From the NCBI GenBank assembly GCA_965243655.1, contig CBDEVV010000017.1, forward strand, positions 2,275,902 through 2,339,901: a stretch of DNA of 64,000 bases, written 5' to 3'. The notes under the pieces were generated by a model, which worked only from the letters and a program-made list of their open reading frames with translations, was not told the origin of the DNA and did no database searches. This document shows, one piece after another, positions 1 to 64,000 of this stretch. Within the stretch, counting starts at the first letter, position 1, and each line of letters starts with the position of its first letter. Made by a program: the position numbers and the translations under genes. The DNA comes from Dehalococcoidia bacterium (GTDB lineage Bacteria; Chloroflexota; Dehalococcoidia; Lucifugimonadales; CAJWER01).

Positions 1-378
1 GTTGCCGATGGTATGCACAGGGCTGAACGAGGTCATCGGCTCCTGGAAGACGAGGGCTATGTCGCTGCCCCTGATGGACCTCATCAAACCGCTGTTGGGG
101 GGCTGCTTGGTAACGTCGACCTCCTGGACGGCGCCGTTAGCGCCGCGTCTCCAGATGATCTCGCCCTCTTCGACACGGCCCGGGCGGTCGATGATGCCGA
201 GTATAGAGCGGCCCACCGTGCTCTTGCCGCACCCGCTCTCGCCCACGATGCCGAGGGTCTGACCGGCCTTGACGTCGAAGCTTACGCCGTCGACAGCCCG
301 GACAAGGCCCTCGTCCGTAGGGAAGTACGTCTTGAGGTTCCGGACCGAAAGCAGCGCATCGTTTCCATTTTCAGCCAT
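1..378 (-). CDS. ABC transporter ATP-binding protein, oligopeptide/dipeptide (OppD/DppD) type. Only the N-terminal part is present; the 3' end runs off the window.
   Basis: Not in the ORF track because there is no stop in the window. Reverse-complement reading from the ATG at 378-376 gives MAENGNDALLSVRNLKTYFPTDEGLVRAVDGVSFDVKAGQTLGIVGESGCGKSTVGRSILG, which contains Walker A GESGCGKST. It starts 8 nt after the stop of the upstream permease gene. Confidence 0.8.
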   Translation of the reverse strand, partial: MAENGNDALLSVRNLKTYFPTDEGLVRAVDGVSFDVKAGQTLGIVGESGCGKSTVGRSILGIIDRPGRVEEGEIIWRRGANGAVQEVDVTKQPPNSGLMRSIRGSDIALVFQEPMTSFSPVHTIGN

Positions 379-385
379 GTGTCAC

Positions 386-1531
386 CTACTTACCGTAAGG
401 ATCGGCTGCGTCGCGCAGTCCGTCACCCATGAAGTTGAAGCTCAGGATCACGATGATGACCGGTATCGCCACGAACATCAGCCACGGGTAGACGGCCACC
501 GTCTGTGGGTTCTGGGCCTCCTTAAGCATCACGCCGTAGCTAACGGCCGGGGGAATGAGTCCCAAACCGAGGAAGCTGAGAGCCGTCTCGGAGATGATCA
601 TGCTAGGTATGGTCAGCGTTATGTGGGCGATGATGTGGCTGTAGAAGGACGGAAGCATGTGCCGGAACATGATCCGTCCCTCGCCTGAGCCTGCCAGCCG
701 TGCCGCCATCACGAAGTCCTCTTCCCTCATCGAGAGGAAGCGGCCTCGAACGACACGACCGAGGGTAGTCCACTGGAAGATCGAAAGGATGACCGTGATG
801 GCGAAGTAGACCCTCAGGACAGGCCACTCGCGCGGTATGGCTGCCGAAAGCCCCATCCAGAGGGGCAGGGTCGGCACCGCTATCATGATCTCGATTATGC
901 GCTGGATGATGGTGTCCAGGATGCCGCCGTAGTAGCCCGACGCTCCTCCCAAGATGATGCCTATGAAGAGGGCTAGCGTCACCCCTACCAGGCCGATTGA
1001 AAGCGATATACGGGTTGCGAGCATGAGCCGGGACCATTGGTCCCGTCCCACGGAGTCGCTTCCCAGAAGGAAGAGCGACGGATGGTCTCGTATATTGTGC
1101 TCGGGGTCAGAGAAGCCGATCATGTGCCGGTTAGTCTTGATGAACCCAAGGAAGCTGTACTCGAATCCCTGGCTGAAGAAGCCGACCGGGTATCTGACGT
1201 CTTCCACTATCTGGTAGTCGCGTCTGAACGTCTCGGGGTCCCTGAATGATTCCAGCCCGTTGATGTGCGGTCGGAAGCTACCGTCGGCGAAGAATCTGAG
1301 GGGCTGGGGCCGCAGGAGATGGAACTTCGTGGCCGTCGCCGCGGGGTCGCCGAACCCCAGGAACTCGGCCAGCGGGAACGTGATGTAGAAGACGCCAATC
1401 ACGACGGTGGCGGCAATGGCCAGCTTGTGCTTGCGGAAGCGCCACCACATGAGCCTCCACTGGGAGGCTACGAATACCTCTTCTTCCTCTTCCAGCCTGC
1501 CTACGGTTTGCGGGAGTGCTGCCTCTGCCAT
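386..1531 (-). CDS. ABC transporter permease, OppC/DppC type
   Basis: 381-aa ORF with multiple hydrophobic helices. Has the N-terminal extension typical of OppC, and the binding-protein-dependent transport signature region (MAARLAGSGEGRIMFRHMLP) with conserved flanks. Confidence 0.85.
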   Translation of the reverse strand: MAEAALPQTVGRLEEEEEVFVASQWRLMWWRFRKHKLAIAATVVIGVFYITFPLAEFLGFGDPAATATKFHLLRPQPLRFFADGSFRPHINGLESFRDPETFRRDYQIVEDVRYPVGFFSQGFEYSFLGFIKTNRHMIGFSDPEHNIRDHPSLFLLGSDSVGRDQWSRLMLATRISLSIGLVGVTLALFIGIILGGASGYYGGILDTIIQRIIEIMIAVPTLPLWMGLSAAIPREWPVLRVYFAITVILSIFQWTTLGRVVRGRFLSMREEDFVMAARLAGSGEGRIMFRHMLPSFYSHIIAHITLTIPSMIISETALSFLGLGLIPPAVSYGVMLKEAQNPQTVAVYPWLMFVAIPVIIVILSFNFMGDGLRDAADPYGK

Positions 1532-1621
1532 ATGTTTCCACCTATGTCGTGGTCTATTGGCCAGACTGGCCGAGAGCGGTCTCTGCGGATCGGACCTTCA
1601 GCCTACCGAAGTAGGCCGGAG

Positions 1622-1648
1622 ACTATAGCATGAATCGTCACGTGTCAA
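1622..1648 (-). promoter_or_regulatory. Sigma70-like promoter P1 for the ABC operon (TTGACA, 15-nt spacer, TGcTATAGT)
   Basis: The reverse complement reads TTGACAcgtgacgattcaTGcTATAGT. It is correctly oriented, about 90 nt upstream of the permease start at 1531. Confidence 0.4.
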
Positions 1649-1747
1649 CCCGCAGCCGGAATGGGCTCCCATTCCACACTCGCGCCTCCTCAGGATTCCC
1701 TACGGGAGGCGGGAAGGCGCCCAGGCCCGCTCCTTGGCGTGCGCCAC

Positions 1748-1777
1748 TCTATAGCATAGGCGGCTGACGTATGTCAA
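1748..1777 (-). promoter_or_regulatory. Second promoter-like module with the same architecture (TTGACA, 18-nt spacer, TGcTATAGA)
   Basis: The reverse complement reads TTGACAtacgtcagccgcctaTGcTATAGA. It is a near-duplicate of the 1622-1648 module, about 125 bp further upstream. Confidence 0.3.
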
Positions 1778-1958
1778 ACGGCTGTGGACGGGCCAAGGAA
1801 CGGCAGGCTCGACACCGCCGGGGACCCTCCAGGCCCACTCGTCCCGAGCCCGTCAAGGCAGCATGCCTATGATATACTCGCTATGTATGCGTCCGAGGCC
1901 AAGGTGCCTTTCGCGCCGCAGGCGTTCCGGTTAGCCGAGCGGGAGTCATTGTTTCGAT

Positions 1959-2909
1959 ATGCCCCTCTTCGAAGACCTGAAGGTATTTAGCGGGAATGCC
2001 CACAAGGGCCTCGCCAAGGACATTTGCTCCTACCTGGGGGTGTCGCTGGGCGCATGCGAGGTCTTCAAGTTCAGCAACGACCAGACCTTCGTCAAGATAC
2101 TGGAGAACGTCAGGGAGAAGGACGTCTTCCTGGTTCAGACCCTGTCGGCGCCCGTCAACGACCACCTGATGGAGCTGCTCATCATGATCGATGCGGCGCG
2201 GCGGGCGTCAGCAGGGCGCATCACCGTCGTGATCCCCTACTACGCGTACGGCCGAACCGACAAGAAAGACCAGCCCCGCGTAGCCATTACGGCCCGGCTC
2301 ATTGCGGACTTCATCAGCGCTTCCGGCGCAGACCGGGTCCTGACGATGAACCTCCACGCCGGGCAAATTCAGGGATTCTTCAACATTCCGCTAGACGAGC
2401 TGACGGCCATACCGATGCTGGCGGCCGACTTCAAGGAGCGGGGCATATCCGACCCCGTCGTAGTGGCTACCGACGTAGGGGCTGCCAAGAGGGCTCGGGA
2501 CATGGCAATCCATATCGACGCGCCCATAGCGATTATAGAGAAGCAGCGTTCGGGCAACGATGATACTGCCGAGGCCGTCAACCTGATAGGGAGCGTGGAT
2601 GGAAAGACGACCCTGATCGTCGACGACGAGATCGACACGGGCGGCACTGTGACCGCGGCGGCTCACCTCCTGTCCCGCCACGGTGCGGCTGACATCTACT
2701 GCTCGGTTGTGCATCCCCTCCTCTCCGGCAGCGCGGCCTCCAGGCTGGCCGACAGCCCGCTCAAGGAGCTGGTGGTGACTGACACACTTCCGATTGCCGA
2801 CGACAAGCGCATCGACAGCCTGAGGGTGCTTCCCATTGCCTCGCTACTGGGGGAAGCCATCCATCGTATCCACAGCGGCCTGTCCATAGGGGCAATGTTC
2901 GAGCACTGA
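1959..2909 (+). CDS. prs: Ribose-phosphate pyrophosphokinase (PRPP synthetase)
   Basis: 316 aa. Contains VVIPYYAYGRTDKK and LIVDDEIDTGGT (PRPP-binding loop), with full-length similarity in layout to Prs. Confidence 0.95.
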   Translation: MPLFEDLKVFSGNAHKGLAKDICSYLGVSLGACEVFKFSNDQTFVKILENVREKDVFLVQTLSAPVNDHLMELLIMIDAARRASAGRITVVIPYYAYGRTDKKDQPRVAITARLIADFISASGADRVLTMNLHAGQIQGFFNIPLDELTAIPMLAADFKERGISDPVVVATDVGAAKRARDMAIHIDAPIAIIEKQRSGNDDTAEAVNLIGSVDGKTTLIVDDEIDTGGTVTAAAHLLSRHGAADIYCSVVHPLLSGSAASRLADSPLKELVVTDTLPIADDKRIDSLRVLPIASLLGEAIHRIHSGLSIGAMFEH

Positions 2910-2983
2910 CTTTCCCGGCGGGTCCGGCGGCCGCACGATGCCGGACCGTGGAAGCTCGTAAGGATTAGGGAGGCGGCTAGGGG

Positions 2984-5662
2984 ATGCTGAAGTCCATAGC
3001 CAAGATGATCGGCGGCTCCTCGGAGAGGTCCGTCAAGAAGCTCCAGCCCTACGTGGACGAAGTGAACGGGCTGGAAGCGGACTTCGCGGCGCTCACGGAC
3101 GAGGGGCTGCGCTTCGTGACGGACGAGTTCCGCGCCCGGCTAGACGAAGGCGAGGACCTGGACGACATCCTTCCCGAGGCCTTCGCGGCGGTCAGGGAGG
3201 CTGCAAAACGCACTCTCGGCCAGCGCCACTTCGACGTCCAGATCATCGGCGGGGTCGTTCTTCACCAGGGCAAGATCGCCGAGATGCGGACGGGAGAGGG
3301 CAAGACCCTGGTCGCGACGCTGCCGGCCTACCTGAACGGTCTGACGGGCAGGGGCGTGCACGTCGTGACCGTGAACGACTACCTCGCCCGCAGGGACGCC
3401 CAGTGGATGGGGCAGGTCTACGACTTCCTGGGCCTCTCCGTTGGCGTCCTGCAGCACAACTCTGCGTACGTGTACGACTCGACGAGAGGGAGCGGTAAGG
3501 GGATGGAGCGCCTGCGCGAGGCTTCCCGTCCCGAAGCCTATGGGGCCGACATCACGTACGGGACCAACAACGAGTTCGGCTTTGACTACCTGCGCGACAA
3601 CATGGTCATTCGGGCCAAAGATGGGGTCCAGCACGGCGGAGGCAACGGGCGGACCGGTGATGCGCTGCACTACGCGATAGTCGACGAGGTCGACAACATC
3701 CTTATCGATGAGGCGAGGACCCCCCTCATCATTTCCGGTCCCGCCCAGGAGTCGACGAAGGAGTACTATCGGTTCGCCAAGCTGGTACCGAGCCTGGTCG
3801 CCACCGAGGACTATACGATCGACGAGAAGCACAGGGCGGTCTCCTTGACTGCAGCCGGCATGAGCAAGGTGGAGAAGCTGCTGAGGGTGGACAACCTCTA
3901 CGACCGGGCCAACTTCCGGCTGGTCCACTTCGTCGAGAACGCCCTGAAGGCGCGAACCATATTCGAGCGCGACCGGGAATATGTGGTGAAGGACGGCGAG
4001 GTGGTCATCGTAGATGAGTTCACAGGCAGGCTTACACCCGGCCGGCGCTTCTCCGACGGCATTCACCAGGCTCTCGAGGCCAAGGAGGGGCTTGCCGTAC
4101 GGCGCGAGGCCATCACCTACGCGACCATTACGCTTCAGAACTATTTCCGCATGTACTCGAAGCTGGCCGGCATGACCGGCACCGCTGCGACGGAGGCCGA
4201 GGAGTTCTGGAAGATATACAAGCTGGACGTCGTGGAGATACCCACCAACGAGCCGATGGTGCGAGATGACCAGCCCGACCTCATCTACAAGAACCAGAAG
4301 GCGAAATACGACGCTGTAATCGAGGACATAGAGCAGCTCCACAAGGCCGGCCGGCCCGTTCTGGTGGGGACGACGGACATATCGAAGTCGGAGCTGCTGA
4401 GCGAACGTCTCAGGCGCAGGAAGATACCCCACGAAGTCCTGAACGCCAAACAACACGAACGCGAGGCGTCCATCGTAGCGCAGGCAGGGAGACCCGGCGC
4501 AGTGACCGTCGCCACGAACATGGCCGGGCGAGGCACAGACATAGTGCTGGGAGGCAATCCAGAGGGCATCGACATCGATGCCGAGGAGTGGGCGGCAGAT
4601 CACCAGGCCGTCATCGACGGGGGCGGTCTGCAGATCATCGGCACGGAGCGTCACGAGGCACGCCGCATCGACAACCAGCTCAGGGGACGCTCCGGCCGCC
4701 AAGGGGATCCTGGGGCTACGCGCTTCTACGTGGCCCTGGACGACGACCTGATGCGCCGCTTCGGCGGAGACCGCATCCAGTCGGTGATGGACTGGGCCGG
4801 GCTGGAGGACGACGCGCCGCTCGAGAACAAGATGATCACCAGGTCCATCGAAGGGGCCCAGGTGAAGGTGGAAGGCCAACATTTCGATATCCGCAAGCAC
4901 CTGGTGGAGTACGACGATGTCATCAACACTCATCGCGCGGTCATCTATGAGGAGAGGGCCAAGGTACTGAGCGACTCCGACTTAAAGGCGGACATTAAGA
5001 CCAACATACAGGGGATGGTCGAGAGCGAGGTTAGAGAGGTAGCCGGGCGCTACTTGGAAGACGCCCCGCCCGAGGACTGGGACATAGAAGGGATGCTGGG
5101 TGAGCTTGGCACGATATTCCCACTCAGGGGGAAGCTTGCCGATCCCGACGCCGTGGCCCAAATGGGCCAGGAGGAGATCGAGGAGGGTCTCGTTGCTCTC
5201 GGGAGAGAACTCTATGAGGAGCAGGAGTCGGTACTGGGCGCCGAGATCATGCGGGACATAGAACGGCAATTGATGCTGCAGGTCATCGACGCGAACTGGG
5301 TCCCGCACCTCACGTCCATGGAGCAGTTGAGACAGGGGATAGGGCTCCAGGCGTATGGTCAGAGGGACCCGCTCGTGATGTACAAGCGTGAGGGGATGGG
5401 GCGATTCGAGGAGCTGAAGAGCAGCATCCAGTCGGACGTCGTGCACATGGTCTACCTCCCCAAGGTCGCCCCTACAGCTACCAATGGCCGAGCATCCCGT
5501 CCCAGGAATGGCGCAAAGGGCAGTCCCGGCAAGAGCGTCATGACTAACGTCGTCGGCGACCACGGCAGGAAGCAAGCGGTGGCTGGCTCTCGCAAGATAG
5601 GACGGAATTCCCCATGCCCGTGCGGGAGCGGAAAGAAGTACAAGCGATGCTGCAGCGCATGA
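2984..5662 (+). CDS. secA: Preprotein translocase ATPase SecA
   Basis: 892 aa. Contains MRTGEGKTLVATLP (Walker A), AIVDEVDNILIDEARTPLIISG (DEAD-like) and TNMAGRGTDI. The C-terminal zinc-binding SEC-C motif CPCGSGKKYKRCC is present. Confidence 0.97.
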   Translation: MLKSIAKMIGGSSERSVKKLQPYVDEVNGLEADFAALTDEGLRFVTDEFRARLDEGEDLDDILPEAFAAVREAAKRTLGQRHFDVQIIGGVVLHQGKIAEMRTGEGKTLVATLPAYLNGLTGRGVHVVTVNDYLARRDAQWMGQVYDFLGLSVGVLQHNSAYVYDSTRGSGKGMERLREASRPEAYGADITYGTNNEFGFDYLRDNMVIRAKDGVQHGGGNGRTGDALHYAIVDEVDNILIDEARTPLIISGPAQESTKEYYRFAKLVPSLVATEDYTIDEKHRAVSLTAAGMSKVEKLLRVDNLYDRANFRLVHFVENALKARTIFERDREYVVKDGEVVIVDEFTGRLTPGRRFSDGIHQALEAKEGLAVRREAITYATITLQNYFRMYSKLAGMTGTAATEAEEFWKIYKLDVVEIPTNEPMVRDDQPDLIYKNQKAKYDAVIEDIEQLHKAGRPVLVGTTDISKSELLSERLRRRKIPHEVLNAKQHEREASIVAQAGRPGAVTVATNMAGRGTDIVLGGNPEGIDIDAEEWAADHQAVIDGGGLQIIGTERHEARRIDNQLRGRSGRQGDPGATRFYVALDDDLMRRFGGDRIQSVMDWAGLEDDAPLENKMITRSIEGAQVKVEGQHFDIRKHLVEYDDVINTHRAVIYEERAKVLSDSDLKADIKTNIQGMVESEVREVAGRYLEDAPPEDWDIEGMLGELGTIFPLRGKLADPDAVAQMGQEEIEEGLVALGRELYEEQESVLGAEIMRDIERQLMLQVIDANWVPHLTSMEQLRQGIGLQAYGQRDPLVMYKREGMGRFEELKSSIQSDVVHMVYLPKVAPTATNGRASRPRNGAKGSPGKSVMTNVVGDHGRKQAVAGSRKIGRNSPCPCGSGKKYKRCCSA

Positions 5663-5711
5663 GGACCGGCGACCGAGTTTCCGGCACTCTGCCAAAGGGG
5701 GACACTCCCCT

Positions 5712-6500
5712 GTGGCGGAAATCGCACTGGCCTCAGAGAGGCTGGCTAGCATGAGTACAGCGGCTCCTCCCATCACATCGGAACGAGCGGTCGACCTGCT
5801 GGAATGTGCCCTCACGGAGGGCAAGGACTGGCCAACTGCGCTGGTGGAAGCGATGGCGGTCTGGCCGTCGCCGAGGGAAGTCCATGAGGGCCTGGAGCGG
5901 AACTACTTCATCGCGGGCGAGGCCTTCGACTGGCTGGCTCTTGCGGAACGCCTCCTGGACACTGTGAGGGGACAGGTGCCCAAGGGCGAGAGGGAAGAGC
6001 TGCTGTTCCACGGGCAGTTCCCGTCGCCGTTCGACATGGGCCGTTTCAAGGACATCATCGGCGTCGACAAGTACCGCGGGTACCTCAACTACTACTACGG
6101 CGTGACGGTCGAGGAGGCACTGCTGCTAGCCGTCGAGCTGGAGGTAATGAAGCAGTACACGAGCAATGGCCTCCACTACAAGGACGAGGCCTTCGAGGTA
6201 GCTTTCCGCCGCATCTACCGGCTGTCCAGGGATGAGCTGCTGGCCGCCTTCAGGGAGGAGGCCGGCCTGTCGATGCGGCGGTCTATAGACATGGCCGAGT
6301 CTAGGGAGTTCACCTACTGGCTGTTCAAATACCGTGTAAAAAACTGCGACAAGGCGAGGATAGCTAGCGATACCCGCAAGGGCTTGGACCAGCTCGAGCG
6401 GATGCGGGGGGTCCGAACGGCGAACTCAATGCCGCCTCCCGACGAGGGCGAGCACTACGCGGCCGGCGAGGGCCTCGGCGCCCGGTCGAAGTGGAGTTAG
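5712..6500 (+). CDS. Hypothetical protein. The alternative ATG start at 5751 is equally plausible.
   Basis: 262-aa ORF in a coding-like frame that fills the gap between secA and valS. I recognise no motif. Confidence 0.5.
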   Translation: MAEIALASERLASMSTAAPPITSERAVDLLECALTEGKDWPTALVEAMAVWPSPREVHEGLERNYFIAGEAFDWLALAERLLDTVRGQVPKGEREELLFHGQFPSPFDMGRFKDIIGVDKYRGYLNYYYGVTVEEALLLAVELEVMKQYTSNGLHYKDEAFEVAFRRIYRLSRDELLAAFREEAGLSMRRSIDMAESREFTYWLFKYRVKNCDKARIASDTRKGLDQLERMRGVRTANSMPPPDEGEHYAAGEGLGARSKWS

Positions 6501-6608
6501 GCCGCAAGCCGCCTAGCTCTTTGCACGGGACTTAGCGGTCACCCTCACCCCAAACCCAGTTCGCCAAATGCGAGCGGGTGCTCTACCTTTAACCCAGTCC
6601 CGGTGTTC

Positions 6609-9287
6609 CTAAGGGCGAGGGGTTGAGCTCAGCCTGGCCAGGGTTGACTCGATGCGGTCCCGCCTCTGCTGGGACAACGCCAGCCTCTCCCGCTCCCTGT
6701 CCACGACATCGTCCGGCGCCCTGGAGAGGAAACGTTCGTCGGCGAGCCGGTTGGACAGGCGCGCAAGGTTGCGGGCGACTTCGTCCAGCTCGGCGGCCAA
6801 GCGCTCTCTCTCCCGGTCGAGGTCCACGAGGCCGCCCAGAGGTACTACTACCGTGCCGCTGGAAAGCACCAGGGAAATGCTGTCGTTCGAGTCTCCGCCG
6901 GCTTCGGCCCCATTTAGTACGAGCGGGTCGACCTGGGCGAGGGTCCTGATCGCCGCCGCCTCCATTTGCAGGGCGCCCGACATGGCAGAGTCTCGCACCA
7001 CGGCATGGACGGGCTGCGAGGGTTGGATCTTGAACTCGGCCCGCAGGTTCCGGATAGCCCGGACGACCTCGATCACAGCCCCGATCTCGGCTTCGGCGCC
7101 GTCGTCGAAGGCTTCGGCCTCTACGGTTGGATACTCGGCGACCATGAGTGCCGGGCTGCCGGCGTCTCCATCCATGTACTGGACGAGGTTCTGCCATATC
7201 TCCTCGGTGATGAAGGGGAGGAAGGGGTGCAGCAGTCGAAGCACGCGTTCGAGTACGTAGGCGAGCACAGGAATGGGAGACTCGTCCCCGGCCCGCATCC
7301 GGATCTTCGACATTTCCAGGTACCAGTCGCAGTATTCGCCCCAGAGGAAGTCGTGGATCTCGCGCTGGGCCTCGCCGAACTGGAAGTCGTTCATGTAGGA
7401 GTCGACGTGCTCGGTCACGCGGTTGAGCCGGCTTACGATCCACCTGTCCTCGACATGGGACGTGCCGGGACGCTCCCAGGAGGGCCTGACGCCGGAGCGC
7501 TCGAGGTTCGAGACGACGAAGCGGGAAGCGTTCCACAGCTTATTGGCGAAGTTCCGGCTGGACGTGATCTTGGCGTCGGTCAGCCGCATGTCGTTGCCTG
7601 GGGACGTGCCGGTAGTGAGGGCAAAACGGAGGGCGTCCGCGCCGTAAGCGTCTATCAGGTCCAGGGGGTCCTTCACGTTGCCCTTGGACTTGCTCATCTT
7701 AGCGCCCTCCGGGTCCCTGACCAGGCCGTGCAGGTATACGGTGTGGAAGGGGATGTCGCCGGCGTTCTCCATCCCCATCATCATCATGCGGGCCACCCAG
7801 AAGAAGAGTATGTCGTGGCCGGTCTCCATGACCGTCGAGGGGTAGAAGTAGTCCAGGTCTTCGGTCCGATCGGGCCATCCGAGGGTGGAGTGGGGCCAGA
7901 GGGCGGAGCTGAACCAGGTGTCCAGCACGTCGGGATCGCGCTCGATGCGCATGGAGCCGCATTCGGAGCATGCATCCGGGTCCTCGAGCGCCACGGTGGT
8001 GTGGGGGCAGGCGTCGCAGTACCAGGCGGGTATGCGGTGTCCCCACCAGAGCTGGCGGCTGATGCACCAGTCGCGAATGTTGTACATCCAGTTGAAGTAG
8101 ACCTTGGAGAAGCGCTCCGGGACCATCCCGACACGCCCGTCCTCCACGGCCTCGATGGCGGGCTTCGCCAGCGGCTCCATGTTCATATACCACTGGTTGC
8201 TTACGAGCGGCTCGACGACCTCGTTGCACCGGTCGCAGTGGCCCAGGGAATGGTGCATGGGCTCTATCTGTTCAAGCAGACCTTCCCGCTCCAGCTGCGC
8301 GACGATGCGGGTCCGGGCCTCGAAGCGGTCCAGGCCTTCGTATGGCCCCGCGTTGTCGTTCATGGTGCCGTCGAGATTCATGGCGTTGACCAGGTCGATG
8401 TCGTGTCGCTCCCGGATATCGAAGTCGTTGTGATCGTGTCCGGGAGTCACCTTGAGGGCGCCCGTGCCGAATGAGGGGTCTACGGCTTCGTCCGCAATTA
8501 TGGGGATGATCCGCCCCAGCACCGGGAGGACGGCCGACTCGCCAACGTATGCCGAATAACGCTCGTCGTCGGGGTTTACCGCCACGGCCGTATCGCCGAG
8601 CAGGGTCTCAGGCCGAGTCGTCGCTATGGTGAGTGCGCCGCTGCCGTCGCTGAGGCCGTAGCGGATGTGGTAGAGGCTTGCGGCCTTGTCCTCGTGCTTC
8701 ACCTCCAGGTCGGAGAGGGCGGTGGCGCAGCGAGGGCACCAGTTGACGATGCGCTCGCCCCTGTAGATCAGCCCCTTCTCGTAGAGGTTCACGAAAGTCG
8801 TACGGACGGCCTTGCTGGGGCCTTCGTCGAGGGTAAACGCCTGGCGCGTCCAATCGCACGACGCGCCGAGCCGTTTGATCTGCTCGTATATCCTGTCGCC
8901 GTACTGGTCGACCCACCGCCAGACCGTTGCGATGAACTCCCTTCTGCCGAGGTCGTGCCTGGTGAGGTCGTCGTTCGCGAGCATTCTCTCGACGACGACC
9001 TGGGTCGCGATGCCCGCGTGGTCGGTTCCAGGAAGGTAGAGCGTGGGGTCGCCCTTCATCCTGTGCCACCGGCACATCAGGTCCTCCAGGGCGATGGTGA
9101 GGGCGTGTCCGTAGTGAAGCTCGCCGGTGACGTTTGGCGGCGGCATGATTACCGTGAAGGGCGTCTTCGAACGGTCGATCTCGGGGGTGAAGTAGCCGCC
9201 CTGTACCCACGATTCGTATATGCGGCCCTCGCTTGCGGCGGGATCGTAGGCCTTGGGCATCTCTCGGTTTCGCACTGCCTGTGTCAC
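6609..9287 (-). CDS. valS: Valine--tRNA ligase
   Basis: 892 aa with HIGH-type motif PNVTGELHYGHAL, KMSKS motif KMSKSKGN and a C-terminal coiled-coil. The GTG at 9287 is preceded by AGGAGA. The ATG at 9260 (MPKAYDP...) is an alternative start. Confidence 0.97.
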   Translation of the reverse strand: MTQAVRNREMPKAYDPAASEGRIYESWVQGGYFTPEIDRSKTPFTVIMPPPNVTGELHYGHALTIALEDLMCRWHRMKGDPTLYLPGTDHAGIATQVVVERMLANDDLTRHDLGRREFIATVWRWVDQYGDRIYEQIKRLGASCDWTRQAFTLDEGPSKAVRTTFVNLYEKGLIYRGERIVNWCPRCATALSDLEVKHEDKAASLYHIRYGLSDGSGALTIATTRPETLLGDTAVAVNPDDERYSAYVGESAVLPVLGRIIPIIADEAVDPSFGTGALKVTPGHDHNDFDIRERHDIDLVNAMNLDGTMNDNAGPYEGLDRFEARTRIVAQLEREGLLEQIEPMHHSLGHCDRCNEVVEPLVSNQWYMNMEPLAKPAIEAVEDGRVGMVPERFSKVYFNWMYNIRDWCISRQLWWGHRIPAWYCDACPHTTVALEDPDACSECGSMRIERDPDVLDTWFSSALWPHSTLGWPDRTEDLDYFYPSTVMETGHDILFFWVARMMMMGMENAGDIPFHTVYLHGLVRDPEGAKMSKSKGNVKDPLDLIDAYGADALRFALTTGTSPGNDMRLTDAKITSSRNFANKLWNASRFVVSNLERSGVRPSWERPGTSHVEDRWIVSRLNRVTEHVDSYMNDFQFGEAQREIHDFLWGEYCDWYLEMSKIRMRAGDESPIPVLAYVLERVLRLLHPFLPFITEEIWQNLVQYMDGDAGSPALMVAEYPTVEAEAFDDGAEAEIGAVIEVVRAIRNLRAEFKIQPSQPVHAVVRDSAMSGALQMEAAAIRTLAQVDPLVLNGAEAGGDSNDSISLVLSSGTVVVPLGGLVDLDRERERLAAELDEVARNLARLSNRLADERFLSRAPDDVVDRERERLALSQQRRDRIESTLARLSSTPRP

Positions 9288-9535
9288 AGGACATCTCCTA
9301 CTGTAACCACGTCGCTCCGATGGCGGACGAAGACACGGGGCTCGCCGTCGTCGGCGTAGAGCTGGTTCCCGTCCTCATCGACTAAGAGGAATATGCGCTG
9401 CACCGTGGTCTTGAGGCGGACAACGCCCCCGTCCAGCAGCTTGTACTCGTTCCACTCCTCGCGCCCAATCTCGAACTGCTGCTCGACTGCGTGCATCTCC
9501 TGATCGCCCATACGGACCTTGACTATCTTGGGCAT
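9284..9535 (-). CDS. Small hypothetical protein (83 aa), translationally coupled to valS
   Basis: The ORF stop overlaps the valS GTG (GTGA). The valS RBS AGGAGA lies inside its last codons. An extended -10 promoter lies upstream at 9617-9625. No recognisable family. Confidence 0.45.
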   Translation of the reverse strand: MPKIVKVRMGDQEMHAVEQQFEIGREEWNEYKLLDGGVVRLKTTVQRIFLLVDEDGNQLYADDGEPRVFVRHRSDVVTVGDVL

Positions 9536-9715
9536 TGCGATTCTCCCGAGCCCGCTCGACGACGTTCTAAAAGGGTGTCAGCGTCTGACGCCTGTGTCCG
9601 TCTGCACAGGAATCTCATTATACCAACGAAGCTGGTGCGGGCACTCGGCATTCCCCAAATGGAGACCTTTGAATAACCTCACATGACGGCCCATGCACTG
9701 CATGGGAGGCATTGC

Positions 9716-9770
9716 GTTCATAGCTGAGCCCCACCCCCTGGATTCCGGCTTTCGCCGGAATGACGGAGTT
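9716..9770 (+). repeat. REP-like element, family A, copy 1 (hairpin ATTCCGGC-tttc-GCCGGAAT at 9742-9761)
   Basis: Perfect 8-bp palindromic stem. Shares GTTCAT...GGAT(T/A)CCGGCTT(T/C)CGCCGG(A/T)ATGACGG(A/C)GTT with 22888-22939. Translating it gives the spurious peptides FRRNDGV and IPAKAGIQ seen in overlapping ORFs. Confidence 0.75.
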
Positions 9771-9839
9771 ATGCAAGGGTCTCCGATGGGGCTCGCGGCG
9801 GGCTGCGGAAGCCAGACGGACGGATCGCTGGGTGAGTGC

Positions 9840-11000
9840 ATGGTTTACACTGTCCGCACGATGGGACGCACAGAGGACGCAATACGGCGGCGTGCGAGAA
9901 CCCTTGGGTTCGATCTCGTGGGTTTCGCGTCGGCGGAGCCATTCCTTCGAGACGAACGGGAGGCGACCAAACGCATACGAAGCGGAATGATGGACGGGCT
10001 GCACTGGTACACGGAGGAGCGTGTCCGCCGGGCGAATCGTCCCGAGCTGCTGCTGGAGGGCGCCCGGTCGATCATATCGCTGGGGACGAGCTACAACTCC
10101 GGGGACCCCGAGCCCGGAAGCCCCGGGCCCACGGGCAAGGTGGCGCGGTATGCGTGGGGAGACGACTACCACGACGTACTGAAGGAGAAGCTGCGGCAGT
10201 TGGCGTCCGACCTATCCGCCATTGCCGGCAGGGAAGTCCGCACGCGGGTATTCGTGGACGACGGGCCCATGAACGACCGCGCTGCCGCCGAGCGGGCTGG
10301 TATAGGGTGGTTCGGCAAGAACACGAACATACTGACCCAGACCCACGGCTCCTGGGTCTTTCTGAGCCAGGTCGTGACTGACCTGGAGCTGGAGCCCGAC
10401 GAGCCGCTTGCGAAGAACTGCGGCGAGTGCGTGATGTGCATCGACGACTGCCCGACGGGGGCAATCGTGGCGCCCTACGTGATCGACAACAGGCGCTGCA
10501 TATCGTTCCTGACGATAGAGCTGCGAGGGTCCATACCAAGGGACCTGCGCCCGCTGGTCGGAGACTGGGTTTTCGGGTGCGACATTTGCCAGGACGTCTG
10601 TCCCGTGAACCGCAAGGCCGCCGGGAGCCTGGAGCCGGCATTCCGCCAGCGACACGACTTCGGCGCGCCCGCCCTGATCCCGCTCCTAGACCTGGATGAC
10701 GAGGGGTTTCGAGAGCGTTTCCGCAGGAGCCCCATCAAGCGCGCCAAACGGGTGGGGTTGCAGCGCAACGTCTGTGTGGCGTTGGGCAACATCGGCGACG
10801 CGAGTGCCGTCCCAGCGTTGGCGGCGGCACTGGGGTCTGCCGACGCCCTGGTGCGAGAGCACGCGGCCTGGGCACTGGGTCGGATCGGCGGGCCGGACGC
10901 CTATGCCGCGCTCAATGCCGCTCTTGAAGTCGAGGACGACACCTCGGCGAGGGGTGAGATCGAGCTCTCGCTGGAGGAGATGGCGACAGCGTCGAGTTGA
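9840..11000 (+). CDS. queG: Epoxyqueuosine reductase QueG
   Basis: Two 4Fe-4S motifs (CGECVMCIDDCPTGA and CDICQDVCPVN) and a C-terminal HEAT-like repeat (ALGNIGDASAVPALAAAL...REHAAWALGRIGG). I trimmed the track start at 9693 to the ATG at 9840 because the first 49 codons read through REP element A1. Confidence 0.9.
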   Translation: MVYTVRTMGRTEDAIRRRARTLGFDLVGFASAEPFLRDEREATKRIRSGMMDGLHWYTEERVRRANRPELLLEGARSIISLGTSYNSGDPEPGSPGPTGKVARYAWGDDYHDVLKEKLRQLASDLSAIAGREVRTRVFVDDGPMNDRAAAERAGIGWFGKNTNILTQTHGSWVFLSQVVTDLELEPDEPLAKNCGECVMCIDDCPTGAIVAPYVIDNRRCISFLTIELRGSIPRDLRPLVGDWVFGCDICQDVCPVNRKAAGSLEPAFRQRHDFGAPALIPLLDLDDEGFRERFRRSPIKRAKRVGLQRNVCVALGNIGDASAVPALAAALGSADALVREHAAWALGRIGGPDAYAALNAALEVEDDTSARGEIELSLEEMATASS

Positions 11001-11060
11001 GCGACTGCCGGATTCAGCCTTCCGGCCCCTTGGTGGTCGAACCCCTGCAGGCCTCAGCCG

Positions 11061-11089
11061 TTGACTCGGGTTCGCGTAGTCTCTATCCT
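11061..11089 (+). promoter_or_regulatory. Candidate promoter for the ATP-grasp operon (TTGACT, 17-nt spacer, TATCCT)
   Basis: Hexamers read directly from the sequence, about 100 nt upstream of the GTG start at 11194. Confidence 0.3.
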
Positions 11090-11193
11090 AGCTGCCGCCC
11101 GCGGGAGTGTGAGATTGGCGCGCCATTGGCTCCGCGAGGGCTCCCGTGGGCGTTGAGGTACGGCGCCGTTTGATGAAGAGGTAAGTTGCCGCA

Positions 11194-12657
11194 GTGGACT
11201 TAAGGACCTACGAACTAGAGCCGTCAGTTTATGACGAGATGTTCCTTCCTGACGGCTCTCCAAGAGGACACTGCGAGCCTCTCCACGAAGCCCTGACTCA
11301 GCTCTCTTCCAAGGAACTTGCTGCCATCCAGGAGCGTGTCACCCGCTCGTTCTCAGACGAGGGGATCACCTTCACGGTCTACGGAGATGAGGAGGCGGAC
11401 GAGCGGATCATCCCCATCGATTGCCTTCCAAGGGTGATGTCGGGCGAGGAGTGGGGGCGCCTCGAAGCGGGTCTCACGCAGCGCCTCAAGGCCTTGAACC
11501 TGTTCCTGGAGGACGTGTACGGGAAGTCGCGCATCAAGGAGCTGTACGGCAAGCCTCGCATAGTGCACGACGGCGTGATTCCCGAAGACGTCATAAGCGA
11601 GTGCCCGCAGTACAGGGATGAGATGCAGGGCTTCTCCGCTCCCCACGGGACCTGGGTTTCGATTTGCGGGACCGACCTCGTCCGCACGAATGATGGCTTC
11701 CGCGTGCTGGAGGACAACCTGCGCGTGCCATCCGGCGTGTCCTACATGCTCGCCAACAGGAAGGCGGCGAAGTCGAGCCTGCGCCGCCTCTATCGAAGGT
11801 CCCGCGTGCGTGACGTTGAGCACTACGGGCGCGTGCTGCTGCAGACCCTGAGCGAGATGGCTCCTGGAGGAGGAGATTCGGAGCCGGCCATCGCCCTGCT
11901 TACGCCCGGTGTGTACAACTCTGCCTTCTACGAGCACATGTTCCTGGCCCACGAGCTGGGCGCCGAACTGGTCGAAGGCCGCGACCTCCTGGTCAGGGAC
12001 GGCTTCGTGTACATGCGCACCACTACGGGCCTACAGCGCGTCGACGTCGTGTACAGGCGCGTCGACGACGATTTCGTTGACCCACTGGTCTTCCGCCCGG
12101 ACTCGCTGCTTGGCGTTCCGGGGCTCATAGACGCTTACAAGCGCGGGAATGTGGCCCTGGTGAACGCGCCCGGCACTGGCGTCGCGGACGACAAGAGCGT
12201 CTATGCCTATGTGCCCGACATGGTCAAGTACTACCTGGGAGAGGAGCAGATCCTGGAGAACGTCGAGACCTACCTCTGCCGGCGTCCCGACGACCTGGAG
12301 TACACGCTCGACAACCTGCAGGACCTGGTGGTCAAGCGGGTGGGGGAGTCGGGAGGGTACGGGATGCTCATCGGCCCGCACTCCACACCGGAGGAGAGGA
12401 AAGATTACGCCGAGCAGGTGAGGGCCGATCCCGCCGGTTTCATATCTCAGCCGACCCTGGCCCTCTCTCGATCTCCATGCTTCGTCGACGGCGGCATCGA
12501 GCCGCGCCACGTGGACCTGCGTCCCTTCGTGCTCCACGGACGCAAGACCCGGATTGTGCCCGGGGCGTTTTGCAGGGTGGCACTGCGCCGGGGGAGCCTT
12601 GTCGTGAACTCCAGCCAGGGTGGGGGCGGCAAGGACTTCTGGGTGCTGGAGGACTAG
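11194..12657 (+). CDS. Circularly permuted ATP-grasp type 2 protein (COG2308 family)
   Basis: 487 aa. The N-terminal YDEMF...G.PR.H...L and the overall layout are typical of the family. It is immediately followed by an alpha-E protein. Confidence 0.85.
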   Translation: MDLRTYELEPSVYDEMFLPDGSPRGHCEPLHEALTQLSSKELAAIQERVTRSFSDEGITFTVYGDEEADERIIPIDCLPRVMSGEEWGRLEAGLTQRLKALNLFLEDVYGKSRIKELYGKPRIVHDGVIPEDVISECPQYRDEMQGFSAPHGTWVSICGTDLVRTNDGFRVLEDNLRVPSGVSYMLANRKAAKSSLRRLYRRSRVRDVEHYGRVLLQTLSEMAPGGGDSEPAIALLTPGVYNSAFYEHMFLAHELGAELVEGRDLLVRDGFVYMRTTTGLQRVDVVYRRVDDDFVDPLVFRPDSLLGVPGLIDAYKRGNVALVNAPGTGVADDKSVYAYVPDMVKYYLGEEQILENVETYLCRRPDDLEYTLDNLQDLVVKRVGESGGYGMLIGPHSTPEERKDYAEQVRADPAGFISQPTLALSRSPCFVDGGIEPRHVDLRPFVLHGRKTRIVPGAFCRVALRRGSLVVNSSQGGGGKDFWVLED

Positions 12658-12661
12658 CCGC

Positions 12662-13654
12662 ATGCTCTCCCGAAGCGCACAGGGACTCTACTGGATGGGC
12701 CGCTACCTGGAGCGGACACAGCACCTCTGCCGCCTGCTGGAGCTCCAAGCCTCGGCCCTGGTCGATCGTCCGGTAAGGGAGATCTACTTCGGCTGGCAGC
12801 GCATATACTCCAGCATGAGCGTGGAGCCCCCGGGCGGGGTCCTCGAGATAGAGCTGGATGACGACTTCACCCTGGCGGACTCATACACTCTCGCCGACGA
12901 CCTCACCTTCGAGAAGCTGAACCCATGCTCGTTGTGGAGCTGCCTGGCACTAGGCCGCGAGAATGCCCGCCAGATGCGTCACTGCATCAGCGGGGAGATG
13001 TGGACCTCCCTGAACCTGTCCTACCTCAGGGTACAGAGGCTGAGCATGCAGGACATCTGGACGACGTCCCCGGAGAGCTTCTATGCGCAGACATCGTCCG
13101 AGATCAACACCTTCCTCGGAATAGCCTCGACCACTATGTACCGGGACGACGGCTGGCGTTTCATGCGGCTCGGGCGCTTCATCGAGCGCGCTCAGCTTTC
13201 CGCTGCATTTCTCCTGGCCCATCTCGCCGCAGGGACCTCGAACAAGGAGGACTCAGACGACGATTGGACAAGCCTTCTACGGGCCTACCGAGCCTTCGAT
13301 GCGTACAACCGCAGGTACAGCGTGGAGGTGCATCCGGACCGGGTCCTGGAGCTGCTTGTCGTCGATCCCATGCTTCCCAGCTCGCTCTGCCAGTCTCTGG
13401 ACGCGGCGGCGGCAGAGCTTAGCGGCCTGGCCCCCGGGCCGGACACAGGTCCCAGCGTTGCCGCTCGCCGGCTATTGGACCGCATCGGCGCCATGGTCCA
13501 CGACTATTGGCCGGACAGGGAAGACCATGAGGACTTCCTGCGGCAGGTGAACGAGCGATGCAGGGACCTCCACGACCTGGTTACCGCAGCCTACTTCGAC
13601 TACCCTGTCCAGGACTTCCCAACGCAGCCGTTCTCAGGCGGTTCTGATAGCTGA
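12662..13654 (+). CDS. Alpha-E domain protein (COG2307/DUF403)
   Basis: Starts MLSRSAQGLYWMGRYLERTQH, the characteristic alpha-E N-terminus. The ATG at 12662 lies 5 nt after the ATP-grasp stop, so I discarded the 14-codon upstream extension in the track. Confidence 0.85.
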   Translation: MLSRSAQGLYWMGRYLERTQHLCRLLELQASALVDRPVREIYFGWQRIYSSMSVEPPGGVLEIELDDDFTLADSYTLADDLTFEKLNPCSLWSCLALGRENARQMRHCISGEMWTSLNLSYLRVQRLSMQDIWTTSPESFYAQTSSEINTFLGIASTTMYRDDGWRFMRLGRFIERAQLSAAFLLAHLAAGTSNKEDSDDDWTSLLRAYRAFDAYNRRYSVEVHPDRVLELLVVDPMLPSSLCQSLDAAAAELSGLAPGPDTGPSVAARRLLDRIGAMVHDYWPDREDHEDFLRQVNERCRDLHDLVTAAYFDYPVQDFPTQPFSGGSDS

Positions 13655-13698
13655 CGCCCCTGTCGGAACACCCTGGGATTCGGCGCTCTCAGGCGGGT

Positions 13699-14631
13699 CT
13701 AGGGTCCGGACTTAACGACGTAGGCACTGTCAAGCAGCTCCAGGGCGTCTTCAAGGCCGTGTCCGGTCTCTGCAAACTCAGAGGTGGATATGACGGCGTG
13801 CTCTCGGGTCGTCCCACCGGATATGAAGCTGCCGGCGACCGGAGATACATCCGAGTAGTCCAGGCCCACCGCGAACCTCACATAGTCGCGGGCAGGGGGC
13901 AGGACCACTCCACGGGTCGGATCCGCGCCCAGCCAACCATCTTCAGGATGAAGAAACTCAAGCCATGAGTGGGTCTCCCCCCTCTGTCCCGTGATCAGCC
14001 CGCTCACATAGCGGCATGGCACGCCCATCGAGCGGAGAATCCCAAGAGCGAGGTGCGTCTTGTCCTGGCACACGCCCTCCATCGTGGACGCGACCTGCTC
14101 GGCCGTAGTTTCGACGCTGGTCCGGCCCCTGATATAACGGACCTCCTCGTAGACCCAGTTGGTCACGCGGCTCACGATGTCGAGCAGCCCGCGTGACCCA
14201 CCGGCGATGTCCCGGGCGAGCCCTGCGACGTTTCCGGGCTCTATCAGCTCAGTGGGCGCTGTGAGCTCGGTATTGCCAGGCGGCTCCACCGCCTTGGCCA
14301 GGACAACCTCGTTGAACACCGGTAACTCGGGCGATAGTGAGACGAGACCGGCAGTCGCGACTACCAAGCTCGTGTGATGCTCAGTGACCCGATAGCTCTG
14401 GACTAAGTTGCCGAAACGGTCGCGAAAAGTGTCTCCTACACCAAGTGGAAGGACCCAGACCTCCGACGCCAGGGCCGTCTGTCCCAGCTCGATCCTGGGT
14501 AAAAGGCGGAGCTGGTTGTCGTTCTGGAATACGACATCTGAGTACTGGTAGCGAGCCACGTACACGTAAGAGACAGGCACGGACTCCGCCGAGTGTCGTT
14601 CCTCAGTCGCCGGGCAGCCTAGCGGTCTCAC
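13699..14631 (-). CDS. Transglutaminase-like protein (Bact_transglu_N plus transglutaminase core, COG1305)
   Basis: Core catalytic context GVCQDKTHLALGILRSMGVPCRYVSG...HSWLEF...DPT (Cys-His-Asp). The start codon is uncertain (GTG at 14631). Confidence 0.85.
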   Translation of the reverse strand: MRPLGCPATEERHSAESVPVSYVYVARYQYSDVVFQNDNQLRLLPRIELGQTALASEVWVLPLGVGDTFRDRFGNLVQSYRVTEHHTSLVVATAGLVSLSPELPVFNEVVLAKAVEPPGNTELTAPTELIEPGNVAGLARDIAGGSRGLLDIVSRVTNWVYEEVRYIRGRTSVETTAEQVASTMEGVCQDKTHLALGILRSMGVPCRYVSGLITGQRGETHSWLEFLHPEDGWLGADPTRGVVLPPARDYVRFAVGLDYSDVSPVAGSFISGGTTREHAVISTSEFAETGHGLEDALELLDSAYVVKSGP

Positions 14632-14651
14632 GTGCGCGCCACCGAGGTCCC

Positions 14652-15077
14652 TCAGAGGGGATTTCGCCAGAGGAGTCCCGGGAAGCGGCTGAAGTCAGTG
14701 TCGTTCGAGTGGACCTCGGCTTGGTATTCCATCGCGATGGCGGCGATGTGGGCGTCTGCGACCAGATTGCCTCCGACGCCGGCGGCGACGAGATTCCTCC
14801 TCAGATGGGCCATGTGGTCTGGGCCGGGGTCGAGTGGCGTGACATGTGGGTATAGGAACCACTCATGCACGTAGTCCACAGCTTCCGGTGGGGACGCAGG
14901 CCGAGCAAGGACGTGGGGGCTGGTTATGAGCCTCAGAAAACCTGTCGATACTATCCACGGAATCCCGACCCGGTTGGTGCCGTTGATCAAGTCTTCCCAC
15001 CAGCGACTAGAGGGTCCGTGATGGGGCGCCCCTCTATCGTAGGCGTACAGGAGCAGATTGACGTCAGGGACGATCAC
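14652..15077 (-). CDS. vapC: PIN-domain toxin VapC
   Basis: 141 aa. MIVPDVNLLLYA places an acidic residue at position 5, with DAHIAA and SNDTDF further on. Its GTG start overlaps the antitoxin stop (GTGA). Confidence 0.85.
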   Translation of the reverse strand: MIVPDVNLLLYAYDRGAPHHGPSSRWWEDLINGTNRVGIPWIVSTGFLRLITSPHVLARPASPPEAVDYVHEWFLYPHVTPLDPGPDHMAHLRRNLVAAGVGGNLVADAHIAAIAMEYQAEVHSNDTDFSRFPGLLWRNPL

Positions 15078-15334
15078 CCCGCGCTCGGCTTAGTGAAGGC
15101 TTCAGTTGCGAGTTGTTCGCTAAGTTGATTCAGCTTCAGCGGATCGACACCCGGTAGGAATCCGCTGTGGATTGGCTTGACCTTGAATCGAGGGACGGGC
15201 TCGTGGCTCTCCGCGGGCGAAAGGCCACGGCGCAGCGCCTCGTTGACTACCTGCTTGAAGGGCCGGTCCAGGAGGCGCGCTCGCTCTTTGAGCGCCCGCG
15301 CCAGATCGTCATCTATTGTTAGTGTGGTTCTCAT
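15074..15334 (-). CDS. vapB: VapB-family antitoxin (MRTTLTIDDDL type)
   Basis: MRTTLTIDDDLARALKERARLLDRPFKQVVNEALRRGL is the typical N-terminus of this antitoxin family. I trimmed the start to the ATG at 15334. Confidence 0.75.
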   Translation of the reverse strand: MRTTLTIDDDLARALKERARLLDRPFKQVVNEALRRGLSPAESHEPVPRFKVKPIHSGFLPGVDPLKLNQLSEQLATEAFTKPSAG

Positions 15335-15409
15335 TGAGACATCATGATGCTTTTCTATGCTGATGTCAAGATGTCTCGCATGATTGGCCGTCACCACATG
15401 GGTTCCAGG

Positions 15410-16432
15410 TTACTGGTTCGTCAGCTTCACCCTCGGGTCGACTATCGCGAGCAGGATGTCGGAGATGAGCGTGCCCACGACGGTCAGTATGCCCAGCAAG
15501 AGGACGATGAAGCCCGCCAGGTAGATGTCCTCGTCCCAGATTGCCGTCAACAGGACCGGGCCTATGGTGGGCAGGCTGAGCACCACCGAGACGATCACGC
15601 TGCCGCTGACCAAGGATGGCAGCAGGTAGCCGACCGTGCTGACGAGCGGGTTGATGGCTACTCGCGTTGGGTACTTGAGAATCAACCTCCAGGAGGCAAC
15701 ACCTTTGGCCCTCGCCGTGACCACGTAGGGTTTGCTGAGCTCGTCGAGGAGGTTATTGCGCATTACGCGGATGAGGCCCGCGGTCCCGGACGTCCCCAGG
15801 ACGATGGCCGGTATCCAGAGATGGTTGATCAGGTCCAGGATCCTTGCGACGCTCCATGGGGCGTTTACGTAGTCGGCCGAGAATAACCCCCCCACGCTCA
15901 TGTCAAAGTATGCGTAGAAGATGTACATCAGCACCAAGCCCAGCAGAAAGTCTGGCACGGCCAGCCCGCTGAATCCGACGAAGGTGAAGAGGTAGTCTCC
16001 AATGGAGTGCTGCCTTACGGCCGAGTATATGCCCACCGGTATTGCCAGGGTCCATGTCACGATGATGGTGAACCCCGTCAGGGCAATGGTCGTCCATATT
16101 CTTTCGCCGACGATTTTCTTCACGGGCTCCTGGTAGGCGAGTCCTCCCCCGGGCGCGCCGAACGCCAGGCCCAGGTCGCCGTGGCGTATCATCCGCCACA
16201 TCCAGTGGCCGTACCTGTACCAGATGGGCTTGTCGAGGTTGAGATACTCCCTGAACTTCTTCAGGAGCTCCTGCGCCATCGACTCCGACTCGCCCACGAC
16301 GTGTACGGTGCGGGCGTAGCGCTTCGTGGCTAGGTCGCCCTCGGGCAGCTCGATGATGACGAAGGCCAATATGGAGATCATCCAGATGGTGAACGCCGAC
16401 AGAATCACTCTGCGTGCTATGTAGGCAATCAC
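15410..16432 (-). CDS. ABC transporter permease, OppB/DppB type (orphan paralog 1)
   Basis: 340 aa with six hydrophobic helices and the conserved YVVTARAKG segment. Very similar along its whole length to the ORF at 18269-19291. Confidence 0.85.
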   Translation of the reverse strand: MIAYIARRVILSAFTIWMISILAFVIIELPEGDLATKRYARTVHVVGESESMAQELLKKFREYLNLDKPIWYRYGHWMWRMIRHGDLGLAFGAPGGGLAYQEPVKKIVGERIWTTIALTGFTIIVTWTLAIPVGIYSAVRQHSIGDYLFTFVGFSGLAVPDFLLGLVLMYIFYAYFDMSVGGLFSADYVNAPWSVARILDLINHLWIPAIVLGTSGTAGLIRVMRNNLLDELSKPYVVTARAKGVASWRLILKYPTRVAINPLVSTVGYLLPSLVSGSVIVSVVLSLPTIGPVLLTAIWDEDIYLAGFIVLLLGILTVVGTLISDILLAIVDPRVKLTNQ

Positions 16433-16505
16433 TATGTCACCTCCGCAGGCCTTCCGAGGGTTCGGTACGTTCGAATAGCGGGGCCAGTCCAGCTTTGTGT
16501 CCGGT

Positions 16506-16533
16506 ATTATACGGATTCAGACTAAACGTTCAA
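16506..16533 (-). promoter_or_regulatory. Sigma70-like promoter for permease paralog 1 (TTGAAC, 16-nt spacer, TATAAT)
   Basis: The reverse complement reads TTGAACgtttagtctgaatccgTATAAT, about 70 nt upstream of the start at 16432. Confidence 0.45.
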
Positions 16534-16555
16534 CCCGCATGGACCGGTTCTAGTC

Positions 16556-18247
16556 ATGAAGTCCCGCATCGCCTGCACGGCGGTCCTATGGATGTTCGTC
16601 GTAGCCTGCGCTGGAGAAGGCGTACCCCCCACGACTTCGGCTCCGCCCCCAACCGCGGAGGTGATGGAAACGCCGGGGCGTGCTCTCTTTGTGGACGTCA
16701 CCGAGGCTGCCGGTGTCGCTTTCCGTCACCATGAGGACCTGACGGAGATGCAGCCGGTCGGCGGCGGCGTCCTGGCGTTCGACTACAACGGAGACGGGCT
16801 GCATGACGCGTACCTAACCGACTCGCTGGGACCGAATGCACTCTTTCGGAACAACGGCGATGGCACCTTCACCGACGTAGCCGAGTTGGCCGGGGTGGCC
16901 GACCCGGAGGGCCACTCGAACGGTGGATGTGCCGCCGACTATGATAACGACGGCGACCAGGACCTCTACGTGACCAACCACGGCCCCAGCAGGCTGTTCA
17001 GGAACGAAGGCGACGGGACGTTCTCGGACGCCTCGGAGTCGGCAGGAGTGGTCGATCCGGACCCTTCGCTCAAGTCGACCGGCTGCGCCTGGGGGGACTA
17101 CGATCGGGACGGTTTCCTGGACCTCGTGGTGGTGCGCCACTTCCGCGAGCTGACGTCCCAGACGCTGGTGGAGGGCACGTTTCACGAAGAGGTACGCAGT
17201 CTCGTCCTACTCCACAATGCGGGCGATGGATCGTTCACCGATGTCACCGACTTGCTAGGGCACACGCTCCCGCCTTCCCGCAGCAGGTACGGTGAGCCGC
17301 TGGGGAATATCTGGGGGGCAGGGTTTCAGCCCGGCTGGCTGGACTACGACGGCGACGGCGACGCGGACTTGTACGTAGCCAACGACTGGGGGACGTTCAC
17401 GAATCCGAACGTCCTGTGGCGGAACGACGGCCAGGCAGACGATGGGAGCTGGCTATTCGTAGATGTTTCCGAGGAGTCGGGTGCCGACGTAGCTATAGAG
17501 GCGATGAGCGTCACCGTGGGCGACTACAATCTGGACGGACGGCTCGACGTGTTCGTGACAAACGTGGGCGCGAGCGTACTGCTTAGGGGTGATGGTGCGA
17601 GGTTCGCGAACGTCTCCGCGGAGGCCGGGACTGAGATCGCGATGATCGGTGTAGAGAAGCGAGTGACCTGGGGTTCAGCCTTCCTCGACTACGACAACGA
17701 CGGGCTCGAGGATCTTTACATAGTCAGCGGCTTCCTGAAGCCGACCATCAACCCCCAGGATGCGCCTTCCTACATGAAGCGGCAGCACAACAAGCTGCTG
17801 CGCAACAGGGGAGACGCGACTTTCGAGGATGTCTCCGCCAACAGCGGCGCCGACGATGACGGTGTAGGGCGAGGGCTCGCCTACCTGGATATCGACGAGG
17901 ACGGGTGCCTCGACCTGCTCGTCGGCAACCTTGGCGGCCACGCCAGGCTCTTGAGGAACAGGTGCCACAGTGGGAACAATTGGCTCATGGTGAGTCTGGT
18001 TGGCACCCACAGCAACAGGGATGGAATCGGGGCAAGGATCACCCTGGAAGTGGACGGACGGACCCAGATACGGGAAGTATCGGGGGGAGGCAGCTTCATG
18101 AGCCAGCACATGAGGACCGCACACTTCGGCCTAGGCCCAGCCTCGAAAGTCGACCGTTTGACCGTCAGGTGGCCCAGCGGTATAGTTCAGGCGTTGGTAG
18201 ATGTGCCGGTTCGCAGGCACATCACGGTCACCGAGACGTCCGACTAG
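16556..18247 (+). CDS. CRTAC1-family lipoprotein (FG-GAP/VCBS repeats plus a C-terminal ASPIC/UnbV domain)
   Basis: Lipobox in MKSRIACTAVLWMFVVAC. Repeated D.D.DG..D calcium-binding FG-GAP motifs (DYNGDGLHD, DYDNDGDQD, DYDRDGFLD, DYDGDGDAD, DYDNDGLED, DIDEDGCLD). ASPIC/UnbV-like tail NRDGIGARI...GGGSFMSQ. Confidence 0.85.
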   Translation: MKSRIACTAVLWMFVVACAGEGVPPTTSAPPPTAEVMETPGRALFVDVTEAAGVAFRHHEDLTEMQPVGGGVLAFDYNGDGLHDAYLTDSLGPNALFRNNGDGTFTDVAELAGVADPEGHSNGGCAADYDNDGDQDLYVTNHGPSRLFRNEGDGTFSDASESAGVVDPDPSLKSTGCAWGDYDRDGFLDLVVVRHFRELTSQTLVEGTFHEEVRSLVLLHNAGDGSFTDVTDLLGHTLPPSRSRYGEPLGNIWGAGFQPGWLDYDGDGDADLYVANDWGTFTNPNVLWRNDGQADDGSWLFVDVSEESGADVAIEAMSVTVGDYNLDGRLDVFVTNVGASVLLRGDGARFANVSAEAGTEIAMIGVEKRVTWGSAFLDYDNDGLEDLYIVSGFLKPTINPQDAPSYMKRQHNKLLRNRGDATFEDVSANSGADDDGVGRGLAYLDIDEDGCLDLLVGNLGGHARLLRNRCHSGNNWLMVSLVGTHSNRDGIGARITLEVDGRTQIREVSGGGSFMSQHMRTAHFGLGPASKVDRLTVRWPSGIVQALVDVPVRRHITVTETSD

Positions 18248-18268
18248 GGCGAGCAACGGGAGGCCATC

Positions 18269-19291
18269 ATGAGCGCTTATATCGCTAAGCGGCTGATCCT
18301 TTCCTTCTTCACCATCGTGATGATCTCCATGCTCGCATTCGCCATCATCGAGCTGCCTGAGGGGGACCTCGCGTCAAAGCGGTACCAGCGGACCATACAC
18401 AATGTCGGCTCGGATGAGTCGTATGCCCAAGAGCTCTTGCAGGAGCTTCGCGAGTACCTCGGGCTGGACCGGCCAATCTACGTCAGGTATGGGATGTGGG
18501 TCTGGCGGATGGTTCGGTACGGCGACCTGGGCCGCGCGTTCGGCTCCCAGAGCGCCGGGCTCGCCTATCAGCAGAGGGTCAAGGAGATCCTGGGAGACCG
18601 GCTCTGGACGACGGTCGCGCTGACCGGGTTCACCATCGTCGTGACCTGGACCTTCGCCATACCCGTAGGGATATACTCGGCCGTTCGCCAGCACTCGGTA
18701 GGGGACTACCTGTTTACGCTACTGGGCTTCAGCGGCCTGGCCGTACCGGACTTCCTGCTGGGTCTCGTCCTGATGTACATCTTCTTTGCCTACCTGGAAA
18801 TGAACGTGGGAGGGCTCTTCTCAGCCGACTACCAGAACGCGCCCTGGAGCCTCGCTAAGCTGGTAGACCTGATCAACCATCTTTGGATCCCTGCGATAGT
18901 CCTGGGCACCTCGGGGACCGCCGGTCTCATACGCGTAATGCGGAACAACCTGCTGGACGAGCTCGGCAAACCCTACGTAGTCACGGCCAGGGCCAAGGGA
19001 GTACGACCCTTGCGGCTGATCATCAAGTACCCGGTGCGCGTGGCGATCAATCCGCTCATCAGCACCGTGGGCTATCTCTTGCCCTCGCTGGTCAGCGGCA
19101 GCGTCATAGTGTCCGTGGTGCTCAGCCTGCCGACTATCGGCCCTGTACTCCTGACCGCGATTCAGGACGAGGACATCTACCTGGCGGCCTTCGTGATCCT
19201 GATGCTCGGTACGCTCACCGTAGTCGGCACCCTGATCTCGGACATCCTTCTCGCCATAGTGGACCCGCGAATCAAGTACACGGGGGCATAG
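18269..19291 (+). CDS. ABC transporter permease, OppB/DppB type (orphan paralog 2)
   Basis: 340 aa, collinear with 15410-16432 and by eye about three quarters identical. No OppC, ATPase or binding-protein gene is adjacent. Confidence 0.85.
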   Translation: MSAYIAKRLILSFFTIVMISMLAFAIIELPEGDLASKRYQRTIHNVGSDESYAQELLQELREYLGLDRPIYVRYGMWVWRMVRYGDLGRAFGSQSAGLAYQQRVKEILGDRLWTTVALTGFTIVVTWTFAIPVGIYSAVRQHSVGDYLFTLLGFSGLAVPDFLLGLVLMYIFFAYLEMNVGGLFSADYQNAPWSLAKLVDLINHLWIPAIVLGTSGTAGLIRVMRNNLLDELGKPYVVTARAKGVRPLRLIIKYPVRVAINPLISTVGYLLPSLVSGSVIVSVVLSLPTIGPVLLTAIQDEDIYLAAFVILMLGTLTVVGTLISDILLAIVDPRIKYTGA

Positions 19292-19305
19292 CCCTCAGCT
19301 GGACG

Positions 19306-19343
19306 GACAAGCCCAAGGCCTTCAATGGCCTTTGGGGCTTGTC
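19306..19343. terminator. Hairpin between convergent genes, a candidate bidirectional terminator
   Basis: GACAAGCCCAAGGCC-ttcaat-GGCCTTTGGGGCTTGTC forms a stem of about 15 bp with two bulges. It sits between the stops at 19291 (+) and 19370 (-). There is no clear U-run. Confidence 0.5.
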
Positions 19344-19369
19344 GTCAGAAGAGCCCGCCCCTCTAGGAT

Positions 19370-20731
19370 CTACGCCCCCGCGAAACCGAAGGAGTAGAGC
19401 CTGGTCGACGTGAGGTAAAACTTGAGCCGTAGGGTCTGTCCCTTGAGGTGATCGAATGAGACGTGATTCTCCCACGTGATCCGCTGGCGCACTGAGTCGC
19501 TGTCGAAGGGGGCGCAGTCGATGTGGCGCATCCCGTCGACCTGCATACCGTCTGCGCCAAGCACCGCGACCTCCAGTACGCCTCCCCGGGCGTACGCGTT
19601 GACTTCGAGCTCGCCGCCCTGGCATACGAACGGCTGAGTGATCATCCAGCCTGTCTCCGAGCCGGCGTCCAGCGAGACGAACCCGTCGAGGCGCAGCTTG
19701 CTCAGGAATCCACGCCCATTCCTGTGCCTGCTGCCGTGGTCGCCGTCGGACCCGGAGCCGTAGAACCAGAGCTCGTCGCCGACCCGCACCGGCTCCTTGG
19801 CGCAGGCGACCATGCCCTGGTCGAGGCTGCCGCGCGGCCCAATTGGGATGAATGGCTGGCGGTCACCCGCTCGCGACCACTGGACGCCGTCATGGCTGAC
19901 CGCGAGCTGGACGTCCATCGTACCGCCCATCCTGCCGTGGGGCTCCTCGGGGTAGGTGTAGTACCCCCACGGCAGCCCGAGGTACAGGCCCTCGTATTTG
20001 AACACCGGCATGTTGTAGAACTCCAGGTCAGGCTCGTCATGGTCGGGTTGCAGGACGATCTCCGGCTCGCTCCAGCTGGTGAAATCGTCGCTGACCGAGC
20101 GTCCTACCAGCCGCCTGTTGATGCCCTTGTCGGCGTCGCGCCCCGGCCTGACGTACGCCACGTACTTGCCAACGTTGTCGTCCCAGCCGAGTAGCGAGTG
20201 GGTGTCGCCGGTACCTGTCAGGACCGGGTTGCCATCGAACTCTGTCCAGCGAATGCCGTCAGACGAGAAGGCCACGGATACCGACGCGGGCCTCTTCGGC
20301 TGTGGTCTCGGTATTGAGAAGTCCCAGTACAGCATCTTGTAGCGCCGCTCCGGGTCTGGGTCCCTGGGGTCGTGGATCACGTTGGGGACGCACGCCTCCT
20401 CCATGATCCGGTTGTTTGCCGAGCTCCCGGCTACCTCTATCAACCCCAGGTCAGGCTTGTGCCAGAAGATGCCGTCCATCGAGGTTGCGTAGCAGGCCGG
20501 GTAGCGGTCTTCGTACCAGCCCTGGTACCAGGCGCGGAATGAGCCGTCGTCGTCGCGCAAGACGGTGCCCACGAATCCGGCGTCCCTCTCCCATGGCAAT
20601 GACGGCCTGAGTATCGGGTTGCCGGCGTATTTGACCGGCTGATTCAAGGTCTTGGCGATGCAGCACGTCTCGGAGATAGCGCTGTCGTCGATGAAGAGCT
20701 GCCTGTTCTGGTATGGGTCGATGTGAGTCAT
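19370..20731 (-). CDS. Beta-propeller, glycoside-hydrolase-like protein (GH32/43/130-clan-like), paralog 1. Function uncertain.
   Basis: N-terminal NRQLFIDDSAISE...PVKYAGNPILRPSLPWE...FRAWYQG...ATSMDGIFWHKPDLG, and collinear with 21331-22845. I trimmed the start to the ATG at 20731 (MTHIDPY). The coding call is solid; the family assignment is from memory only. Confidence 0.5.
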   Translation of the reverse strand: MTHIDPYQNRQLFIDDSAISETCCIAKTLNQPVKYAGNPILRPSLPWERDAGFVGTVLRDDDGSFRAWYQGWYEDRYPACYATSMDGIFWHKPDLGLIEVAGSSANNRIMEEACVPNVIHDPRDPDPERRYKMLYWDFSIPRPQPKRPASVSVAFSSDGIRWTEFDGNPVLTGTGDTHSLLGWDDNVGKYVAYVRPGRDADKGINRRLVGRSVSDDFTSWSEPEIVLQPDHDEPDLEFYNMPVFKYEGLYLGLPWGYYTYPEEPHGRMGGTMDVQLAVSHDGVQWSRAGDRQPFIPIGPRGSLDQGMVACAKEPVRVGDELWFYGSGSDGDHGSRHRNGRGFLSKLRLDGFVSLDAGSETGWMITQPFVCQGGELEVNAYARGGVLEVAVLGADGMQVDGMRHIDCAPFDSDSVRQRITWENHVSFDHLKGQTLRLKFYLTSTRLYSFGFAGA

Positions 20732-20732
20732 G

Positions 20733-21011
20733 CTAGGCGTAGCCTTTCTTATCGGGGTCCTCGCGGAGTACCTGCCCATAGACCTGTTGCCCTTGGTCAA
20801 TGGCTGGACGCATCCTGGCGAAGTCCTCGGCCGTCAACTCTGGGTTATCCGGGTCCCTGGCGGCTCCCACACGGATGGCTGTGTCCTCGCCGTACTTCTC
20901 CTCTACCTCGTCGAACGTTAGATCACTTGCTGCGATCTCGCTGATTTGGCTATGCGTGAGGTCAACCGTCGCCGGGGCCGGACTGACATGGTCCTGCTTA
21001 AGCCTGGGCAT
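20733..21011 (-). CDS. BrnA/DUF4415-like antitoxin remnant (92 aa)
   Basis: The motif DPDNPELTAEDFARMRPA is typical of BrnA-family antitoxins. The ATG at 21011 is preceded by AGGAGA. It lacks the usual C-terminal ribbon-helix-helix segment. It lies directly downstream of a BrnT-like reading frame. Confidence 0.5.
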   Translation of the reverse strand: MPRLKQDHVSPAPATVDLTHSQISEIAASDLTFDEVEEKYGEDTAIRVGAARDPDNPELTAEDFARMRPAIDQGQQVYGQVLREDPDKKGYA

Positions 21012-21273
21012 AGTTTCTCTCCTCTTGCCTGCTCGCTCTGCGGAGACTGATGACTCTCCGTCTGTCACCCCGCTCTGTCCATATTACCGTATGGAGGCGG
21101 GCGCCAATGTAGCCCGTGGAGACGTAGCGGAGCTACCCGTGCCGCAGGATTGGCTGTTCGACGGCTGTACCCCACTCGAACTCCATGGCCGCCTTGAGGT
21201 CAACTTGGTGCTTCTCCAGGTTAGCCCGGCGTTTCGTCTCATCCCACTCGTACTCCACACAGGCATCATACAC
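20998..21273 (-). pseudogene. brnT: BrnT (DUF497) toxin gene interrupted by an in-frame TAG at 21133-21135
   Basis: Hand translation of the minus strand from the GTG at 21273 gives VYDACVEYEWDETKRRANLEKHQVDLKAAMEFEWGTAVEQPILRHG*LRYVSTGYIGARLHTVIWTERGDRRRVISLRRASRQEERNYAQA*. Both halves match the DUF497 pattern (EWD..K...N..KH ... G....V..T.RG...R.IS.R.A...E...Y). Each half is under 60 aa, so neither appears in the ORF track. Confidence 0.6.
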
Positions 21274-21330
21274 TCTTCAGGTAGATGTATCGGGTCTCAG
21301 GCTATATGATCCCTGCGGAGGTGACGCTTT

Positions 21331-22845
21331 ATGGCAAAAGGGAATCTGCCGTTGGATGTCGGGAATCGGAAGCAGCTGTTTATAGACGAGCGGTTTATCG
21401 AGCGGAGTGAGGACGTCGAGCTGACGATGAACCCGGCGTATATGAGCGAGGAGCCGGTCCTGGTCCAGGACAGGCCTTGGGAGGAGCGCATAGGCGGGTA
21501 CAACACGGTTATCAGGGAGGGGGACCGGTTTCGCATGTGGTATGACTTCACTCCGCCGGACGGCGATCCCTCCGGCATTACTCGCGGGGTTGCCTATGCG
21601 GAGTCGACCGATGGCATTCACTGGGAGAAGCCCGAGATCGGGCACGTCGAAATCTGCGGGAGCCTGGCGAACAACGTGGTGATACCGAGGCTTCCGGACG
21701 CTCCACGGGGCGAGACCGAGGGCGGCACAGTGATGCTGGACACGAACCCGGACTGCCCTGAAGAGGAGCGGTACAAGTTCTGGACGAAGGTGCGCGACAT
21801 CCCGCCGGAAGACCAGGCACGGGGCATGAAGGAACCTTTCTGGCAGATGTATTCGAGCGACGGCATCTACTGGAACGCCTACCCCGACCAGATCGATGTG
21901 CCGCAGTGCGACACGCAGAATGTGCCGTTCTGGGACGACCGGCTTGGCAAGTACGTGGGCTACGGGCGAACACGCAGACCGTACATGGGCTTTCGCGTGC
22001 GGGGCATAGGAAGGATCGAGTCCACGGACTTCCACGACTGGTCGGAAATGGAGGAGGTGTACCGTGCCGAGGCTTCCGAGTGGCGGTTCAGCCCGCCGGC
22101 GGAGTGCGCCGAGCGACTGGGCGGGTACGTGGACGTCTACACGAACGCGGCCTGCAAGTACCCGGAGGCCGAAGACGTATACCTGATGCTGCCCAGCTTC
22201 CTCTACCACTGGGAGTGCGTCGAGGTCGTCCAGGCAGAGGGTGACGAGGCGGGCGACATGCACGTCAACTTCCCCGACACCTCGGACGTTCGGCTGCTCA
22301 CCAGCCGCGATGGGGTGTCCTGGGCGCAGGCCCCCGGCCGGCGGCCGTTCCTGCGGGTGGGCCTGAAGGGCGGGGCCAGGTCGCGCCAGCTATACACGGC
22401 CCCCGGTTTCGTGAGGGTGGGGGACGCGCTCTGGAACTACTGCTCGGGCTCGAACCGGAACCACTCGCACCAGTTCGACGAGGAATCCGAGGAGATCAAG
22501 TACGGCATCTACGTGAACGAGTCGCGGCTGGACGGCTTCATCTCGGCCGACACGCCATACGAGGGCGGGTGGCTGGTTACGCCGCCAATAGTGTTCGAGG
22601 GGACTAGGCTGGAGCTCAACGTGGACACCAGCGCGGGGGGCACGGCGTCCGTCGAGATCCAGACGCCTGAGGGTTCGCCGATCGATGGTTTCTCGCGTGA
22701 GGACTGCGACACGATCAACGGCAACTCTACGAGGATGCCGGTGACGTACCGCGGCGACGCCGACGTGAGCGGGCTGGCGGGCAGGCCCGTACGGCTTCGG
22801 ATCGAGACTTACGACGCGAAGCTGTACGCCTTCCAGTTCAAGTAG
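21331..22845 (+). CDS. Beta-propeller, glycoside-hydrolase-like protein, paralog 2. Function uncertain.
   Basis: 504 aa with NRKQLFIDERFIE...RPWEE...FRMWYD...AESTDGIHWEKPEIG, collinear with paralog 1. RBS GGAGGTGA lies 8 nt before the ATG. Confidence 0.5.
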   Translation: MAKGNLPLDVGNRKQLFIDERFIERSEDVELTMNPAYMSEEPVLVQDRPWEERIGGYNTVIREGDRFRMWYDFTPPDGDPSGITRGVAYAESTDGIHWEKPEIGHVEICGSLANNVVIPRLPDAPRGETEGGTVMLDTNPDCPEEERYKFWTKVRDIPPEDQARGMKEPFWQMYSSDGIYWNAYPDQIDVPQCDTQNVPFWDDRLGKYVGYGRTRRPYMGFRVRGIGRIESTDFHDWSEMEEVYRAEASEWRFSPPAECAERLGGYVDVYTNAACKYPEAEDVYLMLPSFLYHWECVEVVQAEGDEAGDMHVNFPDTSDVRLLTSRDGVSWAQAPGRRPFLRVGLKGGARSRQLYTAPGFVRVGDALWNYCSGSNRNHSHQFDEESEEIKYGIYVNESRLDGFISADTPYEGGWLVTPPIVFEGTRLELNVDTSAGGTASVEIQTPEGSPIDGFSREDCDTINGNSTRMPVTYRGDADVSGLAGRPVRLRIETYDAKLYAFQFK

Positions 22846-22887
22846 TCGGCTGGTTGGTCCGGGGGACAGAGCGCCGGCCCAACCGGT

Positions 22888-22939
22888 GTTCATGGACGCA
22901 ACCGGGGTGGATACCGGCTTCCGCCGGTATGACGGCGTT
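22888..22939 (+). repeat. REP-like element, family A, copy 2 (hairpin ATACCGGC-ttcc-GCCGGTAT at 22911-22930)
   Basis: Same consensus as 9716-9770. The third stem pair is swapped (T:A to A:T), which preserves the palindrome. It lies between convergent genes. Confidence 0.75.
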
Positions 22940-22958
22940 GGAAGGCTCGTCGCGAGGG

Positions 22959-24065
22959 TCAACCGCCTGGGATGTAGAGGCTGCGGTCCTCGACCGGCAG
23001 GGTTACTCGCGCGCCGCCCTGCAGGTGGGAGTGAGCGATGCCGAACTGGGTTTCGACTGCCTGCATCGTGACGTCGATGTTGCCGGTGGTGCGTTCGCCG
23101 GTCTCGAGCTCGTTGATGATGTTGCGTATGGTCGCGACGGTCGGGCTGTCGCCGGTGGGGATGATCTCCGTCTCCTCGACGGACGAGGCCCCCTTGCCCG
23201 CACGTCTTATCTTGAAGAACGAGCCGTTCTCCCAGGAGTAGGCCTTGCCCTCCGTGCCGTACACCTCGATGTCCAGGCTGCCGATGGGCAGGTAAGTGGC
23301 CTCGACGCCTCCGTCGTATCCAACGCGGAAGTGGCCGACCATGGGATCCGCGATCTCCTCGCCCGGCGGCGGCACGAAGCTGTGGCTGGCCTCGTCGTAG
23401 TCCGGGTATGACCGCGGGCGGGCGGCGGACTGGCCGCTCTCAAGCAGGTCGCCCTTCTGGACCAGAGTGCCCTCGACCCACAGCGGCGCCGGGTCTCCGA
23501 TCTGCATTTGGACTAGGTCGATCGTGTGCGGGTGGTGCTTGATGATGTCGGTATACGTCGGCATGACGACGAACCGGGGTTCGCCGATAGCGCCGTCCGC
23601 GATGGCCGCGGCCATGCGCACGAACCCGTCGTGGTGGCGCCGCATAGAGCCCCAGTTGAAGGCGACGCCGTTGGACTTGACGGCGTCGCGGATGTTATCT
23701 GCCTCCTCTAGCGAGGCGCAGAGGCCCTTCTCGGCGTAGATGCCCTTCACGCCGTTCTCTGCGGCGAAGATGATCGGTGCGGCGCGGTGGACCGAGGCCG
23801 TGGTCACGCTGACGATGTCGGGCTGCTCCCTCTCGATCATCTCGCGGTAGTCGAGGTAGGTGTTGCTTACCCCGAAGCGCTTGCTGAACCGCTGGAGCCG
23901 CTCCTCGCCCCTGTTGGCGACGGCCACCACCTCGGTCTCGTCGATGGATGCGTAGGAGCTGAAGTGACCGTATGGGCTGGAGTATGCGTTGCTGGGGATC
24001 TCGTCTTCGATCAGGCCGCCCATTCGACCTGTCCCGATGATCGCTACCTTGTAATTGGCTGCCAT
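22959..24065 (-). CDS. Gfo/Idh/MocA-family NAD(P)-dependent oxidoreductase
   Basis: N-terminal Rossmann KVAIIGTGRMGG and the family layout with an AEKG (EKP-like) motif. Confidence 0.85.
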   Translation of the reverse strand: MAANYKVAIIGTGRMGGLIEDEIPSNAYSSPYGHFSSYASIDETEVVAVANRGEERLQRFSKRFGVSNTYLDYREMIEREQPDIVSVTTASVHRAAPIIFAAENGVKGIYAEKGLCASLEEADNIRDAVKSNGVAFNWGSMRRHHDGFVRMAAAIADGAIGEPRFVVMPTYTDIIKHHPHTIDLVQMQIGDPAPLWVEGTLVQKGDLLESGQSAARPRSYPDYDEASHSFVPPPGEEIADPMVGHFRVGYDGGVEATYLPIGSLDIEVYGTEGKAYSWENGSFFKIRRAGKGASSVEETEIIPTGDSPTVATIRNIINELETGERTTGNIDVTMQAVETQFGIAHSHLQGGARVTLPVEDRSLYIPGG

Positions 24066-24271
24066 GTGCTAGGCTCCTCATGAGCTGGATTGGGCAGCAC
24101 TCTAGCAGACGGTCAGGCCGCCGCGCAAACGGGACGATCCCACAGATGTACCATGCGACCACGTAGCATCTTGTAGCTGTAGAGGCCTTGTGATAACGTG
24201 CTCAACGAGCAAGCGCAACTAGTTGAGTGGATGGCTCCGACAAAGCCTGAAACTCCCTGGTTTCCGGGTAC

Positions 24272-24300
24272 TGAACAGCTGCGGGTCAGCCCTCTATAGT
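24272..24300 (+). promoter_or_regulatory. Candidate promoter for the giant Asp-box gene (TGAACA, 17-nt spacer, TATAGT)
   Basis: Hexamers read directly, 48 nt upstream of the ATG at 24348. Confidence 0.3.
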
Positions 24301-27300
24301 GAGCCTGTGGTCCACTAGCCGTCGAAGTCCTCCAGGATCGAGCCCGAATGAGACTGCAGAGAGCCATACGGTTCACAGCGCTCCTATTGGCAGGAGCGTC
24401 GGTTGCCCTAGTCGGCTTCATAGTGCTCCTAATGCTACTCCCCCAGGCTGCCCAAGTCCTCTTTGATCGCCAACAGCAGCGAATCCGCGATCATCAGACC
24501 GAGCAGGGACAATTCGAGGCCCAGCCGGTCAACCTCTATGGCTGGTCCACACAGTCCAGCATAGCCACCATTCTCGACGTCGAGTTCGTCGACGAGCGGA
24601 CTGGCTGGGCGGTAGGCACCGGCGGAGAAATACTGTCGACTTCGGACGGGGGCGCTGAGTGGACGACGCAGGAGAGCGGAACGACCCTGTCCCTCCACTC
24701 GGTCAGCTTCATCGACAGTAGAACCGGGTGGATCGCCGGAGACCGGGGACTCGTGCTTGGTACGACCGACGGCGGCACGGTATGGACGCCGCTCACCACC
24801 GGCACCTCCGTGCCGCTGCGCGGTGTCGATTTCGTGGATGCTTCAACAGGGTGGGTGGTCGACTCTATCGGGCGAGTCCTGTCCACGTCGAACGGCGGGG
24901 CAACCTGGACGGACACACAGGTCGCTTCCGCCTCGTTCGAGGGCCTGGACTTCATCGACAGGCTCCGAGGCTGGGCTGTGGGAAGCTCCGGTACCGTGGC
25001 CAGGACGACGGATGGCGGAGCAAGCTGGGATGTGGAGACGTTCGGGCGAGAGCTGCTGTTCGACACCAGCTTCACCGACGCGGAAACCGGTTGGGCGGTA
25101 GGAAGTGGGGGGACCATCCTGGGCACGGTGGACGGCGGGGGAACGTGGGTCCGTCAGTACGCAAGCACCGACACCTACATGCTGGACGTGGACTTCGTAG
25201 ACGGCTCGACAGGCTGGGCGGTTGGACGTGACGGCGCTGTCCTGGGCACCACCGATGGCGGGCGGACTTGGGCGGCCCAGTCGAGCGGCGTTGACGTCGC
25301 CCTCCTGTCCGTTGACGCCATTTCTGCTAAGAACGCAGTAGCTGTAGGCATCGCTGGCTTAATCATGGCTACGCATGACGGCGGCTCGACATGGCAGGTC
25401 GTGAGGGTGCCAGAGGCGCTGTTAGACCTGGACTTTACAGACTTCTCCAACGGCTGGGCCGTGGGCACGCTCGGGCTGGTTCTTCGCACCCAGGATGGGG
25501 GAAGAACGTACGAAGAGCTTCCCGCCTCAACTGACAGGCGCCTGCACGGCGTTGAGTTCCTCGACTCCGCTAACGGTTGGGTCGTGGGCGAGGCCGGGAC
25601 TATCATGCGCACGGTGGACGGGGGACAGAGCTGGCTGCCACAGGCTAGCGGCGTCGCGGAGACACTGAGGGGAGTCCAGTTCATCGACTCGAGCTCGGGC
25701 TGGGCTGTGGGCGACTCGGGCATCGTACTGGCGACCTCCGACGGAGGGGTCGTCTGGCGGGCCGTAAGGGTAGGGAACGACACCCTCTTCGACGTCGAGT
25801 TCCTGGACGCCACCACAGGGTGGGCAGTGGGCGAGAACGGTGCACTATTCACGACGACCGACGGCGGAGTCACCTGGATGGCGGCGCCGAGCGGGATTCA
25901 GCAACACCTCTACGACCTCGACGCCTTAGATCAAGACAAGATATGGGCGGTCGGAGCGAACGGCACGGTGCTGCACTCGCCCAACGGCGGGCAGGCGTGG
26001 GCCGAGCAGAGAAGTGGCACGGGGGAGGACCTGCTCAGCGTGGGCTTCGCAAGCGCCAAGAGAGGCTGGGCGGTCGGCAGACGTGGGACGATCATCAGGA
26101 CTGAGGGTGGCGGAGGGTCATGGAGCCTCGAGGAGGTTGGGACCCGTCACGACCTCCACAAGGTCCACGTTGTGGACGGGACCACCGCCTTCGCAGTGGG
26201 GGACCTGGGCCTGCTCCTGGGGTACACCGGAAGCCCCGATGTCTTCCTCGGCGTGAACCCCTGGGTGATCGGGCTGGTCCTTCTTACTGCATTAGCGTCT
26301 GTATATCTCTGGAGGCGCTACGTTGCCGGGCCCTTCGAGAGAGGGCTGAGGCAGCAACCGCGAACGGCTGACCGACCGCTGCAGACCGCGACGAGGGGGC
26401 CAGACAGGCAGCCGTCTTTCGCACTCGCGGCTGGCGAAGACAACCAACCTCGAACCAACGGGGGATGGGGCGGTTGGTCTTATGCTGCCGTCGACGCGCT
26501 CAGGGGTCGCGCCCGAACGGGGCTACGGCCAGCCATACGATTCGTAGCGCTTCTACTGGTAGGCGCCTTGGCTACGCTGGTGGGCTTCATAGTACTCCTT
26601 ATGATGGCCCCCCCGCTGTTCCAATGGCGGTACGACCAGGTCCTCCAGAAACAGCAACACTTTCGTGAAACTCAGCAGGCCTACTACTCGGCCCAGCCAC
26701 ACAACCTTTATGGCTGGACCACACAGTCGAGCCTGGTCACCATTCTCGATGTCGAGTTCATCGACGAGCGGACCGGCTGGGCGGTAGGCTCCGGCGGCAA
26801 GATCCTATCGACTTCGGACGGGGGCGCTACCTGGTCTCCGCAGGAGAGTGGAACGACACTGTCGCTCCACTCGGTCAGCTTCATCGACGGCATGACAGGG
26901 TGGATCGCTGGTGACGGGGGACTCGCGCTCGGCACGACCGATGGCGGCGCGGGGTGGAAGCCCCTCGACACGAGCACCGGCGCTCCGTTGCGCGGTGTCG
27001 ATTTCATTGATGAGAATACGGGATGGATGGTCGACTCGATGGGGCGGGTGCTGTCCACGTCGAACGGCGGGGCTACCTGGATTGCCACCCAAGCCGCTTC
27101 CGCCTCGCTAGAGAGCCTGGACTTCATAGACGGGCTCCGTGGCTGGGCCGTAGGAGGCGCCGGCACGATAGCCAGCACCACAGACGGGGGCGCCAACTGG
27201 ACTGCCGAGTCGCTCGGGCGTGAACTGCTATTCGACGCCAGCTTCGCCGACGCGGACACAGGCTGGGCGGTAGGAAGCGGGGGGACCATCCTGAGCACCG

Positions 27301-28635
27301 CCGACGGCGGGAGAACGTGGGTGCGGCAGCAGACAAGCACCGACACCTACATCCTCGGCGTAGACTTCGTCGACGGCTCGACGGGCTGGGCCGTAGGACG
27401 CGACGGCGCTGTCCTGGCCACCACCGACGGAGGGCGGACCTGGACAGCCCAGTCCAGCGACGTGAGCACTACCTTCGCGGCCGTCGACGCAATCACCACC
27501 AAGAGCGCGGTCGCGGTCGGCATTTCCGGTCTCATCATAGCGACGCGCGACGGAGGCGCCACGTGGCAGGTCATGAGAGGGGTCGAGTCCCTCCTCGATC
27601 TGGACTTCATAGATTCCTCCAACGGCTGGGCAGTGGGCACGTTCGGCCTAGTGCTCCACACGCAGGACGGCGGTAAGACATACGAGGAGCTTCCCGCTCC
27701 AACCGACAGGCACCTGCACGGGGTCAAGTTCATCGACGCGGCTGAAGGCTGGGGCGTAGGGGAGAACGGCACGATATTGCGCACCGTGGACGGAGGGAAG
27801 ACCTGGCTGTCACAGGCCAGCGGCGTGGCGGAGACGCTGAGGGGAATCGAGTTCGTAGACTCGAGCACCGGCTGGGCGGTGGGCGACTCAGGCATTGTCC
27901 TGGCGACCACGGACGGAGGCACCACCTGGAGCACCCGGAGGGCGGGGGACGACGCCCTCTTCGGCATCGAGTTCCTGGACGCAAACACAGGGTGGGCAGT
28001 GGGCGAGAACGGGGCGCTCTTCACCACGACCAACGGTGGAGACACCTGGACGGCGTCGTCAAGCGGCACTCCCCGGCATCTGTACGACCTCGATGTCATA
28101 GATCAAGACAGGGTGTGGGCGGTCGGAGCGAACGGCACAGTACTGCACACGTCCAACGGCGGGCAGGTATGGGCGGAGCAGAGAAGCGGCACCAGCGAGG
28201 ACTTGCTCAGCGTGGGATTTGCGAATGCCAAGAGAGGCTGGGCGGTCGGCAGGCGAGGGACGATCATCAGGACAGAGAAGGGCGGAGAGTCATGGAGCCT
28301 CGAGGCGGTCGGAACCCGTCACGACCTCCACAAGGTCCACGTTGTGGACGGGACCACCGCCTTCGCAGTAGGGAACCTGGGCCTGCTCCTGGGATACACC
28401 GGGCGCCCCGATGTCTTCCTGGGTGTGAACCCCTGGGCGATTGTGCTAATCCTTCTCATTACCTTCGCGTCCATCTATCTGTGGAGGCGCCACGTTGCCA
28501 GACCCTTCCAGCGAAGGACTGGTGTAGCTGCAGCGGGCAACTGGCGCACCGGCTGGGCAACGGCGGCCGGCGACAACAGAGGAACAGGGTAGGCGACCCC
28601 CTCCCCGCGGTTAACGCTCAGCACTCGTGGGGGAT
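24298..28635 (+). repeat. Direct tandem duplication, unit about 2.17 kb (about 24298-26466 and 26467-28635)
   Basis: Anchor strings recur at an offset of 2169-2172 nt (GCCATACGG at 24363 vs GCCATACGA at 26532; GTGAACCCCTGGG at 26253 vs 28425). By eye the two units are about 80 percent identical at the nucleotide level. Confidence 0.85.
24348..28592 (+). CDS. 1414-aa membrane protein made of two tandem copies of TM / 13-14 BNR(Asp-box), Ycf48-like propeller blades / TM
   Basis: 26 Asp-box motifs (S/T-x-D/N-G-G-x-x-W, e.g. STSDGGAEWT, GTTDGGTVWT) spaced about 43 aa apart, each preceded by GWAVG-type strands. Four hydrophobic helices: RFTALLLAGASVALVGFIVLLMLL, VNPWVIGLVLLTALASVYLW, RFVALLLVGALATLVGFIVLLMM and VNPWAIVLILLITFASIYLW. 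Confidence 0.8.
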   Translation: MRLQRAIRFTALLLAGASVALVGFIVLLMLLPQAAQVLFDRQQQRIRDHQTEQGQFEAQPVNLYGWSTQSSIATILDVEFVDERTGWAVGTGGEILSTSDGGAEWTTQESGTTLSLHSVSFIDSRTGWIAGDRGLVLGTTDGGTVWTPLTTGTSVPLRGVDFVDASTGWVVDSIGRVLSTSNGGATWTDTQVASASFEGLDFIDRLRGWAVGSSGTVARTTDGGASWDVETFGRELLFDTSFTDAETGWAVGSGGTILGTVDGGGTWVRQYASTDTYMLDVDFVDGSTGWAVGRDGAVLGTTDGGRTWAAQSSGVDVALLSVDAISAKNAVAVGIAGLIMATHDGGSTWQVVRVPEALLDLDFTDFSNGWAVGTLGLVLRTQDGGRTYEELPASTDRRLHGVEFLDSANGWVVGEAGTIMRTVDGGQSWLPQASGVAETLRGVQFIDSSSGWAVGDSGIVLATSDGGVVWRAVRVGNDTLFDVEFLDATTGWAVGENGALFTTTDGGVTWMAAPSGIQQHLYDLDALDQDKIWAVGANGTVLHSPNGGQAWAEQRSGTGEDLLSVGFASAKRGWAVGRRGTIIRTEGGGGSWSLEEVGTRHDLHKVHVVDGTTAFAVGDLGLLLGYTGSPDVFLGVNPWVIGLVLLTALASVYLWRRYVAGPFERGLRQQPRTADRPLQTATRGPDRQPSFALAAGEDNQPRTNGGWGGWSYAAVDALRGRARTGLRPAIRFVALLLVGALATLVGFIVLLMMAPPLFQWRYDQVLQKQQHFRETQQAYYSAQPHNLYGWTTQSSLVTILDVEFIDERTGWAVGSGGKILSTSDGGATWSPQESGTTLSLHSVSFIDGMTGWIAGDGGLALGTTDGGAGWKPLDTSTGAPLRGVDFIDENTGWMVDSMGRVLSTSNGGATWIATQAASASLESLDFIDGLRGWAVGGAGTIASTTDGGANWTAESLGRELLFDASFADADTGWAVGSGGTILSTADGGRTWVRQQTSTDTYILGVDFVDGSTGWAVGRDGAVLATTDGGRTWTAQSSDVSTTFAAVDAITTKSAVAVGISGLIIATRDGGATWQVMRGVESLLDLDFIDSSNGWAVGTFGLVLHTQDGGKTYEELPAPTDRHLHGVKFIDAAEGWGVGENGTILRTVDGGKTWLSQASGVAETLRGIEFVDSSTGWAVGDSGIVLATTDGGTTWSTRRAGDDALFGIEFLDANTGWAVGENGALFTTTNGGDTWTASSSGTPRHLYDLDVIDQDRVWAVGANGTVLHTSNGGQVWAEQRSGTSEDLLSVGFANAKRGWAVGRRGTIIRTEKGGESWSLEAVGTRHDLHKVHVVDGTTAFAVGNLGLLLGYTGRPDVFLGVNPWAIVLILLITFASIYLWRRHVARPFQRRTGVAAAGNWRTGWATAAGDNRGTG

Positions 28636-28690
28636 GCCGGTCCCCCAGTTCTCCATCAAGTCCTGGACAGTTGGGGCGCGTGTCGGGAGA

Positions 28691-28719
28691 TTTCACGTAT
28701 GCAGGCATGATGGTATGAT
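28691..28719 (+). promoter_or_regulatory. Promoter for the second VapBC pair (TTTCAC, 17-nt spacer, TGgTATGAT)
   Basis: Extended -10 read directly. It is followed by RBS AGGAGA and the ATG at 28746. Confidence 0.4.
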
Positions 28720-28745
28720 GTAATGCGTACAGGAGACGGCATGCA

Positions 28746-28994
28746 ATGAGGCGGACCCAGATACAACTGGACGAGGCTACTTACCACCTGGCCCGGCAGA
28801 GGGCATTCGATGAGGGCGTGTCCTTGGCGTCAGTTATCAGGGAGGCGGTCAGCCAGTATCTTGCTCCTGGGCCCGCCGGCGCCCCAACGATAGAGGACCT
28901 GGGATTCGTGGGGATAGGAAGATCGGACCAGGCCGGGTTGAGTCCCGTGTCGGAGCGTCATGACGAAGCCTTGCAAGAGGCGTCCACGCATTGA
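28746..28994 (+). CDS. vapB: Ribbon-helix-helix (CopG/VapB-type) antitoxin
   Basis: 82 aa. MRRTQIQLDEATYHLARQRAFDEGVSLASVIREAV shows an RHH-like pattern. Its stop overlaps the start of the PIN gene (TTGA). Confidence 0.75.
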   Translation: MRRTQIQLDEATYHLARQRAFDEGVSLASVIREAVSQYLAPGPAGAPTIEDLGFVGIGRSDQAGLSPVSERHDEALQEASTH

Positions 28995-29377
28995 TCTTCC
29001 TGGACACCTCGGCAGCCTATGCTATTGCCGATGCCGCCGACCCCAACCATCGAAACGCCTCCTCTCGGCTTCAGGCCACTCTGGAACGGCGCGAGTCGGT
29101 GCTGACCCACAATTACGTCGTACTGGAGAGCGCTGCCCTCATACAGAGCAGGCTTGGACTGCGAGCCGCATTGACGTTCCTTAAGGGCGTGCGGCTCATT
29201 CATGTACACTGGGTGACGCAGGATGAGCACTGGAGTGCGCTGGAGATGCTCGACCGGCGAAACAGACGGGACTTGAGCCTGGTTGACTGCGTCAGCTTTG
29301 TTGTGATGCGGAAGCACGGTCTCACCACGGCGCTGGCTTATGATGCGGACTTCGAGCGCGAGGGGTTCACAACCTAA
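28991..29377 (+). CDS. vapC: PIN-domain toxin VapC
   Basis: 128 aa. (M)IFLDTSA places the acidic residue at position 5, with LVDCVSF and YDADF acidic residues further on. Confidence 0.85.
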   Translation: MIFLDTSAAYAIADAADPNHRNASSRLQATLERRESVLTHNYVVLESAALIQSRLGLRAALTFLKGVRLIHVHWVTQDEHWSALEMLDRRNRRDLSLVDCVSFVVMRKHGLTTALAYDADFEREGFTT

Positions 29378-29401
29378 AGAGAAGGAGAATGGAGTGAGAG
29401 A

Positions 29402-30016
29402 ATGATCTACGAGATAAGGACGTACAACATCAAGCCGGCGATGGTGCCGGACTACCAAACGCGGTTTGCCGAGAAGCTGGAGGGCAGGCTGGAGTTCTCG
29501 CCGCTGGCGGCCCACCTCTATACGGAGATCGGGCCCATCAACCAGGTGGTAGCGATATGGCCCTACGACAGCATTGATGAGCGGAGGCGGATAAGGGCCG
29601 AGGCTGAGGATGCCGGCGTGTGGCCGCCGGACACCGGAGACCTGGTAGTGTCGATGGTGTCGGACCTATACACCCCCGCGCCCTTCATGCGCCCGCTGAG
29701 CCCGCAGAGCGCCGGGCCGATCTACGAGCTGCGCACCTACACCTACCCGCCCGAGGACATCCCAGAGATTCTTCGCGCCTGGGGCGACAGGATCGAGGCC
29801 AGAGAAGGACTGTCTCCGTTGATCGGCTGCTGGTACAGGGAGTCGGGAGGGACAAGCAACTTCACGCACATGTGGGCGTACAACTCGTTCGAGGAGCGCC
29901 TGCGGGTCCGCCAGGAGGCCCGCGACAGGGACATCTGGCCGCCGCCCACCACGGCCAGGCTCGTAACGCAGGACTCGAAGATACTGCTGCCGGCGTCGTT
30001 TTCCCCTCTGCAGTAG
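29402..30016 (+). CDS. NIPSNAP-family protein (two NIPSNAP domains)
   Basis: Internal duplication IYEIRTYNIKP... / IYELRTYTYPP..., each followed by a W.Y.S..ER motif. Confidence 0.8.
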   Translation: MIYEIRTYNIKPAMVPDYQTRFAEKLEGRLEFSPLAAHLYTEIGPINQVVAIWPYDSIDERRRIRAEAEDAGVWPPDTGDLVVSMVSDLYTPAPFMRPLSPQSAGPIYELRTYTYPPEDIPEILRAWGDRIEAREGLSPLIGCWYRESGGTSNFTHMWAYNSFEERLRVRQEARDRDIWPPPTTARLVTQDSKILLPASFSPLQ

Positions 30017-30049
30017 GATGCGGCGACCTTTGCCTGAGGGCTTGGGCCG

Positions 30050-30775
30050 GTGCTGAGGTTCGGCAGCCCAATTAAGGTAGCGCCCGGCCTTGACCAGCTC
30101 AAGGCCCTCGCGTCGCGGGTAACCATCGTCACGGCAGGCGATAGCGCGCTGGTCATAGACACAGGGGCCAAGGGCAGCACCCCCATCGTGCTGTGGGGGC
30201 TCGAAGCGCTGGGGTTCGCGCCGGAGCAGGTGGGGGTCATAGCGATCACGCATCACCATCCCGATCACACCGGAGGGCTCCCTAGGCTCTCCCATGCGAC
30301 GGGGGCCAAGATCGCGGCCCACCGGCTGGACGCCGGTGTCGTAGCCGGGACCGAGCCGAGGCCCGACCCGTATCAGAACGAGTTTGTTGCGGGGGTGACT
30401 CGTCCCATCGTAAGGGCCCTGTACGGCGACGGCGTCGAGGTGGATACGCCCCTAGAGGATGGAGATGTGCTGCCGTTCGAGGAGGAAGTGCGCGTAGTCC
30501 ACGTGCCTGGACATACACCCGGCAGCACCTGCTACTACATCCCTGAGAGGGGAGCTGTGGTCGTGGGCGACGCCCTGCAACGCCGCTTCGGCAAGCTTGG
30601 GCCCCCGTCCGAGCGTGTCACGGCCGACAACCGGATGGCCCGCGAGTCGCTGGAAAGGCTGCTCCCACTGGACTTCCACACGATATGCTTCAGCCACTAC
30701 CCGCCGCTCACCGAGAACGCACACAGAGAGCTGGAGCTTCTGGTCGAGAGAATGTCCGCTGCCGATTTGCGTTGA
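30050..30775 (+). CDS. MBL-fold metallo-hydrolase
   Basis: Motif AITHHHPDHTGG (HxHxDH) with downstream His (HVPGHTPGS) and Asp/His ligands. Confidence 0.85.
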   Translation: MLRFGSPIKVAPGLDQLKALASRVTIVTAGDSALVIDTGAKGSTPIVLWGLEALGFAPEQVGVIAITHHHPDHTGGLPRLSHATGAKIAAHRLDAGVVAGTEPRPDPYQNEFVAGVTRPIVRALYGDGVEVDTPLEDGDVLPFEEEVRVVHVPGHTPGSTCYYIPERGAVVVGDALQRRFGKLGPPSERVTADNRMARESLERLLPLDFHTICFSHYPPLTENAHRELELLVERMSAADLR

Positions 30776-30936
30776 GCTAACCGCCCATGGCGGCGATGCT
30801 GCGAACCACCCGCGTGATGCCCCCTGCTTGTGTCGATCGCGTGTCAGTATTGGCACGCACGGCTCTCCTCGCGATTACAGAGGCCCCCTTCTGCTATTAT
30901 CCGCAACCACTGCGGTCTATTGGTCGGGAGGCCTGA

Positions 30937-33426
30937 ATGACGAAGGACGGTTCGGTAGAGGCGACGCTTGTTGAGTTCTTGAGGGCGCGCGCAGAGCAAT
31001 TTGGCGACCGGGATGCGCTGCTCTTCAGGCCCGGGTTCCGGTACCAGCGCTGGTCATACGCCGACATTTGGGAAGGCGCGGGGCGCATCGCGGCGCTGCT
31101 TCAGTCGCGCGGCCTGTCGAAAGGGGACCGCGCCCTGATCTGGGGGCCTAACTGCCCGCAGTGGGTGTTGGCGATGTTTGGCTGCCTGCGTGCCGGCGTA
31201 GTCGTCGTACCGATCGATCTGCGGAGTCCCCGCGAGTTCGTCGAGAACGTGACGTCCCGGGTGGACGCAAAGCTCTCGTTCGTATCCCGCGTGACACCCA
31301 GCTATCACGGCGAGCTAAGGGTCCCTGAGATCGACTTCGAGGAGCTGGAGGCGCTGTCTGAGGAGATGTCCGAGCCATCCCCCGTGGACATAGGGCCCGA
31401 CGACCTTGCCGAGGTGATGTTCACGTCGGGGACGACGGGAGACCCGAAGGGCGTCATGCTCACGCACCGGAACATCAACGCGAACATAGAGTCGGTCGTC
31501 CAGGTCGCCCCGGGCAAGGCGTCCGACCGCATGATGTCGATCCTGCCGCTGAGTCACATGCTGGAGCAGATGGGCGGTCTGCTGGTGCCGATGAACGCAG
31601 GGGCAAACGTTGCGTACCCGACGGCGCGTCAGGCCACCGTGCTATTTCGGACCATGAAGGAGCGCCGCGTCACGATGATGGTCCTGGTCCCGCAGCTCCT
31701 GGACCTATTCATGAAGGGGATCGAGCGGGAGGTCCGAAGGCAAGGCAAGGAGGCCCTTTGGGCCAAGCTGATGAAGGTCGCGGCGCTCATGCCATTCCCG
31801 GTGCGCCGGGTCATGTTTAGCCAGGTGCACAAGAAGCTAGGGGGCAAACTCTCCTTCATATTCGCCGGGGGCGCACCCCTGGATCCCGACCTGGGGGCCA
31901 AGTGGAACCTGCTCGGCGTCGACGTGGTCCAAGGCTACGGCGCGACCGAGACTTCGCCCGTCATCACGTGCCACTACCAGTCCAGGCCGCGCTACGATTC
32001 GCCGGGGCCGCCGGTGCCCGGCGTCGAGGTGAAGATCGCCAGCGACGGCGAGGTGCTCGTGCGCGGCGAGAACGTGACGCAGGGGTACTGGAACGCGCCC
32101 GAGGCCACCGCGTCCTCATTCGAGGACGGCTGGTACAAGACGGGCGACCAGGGTGAGTTCGACGAGGAAGGCTACCTGCACCTGAAAGGGCGAAAGAAGG
32201 ACATGATAGTCCTCAGCAGCGGCCTGAACGTCTACCCGGAGGACATCGAGGCGATGCTGGTCAAGCACGAGGCGGTGGAAGATGCCGCTGTCGTAGGACT
32301 TCCGCGCCAGTCCGGCCCGGAGGTGCATGCCGCGCTGCTCGTACCGGACGCCGGTCGAGCCTCCGATGCGGTTGCCTGGGCCAACGGCATGCTGGCGGAA
32401 CACCAGCGGGTGCGCGGATTCACCGTCTGGCCGGACGAGGACTTCCCGCGCACCCACACCCTGAAGGTCAAGAAGGCAATGCTCACCGACATGCTGCTCA
32501 GCGAGGGCGAAGGGGAGTCCGACTCCCCGGCGCGCCAGCCCACGGCCCAGGAGGGGCCGTCGCTGGCGGGGATCATCGCCGAGGTCGCCGAGGTTCCGGT
32601 TGCCCAGGTTGCCGGCGAGAAGACGCTCGACGGCGACCTCGACATGGACTCACTGAAGCGGGTGGAGCTGCTGTCGGCTATCGAAGAGGAGCTTGGCGTT
32701 TACCTGGAAGAGTCTGCGATGGAGCAGGGCACCACGGTCGCCGCCCTGGCAAAGATGGTGGACGAGGGCTCCCGGACGCCCGAGGAGAGGAAGTTCGTAC
32801 GGTGGGGGATGAGCTGGTGGTGCAGGCCGCTTCGAGGCGCGCTACAGCGCGTCGTGATATTCCCGGTGCTCAGGCTGCTGTACGGTTTCAGGGTGGTGGG
32901 AGCTTCGAGGATAGAGGACCTGGAAGGACCCGTGCTGTTTGCGGCGAACCACTGCCTGCGGCTCGACAACGGCCTGCTCATCAAGGCCATGCCGCTGCGC
33001 CATCGCAGGCGGCTTGCCATCGCCGCATGGGAGGAGTTGTGGGAGAACCCCGCATATCGCATTACCCACCCGCTCATCGGCAACGGCTTCCCGTTCTCGA
33101 AGGAGGGAGCGGTGCGCGCGAGCCTGGAGAACATGGGCCGCATACTCGACGACGGGTGGTCGGTGCTCATCTATCCCGAGGGCGAGCTGACGGTCGGCGG
33201 CCCCATGCAGCCCTTCAGAGGGGGCACGGGCCTGGTGGCCCTTGAGTCGGGCATACCCGTCGTGCCCGTCAAGCTGGAGGTCCTGAAGATCGGCTCGCCC
33301 ACGGGCTTCCCGTTGTTCAGCAGGGGGAGCGTGGAGGTGCGCTTCGGCTCTCCCATCACCTTCGAGCGCGGCACGACCTACGAAGAGGCTACTGCAGTGC
33401 TCGAAGGGGCAGTCAGGGCGCTGTAG
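30937..33426 (+). CDS. Tri-domain fusion of an AMP-dependent acyl ligase, a phosphopantetheine carrier domain and a PlsC/LPLAT-type acyltransferase
   Basis: Adenylation motifs MFTSGTTGDPKGV, GYGATETS and YKTGDQGEFDEEGYLHLKGRKKD. Carrier motif LDMDSLKRVELLSAIEE. Acyltransferase motifs ANHCLRLD (HX4D), IYPEGELT and PVVPV. Confidence 0.85.
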   Translation: MTKDGSVEATLVEFLRARAEQFGDRDALLFRPGFRYQRWSYADIWEGAGRIAALLQSRGLSKGDRALIWGPNCPQWVLAMFGCLRAGVVVVPIDLRSPREFVENVTSRVDAKLSFVSRVTPSYHGELRVPEIDFEELEALSEEMSEPSPVDIGPDDLAEVMFTSGTTGDPKGVMLTHRNINANIESVVQVAPGKASDRMMSILPLSHMLEQMGGLLVPMNAGANVAYPTARQATVLFRTMKERRVTMMVLVPQLLDLFMKGIEREVRRQGKEALWAKLMKVAALMPFPVRRVMFSQVHKKLGGKLSFIFAGGAPLDPDLGAKWNLLGVDVVQGYGATETSPVITCHYQSRPRYDSPGPPVPGVEVKIASDGEVLVRGENVTQGYWNAPEATASSFEDGWYKTGDQGEFDEEGYLHLKGRKKDMIVLSSGLNVYPEDIEAMLVKHEAVEDAAVVGLPRQSGPEVHAALLVPDAGRASDAVAWANGMLAEHQRVRGFTVWPDEDFPRTHTLKVKKAMLTDMLLSEGEGESDSPARQPTAQEGPSLAGIIAEVAEVPVAQVAGEKTLDGDLDMDSLKRVELLSAIEEELGVYLEESAMEQGTTVAALAKMVDEGSRTPEERKFVRWGMSWWCRPLRGALQRVVIFPVLRLLYGFRVVGASRIEDLEGPVLFAANHCLRLDNGLLIKAMPLRHRRRLAIAAWEELWENPAYRITHPLIGNGFPFSKEGAVRASLENMGRILDDGWSVLIYPEGELTVGGPMQPFRGGTGLVALESGIPVVPVKLEVLKIGSPTGFPLFSRGSVEVRFGSPITFERGTTYEEATAVLEGAVRAL

Positions 33427-33485
33427 AATGACCGTTAGCCGAGCACTGAATCACGGCGCTGTCTGTTCAATGGAGGCAATTCGCA

Positions 33486-33695
33486 ATGAATCTGCGTAAC
33501 ACGGTTCACGCGATCATTTCGCAAGGAGACCTCTATTTCGTTGCGGAATGCATGGAGATTCCTGTTGTCACGCAGGGCCTAACTGTAGATGAGACCCTGG
33601 CAAATCTCAAAGAGGCTATGGCTCTGCACCTGGAAGACGAAGATCTTGGTGAACTCGGGCTTGTCCCCAGCCCAACACTATCGGTCCTCACATAG
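33486..33695 (+). CDS. HicB-like antitoxin (UPF0150 fold). Orphan.
   Basis: 69 aa. YFVAECMEIPVVTQGLTVDETLANLKEAMALHLED fits the HicB N-domain pattern (Y.A...E.PG..TQG.T.EEA..N..EA....LE). GC is visibly lower than in neighbouring genes. I could not read a HicA frame on either side. Confidence 0.6.
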   Translation: MNLRNTVHAIISQGDLYFVAECMEIPVVTQGLTVDETLANLKEAMALHLEDEDLGELGLVPSPTLSVLT

Positions 33696-34281
33696 TGTCG
33701 TCTCGGGCTGACTCCGGCTGGCCGTTACGGTATTGGACTCTGCTCTTGGCGAGCACCGCTCCTGCGCCGGCTAGGGTGATGACGGCCCCGACTGGGTCGT
33801 CGTGAAGCCACCAGCCTATGGGGGCGGCTGCGAGGAAGAATACGAGACCCGAGTAACCGGCGTTCTTCGTTAACTTCACGCAGACGAGGGCGACGGGCGC
33901 GGCTGCGAGCGCGCCGAATGGGATTAGCCCCACGCCCGCGCCCATCGCGACCACCATGCCGGTGCCGCCGCGGAACCCCCAGAAAACCGGCAGGAAGTGC
34001 CCGGCGAGAACTCCAGCGGTCCCGGCGACGCCGGCCCAGGCGGACAGGTCGAGCAGGAGCGCGGGCAGGGTCGCGGCCAGGCCCTTGGCGAGGTCGAGCG
34101 CCATAACGGCGGCCGCGTACTTCGGCCCCATTTCACGGAAAATGTTGGCCGCGCCGGGGTTGCCGGTGCCCGTGTCTCTAATGGGAAACCCGGCCAGGCG
34201 AGCCACGATGTCGCCGAATGACACGGAGCCCAGCAGATAGGCCGCGCAAGCCCATAGAACGTACACCAGGGGCGTGTCCAT
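33688..34281 (-). CDS. plsY: Glycerol-3-phosphate acyltransferase PlsY
   Basis: 197 aa. YLLGSVSFGDIVAR...GTGNPGAANIFR...LDLAKG...GHFLPVF.GFRGG. I trimmed the track ORF (345 aa) to the ATG at 34281, which is preceded by GGAGAAG. Confidence 0.9.
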   Translation of the reverse strand: MDTPLVYVLWACAAYLLGSVSFGDIVARLAGFPIRDTGTGNPGAANIFREMGPKYAAAVMALDLAKGLAATLPALLLDLSAWAGVAGTAGVLAGHFLPVFWGFRGGTGMVVAMGAGVGLIPFGALAAAPVALVCVKLTKNAGYSGLVFFLAAAPIGWWLHDDPVGAVITLAGAGAVLAKSRVQYRNGQPESARDDTM

Positions 34282-34399
34282 CTCTTCTCCTCGCAGCGAA
34301 CGTGCGGGATTGTACCCGATTCCAGGTCGCACATCGGCAGACAGGCCGGTCGCACGATACAATGTCGCGCATGGAGTGCCCACTGCCAGGCGTACTGCG

Positions 34400-35035
34400 A
34401 TGACGGTCGGAGCCGTTCTCTTCGACGCGGACGGTGTCCTCCAGCACCAGCATCTCACGCTGCACGCTCTGCTGAGCGACGTCCTGTCGCTGCCGCCCGA
34501 AGATGTGGAGGAGCGGTACCACGAAGTGTGGGAGGCGGAGGGTCCGATGCTGACGGGACAGGGCGATTTCGTGGAGACGATGTCGGGCCTGTTGGCTAGT
34601 TGGGGCAGGCCGGGGCACGTCGATACGTTCGTCCAGGCATCCATGGACATACGGACAGACGAGGCCGTCGCGAGCATCGTCCGTGAACTGCGCGGCGACG
34701 GAGTCTTCTGCTGCCTGGCCAGCAATCAAATGCGGTACAGGGCGCGCTACATGTCCGAGGACCTCGGCTACCGCAGGCTGTTCGATAGGGAGTTCTACTC
34801 GTGCGACATCGGGCACAAGAAGCCCGAAGCGGCGTACTTCCTGGCGATACTGGCGGACCTCGAGCTATCACCCGACCAGGTACTCTTCATCGACGACAAT
34901 GAGGCCAACGTGGCCGCTGCCCTCGGCCTGGGCATGAACGCCGCACTCTTCCAGCCCGGGCCAGGGGTCGAGCCGAGGTCGCTGATGCGATCCATACTGT
35001 CGGAGCACGGCCTGGAGGTGGACGACCAGCCATGA
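34400..35035 (+). CDS. HAD-superfamily hydrolase
   Basis: Motif I FDADGVL and motif IV FIDDNEANV. I trimmed the start to the ATG at 34400 (MTVGAVLFDADG). Confidence 0.8.
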   Translation: MTVGAVLFDADGVLQHQHLTLHALLSDVLSLPPEDVEERYHEVWEAEGPMLTGQGDFVETMSGLLASWGRPGHVDTFVQASMDIRTDEAVASIVRELRGDGVFCCLASNQMRYRARYMSEDLGYRRLFDREFYSCDIGHKKPEAAYFLAILADLELSPDQVLFIDDNEANVAAALGLGMNAALFQPGPGVEPRSLMRSILSEHGLEVDDQP

Positions 35036-36066
35036 AGGTGCGAGTCGGAGTTGTGGGCGTGGGACACCGCGGCATCCAGATCGCGAGGTCCGCGGCCGCC
35101 CTGGACGACGTGTCAGTGGCTGCCCTGGCCGACCTGGACGAGGGCCGCCTGAATGACGCCGCCAACGAGTTCGGCGTGGACAGGACATTCCCGCTGTTGA
35201 GCCAGATGCTGGAGAGCGTCGACCTCGACGCGGTGCTGGTGCTGACGCCCGACCTCGCGCATCGGGACCAGACGATCGCCGCGCTCGAAGCCGGCAAGCA
35301 CGTGCTCGTCGAAAAGCCTCCAGCCTATACCGTCGAGGACACCCAAGCGATGGCGGACGCGGCGGACCGGACGGGAACGCACCTGATGGTCGCCTGGAAC
35401 CGGACGTTCGGTCTCACCAGGGCGAAGGAGGTCTTCGGAGACGACGGGCCTGAAGTGGTGATGGCCGACTACGTCAGGCCCGGCCCGACTTACCTGGCCC
35501 TTGTCCGGATCCATGTCGTCAACCCGCTCTACTTTATGTGCGGCCCTCCGGCCGAGATCGCGGCCCAGGGCGAAATGCACGACGAGACCCAGGAGGGCAA
35601 CCTGCTGGCGAGCATCCGCTTTGAGAGCGGGGCGCTTGGCCAGATGACGGCCAGCCACGGCACTGGGGGGCACAGCGAGAGGTTTACGGCCTACGGCGGC
35701 GGCTGGTCGGTCTTCATCGACCACACGGGCAGGGGGGATGGCCGAATAGTGAGGAATGGCGAAGTCGTCGAGGAGCTGCCGCCGGTGGACACCGTCGCCG
35801 CACAGATGCGTCACTTCATCGACTGCGTAAAGACGGACACCCGGCCGCTCAATTCAGGGCAGGACGCCGTCGAAGTCATGAGAATGACCTACGCGATCAT
35901 GGATGCCGCCGGGTTCGGTGTGCCTCCGCCGCCGGGGGACACCCGCGGGTGGCTCCTGTGGTGCGGCTGCAGCGCGAAGGTCGTGTCAGGCGAGGCTTCG
36001 TGCGCGGACTGCGGTGCGGCATGGGGGGGCTGGTCCCTCACTACTGAAGAAGTGATGCGGGTCTGA
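35032..36066 (+). CDS. Gfo/Idh/MocA-family oxidoreductase with a Cys-rich C-terminal tail
   Basis: VGVVGVGHRG Rossmann motif and VLVEKPPA motif. The last 38 aa are WLLWCGCSAKVVSGEASCADCGAAWGGW (CxC...CxxC). Confidence 0.85.
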   Translation: MKVRVGVVGVGHRGIQIARSAAALDDVSVAALADLDEGRLNDAANEFGVDRTFPLLSQMLESVDLDAVLVLTPDLAHRDQTIAALEAGKHVLVEKPPAYTVEDTQAMADAADRTGTHLMVAWNRTFGLTRAKEVFGDDGPEVVMADYVRPGPTYLALVRIHVVNPLYFMCGPPAEIAAQGEMHDETQEGNLLASIRFESGALGQMTASHGTGGHSERFTAYGGGWSVFIDHTGRGDGRIVRNGEVVEELPPVDTVAAQMRHFIDCVKTDTRPLNSGQDAVEVMRMTYAIMDAAGFGVPPPPGDTRGWLLWCGCSAKVVSGEASCADCGAAWGGWSLTTEEVMRV

Positions 36067-36079
36067 TGGAGGGTCGAGG

Positions 36080-37249
36080 ATGAGCTGGGGCCGCCGAATA
36101 CTCACCTTCGCACGCCGCACACTGATCGCGCTGGCCGCGGTAGTGCTTGTCCTCGCGCTCCTGGTCCTGGTGACGCCGCAGGGCAGTGCAGCCTTCCGCG
36201 CGGCGATGTTCATACCCGAGGTGCTCCCCGATCTCCCGGTCAAGCCCCAGTCCTGGTTCTCGCGAGAGCCGGTGCAGGAAGAGATCGTGTTCGAAACGGC
36301 GTCGGGGCCCGGAGTTGCCGACATCTACAGGCCCGGGGCTGGTGGGATGCACGGAGCGGTGGTCTTCTTCCAGGGAGTCGTTCCCGGCGGTCGCTACGAT
36401 CCCAGGATCGTCGCCCTCGGCAAGGGGCTTGCGCGGTCGGGCATGGTCGTCATGATCCCGTGGTCGGAGACGCAGAAGACGCACCGCATCGCCGTGGACG
36501 ACGTCGACGTGCTGGTGCGCGCCTTCCAGCACCTCCAGTCGCTCGACTATGTCGACCCGGACCGCGTTGGGATGGGCGGGATATGCGTGGGCGCCTCACT
36601 TGCCATGGTGGCGGCACAGGACGAGCGGATACGGGGCGACGTGAGCTTCGTTAATTCATTTGCGGGGTACTACGACGCCGAGGAGTTCGCGAAGGCCATC
36701 GGGAGCAGGAGCCGCTTCGACGTGGGCTACTCGTCGCCCTGGGAACCCGACAAGCTCACCTACGGCGTCTTCCGCGACCACCTGATAGAAGGGGTCGTGT
36801 CCGACGACGACCGCCTCTTGCTAACCCAGCTGTACGTCGAAGGCAAGACACCGGAAGGCGACCTGGAGCAGATGGCTCCGGATGCCCTGGCGGTCCGCAG
36901 GCTGCTGGATGGCGTGCCCTACGATGAGGTCGACCTCGTAGTCGCGGAACTATCTCCGGCGACCGCTGCCTTCTTCGAGGCCATCTCGCCCAGCACGGCT
37001 ATCGAGAACCTGGAGGCGCGGGTGCTGATCATGCACGACACCGCCGACAGGCTCGTGCCGTCCGAGGAGTCGAGGAGGCTCGCCGCCATGCTGGACGAGG
37101 AGAACGTGTACCACACGGAGTTCTCGTTCTTCCAGCGCCAGATCCAGGTCCACGTGGGCGACGCGGGCGAGGTGGGGCTCTTAGACTACGTGCGTGAGGC
37201 CGCCAAGCTGTACATGCACATGTACAACATCATGCGCATCGTCGATTGA
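36080..37249 (+). CDS. Membrane-anchored alpha/beta hydrolase, dienelactone-hydrolase-like (Cys nucleophile elbow)
   Basis: N-terminal TM helix LIALAAVVLVLALLVLV. The elbow GGICVGAS (G-x-C-x-G) resembles dienelactone hydrolase. A late HDTADRLVP segment (His) is present. Confidence 0.7.
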   Translation: MSWGRRILTFARRTLIALAAVVLVLALLVLVTPQGSAAFRAAMFIPEVLPDLPVKPQSWFSREPVQEEIVFETASGPGVADIYRPGAGGMHGAVVFFQGVVPGGRYDPRIVALGKGLARSGMVVMIPWSETQKTHRIAVDDVDVLVRAFQHLQSLDYVDPDRVGMGGICVGASLAMVAAQDERIRGDVSFVNSFAGYYDAEEFAKAIGSRSRFDVGYSSPWEPDKLTYGVFRDHLIEGVVSDDDRLLLTQLYVEGKTPEGDLEQMAPDALAVRRLLDGVPYDEVDLVVAELSPATAAFFEAISPSTAIENLEARVLIMHDTADRLVPSEESRRLAAMLDEENVYHTEFSFFQRQIQVHVGDAGEVGLLDYVREAAKLYMHMYNIMRIVD

Positions 37250-37330
37250 CCAGGGCCTCTTCAGAGCCGTCACGGATTGTCCTGAAGGGCAGTCCTGAAG
37301 GTCCCTTGTCCGTCATACGGAGGAGGTTAG

Positions 37331-37435
37331 GATGAGTGTCACAGACCTGCCCCGCACCCAACCCCATCACCCCCGTATCGAGTACGGGGCAGGCTCTAAC
37401 CCTCTCTCGCAAAGGGGAGAGGGGACCCTTTGGAG
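37331..37435 (+). repeat. REP-like element, family B, copy 1
   Basis: GATGAGTGTCAC...CCCCGTA-tcgag-TACGGGG CAGGCTCTAACC, followed by a second hairpin CCTCTC...GAGAGG. Shares the core with 41649-41761 and 42307-42408. Confidence 0.8.
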
Positions 37436-37483
37436 CCATCGTCGATTGACCACCCGCCGGGACTGCCTCTACACTCGGCCTCG

Positions 37484-38959
37484 ATGACCGTCTCCCTCGG
37501 CCCATCACGGCGCATACTCGCGAGCGGGCAATACAAGTGGCTGGCGTACGGCGCCATAGCGACGGGCATCTTCCTGACAGTGATGGACCAGTCCGGGGTG
37601 AACCTCGCGATCCCCCGCATCGCCGAGCGATTCGTCCTGGACATCCCGACCGCCCAGTGGATCGTGCTGGGCTACATCCTCAGCACCAGCGCGCTCCTGC
37701 TGCCCATGGGCCGGGTCTCGGACATGCTTGGGCGGGAGCGCGTGTTCATGTCGGGGCTGATTGGGTTCATCATCCTGGGTGCCCTGGGCGGCGCTTCCCA
37801 GAGCTTCCAGGCGCTCATCGTCGCGAAGGTGCTGCAGGGAGTCGCCGCAGCGGCCATCCAGGCAAATGGGATGGCGATGATCATGGATGTCTTCCCCAGG
37901 TCGGACCGGGGGCAGGCCATCGGGATGTACATGACGATCATCGGCACGGGGTCGGTGACTGGGCCCATCATAGGGGGACTGCTGGTAAGCGCCTTCGGCT
38001 GGAGGGCGGTCTTCTTCGCAGGCGTTCCGGTCGGGCTCATGGCCTTCCTCGCGGCGGTGCTGGTCCTGCAGCGCCCAAGACCGGCCCGGGGCGCCTGGTC
38101 CTGGCGAAGCTCCTTCGACTGGACGGGAGCGGCCCTCTCCTCGGCGGCCCTGGTGTCCTTCCTGCTGGCCATGACGAGCGCCTACAGGCTCGGGTGGTCG
38201 TCGCCGCAGGTAGTCCTGGGCCTCATCTTTGCGGTCGTGACGATCGCCTCATTCGTGGTCTGGGAGGGCCGCAGCAGCCAGCCGATGCTCGACCTGGGAC
38301 TGTTCCGGACGGCCCTGTTTTCCATAGGCGTCTCAGCGCGGTCGCTGTCGTTCCTGGCAAGCTCGTCCGTATTCTTCCTCATGCCTTTCTACCTCATACA
38401 AGTGCTCGACTATTCGGCCAGGGACGCCGGGCTGATGATGCTCCCGGGCTCCGTGCTTATGGCGATAATGGGACCCGTCAGCGGCAGGCTGTCGGACAGG
38501 ATCGGGACCCGGTGGCTGGCTGCAGCGGGCATGGCGCTGGCCGCCTCGGCGATGCTGGTGTTCTCGAGGCTGGGGGTGGACTCGTCTGTCGTACACGTCA
38601 TGATCGGGATGGCGCTGTCGGGGGCGGGCATGGGGACATTCTCGTCGACGAACACGAGCGCCATCACGACCGGCCTGGGGCGTGAGAGGTATGGCATAGT
38701 CTCCGCGCTCCTCAACGTGACCCGCACGGCGTCAAACGTGACCGGGATCGCCATCGCGACGACTATAGTGGCGTTCACGATGGCATCGATGGGATTTGAA
38801 CCGAGCCTGGCGGCGGTATCGGAGAGCGGCGGGCAGGGTGTAAGGGAGGCATTCGTGGCGGGCATCCACAGGGTCTACCTGGTTGCCGCAGGGCTCACTG
38901 TTGCGGCGATGGTGCTGTCGGTGGTTCGAGGTGAGTCAAAGGGTAGGGATGGTGACTAG
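37484..38959 (+). CDS. MFS transporter, 14-TMS drug:H+ antiporter (DHA2/EmrB-like)
   Basis: About 14 hydrophobic segments. Motif A-like GRVSDMLGRERV and LDLGLF after TMS6. I trimmed the start to the ATG at 37484 because the track start reads out of REP element B1. Confidence 0.85.
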   Translation: MTVSLGPSRRILASGQYKWLAYGAIATGIFLTVMDQSGVNLAIPRIAERFVLDIPTAQWIVLGYILSTSALLLPMGRVSDMLGRERVFMSGLIGFIILGALGGASQSFQALIVAKVLQGVAAAAIQANGMAMIMDVFPRSDRGQAIGMYMTIIGTGSVTGPIIGGLLVSAFGWRAVFFAGVPVGLMAFLAAVLVLQRPRPARGAWSWRSSFDWTGAALSSAALVSFLLAMTSAYRLGWSSPQVVLGLIFAVVTIASFVVWEGRSSQPMLDLGLFRTALFSIGVSARSLSFLASSSVFFLMPFYLIQVLDYSARDAGLMMLPGSVLMAIMGPVSGRLSDRIGTRWLAAAGMALAASAMLVFSRLGVDSSVVHVMIGMALSGAGMGTFSSTNTSAITTGLGRERYGIVSALLNVTRTASNVTGIAIATTIVAFTMASMGFEPSLAAVSESGGQGVREAFVAGIHRVYLVAAGLTVAAMVLSVVRGESKGRDGD

Positions 38960-40505
38960 GCTCGGTGCCTAAGCCTACTCGCACTGGTCTAGCACTGGCC
39001 TTCGACCCTTCGACAAGCTCAGGACAGGCAGGCTCAGGCCGAACGGGTTCGGTGTCCGAGACTGGGCCTAGTGCCATCACGACGAGGCCGGCCTCGTGGC
39101 CGGGGCCGTGACAGTCGTTGTACCTGGTCAGGAGGTGCTCCTTGCAGGCGAGGATCCTGTCCGAGACGGCCTCGTGAGCGGCTGTGAACCGCCGGCCGAT
39201 CTCACTCTCGAGGCTCCACTCCGGGTCCACGACGCATTCGACGCCAGCCTGACCTGCGGCTGCCAGGTACTGCCTCCTGAGTCTTTCGAGGGTCCGGTCG
39301 CTCCTGTAGACGAGGGGCGCGACCATGAATCTGTCGGAGATGTAGAGGCCCAGCTCGTTGTCGAAGACCTGCACCAGGTCGACGTCCGGTATCCAGCCCT
39401 CCATGGCGAAATAGAGGTCCTCAGGAATGTCCTGGGAGACCCTGTGGTAGTAGAAGTCCTCCGGCTCCAGGGCCATCCTGACGTGCATGGGTTGTTTGTC
39501 CTCGTAACCCAGGAGTCCCTCAGCCGCCTCGTCCCGCTTGAATACGAAGGGGATGTTCCCGTTGGTGGCGTCGACAAGAGTTGTCTCGCCGTCGATGTTG
39601 AAGAGCAAGGCAGCGTGCTGCCAGTAGCGCATATGCCGCCGGGAGAACCTGAAGTCGAAGGTGGTCAGCATCTCTCTCAGCTGCGCCTCGGGGACCGGCC
39701 CGGGCACGTCCGGTCCTGCTATGAGGTACTCGGACTCGATGCCGAAGTGATCGGTGATGAACTTCAGCGCCTGCACCTTCTCCGAACAGATGCCGCCCGC
39801 GCCATCCATGATGTTCCGCACGGTCTCGTCGCCCGTCTTGTAAACGAGCTTGCGGCCCATGAACCGGGAGTAGTTCTCGAAGTCGCTCTCCCATATCCTG
39901 CGGGCTACCGCTTTCACCAGCTTCAGCTTGCTGGCAGGCGAGTCCAGTTGCAGGACTTCCTCCGCCTCTGCGGGGCTGTACTGCGTCTCCAGGCAGCCTG
40001 ACACGAAAGCGGCGTGCTCGTCGGGATAGAGGTCCCAGCGCCTGCGGTGGAAGCCGCGCCAGTTCCGGTCGTAGCCGACGCTCTCCCTGTCGATTTCGAT
40101 GTCGAACAGGAGGACAGATCGCCCTTCGGACTCGAGGGTGACGCCGTGAGGGACCTCGTCCGGCTCAAGCAGCCTTTCGTCCTGACGGAGCACCAGCCCG
40201 GGGTACATTTCTCCGAGAGTGCCGTCGTCGGAGCAACGGTATACGTAGTCCTGAATAGCGTGGAGGGCATCGACTGAGTCATCCGTGATGCGCCGCTGGG
40301 CAAGCAGGGCTGCTACGTCCGCGTGCTTCACGTACCGGTCGAGCATCTGACCGATAGCCAGAGCGCTTTCGTTGGGCTCCATGCGAACGGCCATGTGCCG
40401 ACCGGTCACGAGGTCGGTGACTCGGAGCAGAGTGTTCTCGACCGCCACTCCGACGGAGGCCGGAGTGGAGTCTTCGGTCGGGGGGTGATGCGCCGTCCCG
40501 GCCAT
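38895..40505 (-). CDS. Hypothetical 536-aa protein with a possible transglutaminase/papain-like Cys-His-Asp core
   Basis: GAGGICSEKVQALKFITDHFGIESEYL...RYWQHAALLFNIDGETTLVDATNG fits the G.C......L......GI....V...-H.W....-..D.T pattern. The last ~60 aa are low-complexity sequence encoded by repeat C and overlap the MFS gene end by 65 bp. Confidence 0.55.
   Translation of the reverse strand: MAGTAHHPPTEDSTPASVGVAVENTLLRVTDLVTGRHMAVRMEPNESALAIGQMLDRYVKHADVAALLAQRRITDDSVDALHAIQDYVYRCSDDGTLGEMYPGLVLRQDERLLEPDEVPHGVTLESEGRSVLLFDIEIDRESVGYDRNWRGFHRRRWDLYPDEHAAFVSGCLETQYSPAEAEEVLQLDSPASKLKLVKAVARRIWESDFENYSRFMGRKLVYKTGDETVRNIMDGAGGICSEKVQALKFITDHFGIESEYLIAGPDVPGPVPEAQLREMLTTFDFRFSRRHMRYWQHAALLFNIDGETTLVDATNGNIPFVFKRDEAAEGLLGYEDKQPMHVRMALEPEDFYYHRVSQDIPEDLYFAMEGWIPDVDLVQVFDNELGLYISDRFMVAPLVYRSDRTLERLRRQYLAAAGQAGVECVVDPEWSLESEIGRRFTAAHEAVSDRILACKEHLLTRYNDCHGPGHEAGLVVMALGPVSDTEPVRPEPACPELVEGSKASARPVRVGLGTEPSHHPYPLTHLEPPTAPSPQQ
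38990..39060. repeat. REP-like element, family C (TTCGACAAGCTCAGG... type), embedded in the 3' end of ORF 38895-40505
   Basis: CCTTCGACCCTTCGACAAGCTCAGGACAGGCAGGCTCAGGCCGAACGGGTTCGG contains the palindrome CCGAAC-gg-GTTCGG. On the minus strand it translates to the ACPELVEGSKA peptide typical of this kind of repeat. Confidence 0.55.
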
Positions 40506-40508
40506 CTG

Positions 40509-41549
40509 CTACCTGGCGGGGCCCCGCTCCATCGAGTAGGGCTGCCAGCGGCGCAGGTCGGTACTCTCCAGCACGGTGGGGTTCACGCACGCCATCGGCC
40601 ACCGGCCCGAGAGCACGAGGGCGACCTCCTCGGCGACGCGCCGCCGCCTGCGGGGGTCGAACCTGGCCGATGCCGATGCGACGTGCGGGCTGATCGTGAC
40701 GTTCTCCATGTGGAGCAGGGGGTTCTCAGGGTCGGGCGGCTCCTGTTCGAGCACGTCGAGGCCGGCCGCGTCGATCCACCCCTCCTCGAGGGCGCGGATC
40801 AGGGCGGCCTCGTCGACGGTGGAGCCGCGCCCGTTGTTTATGAAGAGCGAGTGCGGCTTCATCAGGCGGAAGTGCTCCTCGCCCAGCATCTTCTCGGTCT
40901 GCGGGGTGCCGGGAGCGTGCATCGAGACGATGTCAGAGCGCTGCAGGAGCTCCGTGAGCCCGACCGGCTCGACGCCGTATTCGGACATGACAAGCTCCTC
41001 GACGTAGGGGTCGTAGGCGAGTATCTGGAAGCCGAACGGTGCGGCCCTCTTCGCGACGGCGCGCGCCACGTGGCCGAATGAGATCAGCCCCAGGGTCTGG
41101 CCGATCAGCCGCGGGAACCTGTAGAGGTAGGGCCTGCCCTCCGACCACCGGCCGTCGCGCGACATCTTGTCCATCAGCGTGACTCGCCTATACGTGGCCA
41201 GCATCAGCGCCAGCGTGTGGTCGGCGACCTCCTCGATGAAGGTGTCCGGGACGTTGGTGACCGGGATGCCCCTTTTCGTGGCGGCTTCCACGTCGACACT
41301 GTCGGTGCCTACGCTCCCAACCGCGATGACCTTGCATGCCTCCAGCCCGGCTATGACCTCGCTCGTGAGGTTGCGCCCAGCGATGATGGCGTCGGCGTCC
41401 TTGGCCTGCGCTATGTACTCGTCGTTGGAATTGGCGTCCACGACGACGATCTCAGCGCCGATGGGCCGCAGGGTCTCCATCTCCAGCTCGTAAGTCGATG
41501 TCCAGGCGCTGCCGGGCAACGCGGAAGCGACAACTTTGAATTCTGCCAA
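40509..41549 (-). CDS. D-isomer-specific 2-hydroxyacid dehydrogenase (CtBP/PGDH-like)
   Basis: NAD-binding GLISFGHVARAVAKRA, NNGRGSTVDE, DVLEQEPP and SPHVAS catalytic His context. Confidence 0.88.
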   Translation of the reverse strand: MAEFKVVASALPGSAWTSTYELEMETLRPIGAEIVVVDANSNDEYIAQAKDADAIIAGRNLTSEVIAGLEACKVIAVGSVGTDSVDVEAATKRGIPVTNVPDTFIEEVADHTLALMLATYRRVTLMDKMSRDGRWSEGRPYLYRFPRLIGQTLGLISFGHVARAVAKRAAPFGFQILAYDPYVEELVMSEYGVEPVGLTELLQRSDIVSMHAPGTPQTEKMLGEEHFRLMKPHSLFINNGRGSTVDEAALIRALEEGWIDAAGLDVLEQEPPDPENPLLHMENVTISPHVASASARFDPRRRRRVAEEVALVLSGRWPMACVNPTVLESTDLRRWQPYSMERGPAR

Positions 41550-41648
41550 GACTCTACCCCCTCGAATCGGTAATCACAGCGCGGGATAGGATATGGGAAG
41601 CCGTCTTTGTGTGTCCAGTTCGGCCAAGTAAGGTAACTGCCTAGAGTC

Positions 41649-41761
41649 GATGAGTCACTGGCGGCCTTGCTTTAATGCAGCACGAGAGCCCCCATCCCCG
41701 TATCGAGTACGGGGCAGGCTCTAACCTTCCCCCTCGGGGGGAAGGGACAAGCCCGATGGAG
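41649..41761 (+). repeat. REP-like element, family B, copy 2
   Basis: GATGAGTCAC...GAGAGCCCCCATCCCCGTATCGAGTACGGGGCAGGCTCTAACCTTCCCCCTCGGGGGGAAGGGAC. Hairpins at 41696-41714 and 41725-41745. Confidence 0.8.
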
Positions 41762-41769
41762 TTGGGCCG

Positions 41770-42201
41770 TTATTCTCCGAGTCTGTTGGGGTCCTTGCCG
41801 GGCCCCAGCTCGGATTGCGATTCCCGCTCCGGGAGTACCAGGGCGAAACCGGCCAGGGCGATACAGGCGATGACGCTGATCGCGGCCATCAAGCCGCCTG
41901 CTATGTCCGCCAGTGGAATCCCGAAGATGAGGAACGCCGTAACGAAGCCGAGTACAACGGCGATGCGCCCGTTCGAGGGTGCCGCGAACCGGAGTCGTGA
42001 GGGGGCACCCTGCAGGGATTCCCTCACCCTTGCTTCTACCCTGGCATCGATGGCGTCCTGCACGCGGACCATGAATGACTCGATTACTTCGTCCTCGAAT
42101 TCCTTGCCCAGCTCCTGCCGGGCCAGCAATGCCACTTTGGCCTCATCGTCAACGTCAGACACGGGCTTCGGCACCTGTGCTCTTGCTTCGGTCGATGGCA
42201 T
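41770..42201 (-). CDS. Small membrane protein (143 aa), hypothetical
   Basis: Charged N-terminal half followed by two hydrophobic helices (IAVVLGFVTAFLIFGIPLADIAGGLMAAISVIACIALAGFALVL). A promoter-like TTGACG, 17-nt spacer, TATGCT lies upstream at about 42250-42278. Confidence 0.5.
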   Translation of the reverse strand: MPSTEARAQVPKPVSDVDDEAKVALLARQELGKEFEDEVIESFMVRVQDAIDARVEARVRESLQGAPSRLRFAAPSNGRIAVVLGFVTAFLIFGIPLADIAGGLMAAISVIACIALAGFALVLPERESQSELGPGKDPNRLGE

Positions 42202-42306
42202 AGGGCCCCCTCTGGAGGACGAAATACACAGTCATGTAATGCCGCTAGCATAAAAGCACATGCGTCCTTCGTCAACCCGTCAATGGCGAGGCAATTGTTC
42301 AGAGTT

Positions 42307-42408
42307 GATGAGGCATGGCAGTCTTGCCTTCCGCAGGGCGAGAGCCCCCATCCCCGTATCGAGTACGGGCAGGCTCTAACCTTCCCCTCGGGGGGAAGGG
42401 ACATGGAG
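42307..42408 (+). repeat. REP-like element, family B, copy 3
   Basis: GATGAGGCA...GAGAGCCCCCATCCCCGTATCGAGTACGGGCAGGCTCTAACCTTCCCCTCGGGGGGAAGGGAC. Same orientation as copies 1 and 2. Confidence 0.8.
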
Positions 42409-42537
42409 AGCTGTATCCCAAGTTGCGAGACGACTCCAATAGGAGGCGACGCACTCTAGCGGGGTAGAGCCGTGACGCTCGTCGCGGGGCTGTGATAGGC
42501 TTTCGCGCGGCGCTACTAAAACACTGGATTGCTGGCT

Positions 42538-43524
42538 ATGACCACTACTCGCAGCCTGGAACGAGTGCCCATCGAAGACGTGCGAGCCGCGCAGGTGCGG
42601 ATCGCAGACGTGACGCTTCGTGCGCCGCTCGTTCGCCTGAACCTCGACGACTCGGAATCCGGGGGCAACGAGGTGTACCTGAAGCTGGAGAACCTCCAGC
42701 CGAGCGGGGCATTCAAGCTGCGTGGCGCTGTCAACGCCATCAGGCTCGCGGACGAGGCGCAGCTTGAACGCGGCGTCTGGACGGCAAGCTCGGGCAACAT
42801 GGCCCTGGCGGTCGCGTGGGCGGCGCGGTACTTCGGGCTCAAGTGCGTGTGCGTCGTGGCGGACGTCTCACCCGACGCCAAGCTCGACGCCATCCGGGAC
42901 ATGGGCGCGGACATCGTAAAGGTGCCTTGGCTGGAGGTGCTGGAGATATGCCGCGTCCACCGGCGTGATGGGATGGACGGGCTGTTCCTGCATCCGTTCA
43001 GCGACCCGAAGGTCATGGCCGGCAACGCGACGGTGGGCCTGGAGATTGTCGAGGACCTGCCAGATGTGGACGCGGTGCTCGTGCCGTATGGGGGCGGCGG
43101 TTTCGCGATCAGCGTCGCGTCGGCGGTCAAGGCTCTCAGGCCCGAGGCGCGCGTGTACGCTGCCGAGGTGGAGGCGGGGCCGGCCTTCGCAGCATCTCTG
43201 GCCGAGGGCAAGCCGACGGAGATCGATCATCCAACTTCATTCGTGAGCGGCATCGGCTCGCCCATCGTGTTCGAGGACGTATGGCCGCTGGCCAGGGAGA
43301 TCCTGGACGGCTCGGTAGTGTCGACGCTGTCAGAGACGGCGAGCGCGGTCAGGCTCGTGGCGCAGAGGGCCAGGGTCGTGGCGGAGGGAGCTGGCGCGTC
43401 GTCTGTGGCTGGCGCGCTGTCCGGCAGGGCGGGCAGCGGGAAGATCGCGTGCGTCCTGTCGGGCGGAAACATCGACGCCGAGAAGCTCGCCGAAATCCTG
43501 CGCGGCGGCGTGCCGGGTCACTAG
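42538..43524 (+). CDS. Fold-type II PLP enzyme, threonine/serine dehydratase or racemase-like, paralog 1
   Basis: YLKLENLQPSGAFKLRGA (PLP lysine), SSGNMA and the glycine loop YGGGG. No ACT regulatory domain. ATG at 42538. Confidence 0.8.
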   Translation: MTTTRSLERVPIEDVRAAQVRIADVTLRAPLVRLNLDDSESGGNEVYLKLENLQPSGAFKLRGAVNAIRLADEAQLERGVWTASSGNMALAVAWAARYFGLKCVCVVADVSPDAKLDAIRDMGADIVKVPWLEVLEICRVHRRDGMDGLFLHPFSDPKVMAGNATVGLEIVEDLPDVDAVLVPYGGGGFAISVASAVKALRPEARVYAAEVEAGPAFAASLAEGKPTEIDHPTSFVSGIGSPIVFEDVWPLAREILDGSVVSTLSETASAVRLVAQRARVVAEGAGASSVAGALSGRAGSGKIACVLSGGNIDAEKLAEILRGGVPGH

Positions 43525-43532
43525 CCGAGCCC

Positions 43533-44504
43533 GTGACCGCACCAATTCGCTACGATCCCGTACTTCCGGACGACGCGGACGCCGCCCGGAGCCGCATTTC
43601 CGGCAGGGTCGTTCGCACACCGCTCGTTCCGCTCAACCTGGACTCCGCCCCGGCGGAGGTGTTCCTGAAGCTCGAGAACCTCCAGCCCGTCGGGTCTTTC
43701 AAGCTACGGGGCGTCACGAACGCGGTGCTCCAGATTCCCGGAGAGGAGTTGGAGGACGGGGTGTGGACAGTTAGCGCCGGGAACACCGCCCAGGCGCTCG
43801 CATGGACGGCGAGGGAGCTGGGAGTCCCGATGACCGCGGTGGTGCCTGAGAACGCGCCGGAGACCAAGCTGGTGAACATCGAACGCCTCGGAGGCAGCTA
43901 TCTGAAGGCGCAGTTCGAGGACTTCGCGCGCGTATTCGCCACCCGCACCTACCCCGGCGCCGGCGGCCGCTTCATCCACCCGTTCAGTGACCCTGCCGTG
44001 ATGGCGGGGAACGCCACCATCGGGCTGGAGATACTGGAGGACCTGCCGGACGTGGACACGGTCGTGGCCGCCTACGGTGGCGGGGGCCTGTGCTGCGGGA
44101 TTGCTTCGGCCATCAAGTCCGCAAGGCCCGACGCGAAGGTGTATGCCACGGAGGCAACGACGTCAGCGCCGCTGGCGGCAGCCTTCGATGCGGGCGAGCC
44201 GACCAGGATCGACTACTCGCTCAGCTTCGTGGACGCGATAGGCTCGCCGATAGTGCAGCCGGAGATGTTCGCCCTGGCACGGACGCTGCTCGATGGGTCG
44301 CTTGTGGTCGACCTTGAGCAGACCGCGGAGGCCGTGCGCCTCCTCGCAAGCCGGAACCACGTGGTCGCTGAGGGAGGCGGCGCGGTCTCGGTCGCGGCGG
44401 CGTTGGCCGGTAAGGCGGGCGGCGGCAAGGTCGTGTGCGTGGTATCGGGCGGCAACATCGACCCCGGCAGGCTGGCGACGATCCTGGATGGAGGCGTTCC
44501 GTGA
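43533..44504 (+). CDS. Fold-type II PLP enzyme, threonine/serine dehydratase or racemase-like, paralog 2
   Basis: FLKLENLQPVGSFKLRGV, SAGNTA and YGGGG. By eye about half identical to paralog 1. I chose the GTG at 43533, 9 nt after the paralog 1 stop, because the track extension overlaps paralog 1. Confidence 0.8.
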   Translation: MTAPIRYDPVLPDDADAARSRISGRVVRTPLVPLNLDSAPAEVFLKLENLQPVGSFKLRGVTNAVLQIPGEELEDGVWTVSAGNTAQALAWTARELGVPMTAVVPENAPETKLVNIERLGGSYLKAQFEDFARVFATRTYPGAGGRFIHPFSDPAVMAGNATIGLEILEDLPDVDTVVAAYGGGGLCCGIASAIKSARPDAKVYATEATTSAPLAAAFDAGEPTRIDYSLSFVDAIGSPIVQPEMFALARTLLDGSLVVDLEQTAEAVRLLASRNHVVAEGGGAVSVAAALAGKAGGGKVVCVVSGGNIDPGRLATILDGGVP

Positions 44505-45757
44505 CGGAGTCCGACCTCGCAATCAACGGCGGCCCGAGGGTCCGGGAGAAGGCCTGGCCGGACAGACGACGCTTCGAGCCGGACGACCAGGCCGCGGTGA
44601 ACGCGCTGTTCGACGAGAGCATTTCGACGGACGTGCCATTCAAGTACGACGGGCCCTCCGAGGAGGCTTTCTGCAGAGAGTTTGCGGACTTCATGGGCGG
44701 CGGGTTCGTCGATGGTGTGAGCTCCGGCTCGACCGCGTTGTACGTAGCACTGAAGGCGCTTGGCGTGGAGCCGTTCACGGAGGTAATCGTCGGCTGCCTG
44801 ACCGACCCCGGCGGGATGATGCCCATACCCCTGCTGAACTGCATCCCGATGGTGGCTGATGTTGCGCCCGGGACGCTGTCGCCCGGCCCCGAGCAGATCG
44901 AGGCACTGATAACGCCGTACACGAGCGCGATATTGGTCGCCCACATCGCCGGGTACCCGGCGGACGTGGAGGCCATCGCGGAGGTGGCCAGGAAGCACGG
45001 TCTGCCCCTAATCGAGGACTGCGCCCAGTCTCATGGGGCCCAGCTGCACTGCAGGTACGTGGGGACGTTCGGCGACGTGGCGACGGTCTCAACAATGTGG
45101 GACAAGCACATGAATACGGGCGGGCAGGGCGGTGTGGTGTTCACGCGAGACGAGGAGCTGTACAAGCGGTCACGGAGAGCGTCCGACAGGGGCAAGCCGT
45201 TCTTCCTCCCCGAGGGCTCGACCAACGAGGCCGCATCCCTGAATGTGAACCTGAATGATCTCGCGGGGGCGATTGGGCGCACCCAGGTGGCCAAGCTGCC
45301 GGGGCAGGTTACCCGCCGCCGCGAGGTCGTGCGCTCGCTGGAGGCGGGCATCATGGACCTGGGACTGGAGTCTGTCACGGTCCTGGAGACCATACCCGGG
45401 GCGTCGCCGTCGTACTGGTGGCTGCCGGTCAGGGTCAACGTGGGGAGACTGACGTGCGGGAGGGACACTTTCGTGCAGGCCCTCGCGGCCGAGGGCGTCC
45501 CGGCGAGCGAGATAGGGTGGGGACTCATGCCGCACCGGATGGAGTGGTTTGAGCAGCGGCGGGTGTTCGGGACGAGCCGGTATCCCTGGGCGTCCGCGGA
45601 TTACCACGGAGACGGTGACAGGGATTTCCCGTGCCCGAATGGAGAGGCGATGATGAGGGACTACATCAGGCTGCCCGTACACGACAGCTGGGGCGAGGAA
45701 GAGATCGGGGACATGGTTACCGCGCTGTCCAAGGTGGAGCGTGCGTTCGTACGCTGA
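44501..45757 (+). CDS. DegT/DnrJ/EryC1/StrS-family PLP-dependent aminotransferase/dehydratase
   Basis: INGGPRV...W P N-terminus and VSTMWDKHMNTGGQGGVVFT (PLP lysine context). The GTG start overlaps the upstream stop (GTGA). Confidence 0.85.
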   Translation: MTESDLAINGGPRVREKAWPDRRRFEPDDQAAVNALFDESISTDVPFKYDGPSEEAFCREFADFMGGGFVDGVSSGSTALYVALKALGVEPFTEVIVGCLTDPGGMMPIPLLNCIPMVADVAPGTLSPGPEQIEALITPYTSAILVAHIAGYPADVEAIAEVARKHGLPLIEDCAQSHGAQLHCRYVGTFGDVATVSTMWDKHMNTGGQGGVVFTRDEELYKRSRRASDRGKPFFLPEGSTNEAASLNVNLNDLAGAIGRTQVAKLPGQVTRRREVVRSLEAGIMDLGLESVTVLETIPGASPSYWWLPVRVNVGRLTCGRDTFVQALAAEGVPASEIGWGLMPHRMEWFEQRRVFGTSRYPWASADYHGDGDRDFPCPNGEAMMRDYIRLPVHDSWGEEEIGDMVTALSKVERAFVR

Positions 45758-45800
45758 AACGCATGGCAGGGAAGTCGCAGGGATCGGCGGTGTGGGCCGA

Positions 45801-45828
45801 TTGACCGCCGGTATTCCGGTGCTATAAC
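45801..45828 (+). promoter_or_regulatory. Promoter for the PhyH gene (TTGACC, 16-nt spacer, TGcTATAAC)
   Basis: Read directly. RBS CAGGAG and the ATG at 45861 follow. Confidence 0.45.
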
Positions 45829-45860
45829 CTCGCCCGCGGACCCAGCATCAGGAGTTTGAG

Positions 45861-46829
45861 ATGACGATAACCGAGGCGAATCTGGAGCAGTTCGAGCAGG
45901 ACGGCTACTTCGTGGGCGAGGGGATCCTGGACCCGGACGAGGACATCCAGCCCGTGATCGACGAGTACGACGAGCTGCTCGACCGCCTAGCCGGGCAGTG
46001 GCACACCGACGGCACCCTGAGCAGCACCTACGAGGACATGCCGTTCGGGGAGCGCCTGAGCCACATCGCTCGCGAGACCGAGGGTTCGTACACGGGCTCG
46101 ATCGACATCTCGCTGCCGCAGAAGAATATCGCCCACGACACACCGATGCACTACGGCCCTGCCGTGTTCGAGCTGCTGAGGAATCCCAAGCTGCTGGACG
46201 CCGTCGAGCGGTTCATCGGCCCCGAGATTTTCTCGAACCCCGTGCAGCACGTCCGCATCAAGCCGCCCGAGAGCTTCCTTCCCGAGTCCGCCAGGATGGG
46301 ATCACTGTCGGGGCGCACATTCTGGCACCAGGACCTGGGAGTGGTGACCGACGAGGCAGACGACTCGGATATCCTGACCGTCTGGCTGCCGATCACGGAC
46401 GCGACCGAGGAGAATGGGTGCCTGGTTGTTGGAAAACGCAGCCACCAGAGCGGCCTGGGCCTGCACTGCTATACGGGCGATCCAAAGAAGCAGGGAATCC
46501 CTGAGGACCACCTGGTCGGCGAGCAGGTGCCCGTTCCGATGAAGAAGGGGGACGTGCTCTTCATGGACAGGCTGACCATGCACGCGTCGCTGCCCAACGT
46601 CAGCGACGAGATCAGGTGGAGCTTTGATCTGCGCTACAACCGTACCGGTGACGCGACCGGCCGCTCGTGGTTTCCAGGGTTCGTAGCGCGGAGCCGCTCG
46701 AACCCTGAGTCGGAGCTGCGGAACGCAAGCGAGTGGGCGGAGTTGTGGCGCGAGGCCCGCGCCAAGCTCGCGGAGTCGGAGAATCCGGGGTTCCAGCGCT
46801 GGGACCCCAACGATCCCCAGTGCGCGTAG
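45861..46829 (+). CDS. Phytanoyl-CoA dioxygenase (PhyH) family Fe(II)/2-oxoglutarate oxygenase
   Basis: FWHQDLG (HxD facial triad), a distal His in LTMHASLPN, and R in the RWSFDLRY context. Confidence 0.85.
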   Translation: MTITEANLEQFEQDGYFVGEGILDPDEDIQPVIDEYDELLDRLAGQWHTDGTLSSTYEDMPFGERLSHIARETEGSYTGSIDISLPQKNIAHDTPMHYGPAVFELLRNPKLLDAVERFIGPEIFSNPVQHVRIKPPESFLPESARMGSLSGRTFWHQDLGVVTDEADDSDILTVWLPITDATEENGCLVVGKRSHQSGLGLHCYTGDPKKQGIPEDHLVGEQVPVPMKKGDVLFMDRLTMHASLPNVSDEIRWSFDLRYNRTGDATGRSWFPGFVARSRSNPESELRNASEWAELWREARAKLAESENPGFQRWDPNDPQCA

Positions 46830-46843
46830 GGTAGGGAAGACCG

Positions 46844-47878
46844 CTAGAGGTTGTACTGGGGCTCGATGTAGTCGTCGACCTTGTTGTAGATCTGGATGCG
46901 GGCGCGCTGCGTGTCGGCCACGATGATCCTGGACCGGTGCGGGTCGAATTCCAGGCCCACCGGCAGGGCGAAGCGCCACTCCGGCTCCAGTGTGTAGACC
47001 CGTCGCCGCGCCTTTATGACGTCCGCGTTGGCGTCGACCATCATCTGCTGCCACATGGCCATCCGCTGCGCATCGCCGACAAGACTCGTTACGAATGCGC
47101 CTTTGGGATCGAAGATCTGGACGCGGTTGTTGGCCCAGTCGCAGACGTAGACGTCGCCATCCGGGTCGACCGCGACGTCCGATGGGCGGTTGAGCTCGCC
47201 GCGGCCTGAGCCGTAGCTGCCGAACGACGCAAGGTAGCCGCCGTCGGGTGCGAACTTCTGGACTCGGTGGTTCTTGTGGTCGGCCACGTAGACGCTTCCG
47301 TCGGAACCTACGGTGATTCCCCACGGCGAGTCTAGCTGTCCATCTCCACTGCCGTGCTCGCCCCACCCGGTGAGGTACGTCCCGCCCGACGTGAACTTCT
47401 GGACGCGGTGGGAGGCGCCGTCGACGACGTAGAAGTTGTCTTGGGCGTCCGAGGCGATTCCCGACGGGCGGTCCAGCCCCCCTGGGCCTGTGCCCGCCTC
47501 GCCCCAGTGGCCCAGAAGGTTCCCGTCGGCGTCGTGGACGACGACCCGGTTCAGCCACTCGTCGGTGACGTACACGTTTGCACTGCTGTCGAGGGCGATG
47601 CCGGTCGGCCAGATGAACTGCCCGTCGCCCTGGCCGTACCTGCCGAACTCCTTGATGAGCTCCTCGGTGCCCCATTCGGGCCCGATGGTGTACTTGCCGA
47701 CCTTGGCGGGGCTGCCCGTCCGGTCCCACGGCGCGTCGGGGATGATCTCGCTGGAGCGGGTGAGGAGGTACACGGTGTCGTCCGTCGAGACCGCCACGCC
47801 GATGACCATGGCAAGGTCGCGGCGCCCCGCGGCGTAGGAGAAGTCGTAGACCCTGGAGCCGACTACCTGGGTGAGCAT
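46844..47878 (-). CDS. NHL-repeat beta-propeller protein
   Basis: Repeated units G.G.GQF/L..P.G(I/V)A.D..G..YV.D..N.R(V)Q.F (e.g. DSSANVYVTDEWLNRVVV, DGSVYVADHKNHRVQKF, DGDVYVCDWANNRVQIF). No signal peptide. Confidence 0.85.
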   Translation of the reverse strand: MLTQVVGSRVYDFSYAAGRRDLAMVIGVAVSTDDTVYLLTRSSEIIPDAPWDRTGSPAKVGKYTIGPEWGTEELIKEFGRYGQGDGQFIWPTGIALDSSANVYVTDEWLNRVVVHDADGNLLGHWGEAGTGPGGLDRPSGIASDAQDNFYVVDGASHRVQKFTSGGTYLTGWGEHGSGDGQLDSPWGITVGSDGSVYVADHKNHRVQKFAPDGGYLASFGSYGSGRGELNRPSDVAVDPDGDVYVCDWANNRVQIFDPKGAFVTSLVGDAQRMAMWQQMMVDANADVIKARRRVYTLEPEWRFALPVGLEFDPHRSRIIVADTQRARIQIYNKVDDYIEPQYNL

Positions 47879-47893
47879 CGCGCTTTGCCTTTC

Positions 47894-49030
47894 CTAGCTT
47901 GCGGCTACCACGTCCAGCTTCTCGAAGGTCCCGTTAACGATGGGGACCGGATCCATGCGCATCCAGTCCTCCAGTATCGTCGTGTAAAGGCCCCGGAAGT
48001 CGTAGTTGGGTACCGGGTCGCCCTGCTCCAGGTCCTCGAGCCTGATGGAGGGGTACTCGCTGTATTGCCCGCCCTTGACGGGCTCGCCTATCAGGAAGGC
48101 GGCACCCGCGGCGCCGTGGTCGGTGCCGGAGCCGTTGTCGTGGGTGCGGCGCCCGAACTCCGAGAAGAGCATCATGAGCACGTTGTCGGCGGCATCGTGC
48201 TGGCGGAGGTCGTCGAAGAAGTCGCGAATGGCCGCCGACAGCTCGTCCCACAGGGTGTCGAGCATGCCCTGCTGGTTCGAGTGGCTGTCGAAGCTGCCGT
48301 GGTCGGCATAGAAGATGCGCGTGCCCAGTCCGGCAAGGTGGATCTGGGCGATGCCCTTCAGCTTGCGCGCTATGGGAGTGTCCGCATACTCGACGGTGGA
48401 GGAGTAGCGCTCGGGAGCCTGCTTCAGTATGTCTGCGCCCTTGAGGGCGTCCAGTCCAGTCTGCCCCAGGAAGTCCATCACCGGGCCGCTGCCGATGGCG
48501 GGGGAGTATAGGCGCTTGTACCGGTCGACGATGCGCTCACGCTGCTCCCTGTCGGAGACGCCGGTCATCAGCCCATAGCTGTCCAGGTCTTCCACGCAGG
48601 CCACCGGCACTCCGGGAAGCGAGAGGGCGCGGAACATGCTGGGCCCCATGCTGACGGCAGTGACCACGTTCTCTTTGTCGGGGTCGAGCTCGCGCGTTAC
48701 GCGGCCCAGCCATCCCTCGGTGCCAAGCGTGTCCGGCTCGCAGGTGTGCCAGATGTCCATCGACCGGAAGTGCGAGCGCGGCGAGTTCGCGTAGCCGATG
48801 CCGTGAATGATGGCCACCATACCCTCGTTGTAGAGGTCGCGGACCGGGGCCATCTTGGGATGGAAACCGATCTGGTCGTCCAGGGGCAGGACCCTGTCCT
48901 CGGAGATCGCCACAGTTGGGCGATAGTCATGGTAGAGAGGGTTGGAGTAGGGGACGACGGTGTTCAGGTAATCGTTGCCGCCGGTGAGCTGCACTACGAC
49001 GAGCACCGGGTCCTTGTGGCCGTTATTCAT
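47894..49030 (-). CDS. DUF1501-family (sulfatase-like fold) protein
   Basis: VLVVVQLTGGNDYLNTVVP...HGIGYANSPRSHFRSMDIWHT...FDSH...EFGRR...GTDHG is the characteristic DUF1501 pattern. No twin-arginine leader. Confidence 0.85.
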   Translation of the reverse strand: MNNGHKDPVLVVVQLTGGNDYLNTVVPYSNPLYHDYRPTVAISEDRVLPLDDQIGFHPKMAPVRDLYNEGMVAIIHGIGYANSPRSHFRSMDIWHTCEPDTLGTEGWLGRVTRELDPDKENVVTAVSMGPSMFRALSLPGVPVACVEDLDSYGLMTGVSDREQRERIVDRYKRLYSPAIGSGPVMDFLGQTGLDALKGADILKQAPERYSSTVEYADTPIARKLKGIAQIHLAGLGTRIFYADHGSFDSHSNQQGMLDTLWDELSAAIRDFFDDLRQHDAADNVLMMLFSEFGRRTHDNGSGTDHGAAGAAFLIGEPVKGGQYSEYPSIRLEDLEQGDPVPNYDFRGLYTTILEDWMRMDPVPIVNGTFEKLDVVAAS

Positions 49031-49093
49031 GGCTGGGCCTCCTCGTTGTCTGAAGCAGGCGGTCCTGGCTGGGCCCCCGCGATTATACCGTGA

Positions 49094-49819
49094 TCAGTCG
49101 TCCGAGAACATGCCGAACAGGTTCAGTAGAATGATGAAGATGTTCAGGGCGTTCAGGTACAAACCGATGCTGCCCATGACTGACACCTGGTTGGCCGCCA
49201 GGGTGTCGCCTGAAACTGCGGCCTGCTGGGCGAGCTCCTTCATCTGCTTCGTTTCCCAGACGGTCAGCGCCAGGAATAGGGGAAGCAGCGCCAGGTTGAT
49301 TAGCAGGAACAGCATGCCTGACTGGATGAAAAGGACGTTCACCAGGCTGATGACGATGAGGCCGACCAGCCCTATCAACAAGATCGGTCCCCATCTCGAC
49401 AGGTCCCGCTTCGTGGTCAGGCCGATGGCGCTCATGGCGACAAATACTCCGGCGGTCAGCATGAACGCCATGCCTATCGTCTCGGTAGTGAAGGCCATGA
49501 GGATGGGCGAGAGGAACAGGCCCTCCATGCCGGTGAAAGCGAGGTAGAGTACCGTGCCCAGTGCCGTGTTGCCCCCGGATACGACCCTCTGGGCTGCGAT
49601 CAGCGTTCCAAACAGCACGCCTATGGCCAGGAGGTACCCGATGATGCCGAAGCTGAAGATGGCCACTCCTATACCGGCCCTGTCGCCTATCCAGATCGCC
49701 GCACCGGTCGTGATGATGCCGAGCGCGACAAGGCCGTACATGCGCGCCATGGCATCCGTGTAGATGGCGCTTACCCTGTCCCGGTCTGGGACCGAATATG
49801 CCTGGTATTGCATGCCCAT
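49094..49819 (-). CDS. Bax inhibitor-1/YccA-family membrane protein
   Basis: 241 aa with seven hydrophobic segments. N-terminal MARMYGLVALGI and a C-terminal basic/acidic tail typical of BI-1. Confidence 0.85.
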   Translation of the reverse strand: MGMQYQAYSVPDRDRVSAIYTDAMARMYGLVALGIITTGAAIWIGDRAGIGVAIFSFGIIGYLLAIGVLFGTLIAAQRVVSGGNTALGTVLYLAFTGMEGLFLSPILMAFTTETIGMAFMLTAGVFVAMSAIGLTTKRDLSRWGPILLIGLVGLIVISLVNVLFIQSGMLFLLINLALLPLFLALTVWETKQMKELAQQAAVSGDTLAANQVSVMGSIGLYLNALNIFIILLNLFGMFSDD

Positions 49820-49843
49820 GCTCAGTCTCCTCTCTACCCGAAC

Positions 49844-50290
49844 CTAGCTCACGAGCTCCGCGGTCACGCTGAAGTCGACGTTGCCCTTGAGCGCGCCCGA
49901 TATCGGACAGCCGTCCTTCGCAGCTTCGGCCGCAGCGGCGAAGGTATCTGCATCGATGCCTGGAACGTCGCCCTTGACCGTCAATGAGCTGGACGAGACC
50001 TTCCATCCGCCTTCTATCTGCTGGAAGGTGACTTCTGCGCTGGCCTCCAGCTTCTTCGGCGGAGTCCCGGCCCTTCCAAGCCCTGCCGAGAGGGCCATGC
50101 AGAAGCAGGAGGCGTGGGCCGATGCCAGGAGCTCTTCGGGGCTGGTGCGGCCACCCGAGTCCTCTACCCTCGACGCCCACGAGACCAGCATGTCGCTAAA
50201 CGCGCTGCTCGATATCGCGCTGACGACTCCCTTGCCGGACATCAGGTCGCCGTCCCAAACCGCTTTCGCCCGTCGAACCGCGTTAGCCAT
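49844..50290 (-). CDS. osmC: OsmC-family peroxiredoxin
   Basis: 148 aa with the two conserved Cys contexts HASCFCMAL and AKDGCPIS. Confidence 0.88.
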   Translation of the reverse strand: MANAVRRAKAVWDGDLMSGKGVVSAISSSAFSDMLVSWASRVEDSGGRTSPEELLASAHASCFCMALSAGLGRAGTPPKKLEASAEVTFQQIEGGWKVSSSSLTVKGDVPGIDADTFAAAAEAAKDGCPISGALKGNVDFSVTAELVS

Positions 50291-50359
50291 GTCTCTCTCC
50301 TAGCTGCCTATTTCCGTACAATCCTACCATAGGGCGGGTGGACGGTATGCTACCATCGG

Positions 50360-52216
<1,857 letters not shown>

Positions 52217-52232
52217 CGACGGGGGCGGAAGT

Positions 52233-52703
52233 GTGAAAAGCGCCGCGACAACTGTATCCGAGTACCTCGATGAGCTGACACCGGAGCGTCGTGAGGCCGT
52301 CTCCGCCGTCAGGGATGTGATCCTCGCCAATCTGCCGGACGGCTACGAGGAGATGATGGACTTCGGCATGATCGCCTACTCGGTGCCGCTGGAGAGGTAC
52401 CCGGACACCTACAACGGCCACCCCCTTAGCTACGCCGCCATAGCGTCCGAGAAGAGCTACGTGTCCGTCCATCTGATGAACATCTACGGCGACGCCGAGA
52501 CCCAGCAGTGGTTCGTGGACAGCTACAAGGCCACCGGCAAGCGGCTCGACATGGGCAAGTCCTGCGTGCGGTTCAGGAAGCTCGACGACCTGCCCCTCGA
52601 TCTCATTGGGGAGGCCGTCGCGCGAACGCCGATTGACGAGTGGATTCGCTACTACGAAGCCGCGCGCCCTCCGAAGAAACGGAGCAGGTCGAAGCGGCGA
52701 TAG
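52233..52703 (+). CDS. DUF1801 (YdhG-like) domain protein
   Basis: SEYLDELTPERREAVSAVRDVILANLP...YVSVHLMN...GKSCVRF pattern. GTG start. Confidence 0.75.
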   Translation: MKSAATTVSEYLDELTPERREAVSAVRDVILANLPDGYEEMMDFGMIAYSVPLERYPDTYNGHPLSYAAIASEKSYVSVHLMNIYGDAETQQWFVDSYKATGKRLDMGKSCVRFRKLDDLPLDLIGEAVARTPIDEWIRYYEAARPPKKRSRSKRR

Positions 52704-52750
52704 ATTCCCCGGCCCGGGCGGTCGGCCGAGTCTCAGAAGGAGGTCCCAGC

Positions 52751-53149
52751 TTGGTTCTCCTCATGGTAGGGGCGGGAGGCCTGATCGGGGCATCGCTGCG
52801 CTACCTTGTCTCGACATGGATCCAGGGCGCCACCGGTGACGGCACGTTCCCCTACGGCACGCTGGCCGTCAACGCCGCGGGCTGTCTCGTGATCGGCCTG
52901 GTCGCCGGATACGCGGAGGCCCGGCAACCGCTGAGCTCCGAGGCGCAGGGGTTCCTTGTCGTCGGAGTGCTCGGGGGATTCACGACCTTCTCTGCCTTCG
53001 GGATCGACACCATCAAGCTCATTCGAGACGGCGCCTACCTCGCCGCCTCCGCCAACGTAGTGCTGCAGGTAGCGGTCGGTCTGGCTGCCGTTATCATCGG
53101 GCTGCGTCTGGCCCAGTGGGGCTACGAGAAACTGGCGGCCGGCCAATAG
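52751..53149 (+). CDS. crcB: Fluoride channel CrcB/FluC
   Basis: GAGGLIGASLRYL...FPYGTLAVN..GC..IG...GGFTTFSAF. I chose the TTG at 52751 because a strong AGGAGG lies 8 nt upstream. The track start at 52640 overlaps the previous gene. Confidence 0.85.
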   Translation: MVLLMVGAGGLIGASLRYLVSTWIQGATGDGTFPYGTLAVNAAGCLVIGLVAGYAEARQPLSSEAQGFLVVGVLGGFTTFSAFGIDTIKLIRDGAYLAASANVVLQVAVGLAAVIIGLRLAQWGYEKLAAGQ

Positions 53150-53184
53150 GGCGATCGGGCAATAACGGCGCGTAGCAACGCTTG

Positions 53185-53622
53185 ATGAGGCTTTGGTCGC
53201 TGCATCCCAGGTATCTCGATGCAAGAGGGCTGGTGGCGCTGTGGCGCGAGGGGCTACTCGCCCAGAAAGTGCTGAGCGGGGGGGCTCCAGGATACTCGAG
53301 GCACCCGCAACTCGAACGATTTCGCGCCCATCCGCATCCCGAATCCGCCATCTCCTCGTATCTGCAGGCCGTCTATCACGAAGCCAGCGAGCGAGGCTAT
53401 GGCTTCGACCGGGGCAAGATCGGCCGAAGCGCTTCTCCAGCATCTGCCATGGAGGTAACGGACGGTCAGCTCAGGTACGAGCTTTCGCACCTCTCGGCGA
53501 AACTGGAGAGCCGGGCGCCCGCAGCGTTCGAGCGGCTTCTAGGAGTCTGCGTCCCCGATCCGCACCCAGGCTTTGCGGTTGTCCCGGGGCCGGTCGCGTC
53601 GTGGGAACGCACAGCCCAATGA
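53185..53622 (+). CDS. Pyrimidine dimer DNA glycosylase / endonuclease V (T4 DenV-like) family
   Basis: MRLWSLHPRYLDARGLVALWREGLLAQKVL.G...GYSRHPQLERF is the hallmark N-terminus of this family. Confidence 0.8.
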   Translation: MRLWSLHPRYLDARGLVALWREGLLAQKVLSGGAPGYSRHPQLERFRAHPHPESAISSYLQAVYHEASERGYGFDRGKIGRSASPASAMEVTDGQLRYELSHLSAKLESRAPAAFERLLGVCVPDPHPGFAVVPGPVASWERTAQ

Positions 53623-53638
53623 CTACAGGATCTCCAAG

Positions 53639-54328
53639 TCAGAACAGAGTGTTGCGCGGTTGTCCCTCTAGCGGCTCTATGATCTCGGGACCATCGTTGG
53701 CGGCTGAGTTTACTAGCTCCGACACCTCGTAAACCTTCATCGCCTCACCAGGGTGGGGAGTGAGGACGCTGGCAAGTAGGTCGGGATCGTCGACGGCGGG
53801 GTCGAGCCAGAACTCCTCCATGTCCCTGGGCAGGACTACCGGCATGCGGTCATGGATGGGCCTGAGCAGGTCGTTGGCCTCAGTCGTGATGACGGCGCAT
53901 GACGGTATGCGGTTGCCGTCCGGGTCTTTCCAGGTCGACCATAGCCCAGCGAAGGCGAAAGGCTCGCCCGTTCGCATCACGACGCGCATCGGCCGCTTCC
54001 GGGTTCCTGCCCGCTGCCACTCGTAGAAGCCGTCCGCGAGTACGAGACATCTCCGGCCCTTCAATGCTTCTCGGAATGCGGGCCTGTCCGCGACCGTTTC
54101 GGCCCTCGCGTTGATCATCCGGCTGCCGATGGACAGGTCCTTCGCCCACCATGGGACCAGGCCCCAGCGCATGAAGCCGCCGCGCCTCGTCTCCCCGCCC
54201 ACAACTGTCAGGACGTCCTGCGTCGGAGCGATGTTGTATGCGGATTCAAATGTCAGCCAGTCGCCATCGAACTCGAACCTGCGTGCAAGCTCTCCCAGGC
54301 TGGCTACAAGGCTGTATCTGCCGCACAT
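53639..54328 (-). CDS. SOS-response-associated peptidase (SRAP/YedK, abasic-site crosslinking protein)
   Basis: MCGRYSL (Cys2 nucleophile), WGLVPWWAK, INARAET and ADGFYEW motifs. Confidence 0.9.
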   Translation of the reverse strand: MCGRYSLVASLGELARRFEFDGDWLTFESAYNIAPTQDVLTVVGGETRRGGFMRWGLVPWWAKDLSIGSRMINARAETVADRPAFREALKGRRCLVLADGFYEWQRAGTRKRPMRVVMRTGEPFAFAGLWSTWKDPDGNRIPSCAVITTEANDLLRPIHDRMPVVLPRDMEEFWLDPAVDDPDLLASVLTPHPGEAMKVYEVSELVNSAANDGPEIIEPLEGQPRNTLF

Positions 54329-54367
54329 GTCGCGCTCACCGAGTCCCCGTCACGTCCGTATTCGCTC

Positions 54368-55705
54368 TCAGACTGGCTTGGCCTCCGCTGCGTCCGGCCT
54401 GGCGGCGCAGCCGTCGTTTCCCCGCTCCGCCCGCATTAGCTCCAGGAGGTCCCGCACGGCTTGTGGTCGTGTTGCGGCGAGGTCTGCCGTTTCGTAGGGG
54501 TCCGCGTCGATGTCGTATAGCTCCACGTCTTCGAAGCTGTCTTCTTCCTGTTCCCGCGCAATCAGCTTGAGTCCTCCTGAGAGTATGGCCATCTCATTGC
54601 CCCGGAAGCACCAGTATATGGTCCTGTCCTCCTGCCGGGAGCCGGAAGAGAAGCCGAGCAACTCCCTCGCGTCGATTCCGTCCCAATCGGGATCGTCGTC
54701 CGGCTCGCAATCCACCAGTCGGGTGAGGGTTGGCATCCAGTCTGAGATGTGCATGGGGGCGGCGACCCTGCCGGCATCCAGTGTGCCGGGCCAGCTCATG
54801 AGCGACGGGGTGCGGATGCCCCCTTCGTAGAGCTGAGCTTTCTTCCCGCGCAAGGGCAGGTTGCTGCCGAGCCGGGGCTCCGCTTCCTGGTAGCCGGGAT
54901 ACTGCTGGGCCTGCTCGATCGTGTTCCTGTCTAGGGCGCCGTTGTCTGATGTGAAGATGACGAGCGTGTTCGCCACCTGGTCGGTCCGGCGCAGGGACTC
55001 CATGAGACGGCCCACCGCATAGTCCATGTGACTGGCGTAGGCGGCATACTCCCTGAAGGATCGGTCCTTGCCCGGGTCGGCGTCGTACTCGCCATCTGAA
55101 TAGCGGTCGAGCCACTCCTGGGGCGCCTTCACGGGCACGTGGACGGCCGTAAACGGCACGTAGCAGAACCAGGGGTTGCTCCGCGACTCCATCCACTCAA
55201 CGGCCTCGTCTACTATCAGGTCGGTGACGTGCCCCCGCTCGTCGACGGGCTCTCCGTTCCGGTGCCAGGTGCGGGAATACGGGCCGCGCTTGTAGCGGTG
55301 GTTGTAGGGGTCCACTCCACCAGCGAGGCTTCCGTACGACCAGTCGAACCCGAACGCGTTCGGTCCATATGGCTGCGCGGAGCCAAGGTGCCACTTGCCG
55401 AACAGGCCGGTGTCGTAGCCCGCATTGCGCAGGGTGGATGCGAGGGTCTCGTAGCCGTCGGACAACACAGGGTGGTTGGACGGCACCGTTGCGTGGGGCC
55501 CGAACCGGCTCGGGTAACGCCCCGTAAGGAGCGCGGCCCGGGTGGGCGTGCACATCGGCTGGACGTAGTGACGGTCGAGCTCGACTCCCGTCTCGACCAG
55601 CCTGTCGACATTGGGCGTGCGTATGAGCGAGCCGTGGTAGCTCACGTCCCCCCAGCCCAGGTCGTCGGCCAGGATGAACAGGATGTTGGGCTTGTGTGCG
55701 CTCAC
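54368..55705 (-). CDS. Arylsulfatase (type I sulfatase, formylglycine-dependent)
   Basis: PNILFILADDLGWGD and CTPTRAALLTGR (C-x-P-x-R FGly motif). No signal peptide. GTG start. Confidence 0.9.
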   Translation of the reverse strand: MSAHKPNILFILADDLGWGDVSYHGSLIRTPNVDRLVETGVELDRHYVQPMCTPTRAALLTGRYPSRFGPHATVPSNHPVLSDGYETLASTLRNAGYDTGLFGKWHLGSAQPYGPNAFGFDWSYGSLAGGVDPYNHRYKRGPYSRTWHRNGEPVDERGHVTDLIVDEAVEWMESRSNPWFCYVPFTAVHVPVKAPQEWLDRYSDGEYDADPGKDRSFREYAAYASHMDYAVGRLMESLRRTDQVANTLVIFTSDNGALDRNTIEQAQQYPGYQEAEPRLGSNLPLRGKKAQLYEGGIRTPSLMSWPGTLDAGRVAAPMHISDWMPTLTRLVDCEPDDDPDWDGIDARELLGFSSGSRQEDRTIYWCFRGNEMAILSGGLKLIAREQEEDSFEDVELYDIDADPYETADLAATRPQAVRDLLELMRAERGNDGCAARPDAAEAKPV

Positions 55706-55834
55706 GGCGCCCGCGCCTCCAATGCGGTGTCACTAGAGCATAAATGGACTGATGCGCAGGAGCAATTGGGGCGTTTGCCAGGAGCCTCATGCCGCACGTG
55801 AGGAAGTATCGGGTCCGGGCCAGGGCAGATTCGC

Positions 55835-55863
55835 TTGTGCTATTTGAAGGGGCCGCGCTACAA
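55835..55863 (+). promoter_or_regulatory. Candidate promoter for rplU-rpmA-rpmE (TTGTGC, 17-nt spacer, TACAAT)
   Basis: Hexamers read directly, 20 nt upstream of the rplU ATG at 55883. That leaves a short leader, so the call is tentative. Confidence 0.3.
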
Positions 55864-55882
55864 TGGACGGCAGGGTGAAGCA

Positions 55883-56233
55883 ATGTCAACTTACGCGGTA
55901 GTGGAGACGGGCGGCAAGCAGTACAGGGTGGCCGAGGGCGACACGATCCGTGTCGAGTCTCTCGACGAGTCCGATGGCGGGCAGGTCGAGATTGGCGACG
56001 TGAGGATGGTCTCGCTCGAAGGAGAGGTGGTGCTGGGCTCGCCCACGGTAGAGGGCGCCAGCGTGACCGCCGAGGTCTTGGGGCACGGCAGGGACAAGAA
56101 GGTCGTCGTGTTCAAGTACAAGCCCAAGGTGCGGTACCGCCGCCGGACGGGACACAGGCAGCATTACACCGACCTGAAGGTGACCGGCATCTCATACGCC
56201 GGCGCCGGGGAGCAGGACAACGATGGCTCATAA
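55883..56233 (+). CDS. rplU: 50S ribosomal protein L21
   Basis: [16 protein letters not shown]...[24 protein letters not shown] trimmed the start to the ATG at 55883. Confidence 0.95.
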
Positions 56234-56492
56234 GAAAGGCGGCGGAAGCACCAGGAACGGCCGGGACAGCAAGGGGCAGCGCCTCGGTGTGAAGCGCTAC
56301 GCAAACGAATACGTTACCGCCGGGTCCATAATCGTGCGGCAGCGCGGCACACGCATTTTGCCGGGCACCAACGTCGGGCTGGGCAGGGACCACACGCTGT
56401 TCGCTCTCGTTGACGGCACGGTTAGCTTCGAGCACCAGACGCGCGACAAGAAGAGGGCGAGCGTCTACCCCCTGGAGGAGGCGCTGAATTGA
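56223..56492 (+). CDS. rpmA: 50S ribosomal protein L27
   Basis: [26 protein letters not shown]...[10 protein letters not shown]. Confidence 0.97.
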
Positions 56493-56692
56493 AGACTGAT
56501 ATCCATCCGGCCTACTACCCGGAAGCCGTGGTGAGGTGCTCGTGCGGGGCTTCGTACACGACCGGCTCGACCAAGAAAGAGTTGCGGATCGAGATCTGCA
56601 ACCAGTGCCACCCGTTCTACACGGGTGAGCAGAGAATCGTCGACACTGAGGGCAGGGTAGAACGGCTGAAGCGCCGCTTCAACCTCCAGTAG
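56489..56692 (+). CDS. rpmE: 50S ribosomal protein L31 (zinc-binding type A)
   Basis: (M)KTDIHPAYY...CSCG...[24 protein letters not shown]. The TTG start overlaps the rpmA stop. Confidence 0.95.
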
Positions 56693-56717
56693 CCCGAAGC
56701 GCGACGATGATCCAGCC

Positions 56718-56746
56718 AAAGGGGTGAGAAATCTCACCCCTTTTTG
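56718..56746 (+). terminator. Rho-independent terminator after rpmE
   Basis: AAA GGGGTGAG-aaat-CTCACCCC TTTTT. Perfect 8-bp GC-rich stem, tetraloop and T-run. Confidence 0.75.
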
Positions 56747-56760
56747 CTACCACGAACACG

Positions 56761-57651
56761 ATGGCATCCAGCACACCTACATACGGGGGACAGGCGGTAA
56801 TCGAGGGCGTCATGATCCGCGGACAGCGCCATGCGAGCATCGCCGTCCGCAGGCCAGATGGGACGCTCGCCATGAAGTGCGAGCCGCTCGGCCAGCTATA
56901 TACAGGCCGGCTGCGAAGGGTGCCGGTGCTGCGCGGCGTGCTGGTGCTGGCCGAGACCCTGACCCTTGGGATGCGCGCCCTGATGTACTCCGCCAACGTC
57001 GGCGCGGAAGCCGAGGGCCAGGAGATCGGTAAGGGCCAGATGGCGGCTACACTAACCTTCTCGATGGTGTTCGCGATCGGGATTTTTTTCCTCTTGCCGG
57101 TGGTAGCTAGCCGCTTGGTTGAGGGGCCGCTGGGCTCCGACCTGCTCAGCAACCTCGTGGAGGGGCTGATACGCCTGGGCCTGTTCGTCGGGTACATAGT
57201 GCTCATTGGACGGATGGACGAAATCAGGCGCGTCTTCATGTATCACGGCGCCGAGCACATGACGGTCCACGCGCAGGAGAACGGCGATCCGTTGGACACT
57301 GAGTCGATAAGGCAGTACCCGACCGCTCATCCCAGGTGCGGCACGGCCTTCCTGCTGACGGTGATGGTCGTGGCGATCGCGCTCTTTACTTTTGTTGGGA
57401 GGGAGCCGATGTGGTGGCTGCTACTCTCCCGCATCGTGCTTGTTCCGGTCGTCGCCGCGGTAAGCTATGAGCTAATCCGGTTCAGCGGCTTCCACTCCTC
57501 CAACCCCCTGGTCAAGCTCATCACGATTCCCAACATCGCGCTCCAGGGCCTTACGACCCGCCAGCCGGACGACGACCAGATCGAGGTGGCAGTCGCCGCT
57601 ATGGAGCAGGCCATCGAAGCAGACCAGGGCAGGGTGGAAGCCCCGGCATGA
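56761..57651 (+). CDS. DUF1385-family membrane protein (usual neighbour of rpmE/prfA)
   Basis: YGGQAVIEGVMIRG...HGAEH...HPRCGT motifs. Confidence 0.85.
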   Translation: MASSTPTYGGQAVIEGVMIRGQRHASIAVRRPDGTLAMKCEPLGQLYTGRLRRVPVLRGVLVLAETLTLGMRALMYSANVGAEAEGQEIGKGQMAATLTFSMVFAIGIFFLLPVVASRLVEGPLGSDLLSNLVEGLIRLGLFVGYIVLIGRMDEIRRVFMYHGAEHMTVHAQENGDPLDTESIRQYPTAHPRCGTAFLLTVMVVAIALFTFVGREPMWWLLLSRIVLVPVVAAVSYELIRFSGFHSSNPLVKLITIPNIALQGLTTRQPDDDQIEVAVAAMEQAIEADQGRVEAPA

Positions 57652-57682
57652 TGCTCTGCCGCCCGGCCACGGAGGCCTTCGC

Positions 57683-58714
57683 GTGAATGGAATAGACCTC
57701 AGGAGCGACACGGTAACGGAGCCGACGCCCGAGATGAGGCGTGCCATGTACGAGGCCGAGGTCGGCGACGACGGCCTCGAGGGCGATCCCACGACACAGC
57801 GGCTACAGGAGCTCGCGGCCGAACGGGTTGGGATGGAGGCGGGCCTCTTCGTGTCCAGCGGCTCTATGGGCAATCTCGTGGCGGCGCTTTCCCACGTTGG
57901 CCCGGGCGACGCGATGCTCATTGGCCGGAGGTCGCATATGTCGTGGAGCGTCGACCAGGCCCACGGGCACCAGACCTACGGGCAGGTCGCCGTGCGCATG
58001 ACAGACGAACGGGACGGGATGCTCCCCCTCGAAGACGTGGAGCTGGCCCTGAAGGACGAGGCCGAGTCCGGCGGAAGCATGAGCCTCGTGTGCATCGAGA
58101 ACACCCACAACGCCACCAACGGGATGCCACTGGATCTTTCGTATACCGAGGCGGTATCCGAGACGGCGAAGCGCCACGGCGCGGCGCTCCACGTCGACGG
58201 GGCGAGGCTGTTCAATGCGGCAGAGGCGCTCGATGTCCCCGCCTCGCGGGTGGTGGAGTCCGCCGACTCTGTGTCATTCTGCCTGTCTAAGGGCCTGGCC
58301 TGTCCGATTGGCTCGATACTGTGCGGCAGTGAGAAGTTCATCGAAGAGGCCCGGAAACAACGGAAGATCGTGGGCGGGGAGATGCGCCAGACCGGCATGA
58401 TGGCCGCCGCCGGCATCGTAGCCCTAGAGTCGATGATCGACCGGCTGGCTGAAGACCACGCAAACGCGAACCGCCTTGCCGAGGGACTGGCGAACATCGA
58501 CGGTGTTGGCGTGGACCCGAAGAGTGTCAGGACGAACATCGTCTTCTTCGACACACTCGACAGGCCGGTCGACGACGTCGTGAGCGCACTGGGCGACAGG
58601 GACGTGCACTGCTTCAACATCGACGGGCGCATCCGCATGGTGACTCACTACGAGATCTCGGGCGAGGACGTGGACACCGCCTTGGGCGCGGTGAAACAGG
58701 TGATGGAGAGCTGA
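57683..58714 (+). CDS. ltaE: Low-specificity L-threonine aldolase
   Basis: DLRSDTVTEPTPEMRRAM...GDD..GDPT...SGSMGNL...SFCLSKGL (PLP lysine context). Confidence 0.88.
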   Translation: MNGIDLRSDTVTEPTPEMRRAMYEAEVGDDGLEGDPTTQRLQELAAERVGMEAGLFVSSGSMGNLVAALSHVGPGDAMLIGRRSHMSWSVDQAHGHQTYGQVAVRMTDERDGMLPLEDVELALKDEAESGGSMSLVCIENTHNATNGMPLDLSYTEAVSETAKRHGAALHVDGARLFNAAEALDVPASRVVESADSVSFCLSKGLACPIGSILCGSEKFIEEARKQRKIVGGEMRQTGMMAAAGIVALESMIDRLAEDHANANRLAEGLANIDGVGVDPKSVRTNIVFFDTLDRPVDDVVSALGDRDVHCFNIDGRIRMVTHYEISGEDVDTALGAVKQVMES

Positions 58715-58715
58715 C

Positions 58716-59900
58716 ATGAGTGACCCGAGGGCGGTGATACTCGGCAGCGCCAGGACCCCGATTGGCAAGATGAACGGAGCGCTGTCCGGCGTACCGGCGA
58801 CTGAGCTTGGGACAGCGGCGATCCAGGCCGCCGTCGAAAGGGCCTCGATAGAACCCGGCGACGTCGACTACACGATCATGGGCAATGTGCTGTCCGCCGG
58901 GCTGGGCCAGGCCCCAGCGCGGCAGGCGGCAATCGGCGCAGGAATACCGGATAGCTCGTCGGCGCTCACGGTTAACAAGGTGTGCGCGTCCGGCATGATG
59001 GCGGTCGTCCTGGCGGGGATGATTGTCCGGTCGGGCGATGCGGACATTGTCGTCGCCGGCGGGATGGAGAATATGAGCCTTGCACCCCACATCCTGGAGG
59101 GGAGCAGGTCGGGCCGCCGTCTCGGCGACTGGAAGATGGCGGATTCTCTGATACACGACGGCCTGACGTGTTCTTTCAACGACACTCATATGGGCACGCT
59201 CGCCGAGGGCACCGCGACCGAATTCGAGGCCACTCGCGAAGAGCAGGACGAGTTCGCCGTCAGGAGCAATCGCAGGGCCGCGGCCGCAGCTACGGATGGC
59301 AGCTTCGCGGAGGAGATTACCCCAGTAGTGGCCAACGGGCGGAGGAGTCGCACGACCGTCGAGATCGACGAGGGCCCGCGACCGGACACCACAATGGAAG
59401 GACTGGCAGAGCTGCCGGCACCCTTCTACCCGCACACGTCGGTGACATCCGGCAATGCCTCCCAGATTTCGGATGGGGCAGCCGCCATCGTGATAGCCAG
59501 TGAGAGCGCGGCCCGGTCGATGGGCCTGAAGCCCGTCGCGGCAATCGAGGACCACAAGTTCGTGGCAAACGAGCCTGCGAGGCTATTCGAGGCCCCCGCC
59601 GAGGCGATTCGGCAGCTCTTGGAGCGGGCAGCCATGGGCATAGACGACGTGGACCTGTTCGAGGTGAACGAGGCGTTCTCGGCGCAGGTCGTCGCCAACG
59701 GCAAGGCTCTGGACTGGGACTGGGACAAGGTCAACGTCAACGGCGGCGCCGTGGCGCTGGGCCATCCCATCGGCGCGAGCGGCGCCCGCATACTGGTGAC
59801 CCTGCTCCATGCCCTGGAGCGACGCGCTCTCGAGTCGGGCGTGGCGGCCGTATGCCACGGCGGCGGCGGCGCAGTCGGCATGAGGCTGACGAGGGCGTAG
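58716..59900 (+). CDS. Acetyl-CoA C-acetyltransferase (thiolase II)
   Basis: ARTPIGK, NKVCASGMMAV (active Cys), NVNGGAVALGHPIGASGARI and CHGGGGA. Confidence 0.93.
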   Translation: MSDPRAVILGSARTPIGKMNGALSGVPATELGTAAIQAAVERASIEPGDVDYTIMGNVLSAGLGQAPARQAAIGAGIPDSSSALTVNKVCASGMMAVVLAGMIVRSGDADIVVAGGMENMSLAPHILEGSRSGRRLGDWKMADSLIHDGLTCSFNDTHMGTLAEGTATEFEATREEQDEFAVRSNRRAAAAATDGSFAEEITPVVANGRRSRTTVEIDEGPRPDTTMEGLAELPAPFYPHTSVTSGNASQISDGAAAIVIASESAARSMGLKPVAAIEDHKFVANEPARLFEAPAEAIRQLLERAAMGIDDVDLFEVNEAFSAQVVANGKALDWDWDKVNVNGGAVALGHPIGASGARILVTLLHALERRALESGVAAVCHGGGGAVGMRLTRA

Positions 59901-60100
59901 GTCTACTCATGGATGAGACCCGGTAGAATCCGAAGGAGCCTGCCACGACCCAGGAGCGACTGGATGATCTGAAACGGCGTGGGGTGATAGTGAGCTCTGG
60001 CGAACCGAGGAGACCACTTGCTCCGGTCGCGAAGCGGCCTGGTGCCCTAGAGCGCTTCCCAATAGAGCGGGACTAGCGAGCTCTAGCTAGAACCGCACGC

Positions 60101-60129
60101 TGGCAAGGTCTCCTAGCGTCTGATATACT
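60101..60129 (+). promoter_or_regulatory. Candidate promoter for the TPP riboswitch transcript (TGGCAA, 17-nt spacer, TGaTATACT)
   Basis: An extended -10 identical to the one upstream of prs. It ends about 15 nt before the riboswitch. Confidence 0.35.
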
Positions 60130-60144
60130 CCCGCGCAGCAAGAC

Positions 60145-60242
60145 ATAGACTCTGGGGGAGCTTGGATATTCCAGGCTGAGAGGTCCCGATGTGCGGGACG
60201 ACCCCTCGACCTGATCTGGGTAATGCCAGCGAAGGGAAGACG
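60145..60242 (+). promoter_or_regulatory. TPP (THI-box) riboswitch
   Basis: CTGGGGGAGC...GGCTGAGAG...ACCCCTCGACCTGATCTGGGTAATGCCAGCGAAGGGAAG. The 3' half is almost identical to the canonical ACCUGAUCUGGAUAAUGCCAGCGUAGGGAAG of thiM-type aptamers, and the CUGAGA pyrimidine-sensing helix motif is present. Confidence 0.9.
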
Positions 60243-60260
60243 CGCACAGGCGCATTCGCA

Positions 60261-60293
60261 GGCCACCCGCAACTCGGGTGGCCTTTTGTTTTG
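60261..60293 (+). terminator. Riboswitch expression-platform terminator
   Basis: GGCCACCCG-caact-CGGGTGGCC followed by TTTTGTTTT. It lies between the aptamer and the symporter start codon. Confidence 0.75.
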
Positions 60294-60316
60294 CGCGACA
60301 CGCAGGGGGTTCAGCG

Positions 60317-61789
60317 ATGATTGACAGCGTATTGGCAGCGTTGATTGCTCTGGGTACTGCAGCGGTATTCGTGGCTGCTGGCGTGATGTATGTCCGTAGG
60401 CGGGCCCTGAGCGTCGAAGACTACCTGGTGTCGCGCAACACGGCGGGGCTCGGCCTTGCCACCGCAACTCTGGTCGCCTCCGGCATGGGGGCGTGGATAC
60501 TCTTCACCCCTGCCGAGACCGGCACGTGGGCGGGCATGGCAGGAGTCGTCGGATACGCCATAGGCGCAGCAGCCCCGTTCGTAGCATTCATCCTGCTCGG
60601 GCCGCGCATGCGGCAGCTCATGCCTGAGGGCCACTCGCTGACGGAGTATGTGTGGCACAGGTTCGGGCCCGTCATGTACGTGTTCATCCTGTGCGTCGTC
60701 GTCTTCTACATGCTCGTGTTCCTGTCCGCGGAGCTTACGGGCATATCGCTCGCCTTCGACCTGATTGCGGACACCCAGCTGGGGGTGACGGCCTTGATAG
60801 TGGGCCTGCTGACGGTGGCCTACACGGCCTACGGGGGCATGAGGGCCTCGCTGTTCACTGACAGGGTCCAGTTCTACGTGATCATTCCTCTGCTGCTGTT
60901 GGTCCTGGCAGCCGCCGCGTCCGCACTGAACGGGTTTGGGGACGCATTCAGCGCGGTGTCCAAGGACAACCCCAAGCTCCTGTCGGCATCATACAGGGGC
61001 GGCATCGAGTTCGGGATTACCCTCATAATCGCGGTCCTGGCCGCCAACATGTTTCACCAGGGCTACTGGCAGCGGGTGTACGCCGTGCGTGACGACACCA
61101 CCCTGCGCCGCAGCTTCCTCATAGCCGGCCTCGTGAGCATCCCACTGGTGATCGTGACGGGAATCTTTGGGGTCCTGGCGGTCGGCAGGGGAGCGTCAGA
61201 GGCCCACGATTCCGTCGCGATGTTCTCCCTGATAGTGGATGCGATGCCCGCTTGGTCAGCCGTCGTCGTTCTGCTGCTGGCCCTGATGCTGGTGATGAGC
61301 AGCATGGACACGCTCCTGAACGGCATAGCCAGCACCATTACGAGCGACCTGGCGCGCTACAGGCCGGACCTGGCGGGGGGCTCGTTGCTTCGGTCGTCCA
61401 GGGTCATTACGGCCGTGCTGATCATACCGGCCATAATCGTGGCATCACAGGGATGGAGCGTACTGTACCTGTTCCTCATAGCGGACTTGGTGTGCGCGGC
61501 CGTGCTCTTCCCTGTCTTCTTCGGCATGTACACAAGAAGCTTCAGCGCGTTGGACGCGTTGATCAGCAGCGTCGTGGGGCTCGTAGTCGGAGCTCTGCTG
61601 TTCCCGCTGCCCGACTTCAGCGCGTGGAACTCGCTGCCGCTGTCTGGGAGCACTCTCTACAGCTTCGGGGCCGCCCTCGGAGTCTCGACGGTGCTCAGCC
61701 TCGTGCTCAATTACGTCTCGGCAAACAGGAGAACTGAGGAGTACGACTTCTCCCGTCTCGCCCAGCAGGTCAAGCTGATTGCCGATTGA
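60317..61789 (+). CDS. thiV: Sodium:solute symporter family transporter, ThiV-like (putative thiamine-pyrimidine/HMP importer)
   Basis: About 13 hydrophobic segments with an SSS-family layout. It is under the TPP riboswitch and is followed by thiD. I chose the ATG at 60317 (RBS AGGGGG) because the track start at 60278 lies inside the terminator stem. Confidence 0.65.
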   Translation: MIDSVLAALIALGTAAVFVAAGVMYVRRRALSVEDYLVSRNTAGLGLATATLVASGMGAWILFTPAETGTWAGMAGVVGYAIGAAAPFVAFILLGPRMRQLMPEGHSLTEYVWHRFGPVMYVFILCVVVFYMLVFLSAELTGISLAFDLIADTQLGVTALIVGLLTVAYTAYGGMRASLFTDRVQFYVIIPLLLLVLAAAASALNGFGDAFSAVSKDNPKLLSASYRGGIEFGITLIIAVLAANMFHQGYWQRVYAVRDDTTLRRSFLIAGLVSIPLVIVTGIFGVLAVGRGASEAHDSVAMFSLIVDAMPAWSAVVVLLLALMLVMSSMDTLLNGIASTITSDLARYRPDLAGGSLLRSSRVITAVLIIPAIIVASQGWSVLYLFLIADLVCAAVLFPVFFGMYTRSFSALDALISSVVGLVVGALLFPLPDFSAWNSLPLSGSTLYSFGAALGVSTVLSLVLNYVSANRRTEEYDFSRLAQQVKLIAD

Positions 61790-61994
61790 TGTATCATCTA
61801 CCGCCAGAGCGATGGATGAGACCAAGGGCGAGAGGCGAGAGAGAAAGCGGCGCAAGAAGCGGGAGATGCGAGTCGTCGGCCGCAGCGTCCGCGTGCTACA
61901 GGACATCATTCGTCGCCGGGCGAGGGAAGCCGATGGCAGGGATGAGCGGCGTGCTCAGCAATAGCGGAATTGTACTAAGCGCACTCGAGGAAGC

Positions 61995-62789
61995 ATGACT
62001 CCAGTTCCACGTGCGATGACCATTGCGGGTTCCGACTCGGGCGGTGGAGCCGGAATCCAGGCCGACCTGAAGACCTTCGCCGCGAATGGGGTGTACGGTA
62101 CCTCGGTCCTGACGGCAATCACAGCCCAGAATACCGAGGGCGTGACCGATGTGCTGGAGCTGCCGGTGAGCCTCGTGGAGTCCCAGATGAAGGCTGTCAT
62201 GTCGGACATAGGCGCCGACGCCGTCAAGACGGGGATGCTGTCGAACTCTGACATCATAGAAGCAGTGGCCAGGAGAATGGGCGGGGCCGGCATCGGCAAG
62301 CTCGTCGTCGACCCTGTGATGGTCGCGAAGGGCGGGGACCGGCTGCTGCGCGAGGACGCCGTCGACGCTCTCCGGACTCTTCTCGTCCCCCTTGCCAGCC
62401 TGGTGACGCCGAACATCCCCGAGGCGGAGGTCCTGACCGGGCGCGCCATCGGTGACGTGGACGGTGCGCGAGAGGCGGCGAGGGACATCGTTGCCATGGG
62501 CGCTGATGCCGTAGTCGTAAAGGGCGGACACCTGGACGGCCCGGCATCGGACATCTACTATGACGGCGACGAAATGAAGGTGCTGACCGCTCCCCGGATC
62601 ACGACGACGAGCACCCACGGCACGGGGTGCACATTCGCATCTGCCATAGCGGCGGGTCTGGCCAAGGGCATGGGAGTGCGCGAGGCTGTGACCGAGGCCA
62701 AGCGGTATGTCACGGAGGCGATCAGGCACGCGGCCCCAATCGGACGGGGTTACGGCCCCCTCAACCATTTCCCCAGCATGTCGGACTGA
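61995..62789 (+). CDS. thiD: Hydroxymethylpyrimidine/phosphomethylpyrimidine kinase
   Basis: AMTIAGSDSGGGAGIQADLKTF...VKTGML...DPVMVAKGG...TPNIPEAE...VVVKGGH...THGTGCTF. Confidence 0.93.
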   Translation: MTPVPRAMTIAGSDSGGGAGIQADLKTFAANGVYGTSVLTAITAQNTEGVTDVLELPVSLVESQMKAVMSDIGADAVKTGMLSNSDIIEAVARRMGGAGIGKLVVDPVMVAKGGDRLLREDAVDALRTLLVPLASLVTPNIPEAEVLTGRAIGDVDGAREAARDIVAMGADAVVVKGGHLDGPASDIYYDGDEMKVLTAPRITTTSTHGTGCTFASAIAAGLAKGMGVREAVTEAKRYVTEAIRHAAPIGRGYGPLNHFPSMSD

Positions 62790-62804
62790 CCTGGAGCGAT
62801 TCGA

Positions 62805-63758
62805 GTGGCGCTATTCCTGACTGAACGGGACGTCGACGGCCTGCTGACGCTGGATGCCGCGATCCAAGTGCTCGAAGAAGGGTTCAGGCACCAGGCGGCC
62901 GGCACTGCTTCGAATAGCCCAAGACGGCGCATCCGGATGGGCGGCGGCATGCTCCACTTCATGGCTGCCGCAGACAGGTCGATCGGCGTCACGGGGATGA
63001 AGTGGTACGGCGGCTTCGGTTCGGCAGGCACTCGTTTCCACGTCCAGCTTAGCGACTCCGAGACGGGAGAGCTGCTTGCGGTGATGGAGGCGGGCAGGCT
63101 GGGCCAGGTACGTACGGGAGCCGCCAGCGGCGTCGCCACGAAGTACATGGCGCGACCCGACGCGCGAACCGTGGGGGTTATCGGGTCGGGCTACCAGGCG
63201 GAGACGCAGCTGGAAGCGATATGCCGGGTGCGCCCGGTCGAGCGGGTCCGGGTGTTCAGCAGGACCCCGGAGCGACGCGAGGCCTTCGCAGCCAGGATGG
63301 CGGCGAACCTCGGCATCGACGTGACGGCAGCAGAGTCAGCGGAAGCCTGCGTAGAGGGCGCGGACGTCGTTGCGGTCATCACTTCCGCCAGTTCGCCAGT
63401 GCTGGAGGGCGAGAGGCTCGCCGATGGAGCGCACGTCAATGCGGCGGGTGTGAACCACTGGCTTCGCCGGGAGCTCGACGGCAGGGCGGTCGCCCGTGCG
63501 AGCGTGATCGTCGCAGACGACGTGGAGCAGGCCCGGATTGAGTGCGCGGACCTGATCCATCCCGTCGAGCGAGGGGAGCTGACCTGGCAGAGGGTGCGTG
63601 AACTGTGGGAGGTTGTGTCGGGGACGGTCGCCGGGCGCAATTCTCCGGACGAGATCACCCTGTTCGAGTCCCAGGGCATCGCACTGGAGGATATAGCTGC
63701 CGGGTACCACGTATACCAGCTCGCACGGGAGCGAGGGGTCGGGACGGAAGTACCATGA
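62805..63758 (+). CDS. Ornithine cyclodeaminase / mu-crystallin family protein
   Basis: VGVIGSGYQAETQLEA Rossmann motif with overall family layout. GTG start. Confidence 0.85.
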   Translation: MALFLTERDVDGLLTLDAAIQVLEEGFRHQAAGTASNSPRRRIRMGGGMLHFMAAADRSIGVTGMKWYGGFGSAGTRFHVQLSDSETGELLAVMEAGRLGQVRTGAASGVATKYMARPDARTVGVIGSGYQAETQLEAICRVRPVERVRVFSRTPERREAFAARMAANLGIDVTAAESAEACVEGADVVAVITSASSPVLEGERLADGAHVNAAGVNHWLRRELDGRAVARASVIVADDVEQARIECADLIHPVERGELTWQRVRELWEVVSGTVAGRNSPDEITLFESQGIALEDIAAGYHVYQLARERGVGTEVP

Positions 63759-64000
63759 CGACGGCACGTCCCAGGCTCGAGGGTGCGGAGGCATCGATAG
63801 TCGGCGACAACGTGGGTCTGGTGCAGACTGTTTTGGGAGCCATCCACCCGGATGAGCTGGGCGTTACGCTGACACACGAGCACCTGCTGATCGACCTTGC
63901 GTTTCATCGAGAGCCGCCCAGCGAAGCCTTCCTGCGGGAGATCTACTACAAGCCGGTGACGCTGGAGACAGTCGGGTACCTGAAGCACTACGGGTACGCG
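63755..64000 (+). CDS. Phosphotriesterase-related (PTER/amidohydrolase) protein. N-terminal fragment only; it continues beyond the window.
   Basis: Not in the track because there is no stop. The ATG at 63755 overlaps the upstream stop (ATGA). Translation gives ...QTVLGAIHPDELGVTLTHEHLLIDL, and G.TL.HEHL is the family's metal-binding HxH motif. Confidence 0.7.
   Translation, partial: MTTARPRLEGAEASIVGDNVGLVQTVLGAIHPDELGVTLTHEHLLIDLAFHREPPSEAFLREIYYKPVTLETVGYLKHYGYA

Follow-up and report, generated by a model that had tools for sequence, protein, structure and literature searches.

The window, i.e. the whole 64,000-nt stretch of DNA that was analysed, carries an open reading frame that contains two units arranged head to tail and whose predicted product has four transmembrane (TM) helices. 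The features are listed below, with aa positions referring to the full-length product and with two genes of a related locus (L001, genes A and B, described below) included where they share a feature.

24272–24300, + strand: promoter-like site upstream of unit 1 (TGAACA, 17-nt spacer, TATAGT), by consensus scan only
24310–24347, +: conserved 5′ leader of ~35–40 nt, common to window units 1 and 2 and L001 genes A and B (alignment)
24348–28592, +: fused open reading frame, 1414 aa plus stop (ORF call, self-comparison)
24372–24440, +: TM1, signal-anchor, aa 9–31, after the basic N-terminus MRLQRAIR (hydropathy, charge counts; AF2 helix 2–52)
24543–25406, +: unit 1 propeller 1, seven-bladed, aa ~66–353 (AF2 strands, Asp-boxes, Pfam PSII_BNR)
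25407–26237, +: unit 1 propeller 2, seven-bladed, aa ~354–630 (AF2, Ycf48 alignment)
26256–26309, +: TM2, aa 637–654, followed by WRRY (hydropathy, charge; AF2 helix 638–668)
26310–26540, +: predicted cytoplasmic linker, aa 655–731, derived from what used to be the tail, the stop codon, the intergenic spacer and the start codon (four-way DNA alignments, three-frame translation)
26541–26612, +: TM3, aa 732–755, the former signal-anchor of unit 2 (hydropathy, charge counts)
26715–28406, +: unit 2, two seven-bladed propellers, aa ~790–1353 (Pfam, Asp-boxes, identity to unit 1)
28425–28481, +: TM4, aa 1360–1378 (hydropathy, charge counts)
28482–28592, +: basic cytoplasmic tail of the ancestral type (WRRHVARPFQRRTGVAAAGNWRTGWATAAGDNRGTG) and TAG stop, kept in both L001 genes

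The best self-offset between unit 1 and unit 2 is 2172 nt, and the distance from the ATG of unit 1 (24348–24350) to the corresponding ACG of unit 2 (26517–26519) is 2169 nt. BLASTN of the two halves shows 81.3% nt identity across 1838 nt (E = 0); the two protein halves share 511 of 687 aligned residues (74%). These values bear out the first-pass annotation, which described a tandem duplication of a whole unit, highly similar though imperfectly so, that is read as one open reading frame. Each unit displays an N-terminal TM helix, 14 Ycf48-type blades forming two propellers, a second TM helix and a basic tail. The 1414-aa protein matches Pfam PSII_BNR in 18 stretches (E = 1.5e-136). A regular expression finds 25 Asp-boxes; one more, TEKGGESW, recognized by eye as number 13 of unit 2, brings the count to 13 per unit.

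The AF2 model (pLDDT 80, propeller blocks mostly 85–97) has 14 four-stranded blades in each unit, so that the PSII_BNR profile and the structure prediction both agree with the earlier reading of 13–14 Asp-box propeller blades per unit. The blades are minimal (~41 aa) and loop material is scarce. Sequence variation between the paralogues is not concentrated on one propeller face. The second propeller of unit 1 aligns end to end with Thermosynechococcus Ycf48 (2xbg/5ojp, E = 2.6e-24), and Foldseek gives Ycf48 a TM-score of 0.73–0.77 on the target, over one propeller. The top Foldseek matches are the GH74 xyloglucanases, which have tandem 7+7 propellers (E ~1e-20, TM-score 0.53–0.58), and one might suppose that the inter-propeller cleft of each unit likewise binds and cuts polysaccharide. 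The identity is however only 11–16% with an rmsd of 6–7 Å, Ycf48 proteins, and no GH74 chain, reach E ≤ 0.001 in sequence searches, the short blades leave little loop for a cleft, and the adjoining genes include none for carbohydrate use. A glycoside hydrolase function is therefore highly improbable.

Hydrophobic segments are present at aa 6–40, 631–654, 726–760 and 1354–1380. K and R residues total 3 at the N-terminus, 14 over the linker and 7 over the tail, as against 0–3 in the segments flanking the propellers. This distribution agrees with the positive-inside rule and counts for the predicted topology, and the in-out-in-out-in order proposed in the first-pass annotation is self-consistent. 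The product would thus span the membrane four times, and two 14-blade ectodomains would lie on the cell surface, tied by a cytoplasmic loop of ~77 aa. Homologous 14-blade modules occur with T9SS sorting domains, lipobox, SLH, cell-wall-binding, dockerin, FN3 and multihaem cytochrome domains, and such company argues for an extracytoplasmic location of the propellers. The host cell is probably a monoderm of the Dehalococcoidia type.

One relative carrying the same unit was found, in the Dehalococcoidia MAG CBDHCU010000008.1 (locus L001). Here the unfused two-gene state, for which a search of related genomes had been suggested, is present: there are separate genes of 690 and 676 aa with their own starts and stops. 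Gene A is at positions 10031–12103 (690 aa) and gene B at ~12932–14914, with GTG at the ancestral start. They are ~0.8 kb apart, and the gap contains a remnant of a Mutator-family transposase. The flanks of the window and L001 loci show no synteny, and the four copies have mosaic relationships, in which genes A and B are no straightforward orthologues of the two window units. The tail ...GTWRSGWATAA.D..G.G followed by TAG is common to window unit 2, gene A and gene B; thus the stop is ancestral and the fusion derived.

The junction was read against the L001 genes as outgroup, by four-way nt alignments of units 1 and 2 with genes A and B. This shows five changes. The copy-1 tail has a 1-nt deletion at 26345/26346, adjoining a GGG run, and a 12-nt deletion at 26362/26363. 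The former stop of copy 1, TAG, is now CAG (26405–26407) and is also out of frame owing to the 1-nt deletion. The former leader of copy 2 begins at ~26441 and has lost 25 nt (deletion point 26484/26485), a stop-bearing, −10-like segment. The former copy-2 start is changed from ATG to ACG, as had been noted from the first. It had also been stated that copy 1 retains no stop, which is correct, but the site then aligned with the copy-2 stop (GCGGCTGGCGAAGACAACC, ~26427–26445) was wrong, since the four-way alignment puts TAG opposite the CAG. By alignment, the −10-like part of the promoter-like site of unit 1 appears to fall in the segment deleted before unit 2.

Translation of the former tail, together with 3′ flank (~30 nt) and 5′ leader (~75 nt), yields about 59 aa of the linker (alignment and three-frame translation), in keeping with an initial estimate of about 60 aa. 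The linker GC3 is 0.68, compared to 0.78–0.81 in the propeller cores. Open frames are cheap in GC-rich DNA (P = 0.18) and the linker has no coding-type GC3 skew, which counts against the fusion; the linker is therefore young or unconstrained. Junction peptides of the predicted fused product include QPSFALAAGEDNQPR and TNGGWGGWSYAAVDALR.

The ancestral unit probably encoded a protein of ~690 aa in which an N-in signal-anchor led into extracytoplasmic 7+7 propellers of the Ycf48 type (PSII_BNR, Asp-box), with a TM helix near the C-terminus and a basic cytoplasmic tail of 36 aa at the end. On the way to the window locus, small deletions within the copy-1 tail would have moved the frame past the old stop, the 25-nt deletion would have taken out the stop-bearing, −10-like leader of copy 2, and the ATG of copy 2 would have become ACG. 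As that leader segment and the ATG are lost, copy 2 with a full signal-anchor should be producible only within the 1414-aa chain, and expression as a single protein is suggested.

The fusion is quite likely genuine. Several independent changes, i.e. the deletions, TAG to CAG, loss of the leader segment and ATG to ACG, all favor it, and the chance of a matching phase (1 in 3) together with ~60 stop-free codons (P = 0.18) is only ~6%. The two halves are under purifying selection (dN/dS ~0.2): values are 0.18–0.23 for all pairs of the four copies, and unit 2 and gene A (dS 0.35) can be compared over 690 codons without disruption. An unlikely alternative, an assembly or base-calling artefact, supposes one more G at 26343–26346. 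Copy 1 would then end at the ancestral-frame TGA in the linker at 26369–26371 (...PFERG.AEAATANG and stop), and there would be two separate paralogous genes. The 1-nt deletion does adjoin a GGG run, a classic site of homopolymer error, the ancestral frame meets a stop 8 codons on, and an open linker could arise by chance (P ~0.18). However, copy 2 would be left with ACG for a start, without its −10-like leader and without a canonical start before mid-TM3 (in the sequence read directly, no canonical in-frame start of unit 2 precedes a TTG or GTG within TM3), and yet it has an intact 690-codon frame with a dN/dS of ~0.22. Copy 1 in the ancestral frame would still lack the conserved tail, since 12 nt are deleted there and a TGG has turned into TGA. 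In addition, no further frame disruption is found across ~4.1 kb of both units compared with L001, and no frame errors were seen in SecA, where homologues cover 100%; an assembly indel exactly in the critical 34-nt stretch would thus be a coincidence.

It is also conceivable that the DNA is correct but that the fused frame arose by accident while one copy was being lost, the second half being either not made or non-functional. The family is patchy and accessory: the matches listed from the two protein databases include no relative of >50% identity, even though one of these databases, of 1.84 billion cluster representatives, holds genomes with SecA 84–88% identical. The IS remnant at the L001 locus and the absence of a coding-type GC3 skew in the linker would also suit such decay. 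Against this, both halves are full length without stops or frameshifts at the dN/dS given above, and every conserved blade and TM residue is kept, which makes decay rather improbable. That two tandem paralogues were fused in frame is, taken as a whole with the pairing and surface role discussed below, the explanation that we favor with moderate confidence.

Of the 120 best database matches, 108 align with the 14-blade module (~570 aa) over its full length, at ~38–46% identity in the matches listed. At E ≤ 0.001 the superfamily counts 68,745 cluster representatives, the longest protein having 6,596 aa; the fusion is a merger inside a protein family of very large size. Some proteins run through four propellers with no TM helix inside the array (e.g. 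P0036, P0039, P0090), and in Proteobacteria there are TM-propeller-TM modules fused to KAP NTPases (e.g. P0084, P0041, P0100, P0115). The four-TM doublet, two TM-bracketed modules in one chain, was not seen among the 120 best matches screened. The earlier suggestion of an undescribed architecture thus applies in part: membrane-anchored Ycf48-like arrays and TM-flanked 14-blade modules are known, and only the specific four-TM doublet has no counterpart among the 120 matches screened, the 14-blade module itself being abundant.

Domain co-occurrence and the fold point to a binding or envelope-scaffold module, surface-displayed and non-enzymatic, as the most likely role. The protein has no part in photosystem II; the host is of the Dehalococcoidia type and no PSII genes are nearby. 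Neither the window nor the L001 locus has informative neighbours for function. By the Rosetta-stone argument, which takes fusion in one genome as a sign that the proteins interact elsewhere, the paralogous units probably function as a pair; this argument is weakened by the mosaic relationships of the four copies.

A more specific possibility, itself doubtful, is that the propeller units tile the surface as an S-layer or envelope lattice, as proposed for Dehalococcoides mccartyi DET1407, the fusion providing a covalent two-unit building block. DET1407 is a putative S-layer BNR/Asp-box protein whose lattice domain is described as a β-propeller (bioRxiv 10.1101/2024.05.28.596244), Dehalococcoidia are monoderm with several lineages lacking peptidoglycan (PMC10284905), and TM anchoring has precedent among S-layer proteins. 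On the other hand, the published tryptic peptides of DET1407 are unlike Ycf48-type blades, and an essential envelope protein is not expected to be missing from close relatives.

The propellers might instead aid the assembly of a membrane complex by binding newly made membrane proteins at their extracytoplasmic loops, in the way that Ycf48 acts on the photosystem II protein D1. Among solved structures Ycf48 is the nearest in sequence (E ~1e-24, 22–23% identity), and a precedent is found in its membrane tethering on the extracytoplasmic side and its mediation of protein-protein contacts (PMC8038367). In Proteobacteria, relatives with a single propeller are cofit with RND/MMPL exporters (bioRxiv 10.1101/072470; PMC13101534). 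But neither locus encodes a partner complex or exporter nearby, and homologous modules are found mainly in adhesin-like or surface-anchored multidomain proteins, so that a chaperone function is very doubtful.

Among known systems, the fusion of SecD and SecF as SecDF and the internally duplicated RND transporters likewise join adjacent paralogues with large outside domains and keep the topology. These are polytopic transporters of known function, whereas the window units have only two TM helices each and no known activity. DET1407, compared by its description and published peptides, shares the bacterial class, the Asp-box β-propeller and the cell-surface location; it is however core and highly expressed, unlike the patchy window family, and its peptides seem unrelated. 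The Bacteroides hybrid two-component sensors (BT4663, a weak Foldseek match at rank 47) also place a double propeller between N- and C-terminal TM helices, and the TM-propeller-TM-KAP NTPase relatives from Proteobacteria resemble this arrangement. The sensors have a cytoplasmic signalling output and Reg_prop repeats; the window protein has a 36-aa tail or the linker, and PSII_BNR repeats.

GH74 xyloglucanases/OXG-RCBH, with tandem 7+7 Asp-box propellers in a ~700-aa chain, are the best structural match for the whole unit. These enzymes are either soluble secreted proteins or have a CBM or dockerin attached, and they show no detectable sequence similarity to the window protein, whose blades are ~25% shorter and give no evidence of catalytic residues. 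Ycf48/HCF136 is a seven-bladed Asp-box propeller, membrane-tethered on the extracytoplasmic (lumenal) side, and one window propeller covers all of 2xbg/5ojp (TM-score ~0.75 on target). It differs in being a single ~330-aa propeller with a lipoprotein or Tat signal, found in oxygenic phototrophs; the window protein has four propellers, TM anchors and a Dehalococcoidia-type host. The YCF48-related/PSII_BNR (PF14870) multi-propeller surface proteins of non-photosynthetic bacteria share the 14-blade ~570-aa module (38–46% identical), with an Asp-box in nearly every blade and an extracytoplasmic location, and the module is often multiplied in tandem. These relatives differ in using T9SS, lipobox, SLH, cell-wall-binding or dockerin anchors, or in having KAP NTPase or other cytoplasmic domains after the module.

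The open reading frame at positions 24348–28592 (+) encodes a chain of 1414 amino acids, composed of two units that lie head to tail. Sliding the duplicated region of the window against itself gives one sharp optimum, at 2172 nt. The two copies are 81.3% identical over 1838 nt (BLASTN, E = 0), and in the protein 74% of the aligned positions (511 of 687) have the same residue in both halves. A hydropathy plot displays four strong hydrophobic segments (aa positions 6–40, 631–654, 726–760 and 1354–1380, termed TM1 to TM4). Each half carries 13 Asp-boxes (T-x-D-G-G-x-x-W), one about every 41 residues; 25 of these were picked up by a regular expression, and TEKGGESW of unit 2 was added by eye. The Pfam model PSII_BNR (PF14870) matches the fused protein in 18 stretches (E-value = 1.5e-136, 455 bits against a cut-off of 27). 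The first-pass annotation, which had described a tandem duplication within a single open reading frame with four transmembrane segments and Asp-box repeats, is thus correct, and the description stands far above chance. An exact look-up of the 1414-aa protein among public assemblies gave no match. Three long open reading frames of 212–250 aa run through the fused gene on the minus strand (25175–25873, 26708–27346 and 27347–28099); these are taken to result from the repetitive, GC-rich codon usage, rather than to be genes.

The first half was modeled with AlphaFold2, with both halves of the fused protein and twelve trimmed homologs from databases as alignment input. The mean pLDDT is 80, and most propeller blocks reach 85–97. 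The model of unit 1 has an N-terminal helix (positions 2–52), 14 four-stranded blades that form two seven-bladed propellers (approximately aa 66–353 and 354–630), and a C-terminal helix (positions 638–668). In this structure prediction of one half, a check that the first reading had proposed, the repeats are propeller blades in a 7+7 arrangement. The unit belongs to the PSII_BNR/YCF48-related superfamily: the HMM score is above the gathering score and the propellers are seven-bladed, with Asp-box blades of about 41 aa. A sequence search of the PDB with phmmer matches only Ycf48/HCF136 chains (E ~1e-24). Foldseek against the PDB gives Ycf48 as the best single-propeller match (TM 0.73–0.77 on the target, 22%–23% identity), and for the whole unit GH74 xyloglucanases come first (6p2m, 7kn8, 2cn3 and 5jwz; TM 0.53–0.58, E ~1e-20, 11%–16% identity).

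A scan with one genome per species yielded a single close relative, the 1.5-Mb Dehalococcoidia MAG contig CBDHCU010000008.1 (termed L001). Here the same unit is present as two separate genes. Gene A (positions 10031–12103) encodes 690 aa. Gene B encodes 676 aa from its first possible start and has a GTG where the ancestral ATG stood. The two are about 0.8 kb apart, and the spacer holds what is left of the C-terminal part of an IS256-like transposase of the Mutator family at 12148–12633 (-), covering model positions 229–378 of 379. The unfused two-gene state, which the first-pass annotation had suggested looking for in related genomes, is thus present in L001. The tail ...RRP.VAT.GTWRSGWATAA.D..G.G, followed by TAG, closes unit 2 of the window and both L001 genes alike. 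Since the stop is common to these three, it is ancestral and the read-through in the window is the derived state. The changes at the junction can be read from four-way DNA alignments of window units 1 and 2 with genes A and B:

26345/26346 (+): 1-nt deletion directly after the PFER codons, which shifts the frame
26362/26363 (+): 12-nt deletion
26405–26407 (+): former stop, CAG where the others have TAG, and now also out of frame
about 30 nt following 26405–26407 (+): former 3′ flank, now inside the junction
from about 26441 (+): former 5′ leader, homologous to the leader of genes A and B
26484/26485 (+): 25-nt deletion
26517–26519 (+): former start, ACG where the others have ATG or GTG

The 25-nt deletion takes out exactly the segment with in-frame stop codons and a -10-like hexamer, a segment that is present upstream of the other three copies. 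The earlier alignment of the two stop contexts was off by about 30 nt in position, but the four-way alignment bears out its statement that no stop remains in copy 1. Fusion of a tandem duplicate is hence supported, with L001 as the outgroup on which this interpretation now rests. The predicted fused product has the junction-spanning peptides QPSFALAAGEDNQPR and TNGGWGGWSYAAVDALR.

A leader of about 35–100 nt before the start codon is common to the four copies and approximately as well conserved as the coding sequence:

24272–24347 and 26441–26516 of the window: conserved leaders of units 1 and 2
about 9930–10030 and about 12830–12931 of L001: conserved leaders of genes A and B

A search of Rfam with positions 23800–29000 gave no match at E <= 1; the leader is thus no known riboswitch. 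A scan for terminators gave no match, either between the two units or downstream of them.

The fusion was judged from the assembled sequence, in which the 1-nt deletion adjoins a GGG run (26343–26345). Were a base missing from the assembly here, there would be two separate genes: with one base more, copy 1 ends at a TGA at 26369–26371. Two features leave room for doubt: the codon-position GC of the linker is flat (GC3 of 0.68 versus 0.78–0.81 in the propeller cores), which points to a linker that is young or unconstrained, and open frames come cheaply in a region of 63%–65% GC. Several observations argue against such an artifact. In copy 2 the start codon and the promoter-like segment of the leader are gone, and the first canonical in-frame start is a TTG or GTG codon halfway through TM3, yet the copy maintains an uninterrupted frame of 690 codons under purifying selection (dN/dS about 0.22, dS 0.35 against the nearest relative). 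The conserved tail is gone from copy 1 in either frame. There are no further frame disruptions in the approximately 4.1 kb of the two units, and none in SecA. A junction in matching phase with 60 open codons would arise by chance with a probability of about 0.06. The fusion is probably real; an indel artifact is unlikely, and so is a decaying locus.

The four copies do not form simple pairs of orthologs. Synonymous distances (dS) are 0.35 for unit 2 and gene A, 0.47 for unit 1 and gene A, 0.56 for unit 1 and unit 2, and 0.51–0.71 for comparisons with gene B. Unit 2 and gene A have 91% nt identity in mid-gene and only 60% at the 5′ end. Such mosaic identities, together with the synonymous distances, show that gene conversion, recombination or transfer has occurred.

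The window/L001 subfamily is patchy in its distribution. No protein of more than 50% identity is among the matches listed from an exhaustive search of 1.84 billion cluster representatives, nor among those listed from a word search of 5.8 billion sequences. Genomes with a closely similar SecA are nevertheless represented in the database, with at least 17 protein clusters at 84%–88% identity; the only named SecA relative listed is a "Chloroflexi bacterium". The flanks of the window locus and of L001 show no synteny. GFO/IDH/MocA genes are found near both loci, differently arranged, and this is treated as coincidence. A scan of viral contigs found no relatives, and thus there is no sign of phage origin.

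The genes around the fused gene (GFO/IDH/MocA oxidoreductases, a toxin-antitoxin pair, NIPSNAP, a metallo-beta-lactamase-fold protein and an acyl-AMP ligase-acyltransferase) give no clue to its function. The toxin-antitoxin pair lies directly downstream:

28746–28994 (+): RHH antitoxin-like open reading frame, with a weak RHH_1 match (19.9 bits, just under the gathering score of 20.5)
28991–29377 (+): PIN-domain toxin-like open reading frame, overlapping the former by 4 nt

These two look like a VapBC-type pair, which fits a flexible genome region. Farther downstream, an open reading frame of 829 aa (30937–33426, +) encodes a single chain with AMP-binding enzyme, phosphopantetheine carrier and acyltransferase domains. 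Just upstream, no Pfam family matches the open reading frames at 21331–22845 (+, 504 aa) and 19370–20800 (-, 476 aa) at E <= 0.001. Next to an ABC-type permease, positions 16556–18247 (+) encode an FG-GAP repeat protein whose C-terminal domain is ASPIC/UnbV; it is another protein of the propeller type, probably extracytoplasmic and unrelated to the fused gene. Two open reading frames of equal length, 892 aa (2984–5662 and 6609–9287), were considered as an inverted duplicate and proved unrelated on comparison.

The 14-blade module itself is not rare. At E <= 0.001 it is matched by 68,745 cluster representatives, in proteins of up to 6,596 aa. Of the 120 best matches, 108 align over at least 520 of the 585 module residues, with about 38%–46% identity among the matches listed. 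The relatives carry T9SS sorting domains, a lipobox, SLH, cell-wall-binding, dockerin or cohesin, FN3 and CARDB domains, and multihaem cytochromes; these adhesin-like domains and surface anchors, the latter suited to each lineage, place the module outside the cytoplasm. Many relatives (P0015, P0017, P0024, P0026, P0034 and others) have the same module together with multihaem cytochrome and FN3 domains, and the two with a named source are P0017 (Clostridiales) and P0054 (Coriobacteriia). This hints that the module may form part of surface electron-transfer proteins.

The first-pass annotation took the architecture to be undescribed. This holds in part: the module, arrays of it and forms bracketed by transmembrane helices already exist, but the four-TM doublet is absent from the 120 matches screened for transmembrane segments, none of which has two TM-bracketed modules in one chain. 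P0036, P0039 and P0090 are continuous four-propeller proteins without internal transmembrane helices, and proteobacterial relatives have a transmembrane helix, 13–14 blades, a second helix and then a KAP NTPase. The fused protein is a four-TM doublet form of a very common, functionally uncharacterized surface module.

From the distribution of charges and helices we infer the following course of membrane insertion. TM1 would insert with its N-terminus inside, because this terminus is basic. The first 14-blade domain would be translocated and TM2, which is followed by WRRY, would then stop transfer. The Arg-rich linker (14 K+R versus 6 D+E) would stay in the cytoplasm, TM3 would restart translocation for the second domain, and TM4 with the basic tail would end the chain inside. 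SecDF and other fused tandem paralogs with large outside domains follow the same insertion logic. The product would expose two double propellers, related but not identical, next to each other on the cell surface; Dehalococcoidia have a monoderm envelope (PMC10284905).

Fused proteins usually interact, and for this reason the separate A and B proteins of L001 probably pair. A natural fusion of adjacent paralogs predicts that the two units work together and that both their ends are anchored in the membrane. The junction would also show, in a clean and dated case, how stop codon, intergenic spacer and start codon can be converted into a cytoplasmic loop. Tens of thousands of sequence clusters make the YCF48-related double propeller one of the commonest extracytoplasmic modules found in bacteria from the environment.

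If the fusion is accepted, a non-enzymatic binding or scaffold role is the favored reading, with about an even chance. Blade-position analysis shows that paralog differences occur in all the loops as well as in strand D and favor no propeller face, which speaks neither for nor against a binding surface. Three other roles compete with this one: an S-layer-type lattice, a Ycf48-like assembly chaperone and a GH74-like hydrolase; for the last of these, membership fails at the level of sequence. As a long shot, the two-TM double propeller may be an envelope or S-layer-type block of a perhaps wall-less lineage, in which the fusion fixed a heterodimer as a four-TM chain; the A and B proteins, where related genomes encode them separately, would then pair on the cell surface. 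In a variant of this proposal, TM3 could be an internal signal sequence, the chain being cut in two after insertion.

Comparison with named systems begins with Ycf48/HCF136. The fused protein has four propellers in 1414 aa, versus a single propeller of about 330 aa in Ycf48/HCF136 proper. It scores 507 bits with the NCBIfam equivalog NF010237 (cut-off 326) only by summing 17 partial stretches, the best of which covers model positions 48–166 of 334, and there is no end-to-end match. Because this repeat-inflated score passes the equivalog cut-off, annotation pipelines will label the protein "photosystem II assembly factor Ycf48", which is wrong for a Dehalococcoidia-type organism. Ycf48 is targeted to the lumen by a lipoprotein (lipobox Cys) or Tat signal (PMC8038367). 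The N-terminus of the fused protein, MRLQRAIRFTALLLAGASVALVGFIVLLMLL, has neither: there is no Cys and no twin-Arg with a short h-region, and the hydrophobic anchor is 23 residues long. Nor does the host agree with an oxygenic phototroph containing PSII, as the sole close relative is a Dehalococcoidia MAG; a Pfam scan of ten neighboring open reading frames gave no match to a photosystem family.

The HMM searches proposed earlier gave a passing score for PSII_BNR, whereas Sortilin/Vps10 (PF15902) reaches 66.5 bits overall with no single stretch that passes. Sortilin/Vps10 has a ten-bladed propeller and a 10CC module, in contrast to 7+7 blades without a Cys-rich module in the AlphaFold2 model. 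A TM-bracketed sensor of the HTCS or KAP-NTPase type does not fit either, since only a 36-aa tail or a 77-aa linker follows the second helix of each unit, and neither contains a Pfam domain. LPXTG, PEP-CTERM and PGF-CTERM signals were also rejected: no motif precedes TM2 or TM4 (...GYTGSPDVFLGVNPW...), the helix is followed by a conserved 36-aa tail, versus a short basic cluster at the extreme C-terminus of sorting signals, and no other open reading frame of the window has the same C-terminal ending.

Dehalococcoides mccartyi has an abundant beta-propeller protein with BNR/Asp-box repeats as its putative S-layer protein (PMC6646388, PMC5102406, bioRxiv 10.1101/2024.05.28.596244). The published tryptic peptides of DET1407/demc_1296 (DET1407 is UniProt Q3Z6N3), compared as peptides rather than as full sequence, are unlike the blade consensus. 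With GH74, sequence membership is lacking (no GH74 chain at E <= 0.001 by phmmer against the PDB, and the low identity in the structural alignments noted for the whole unit), but the tandem 7+7 Asp-box propeller fold is common to GH74 and the window unit.
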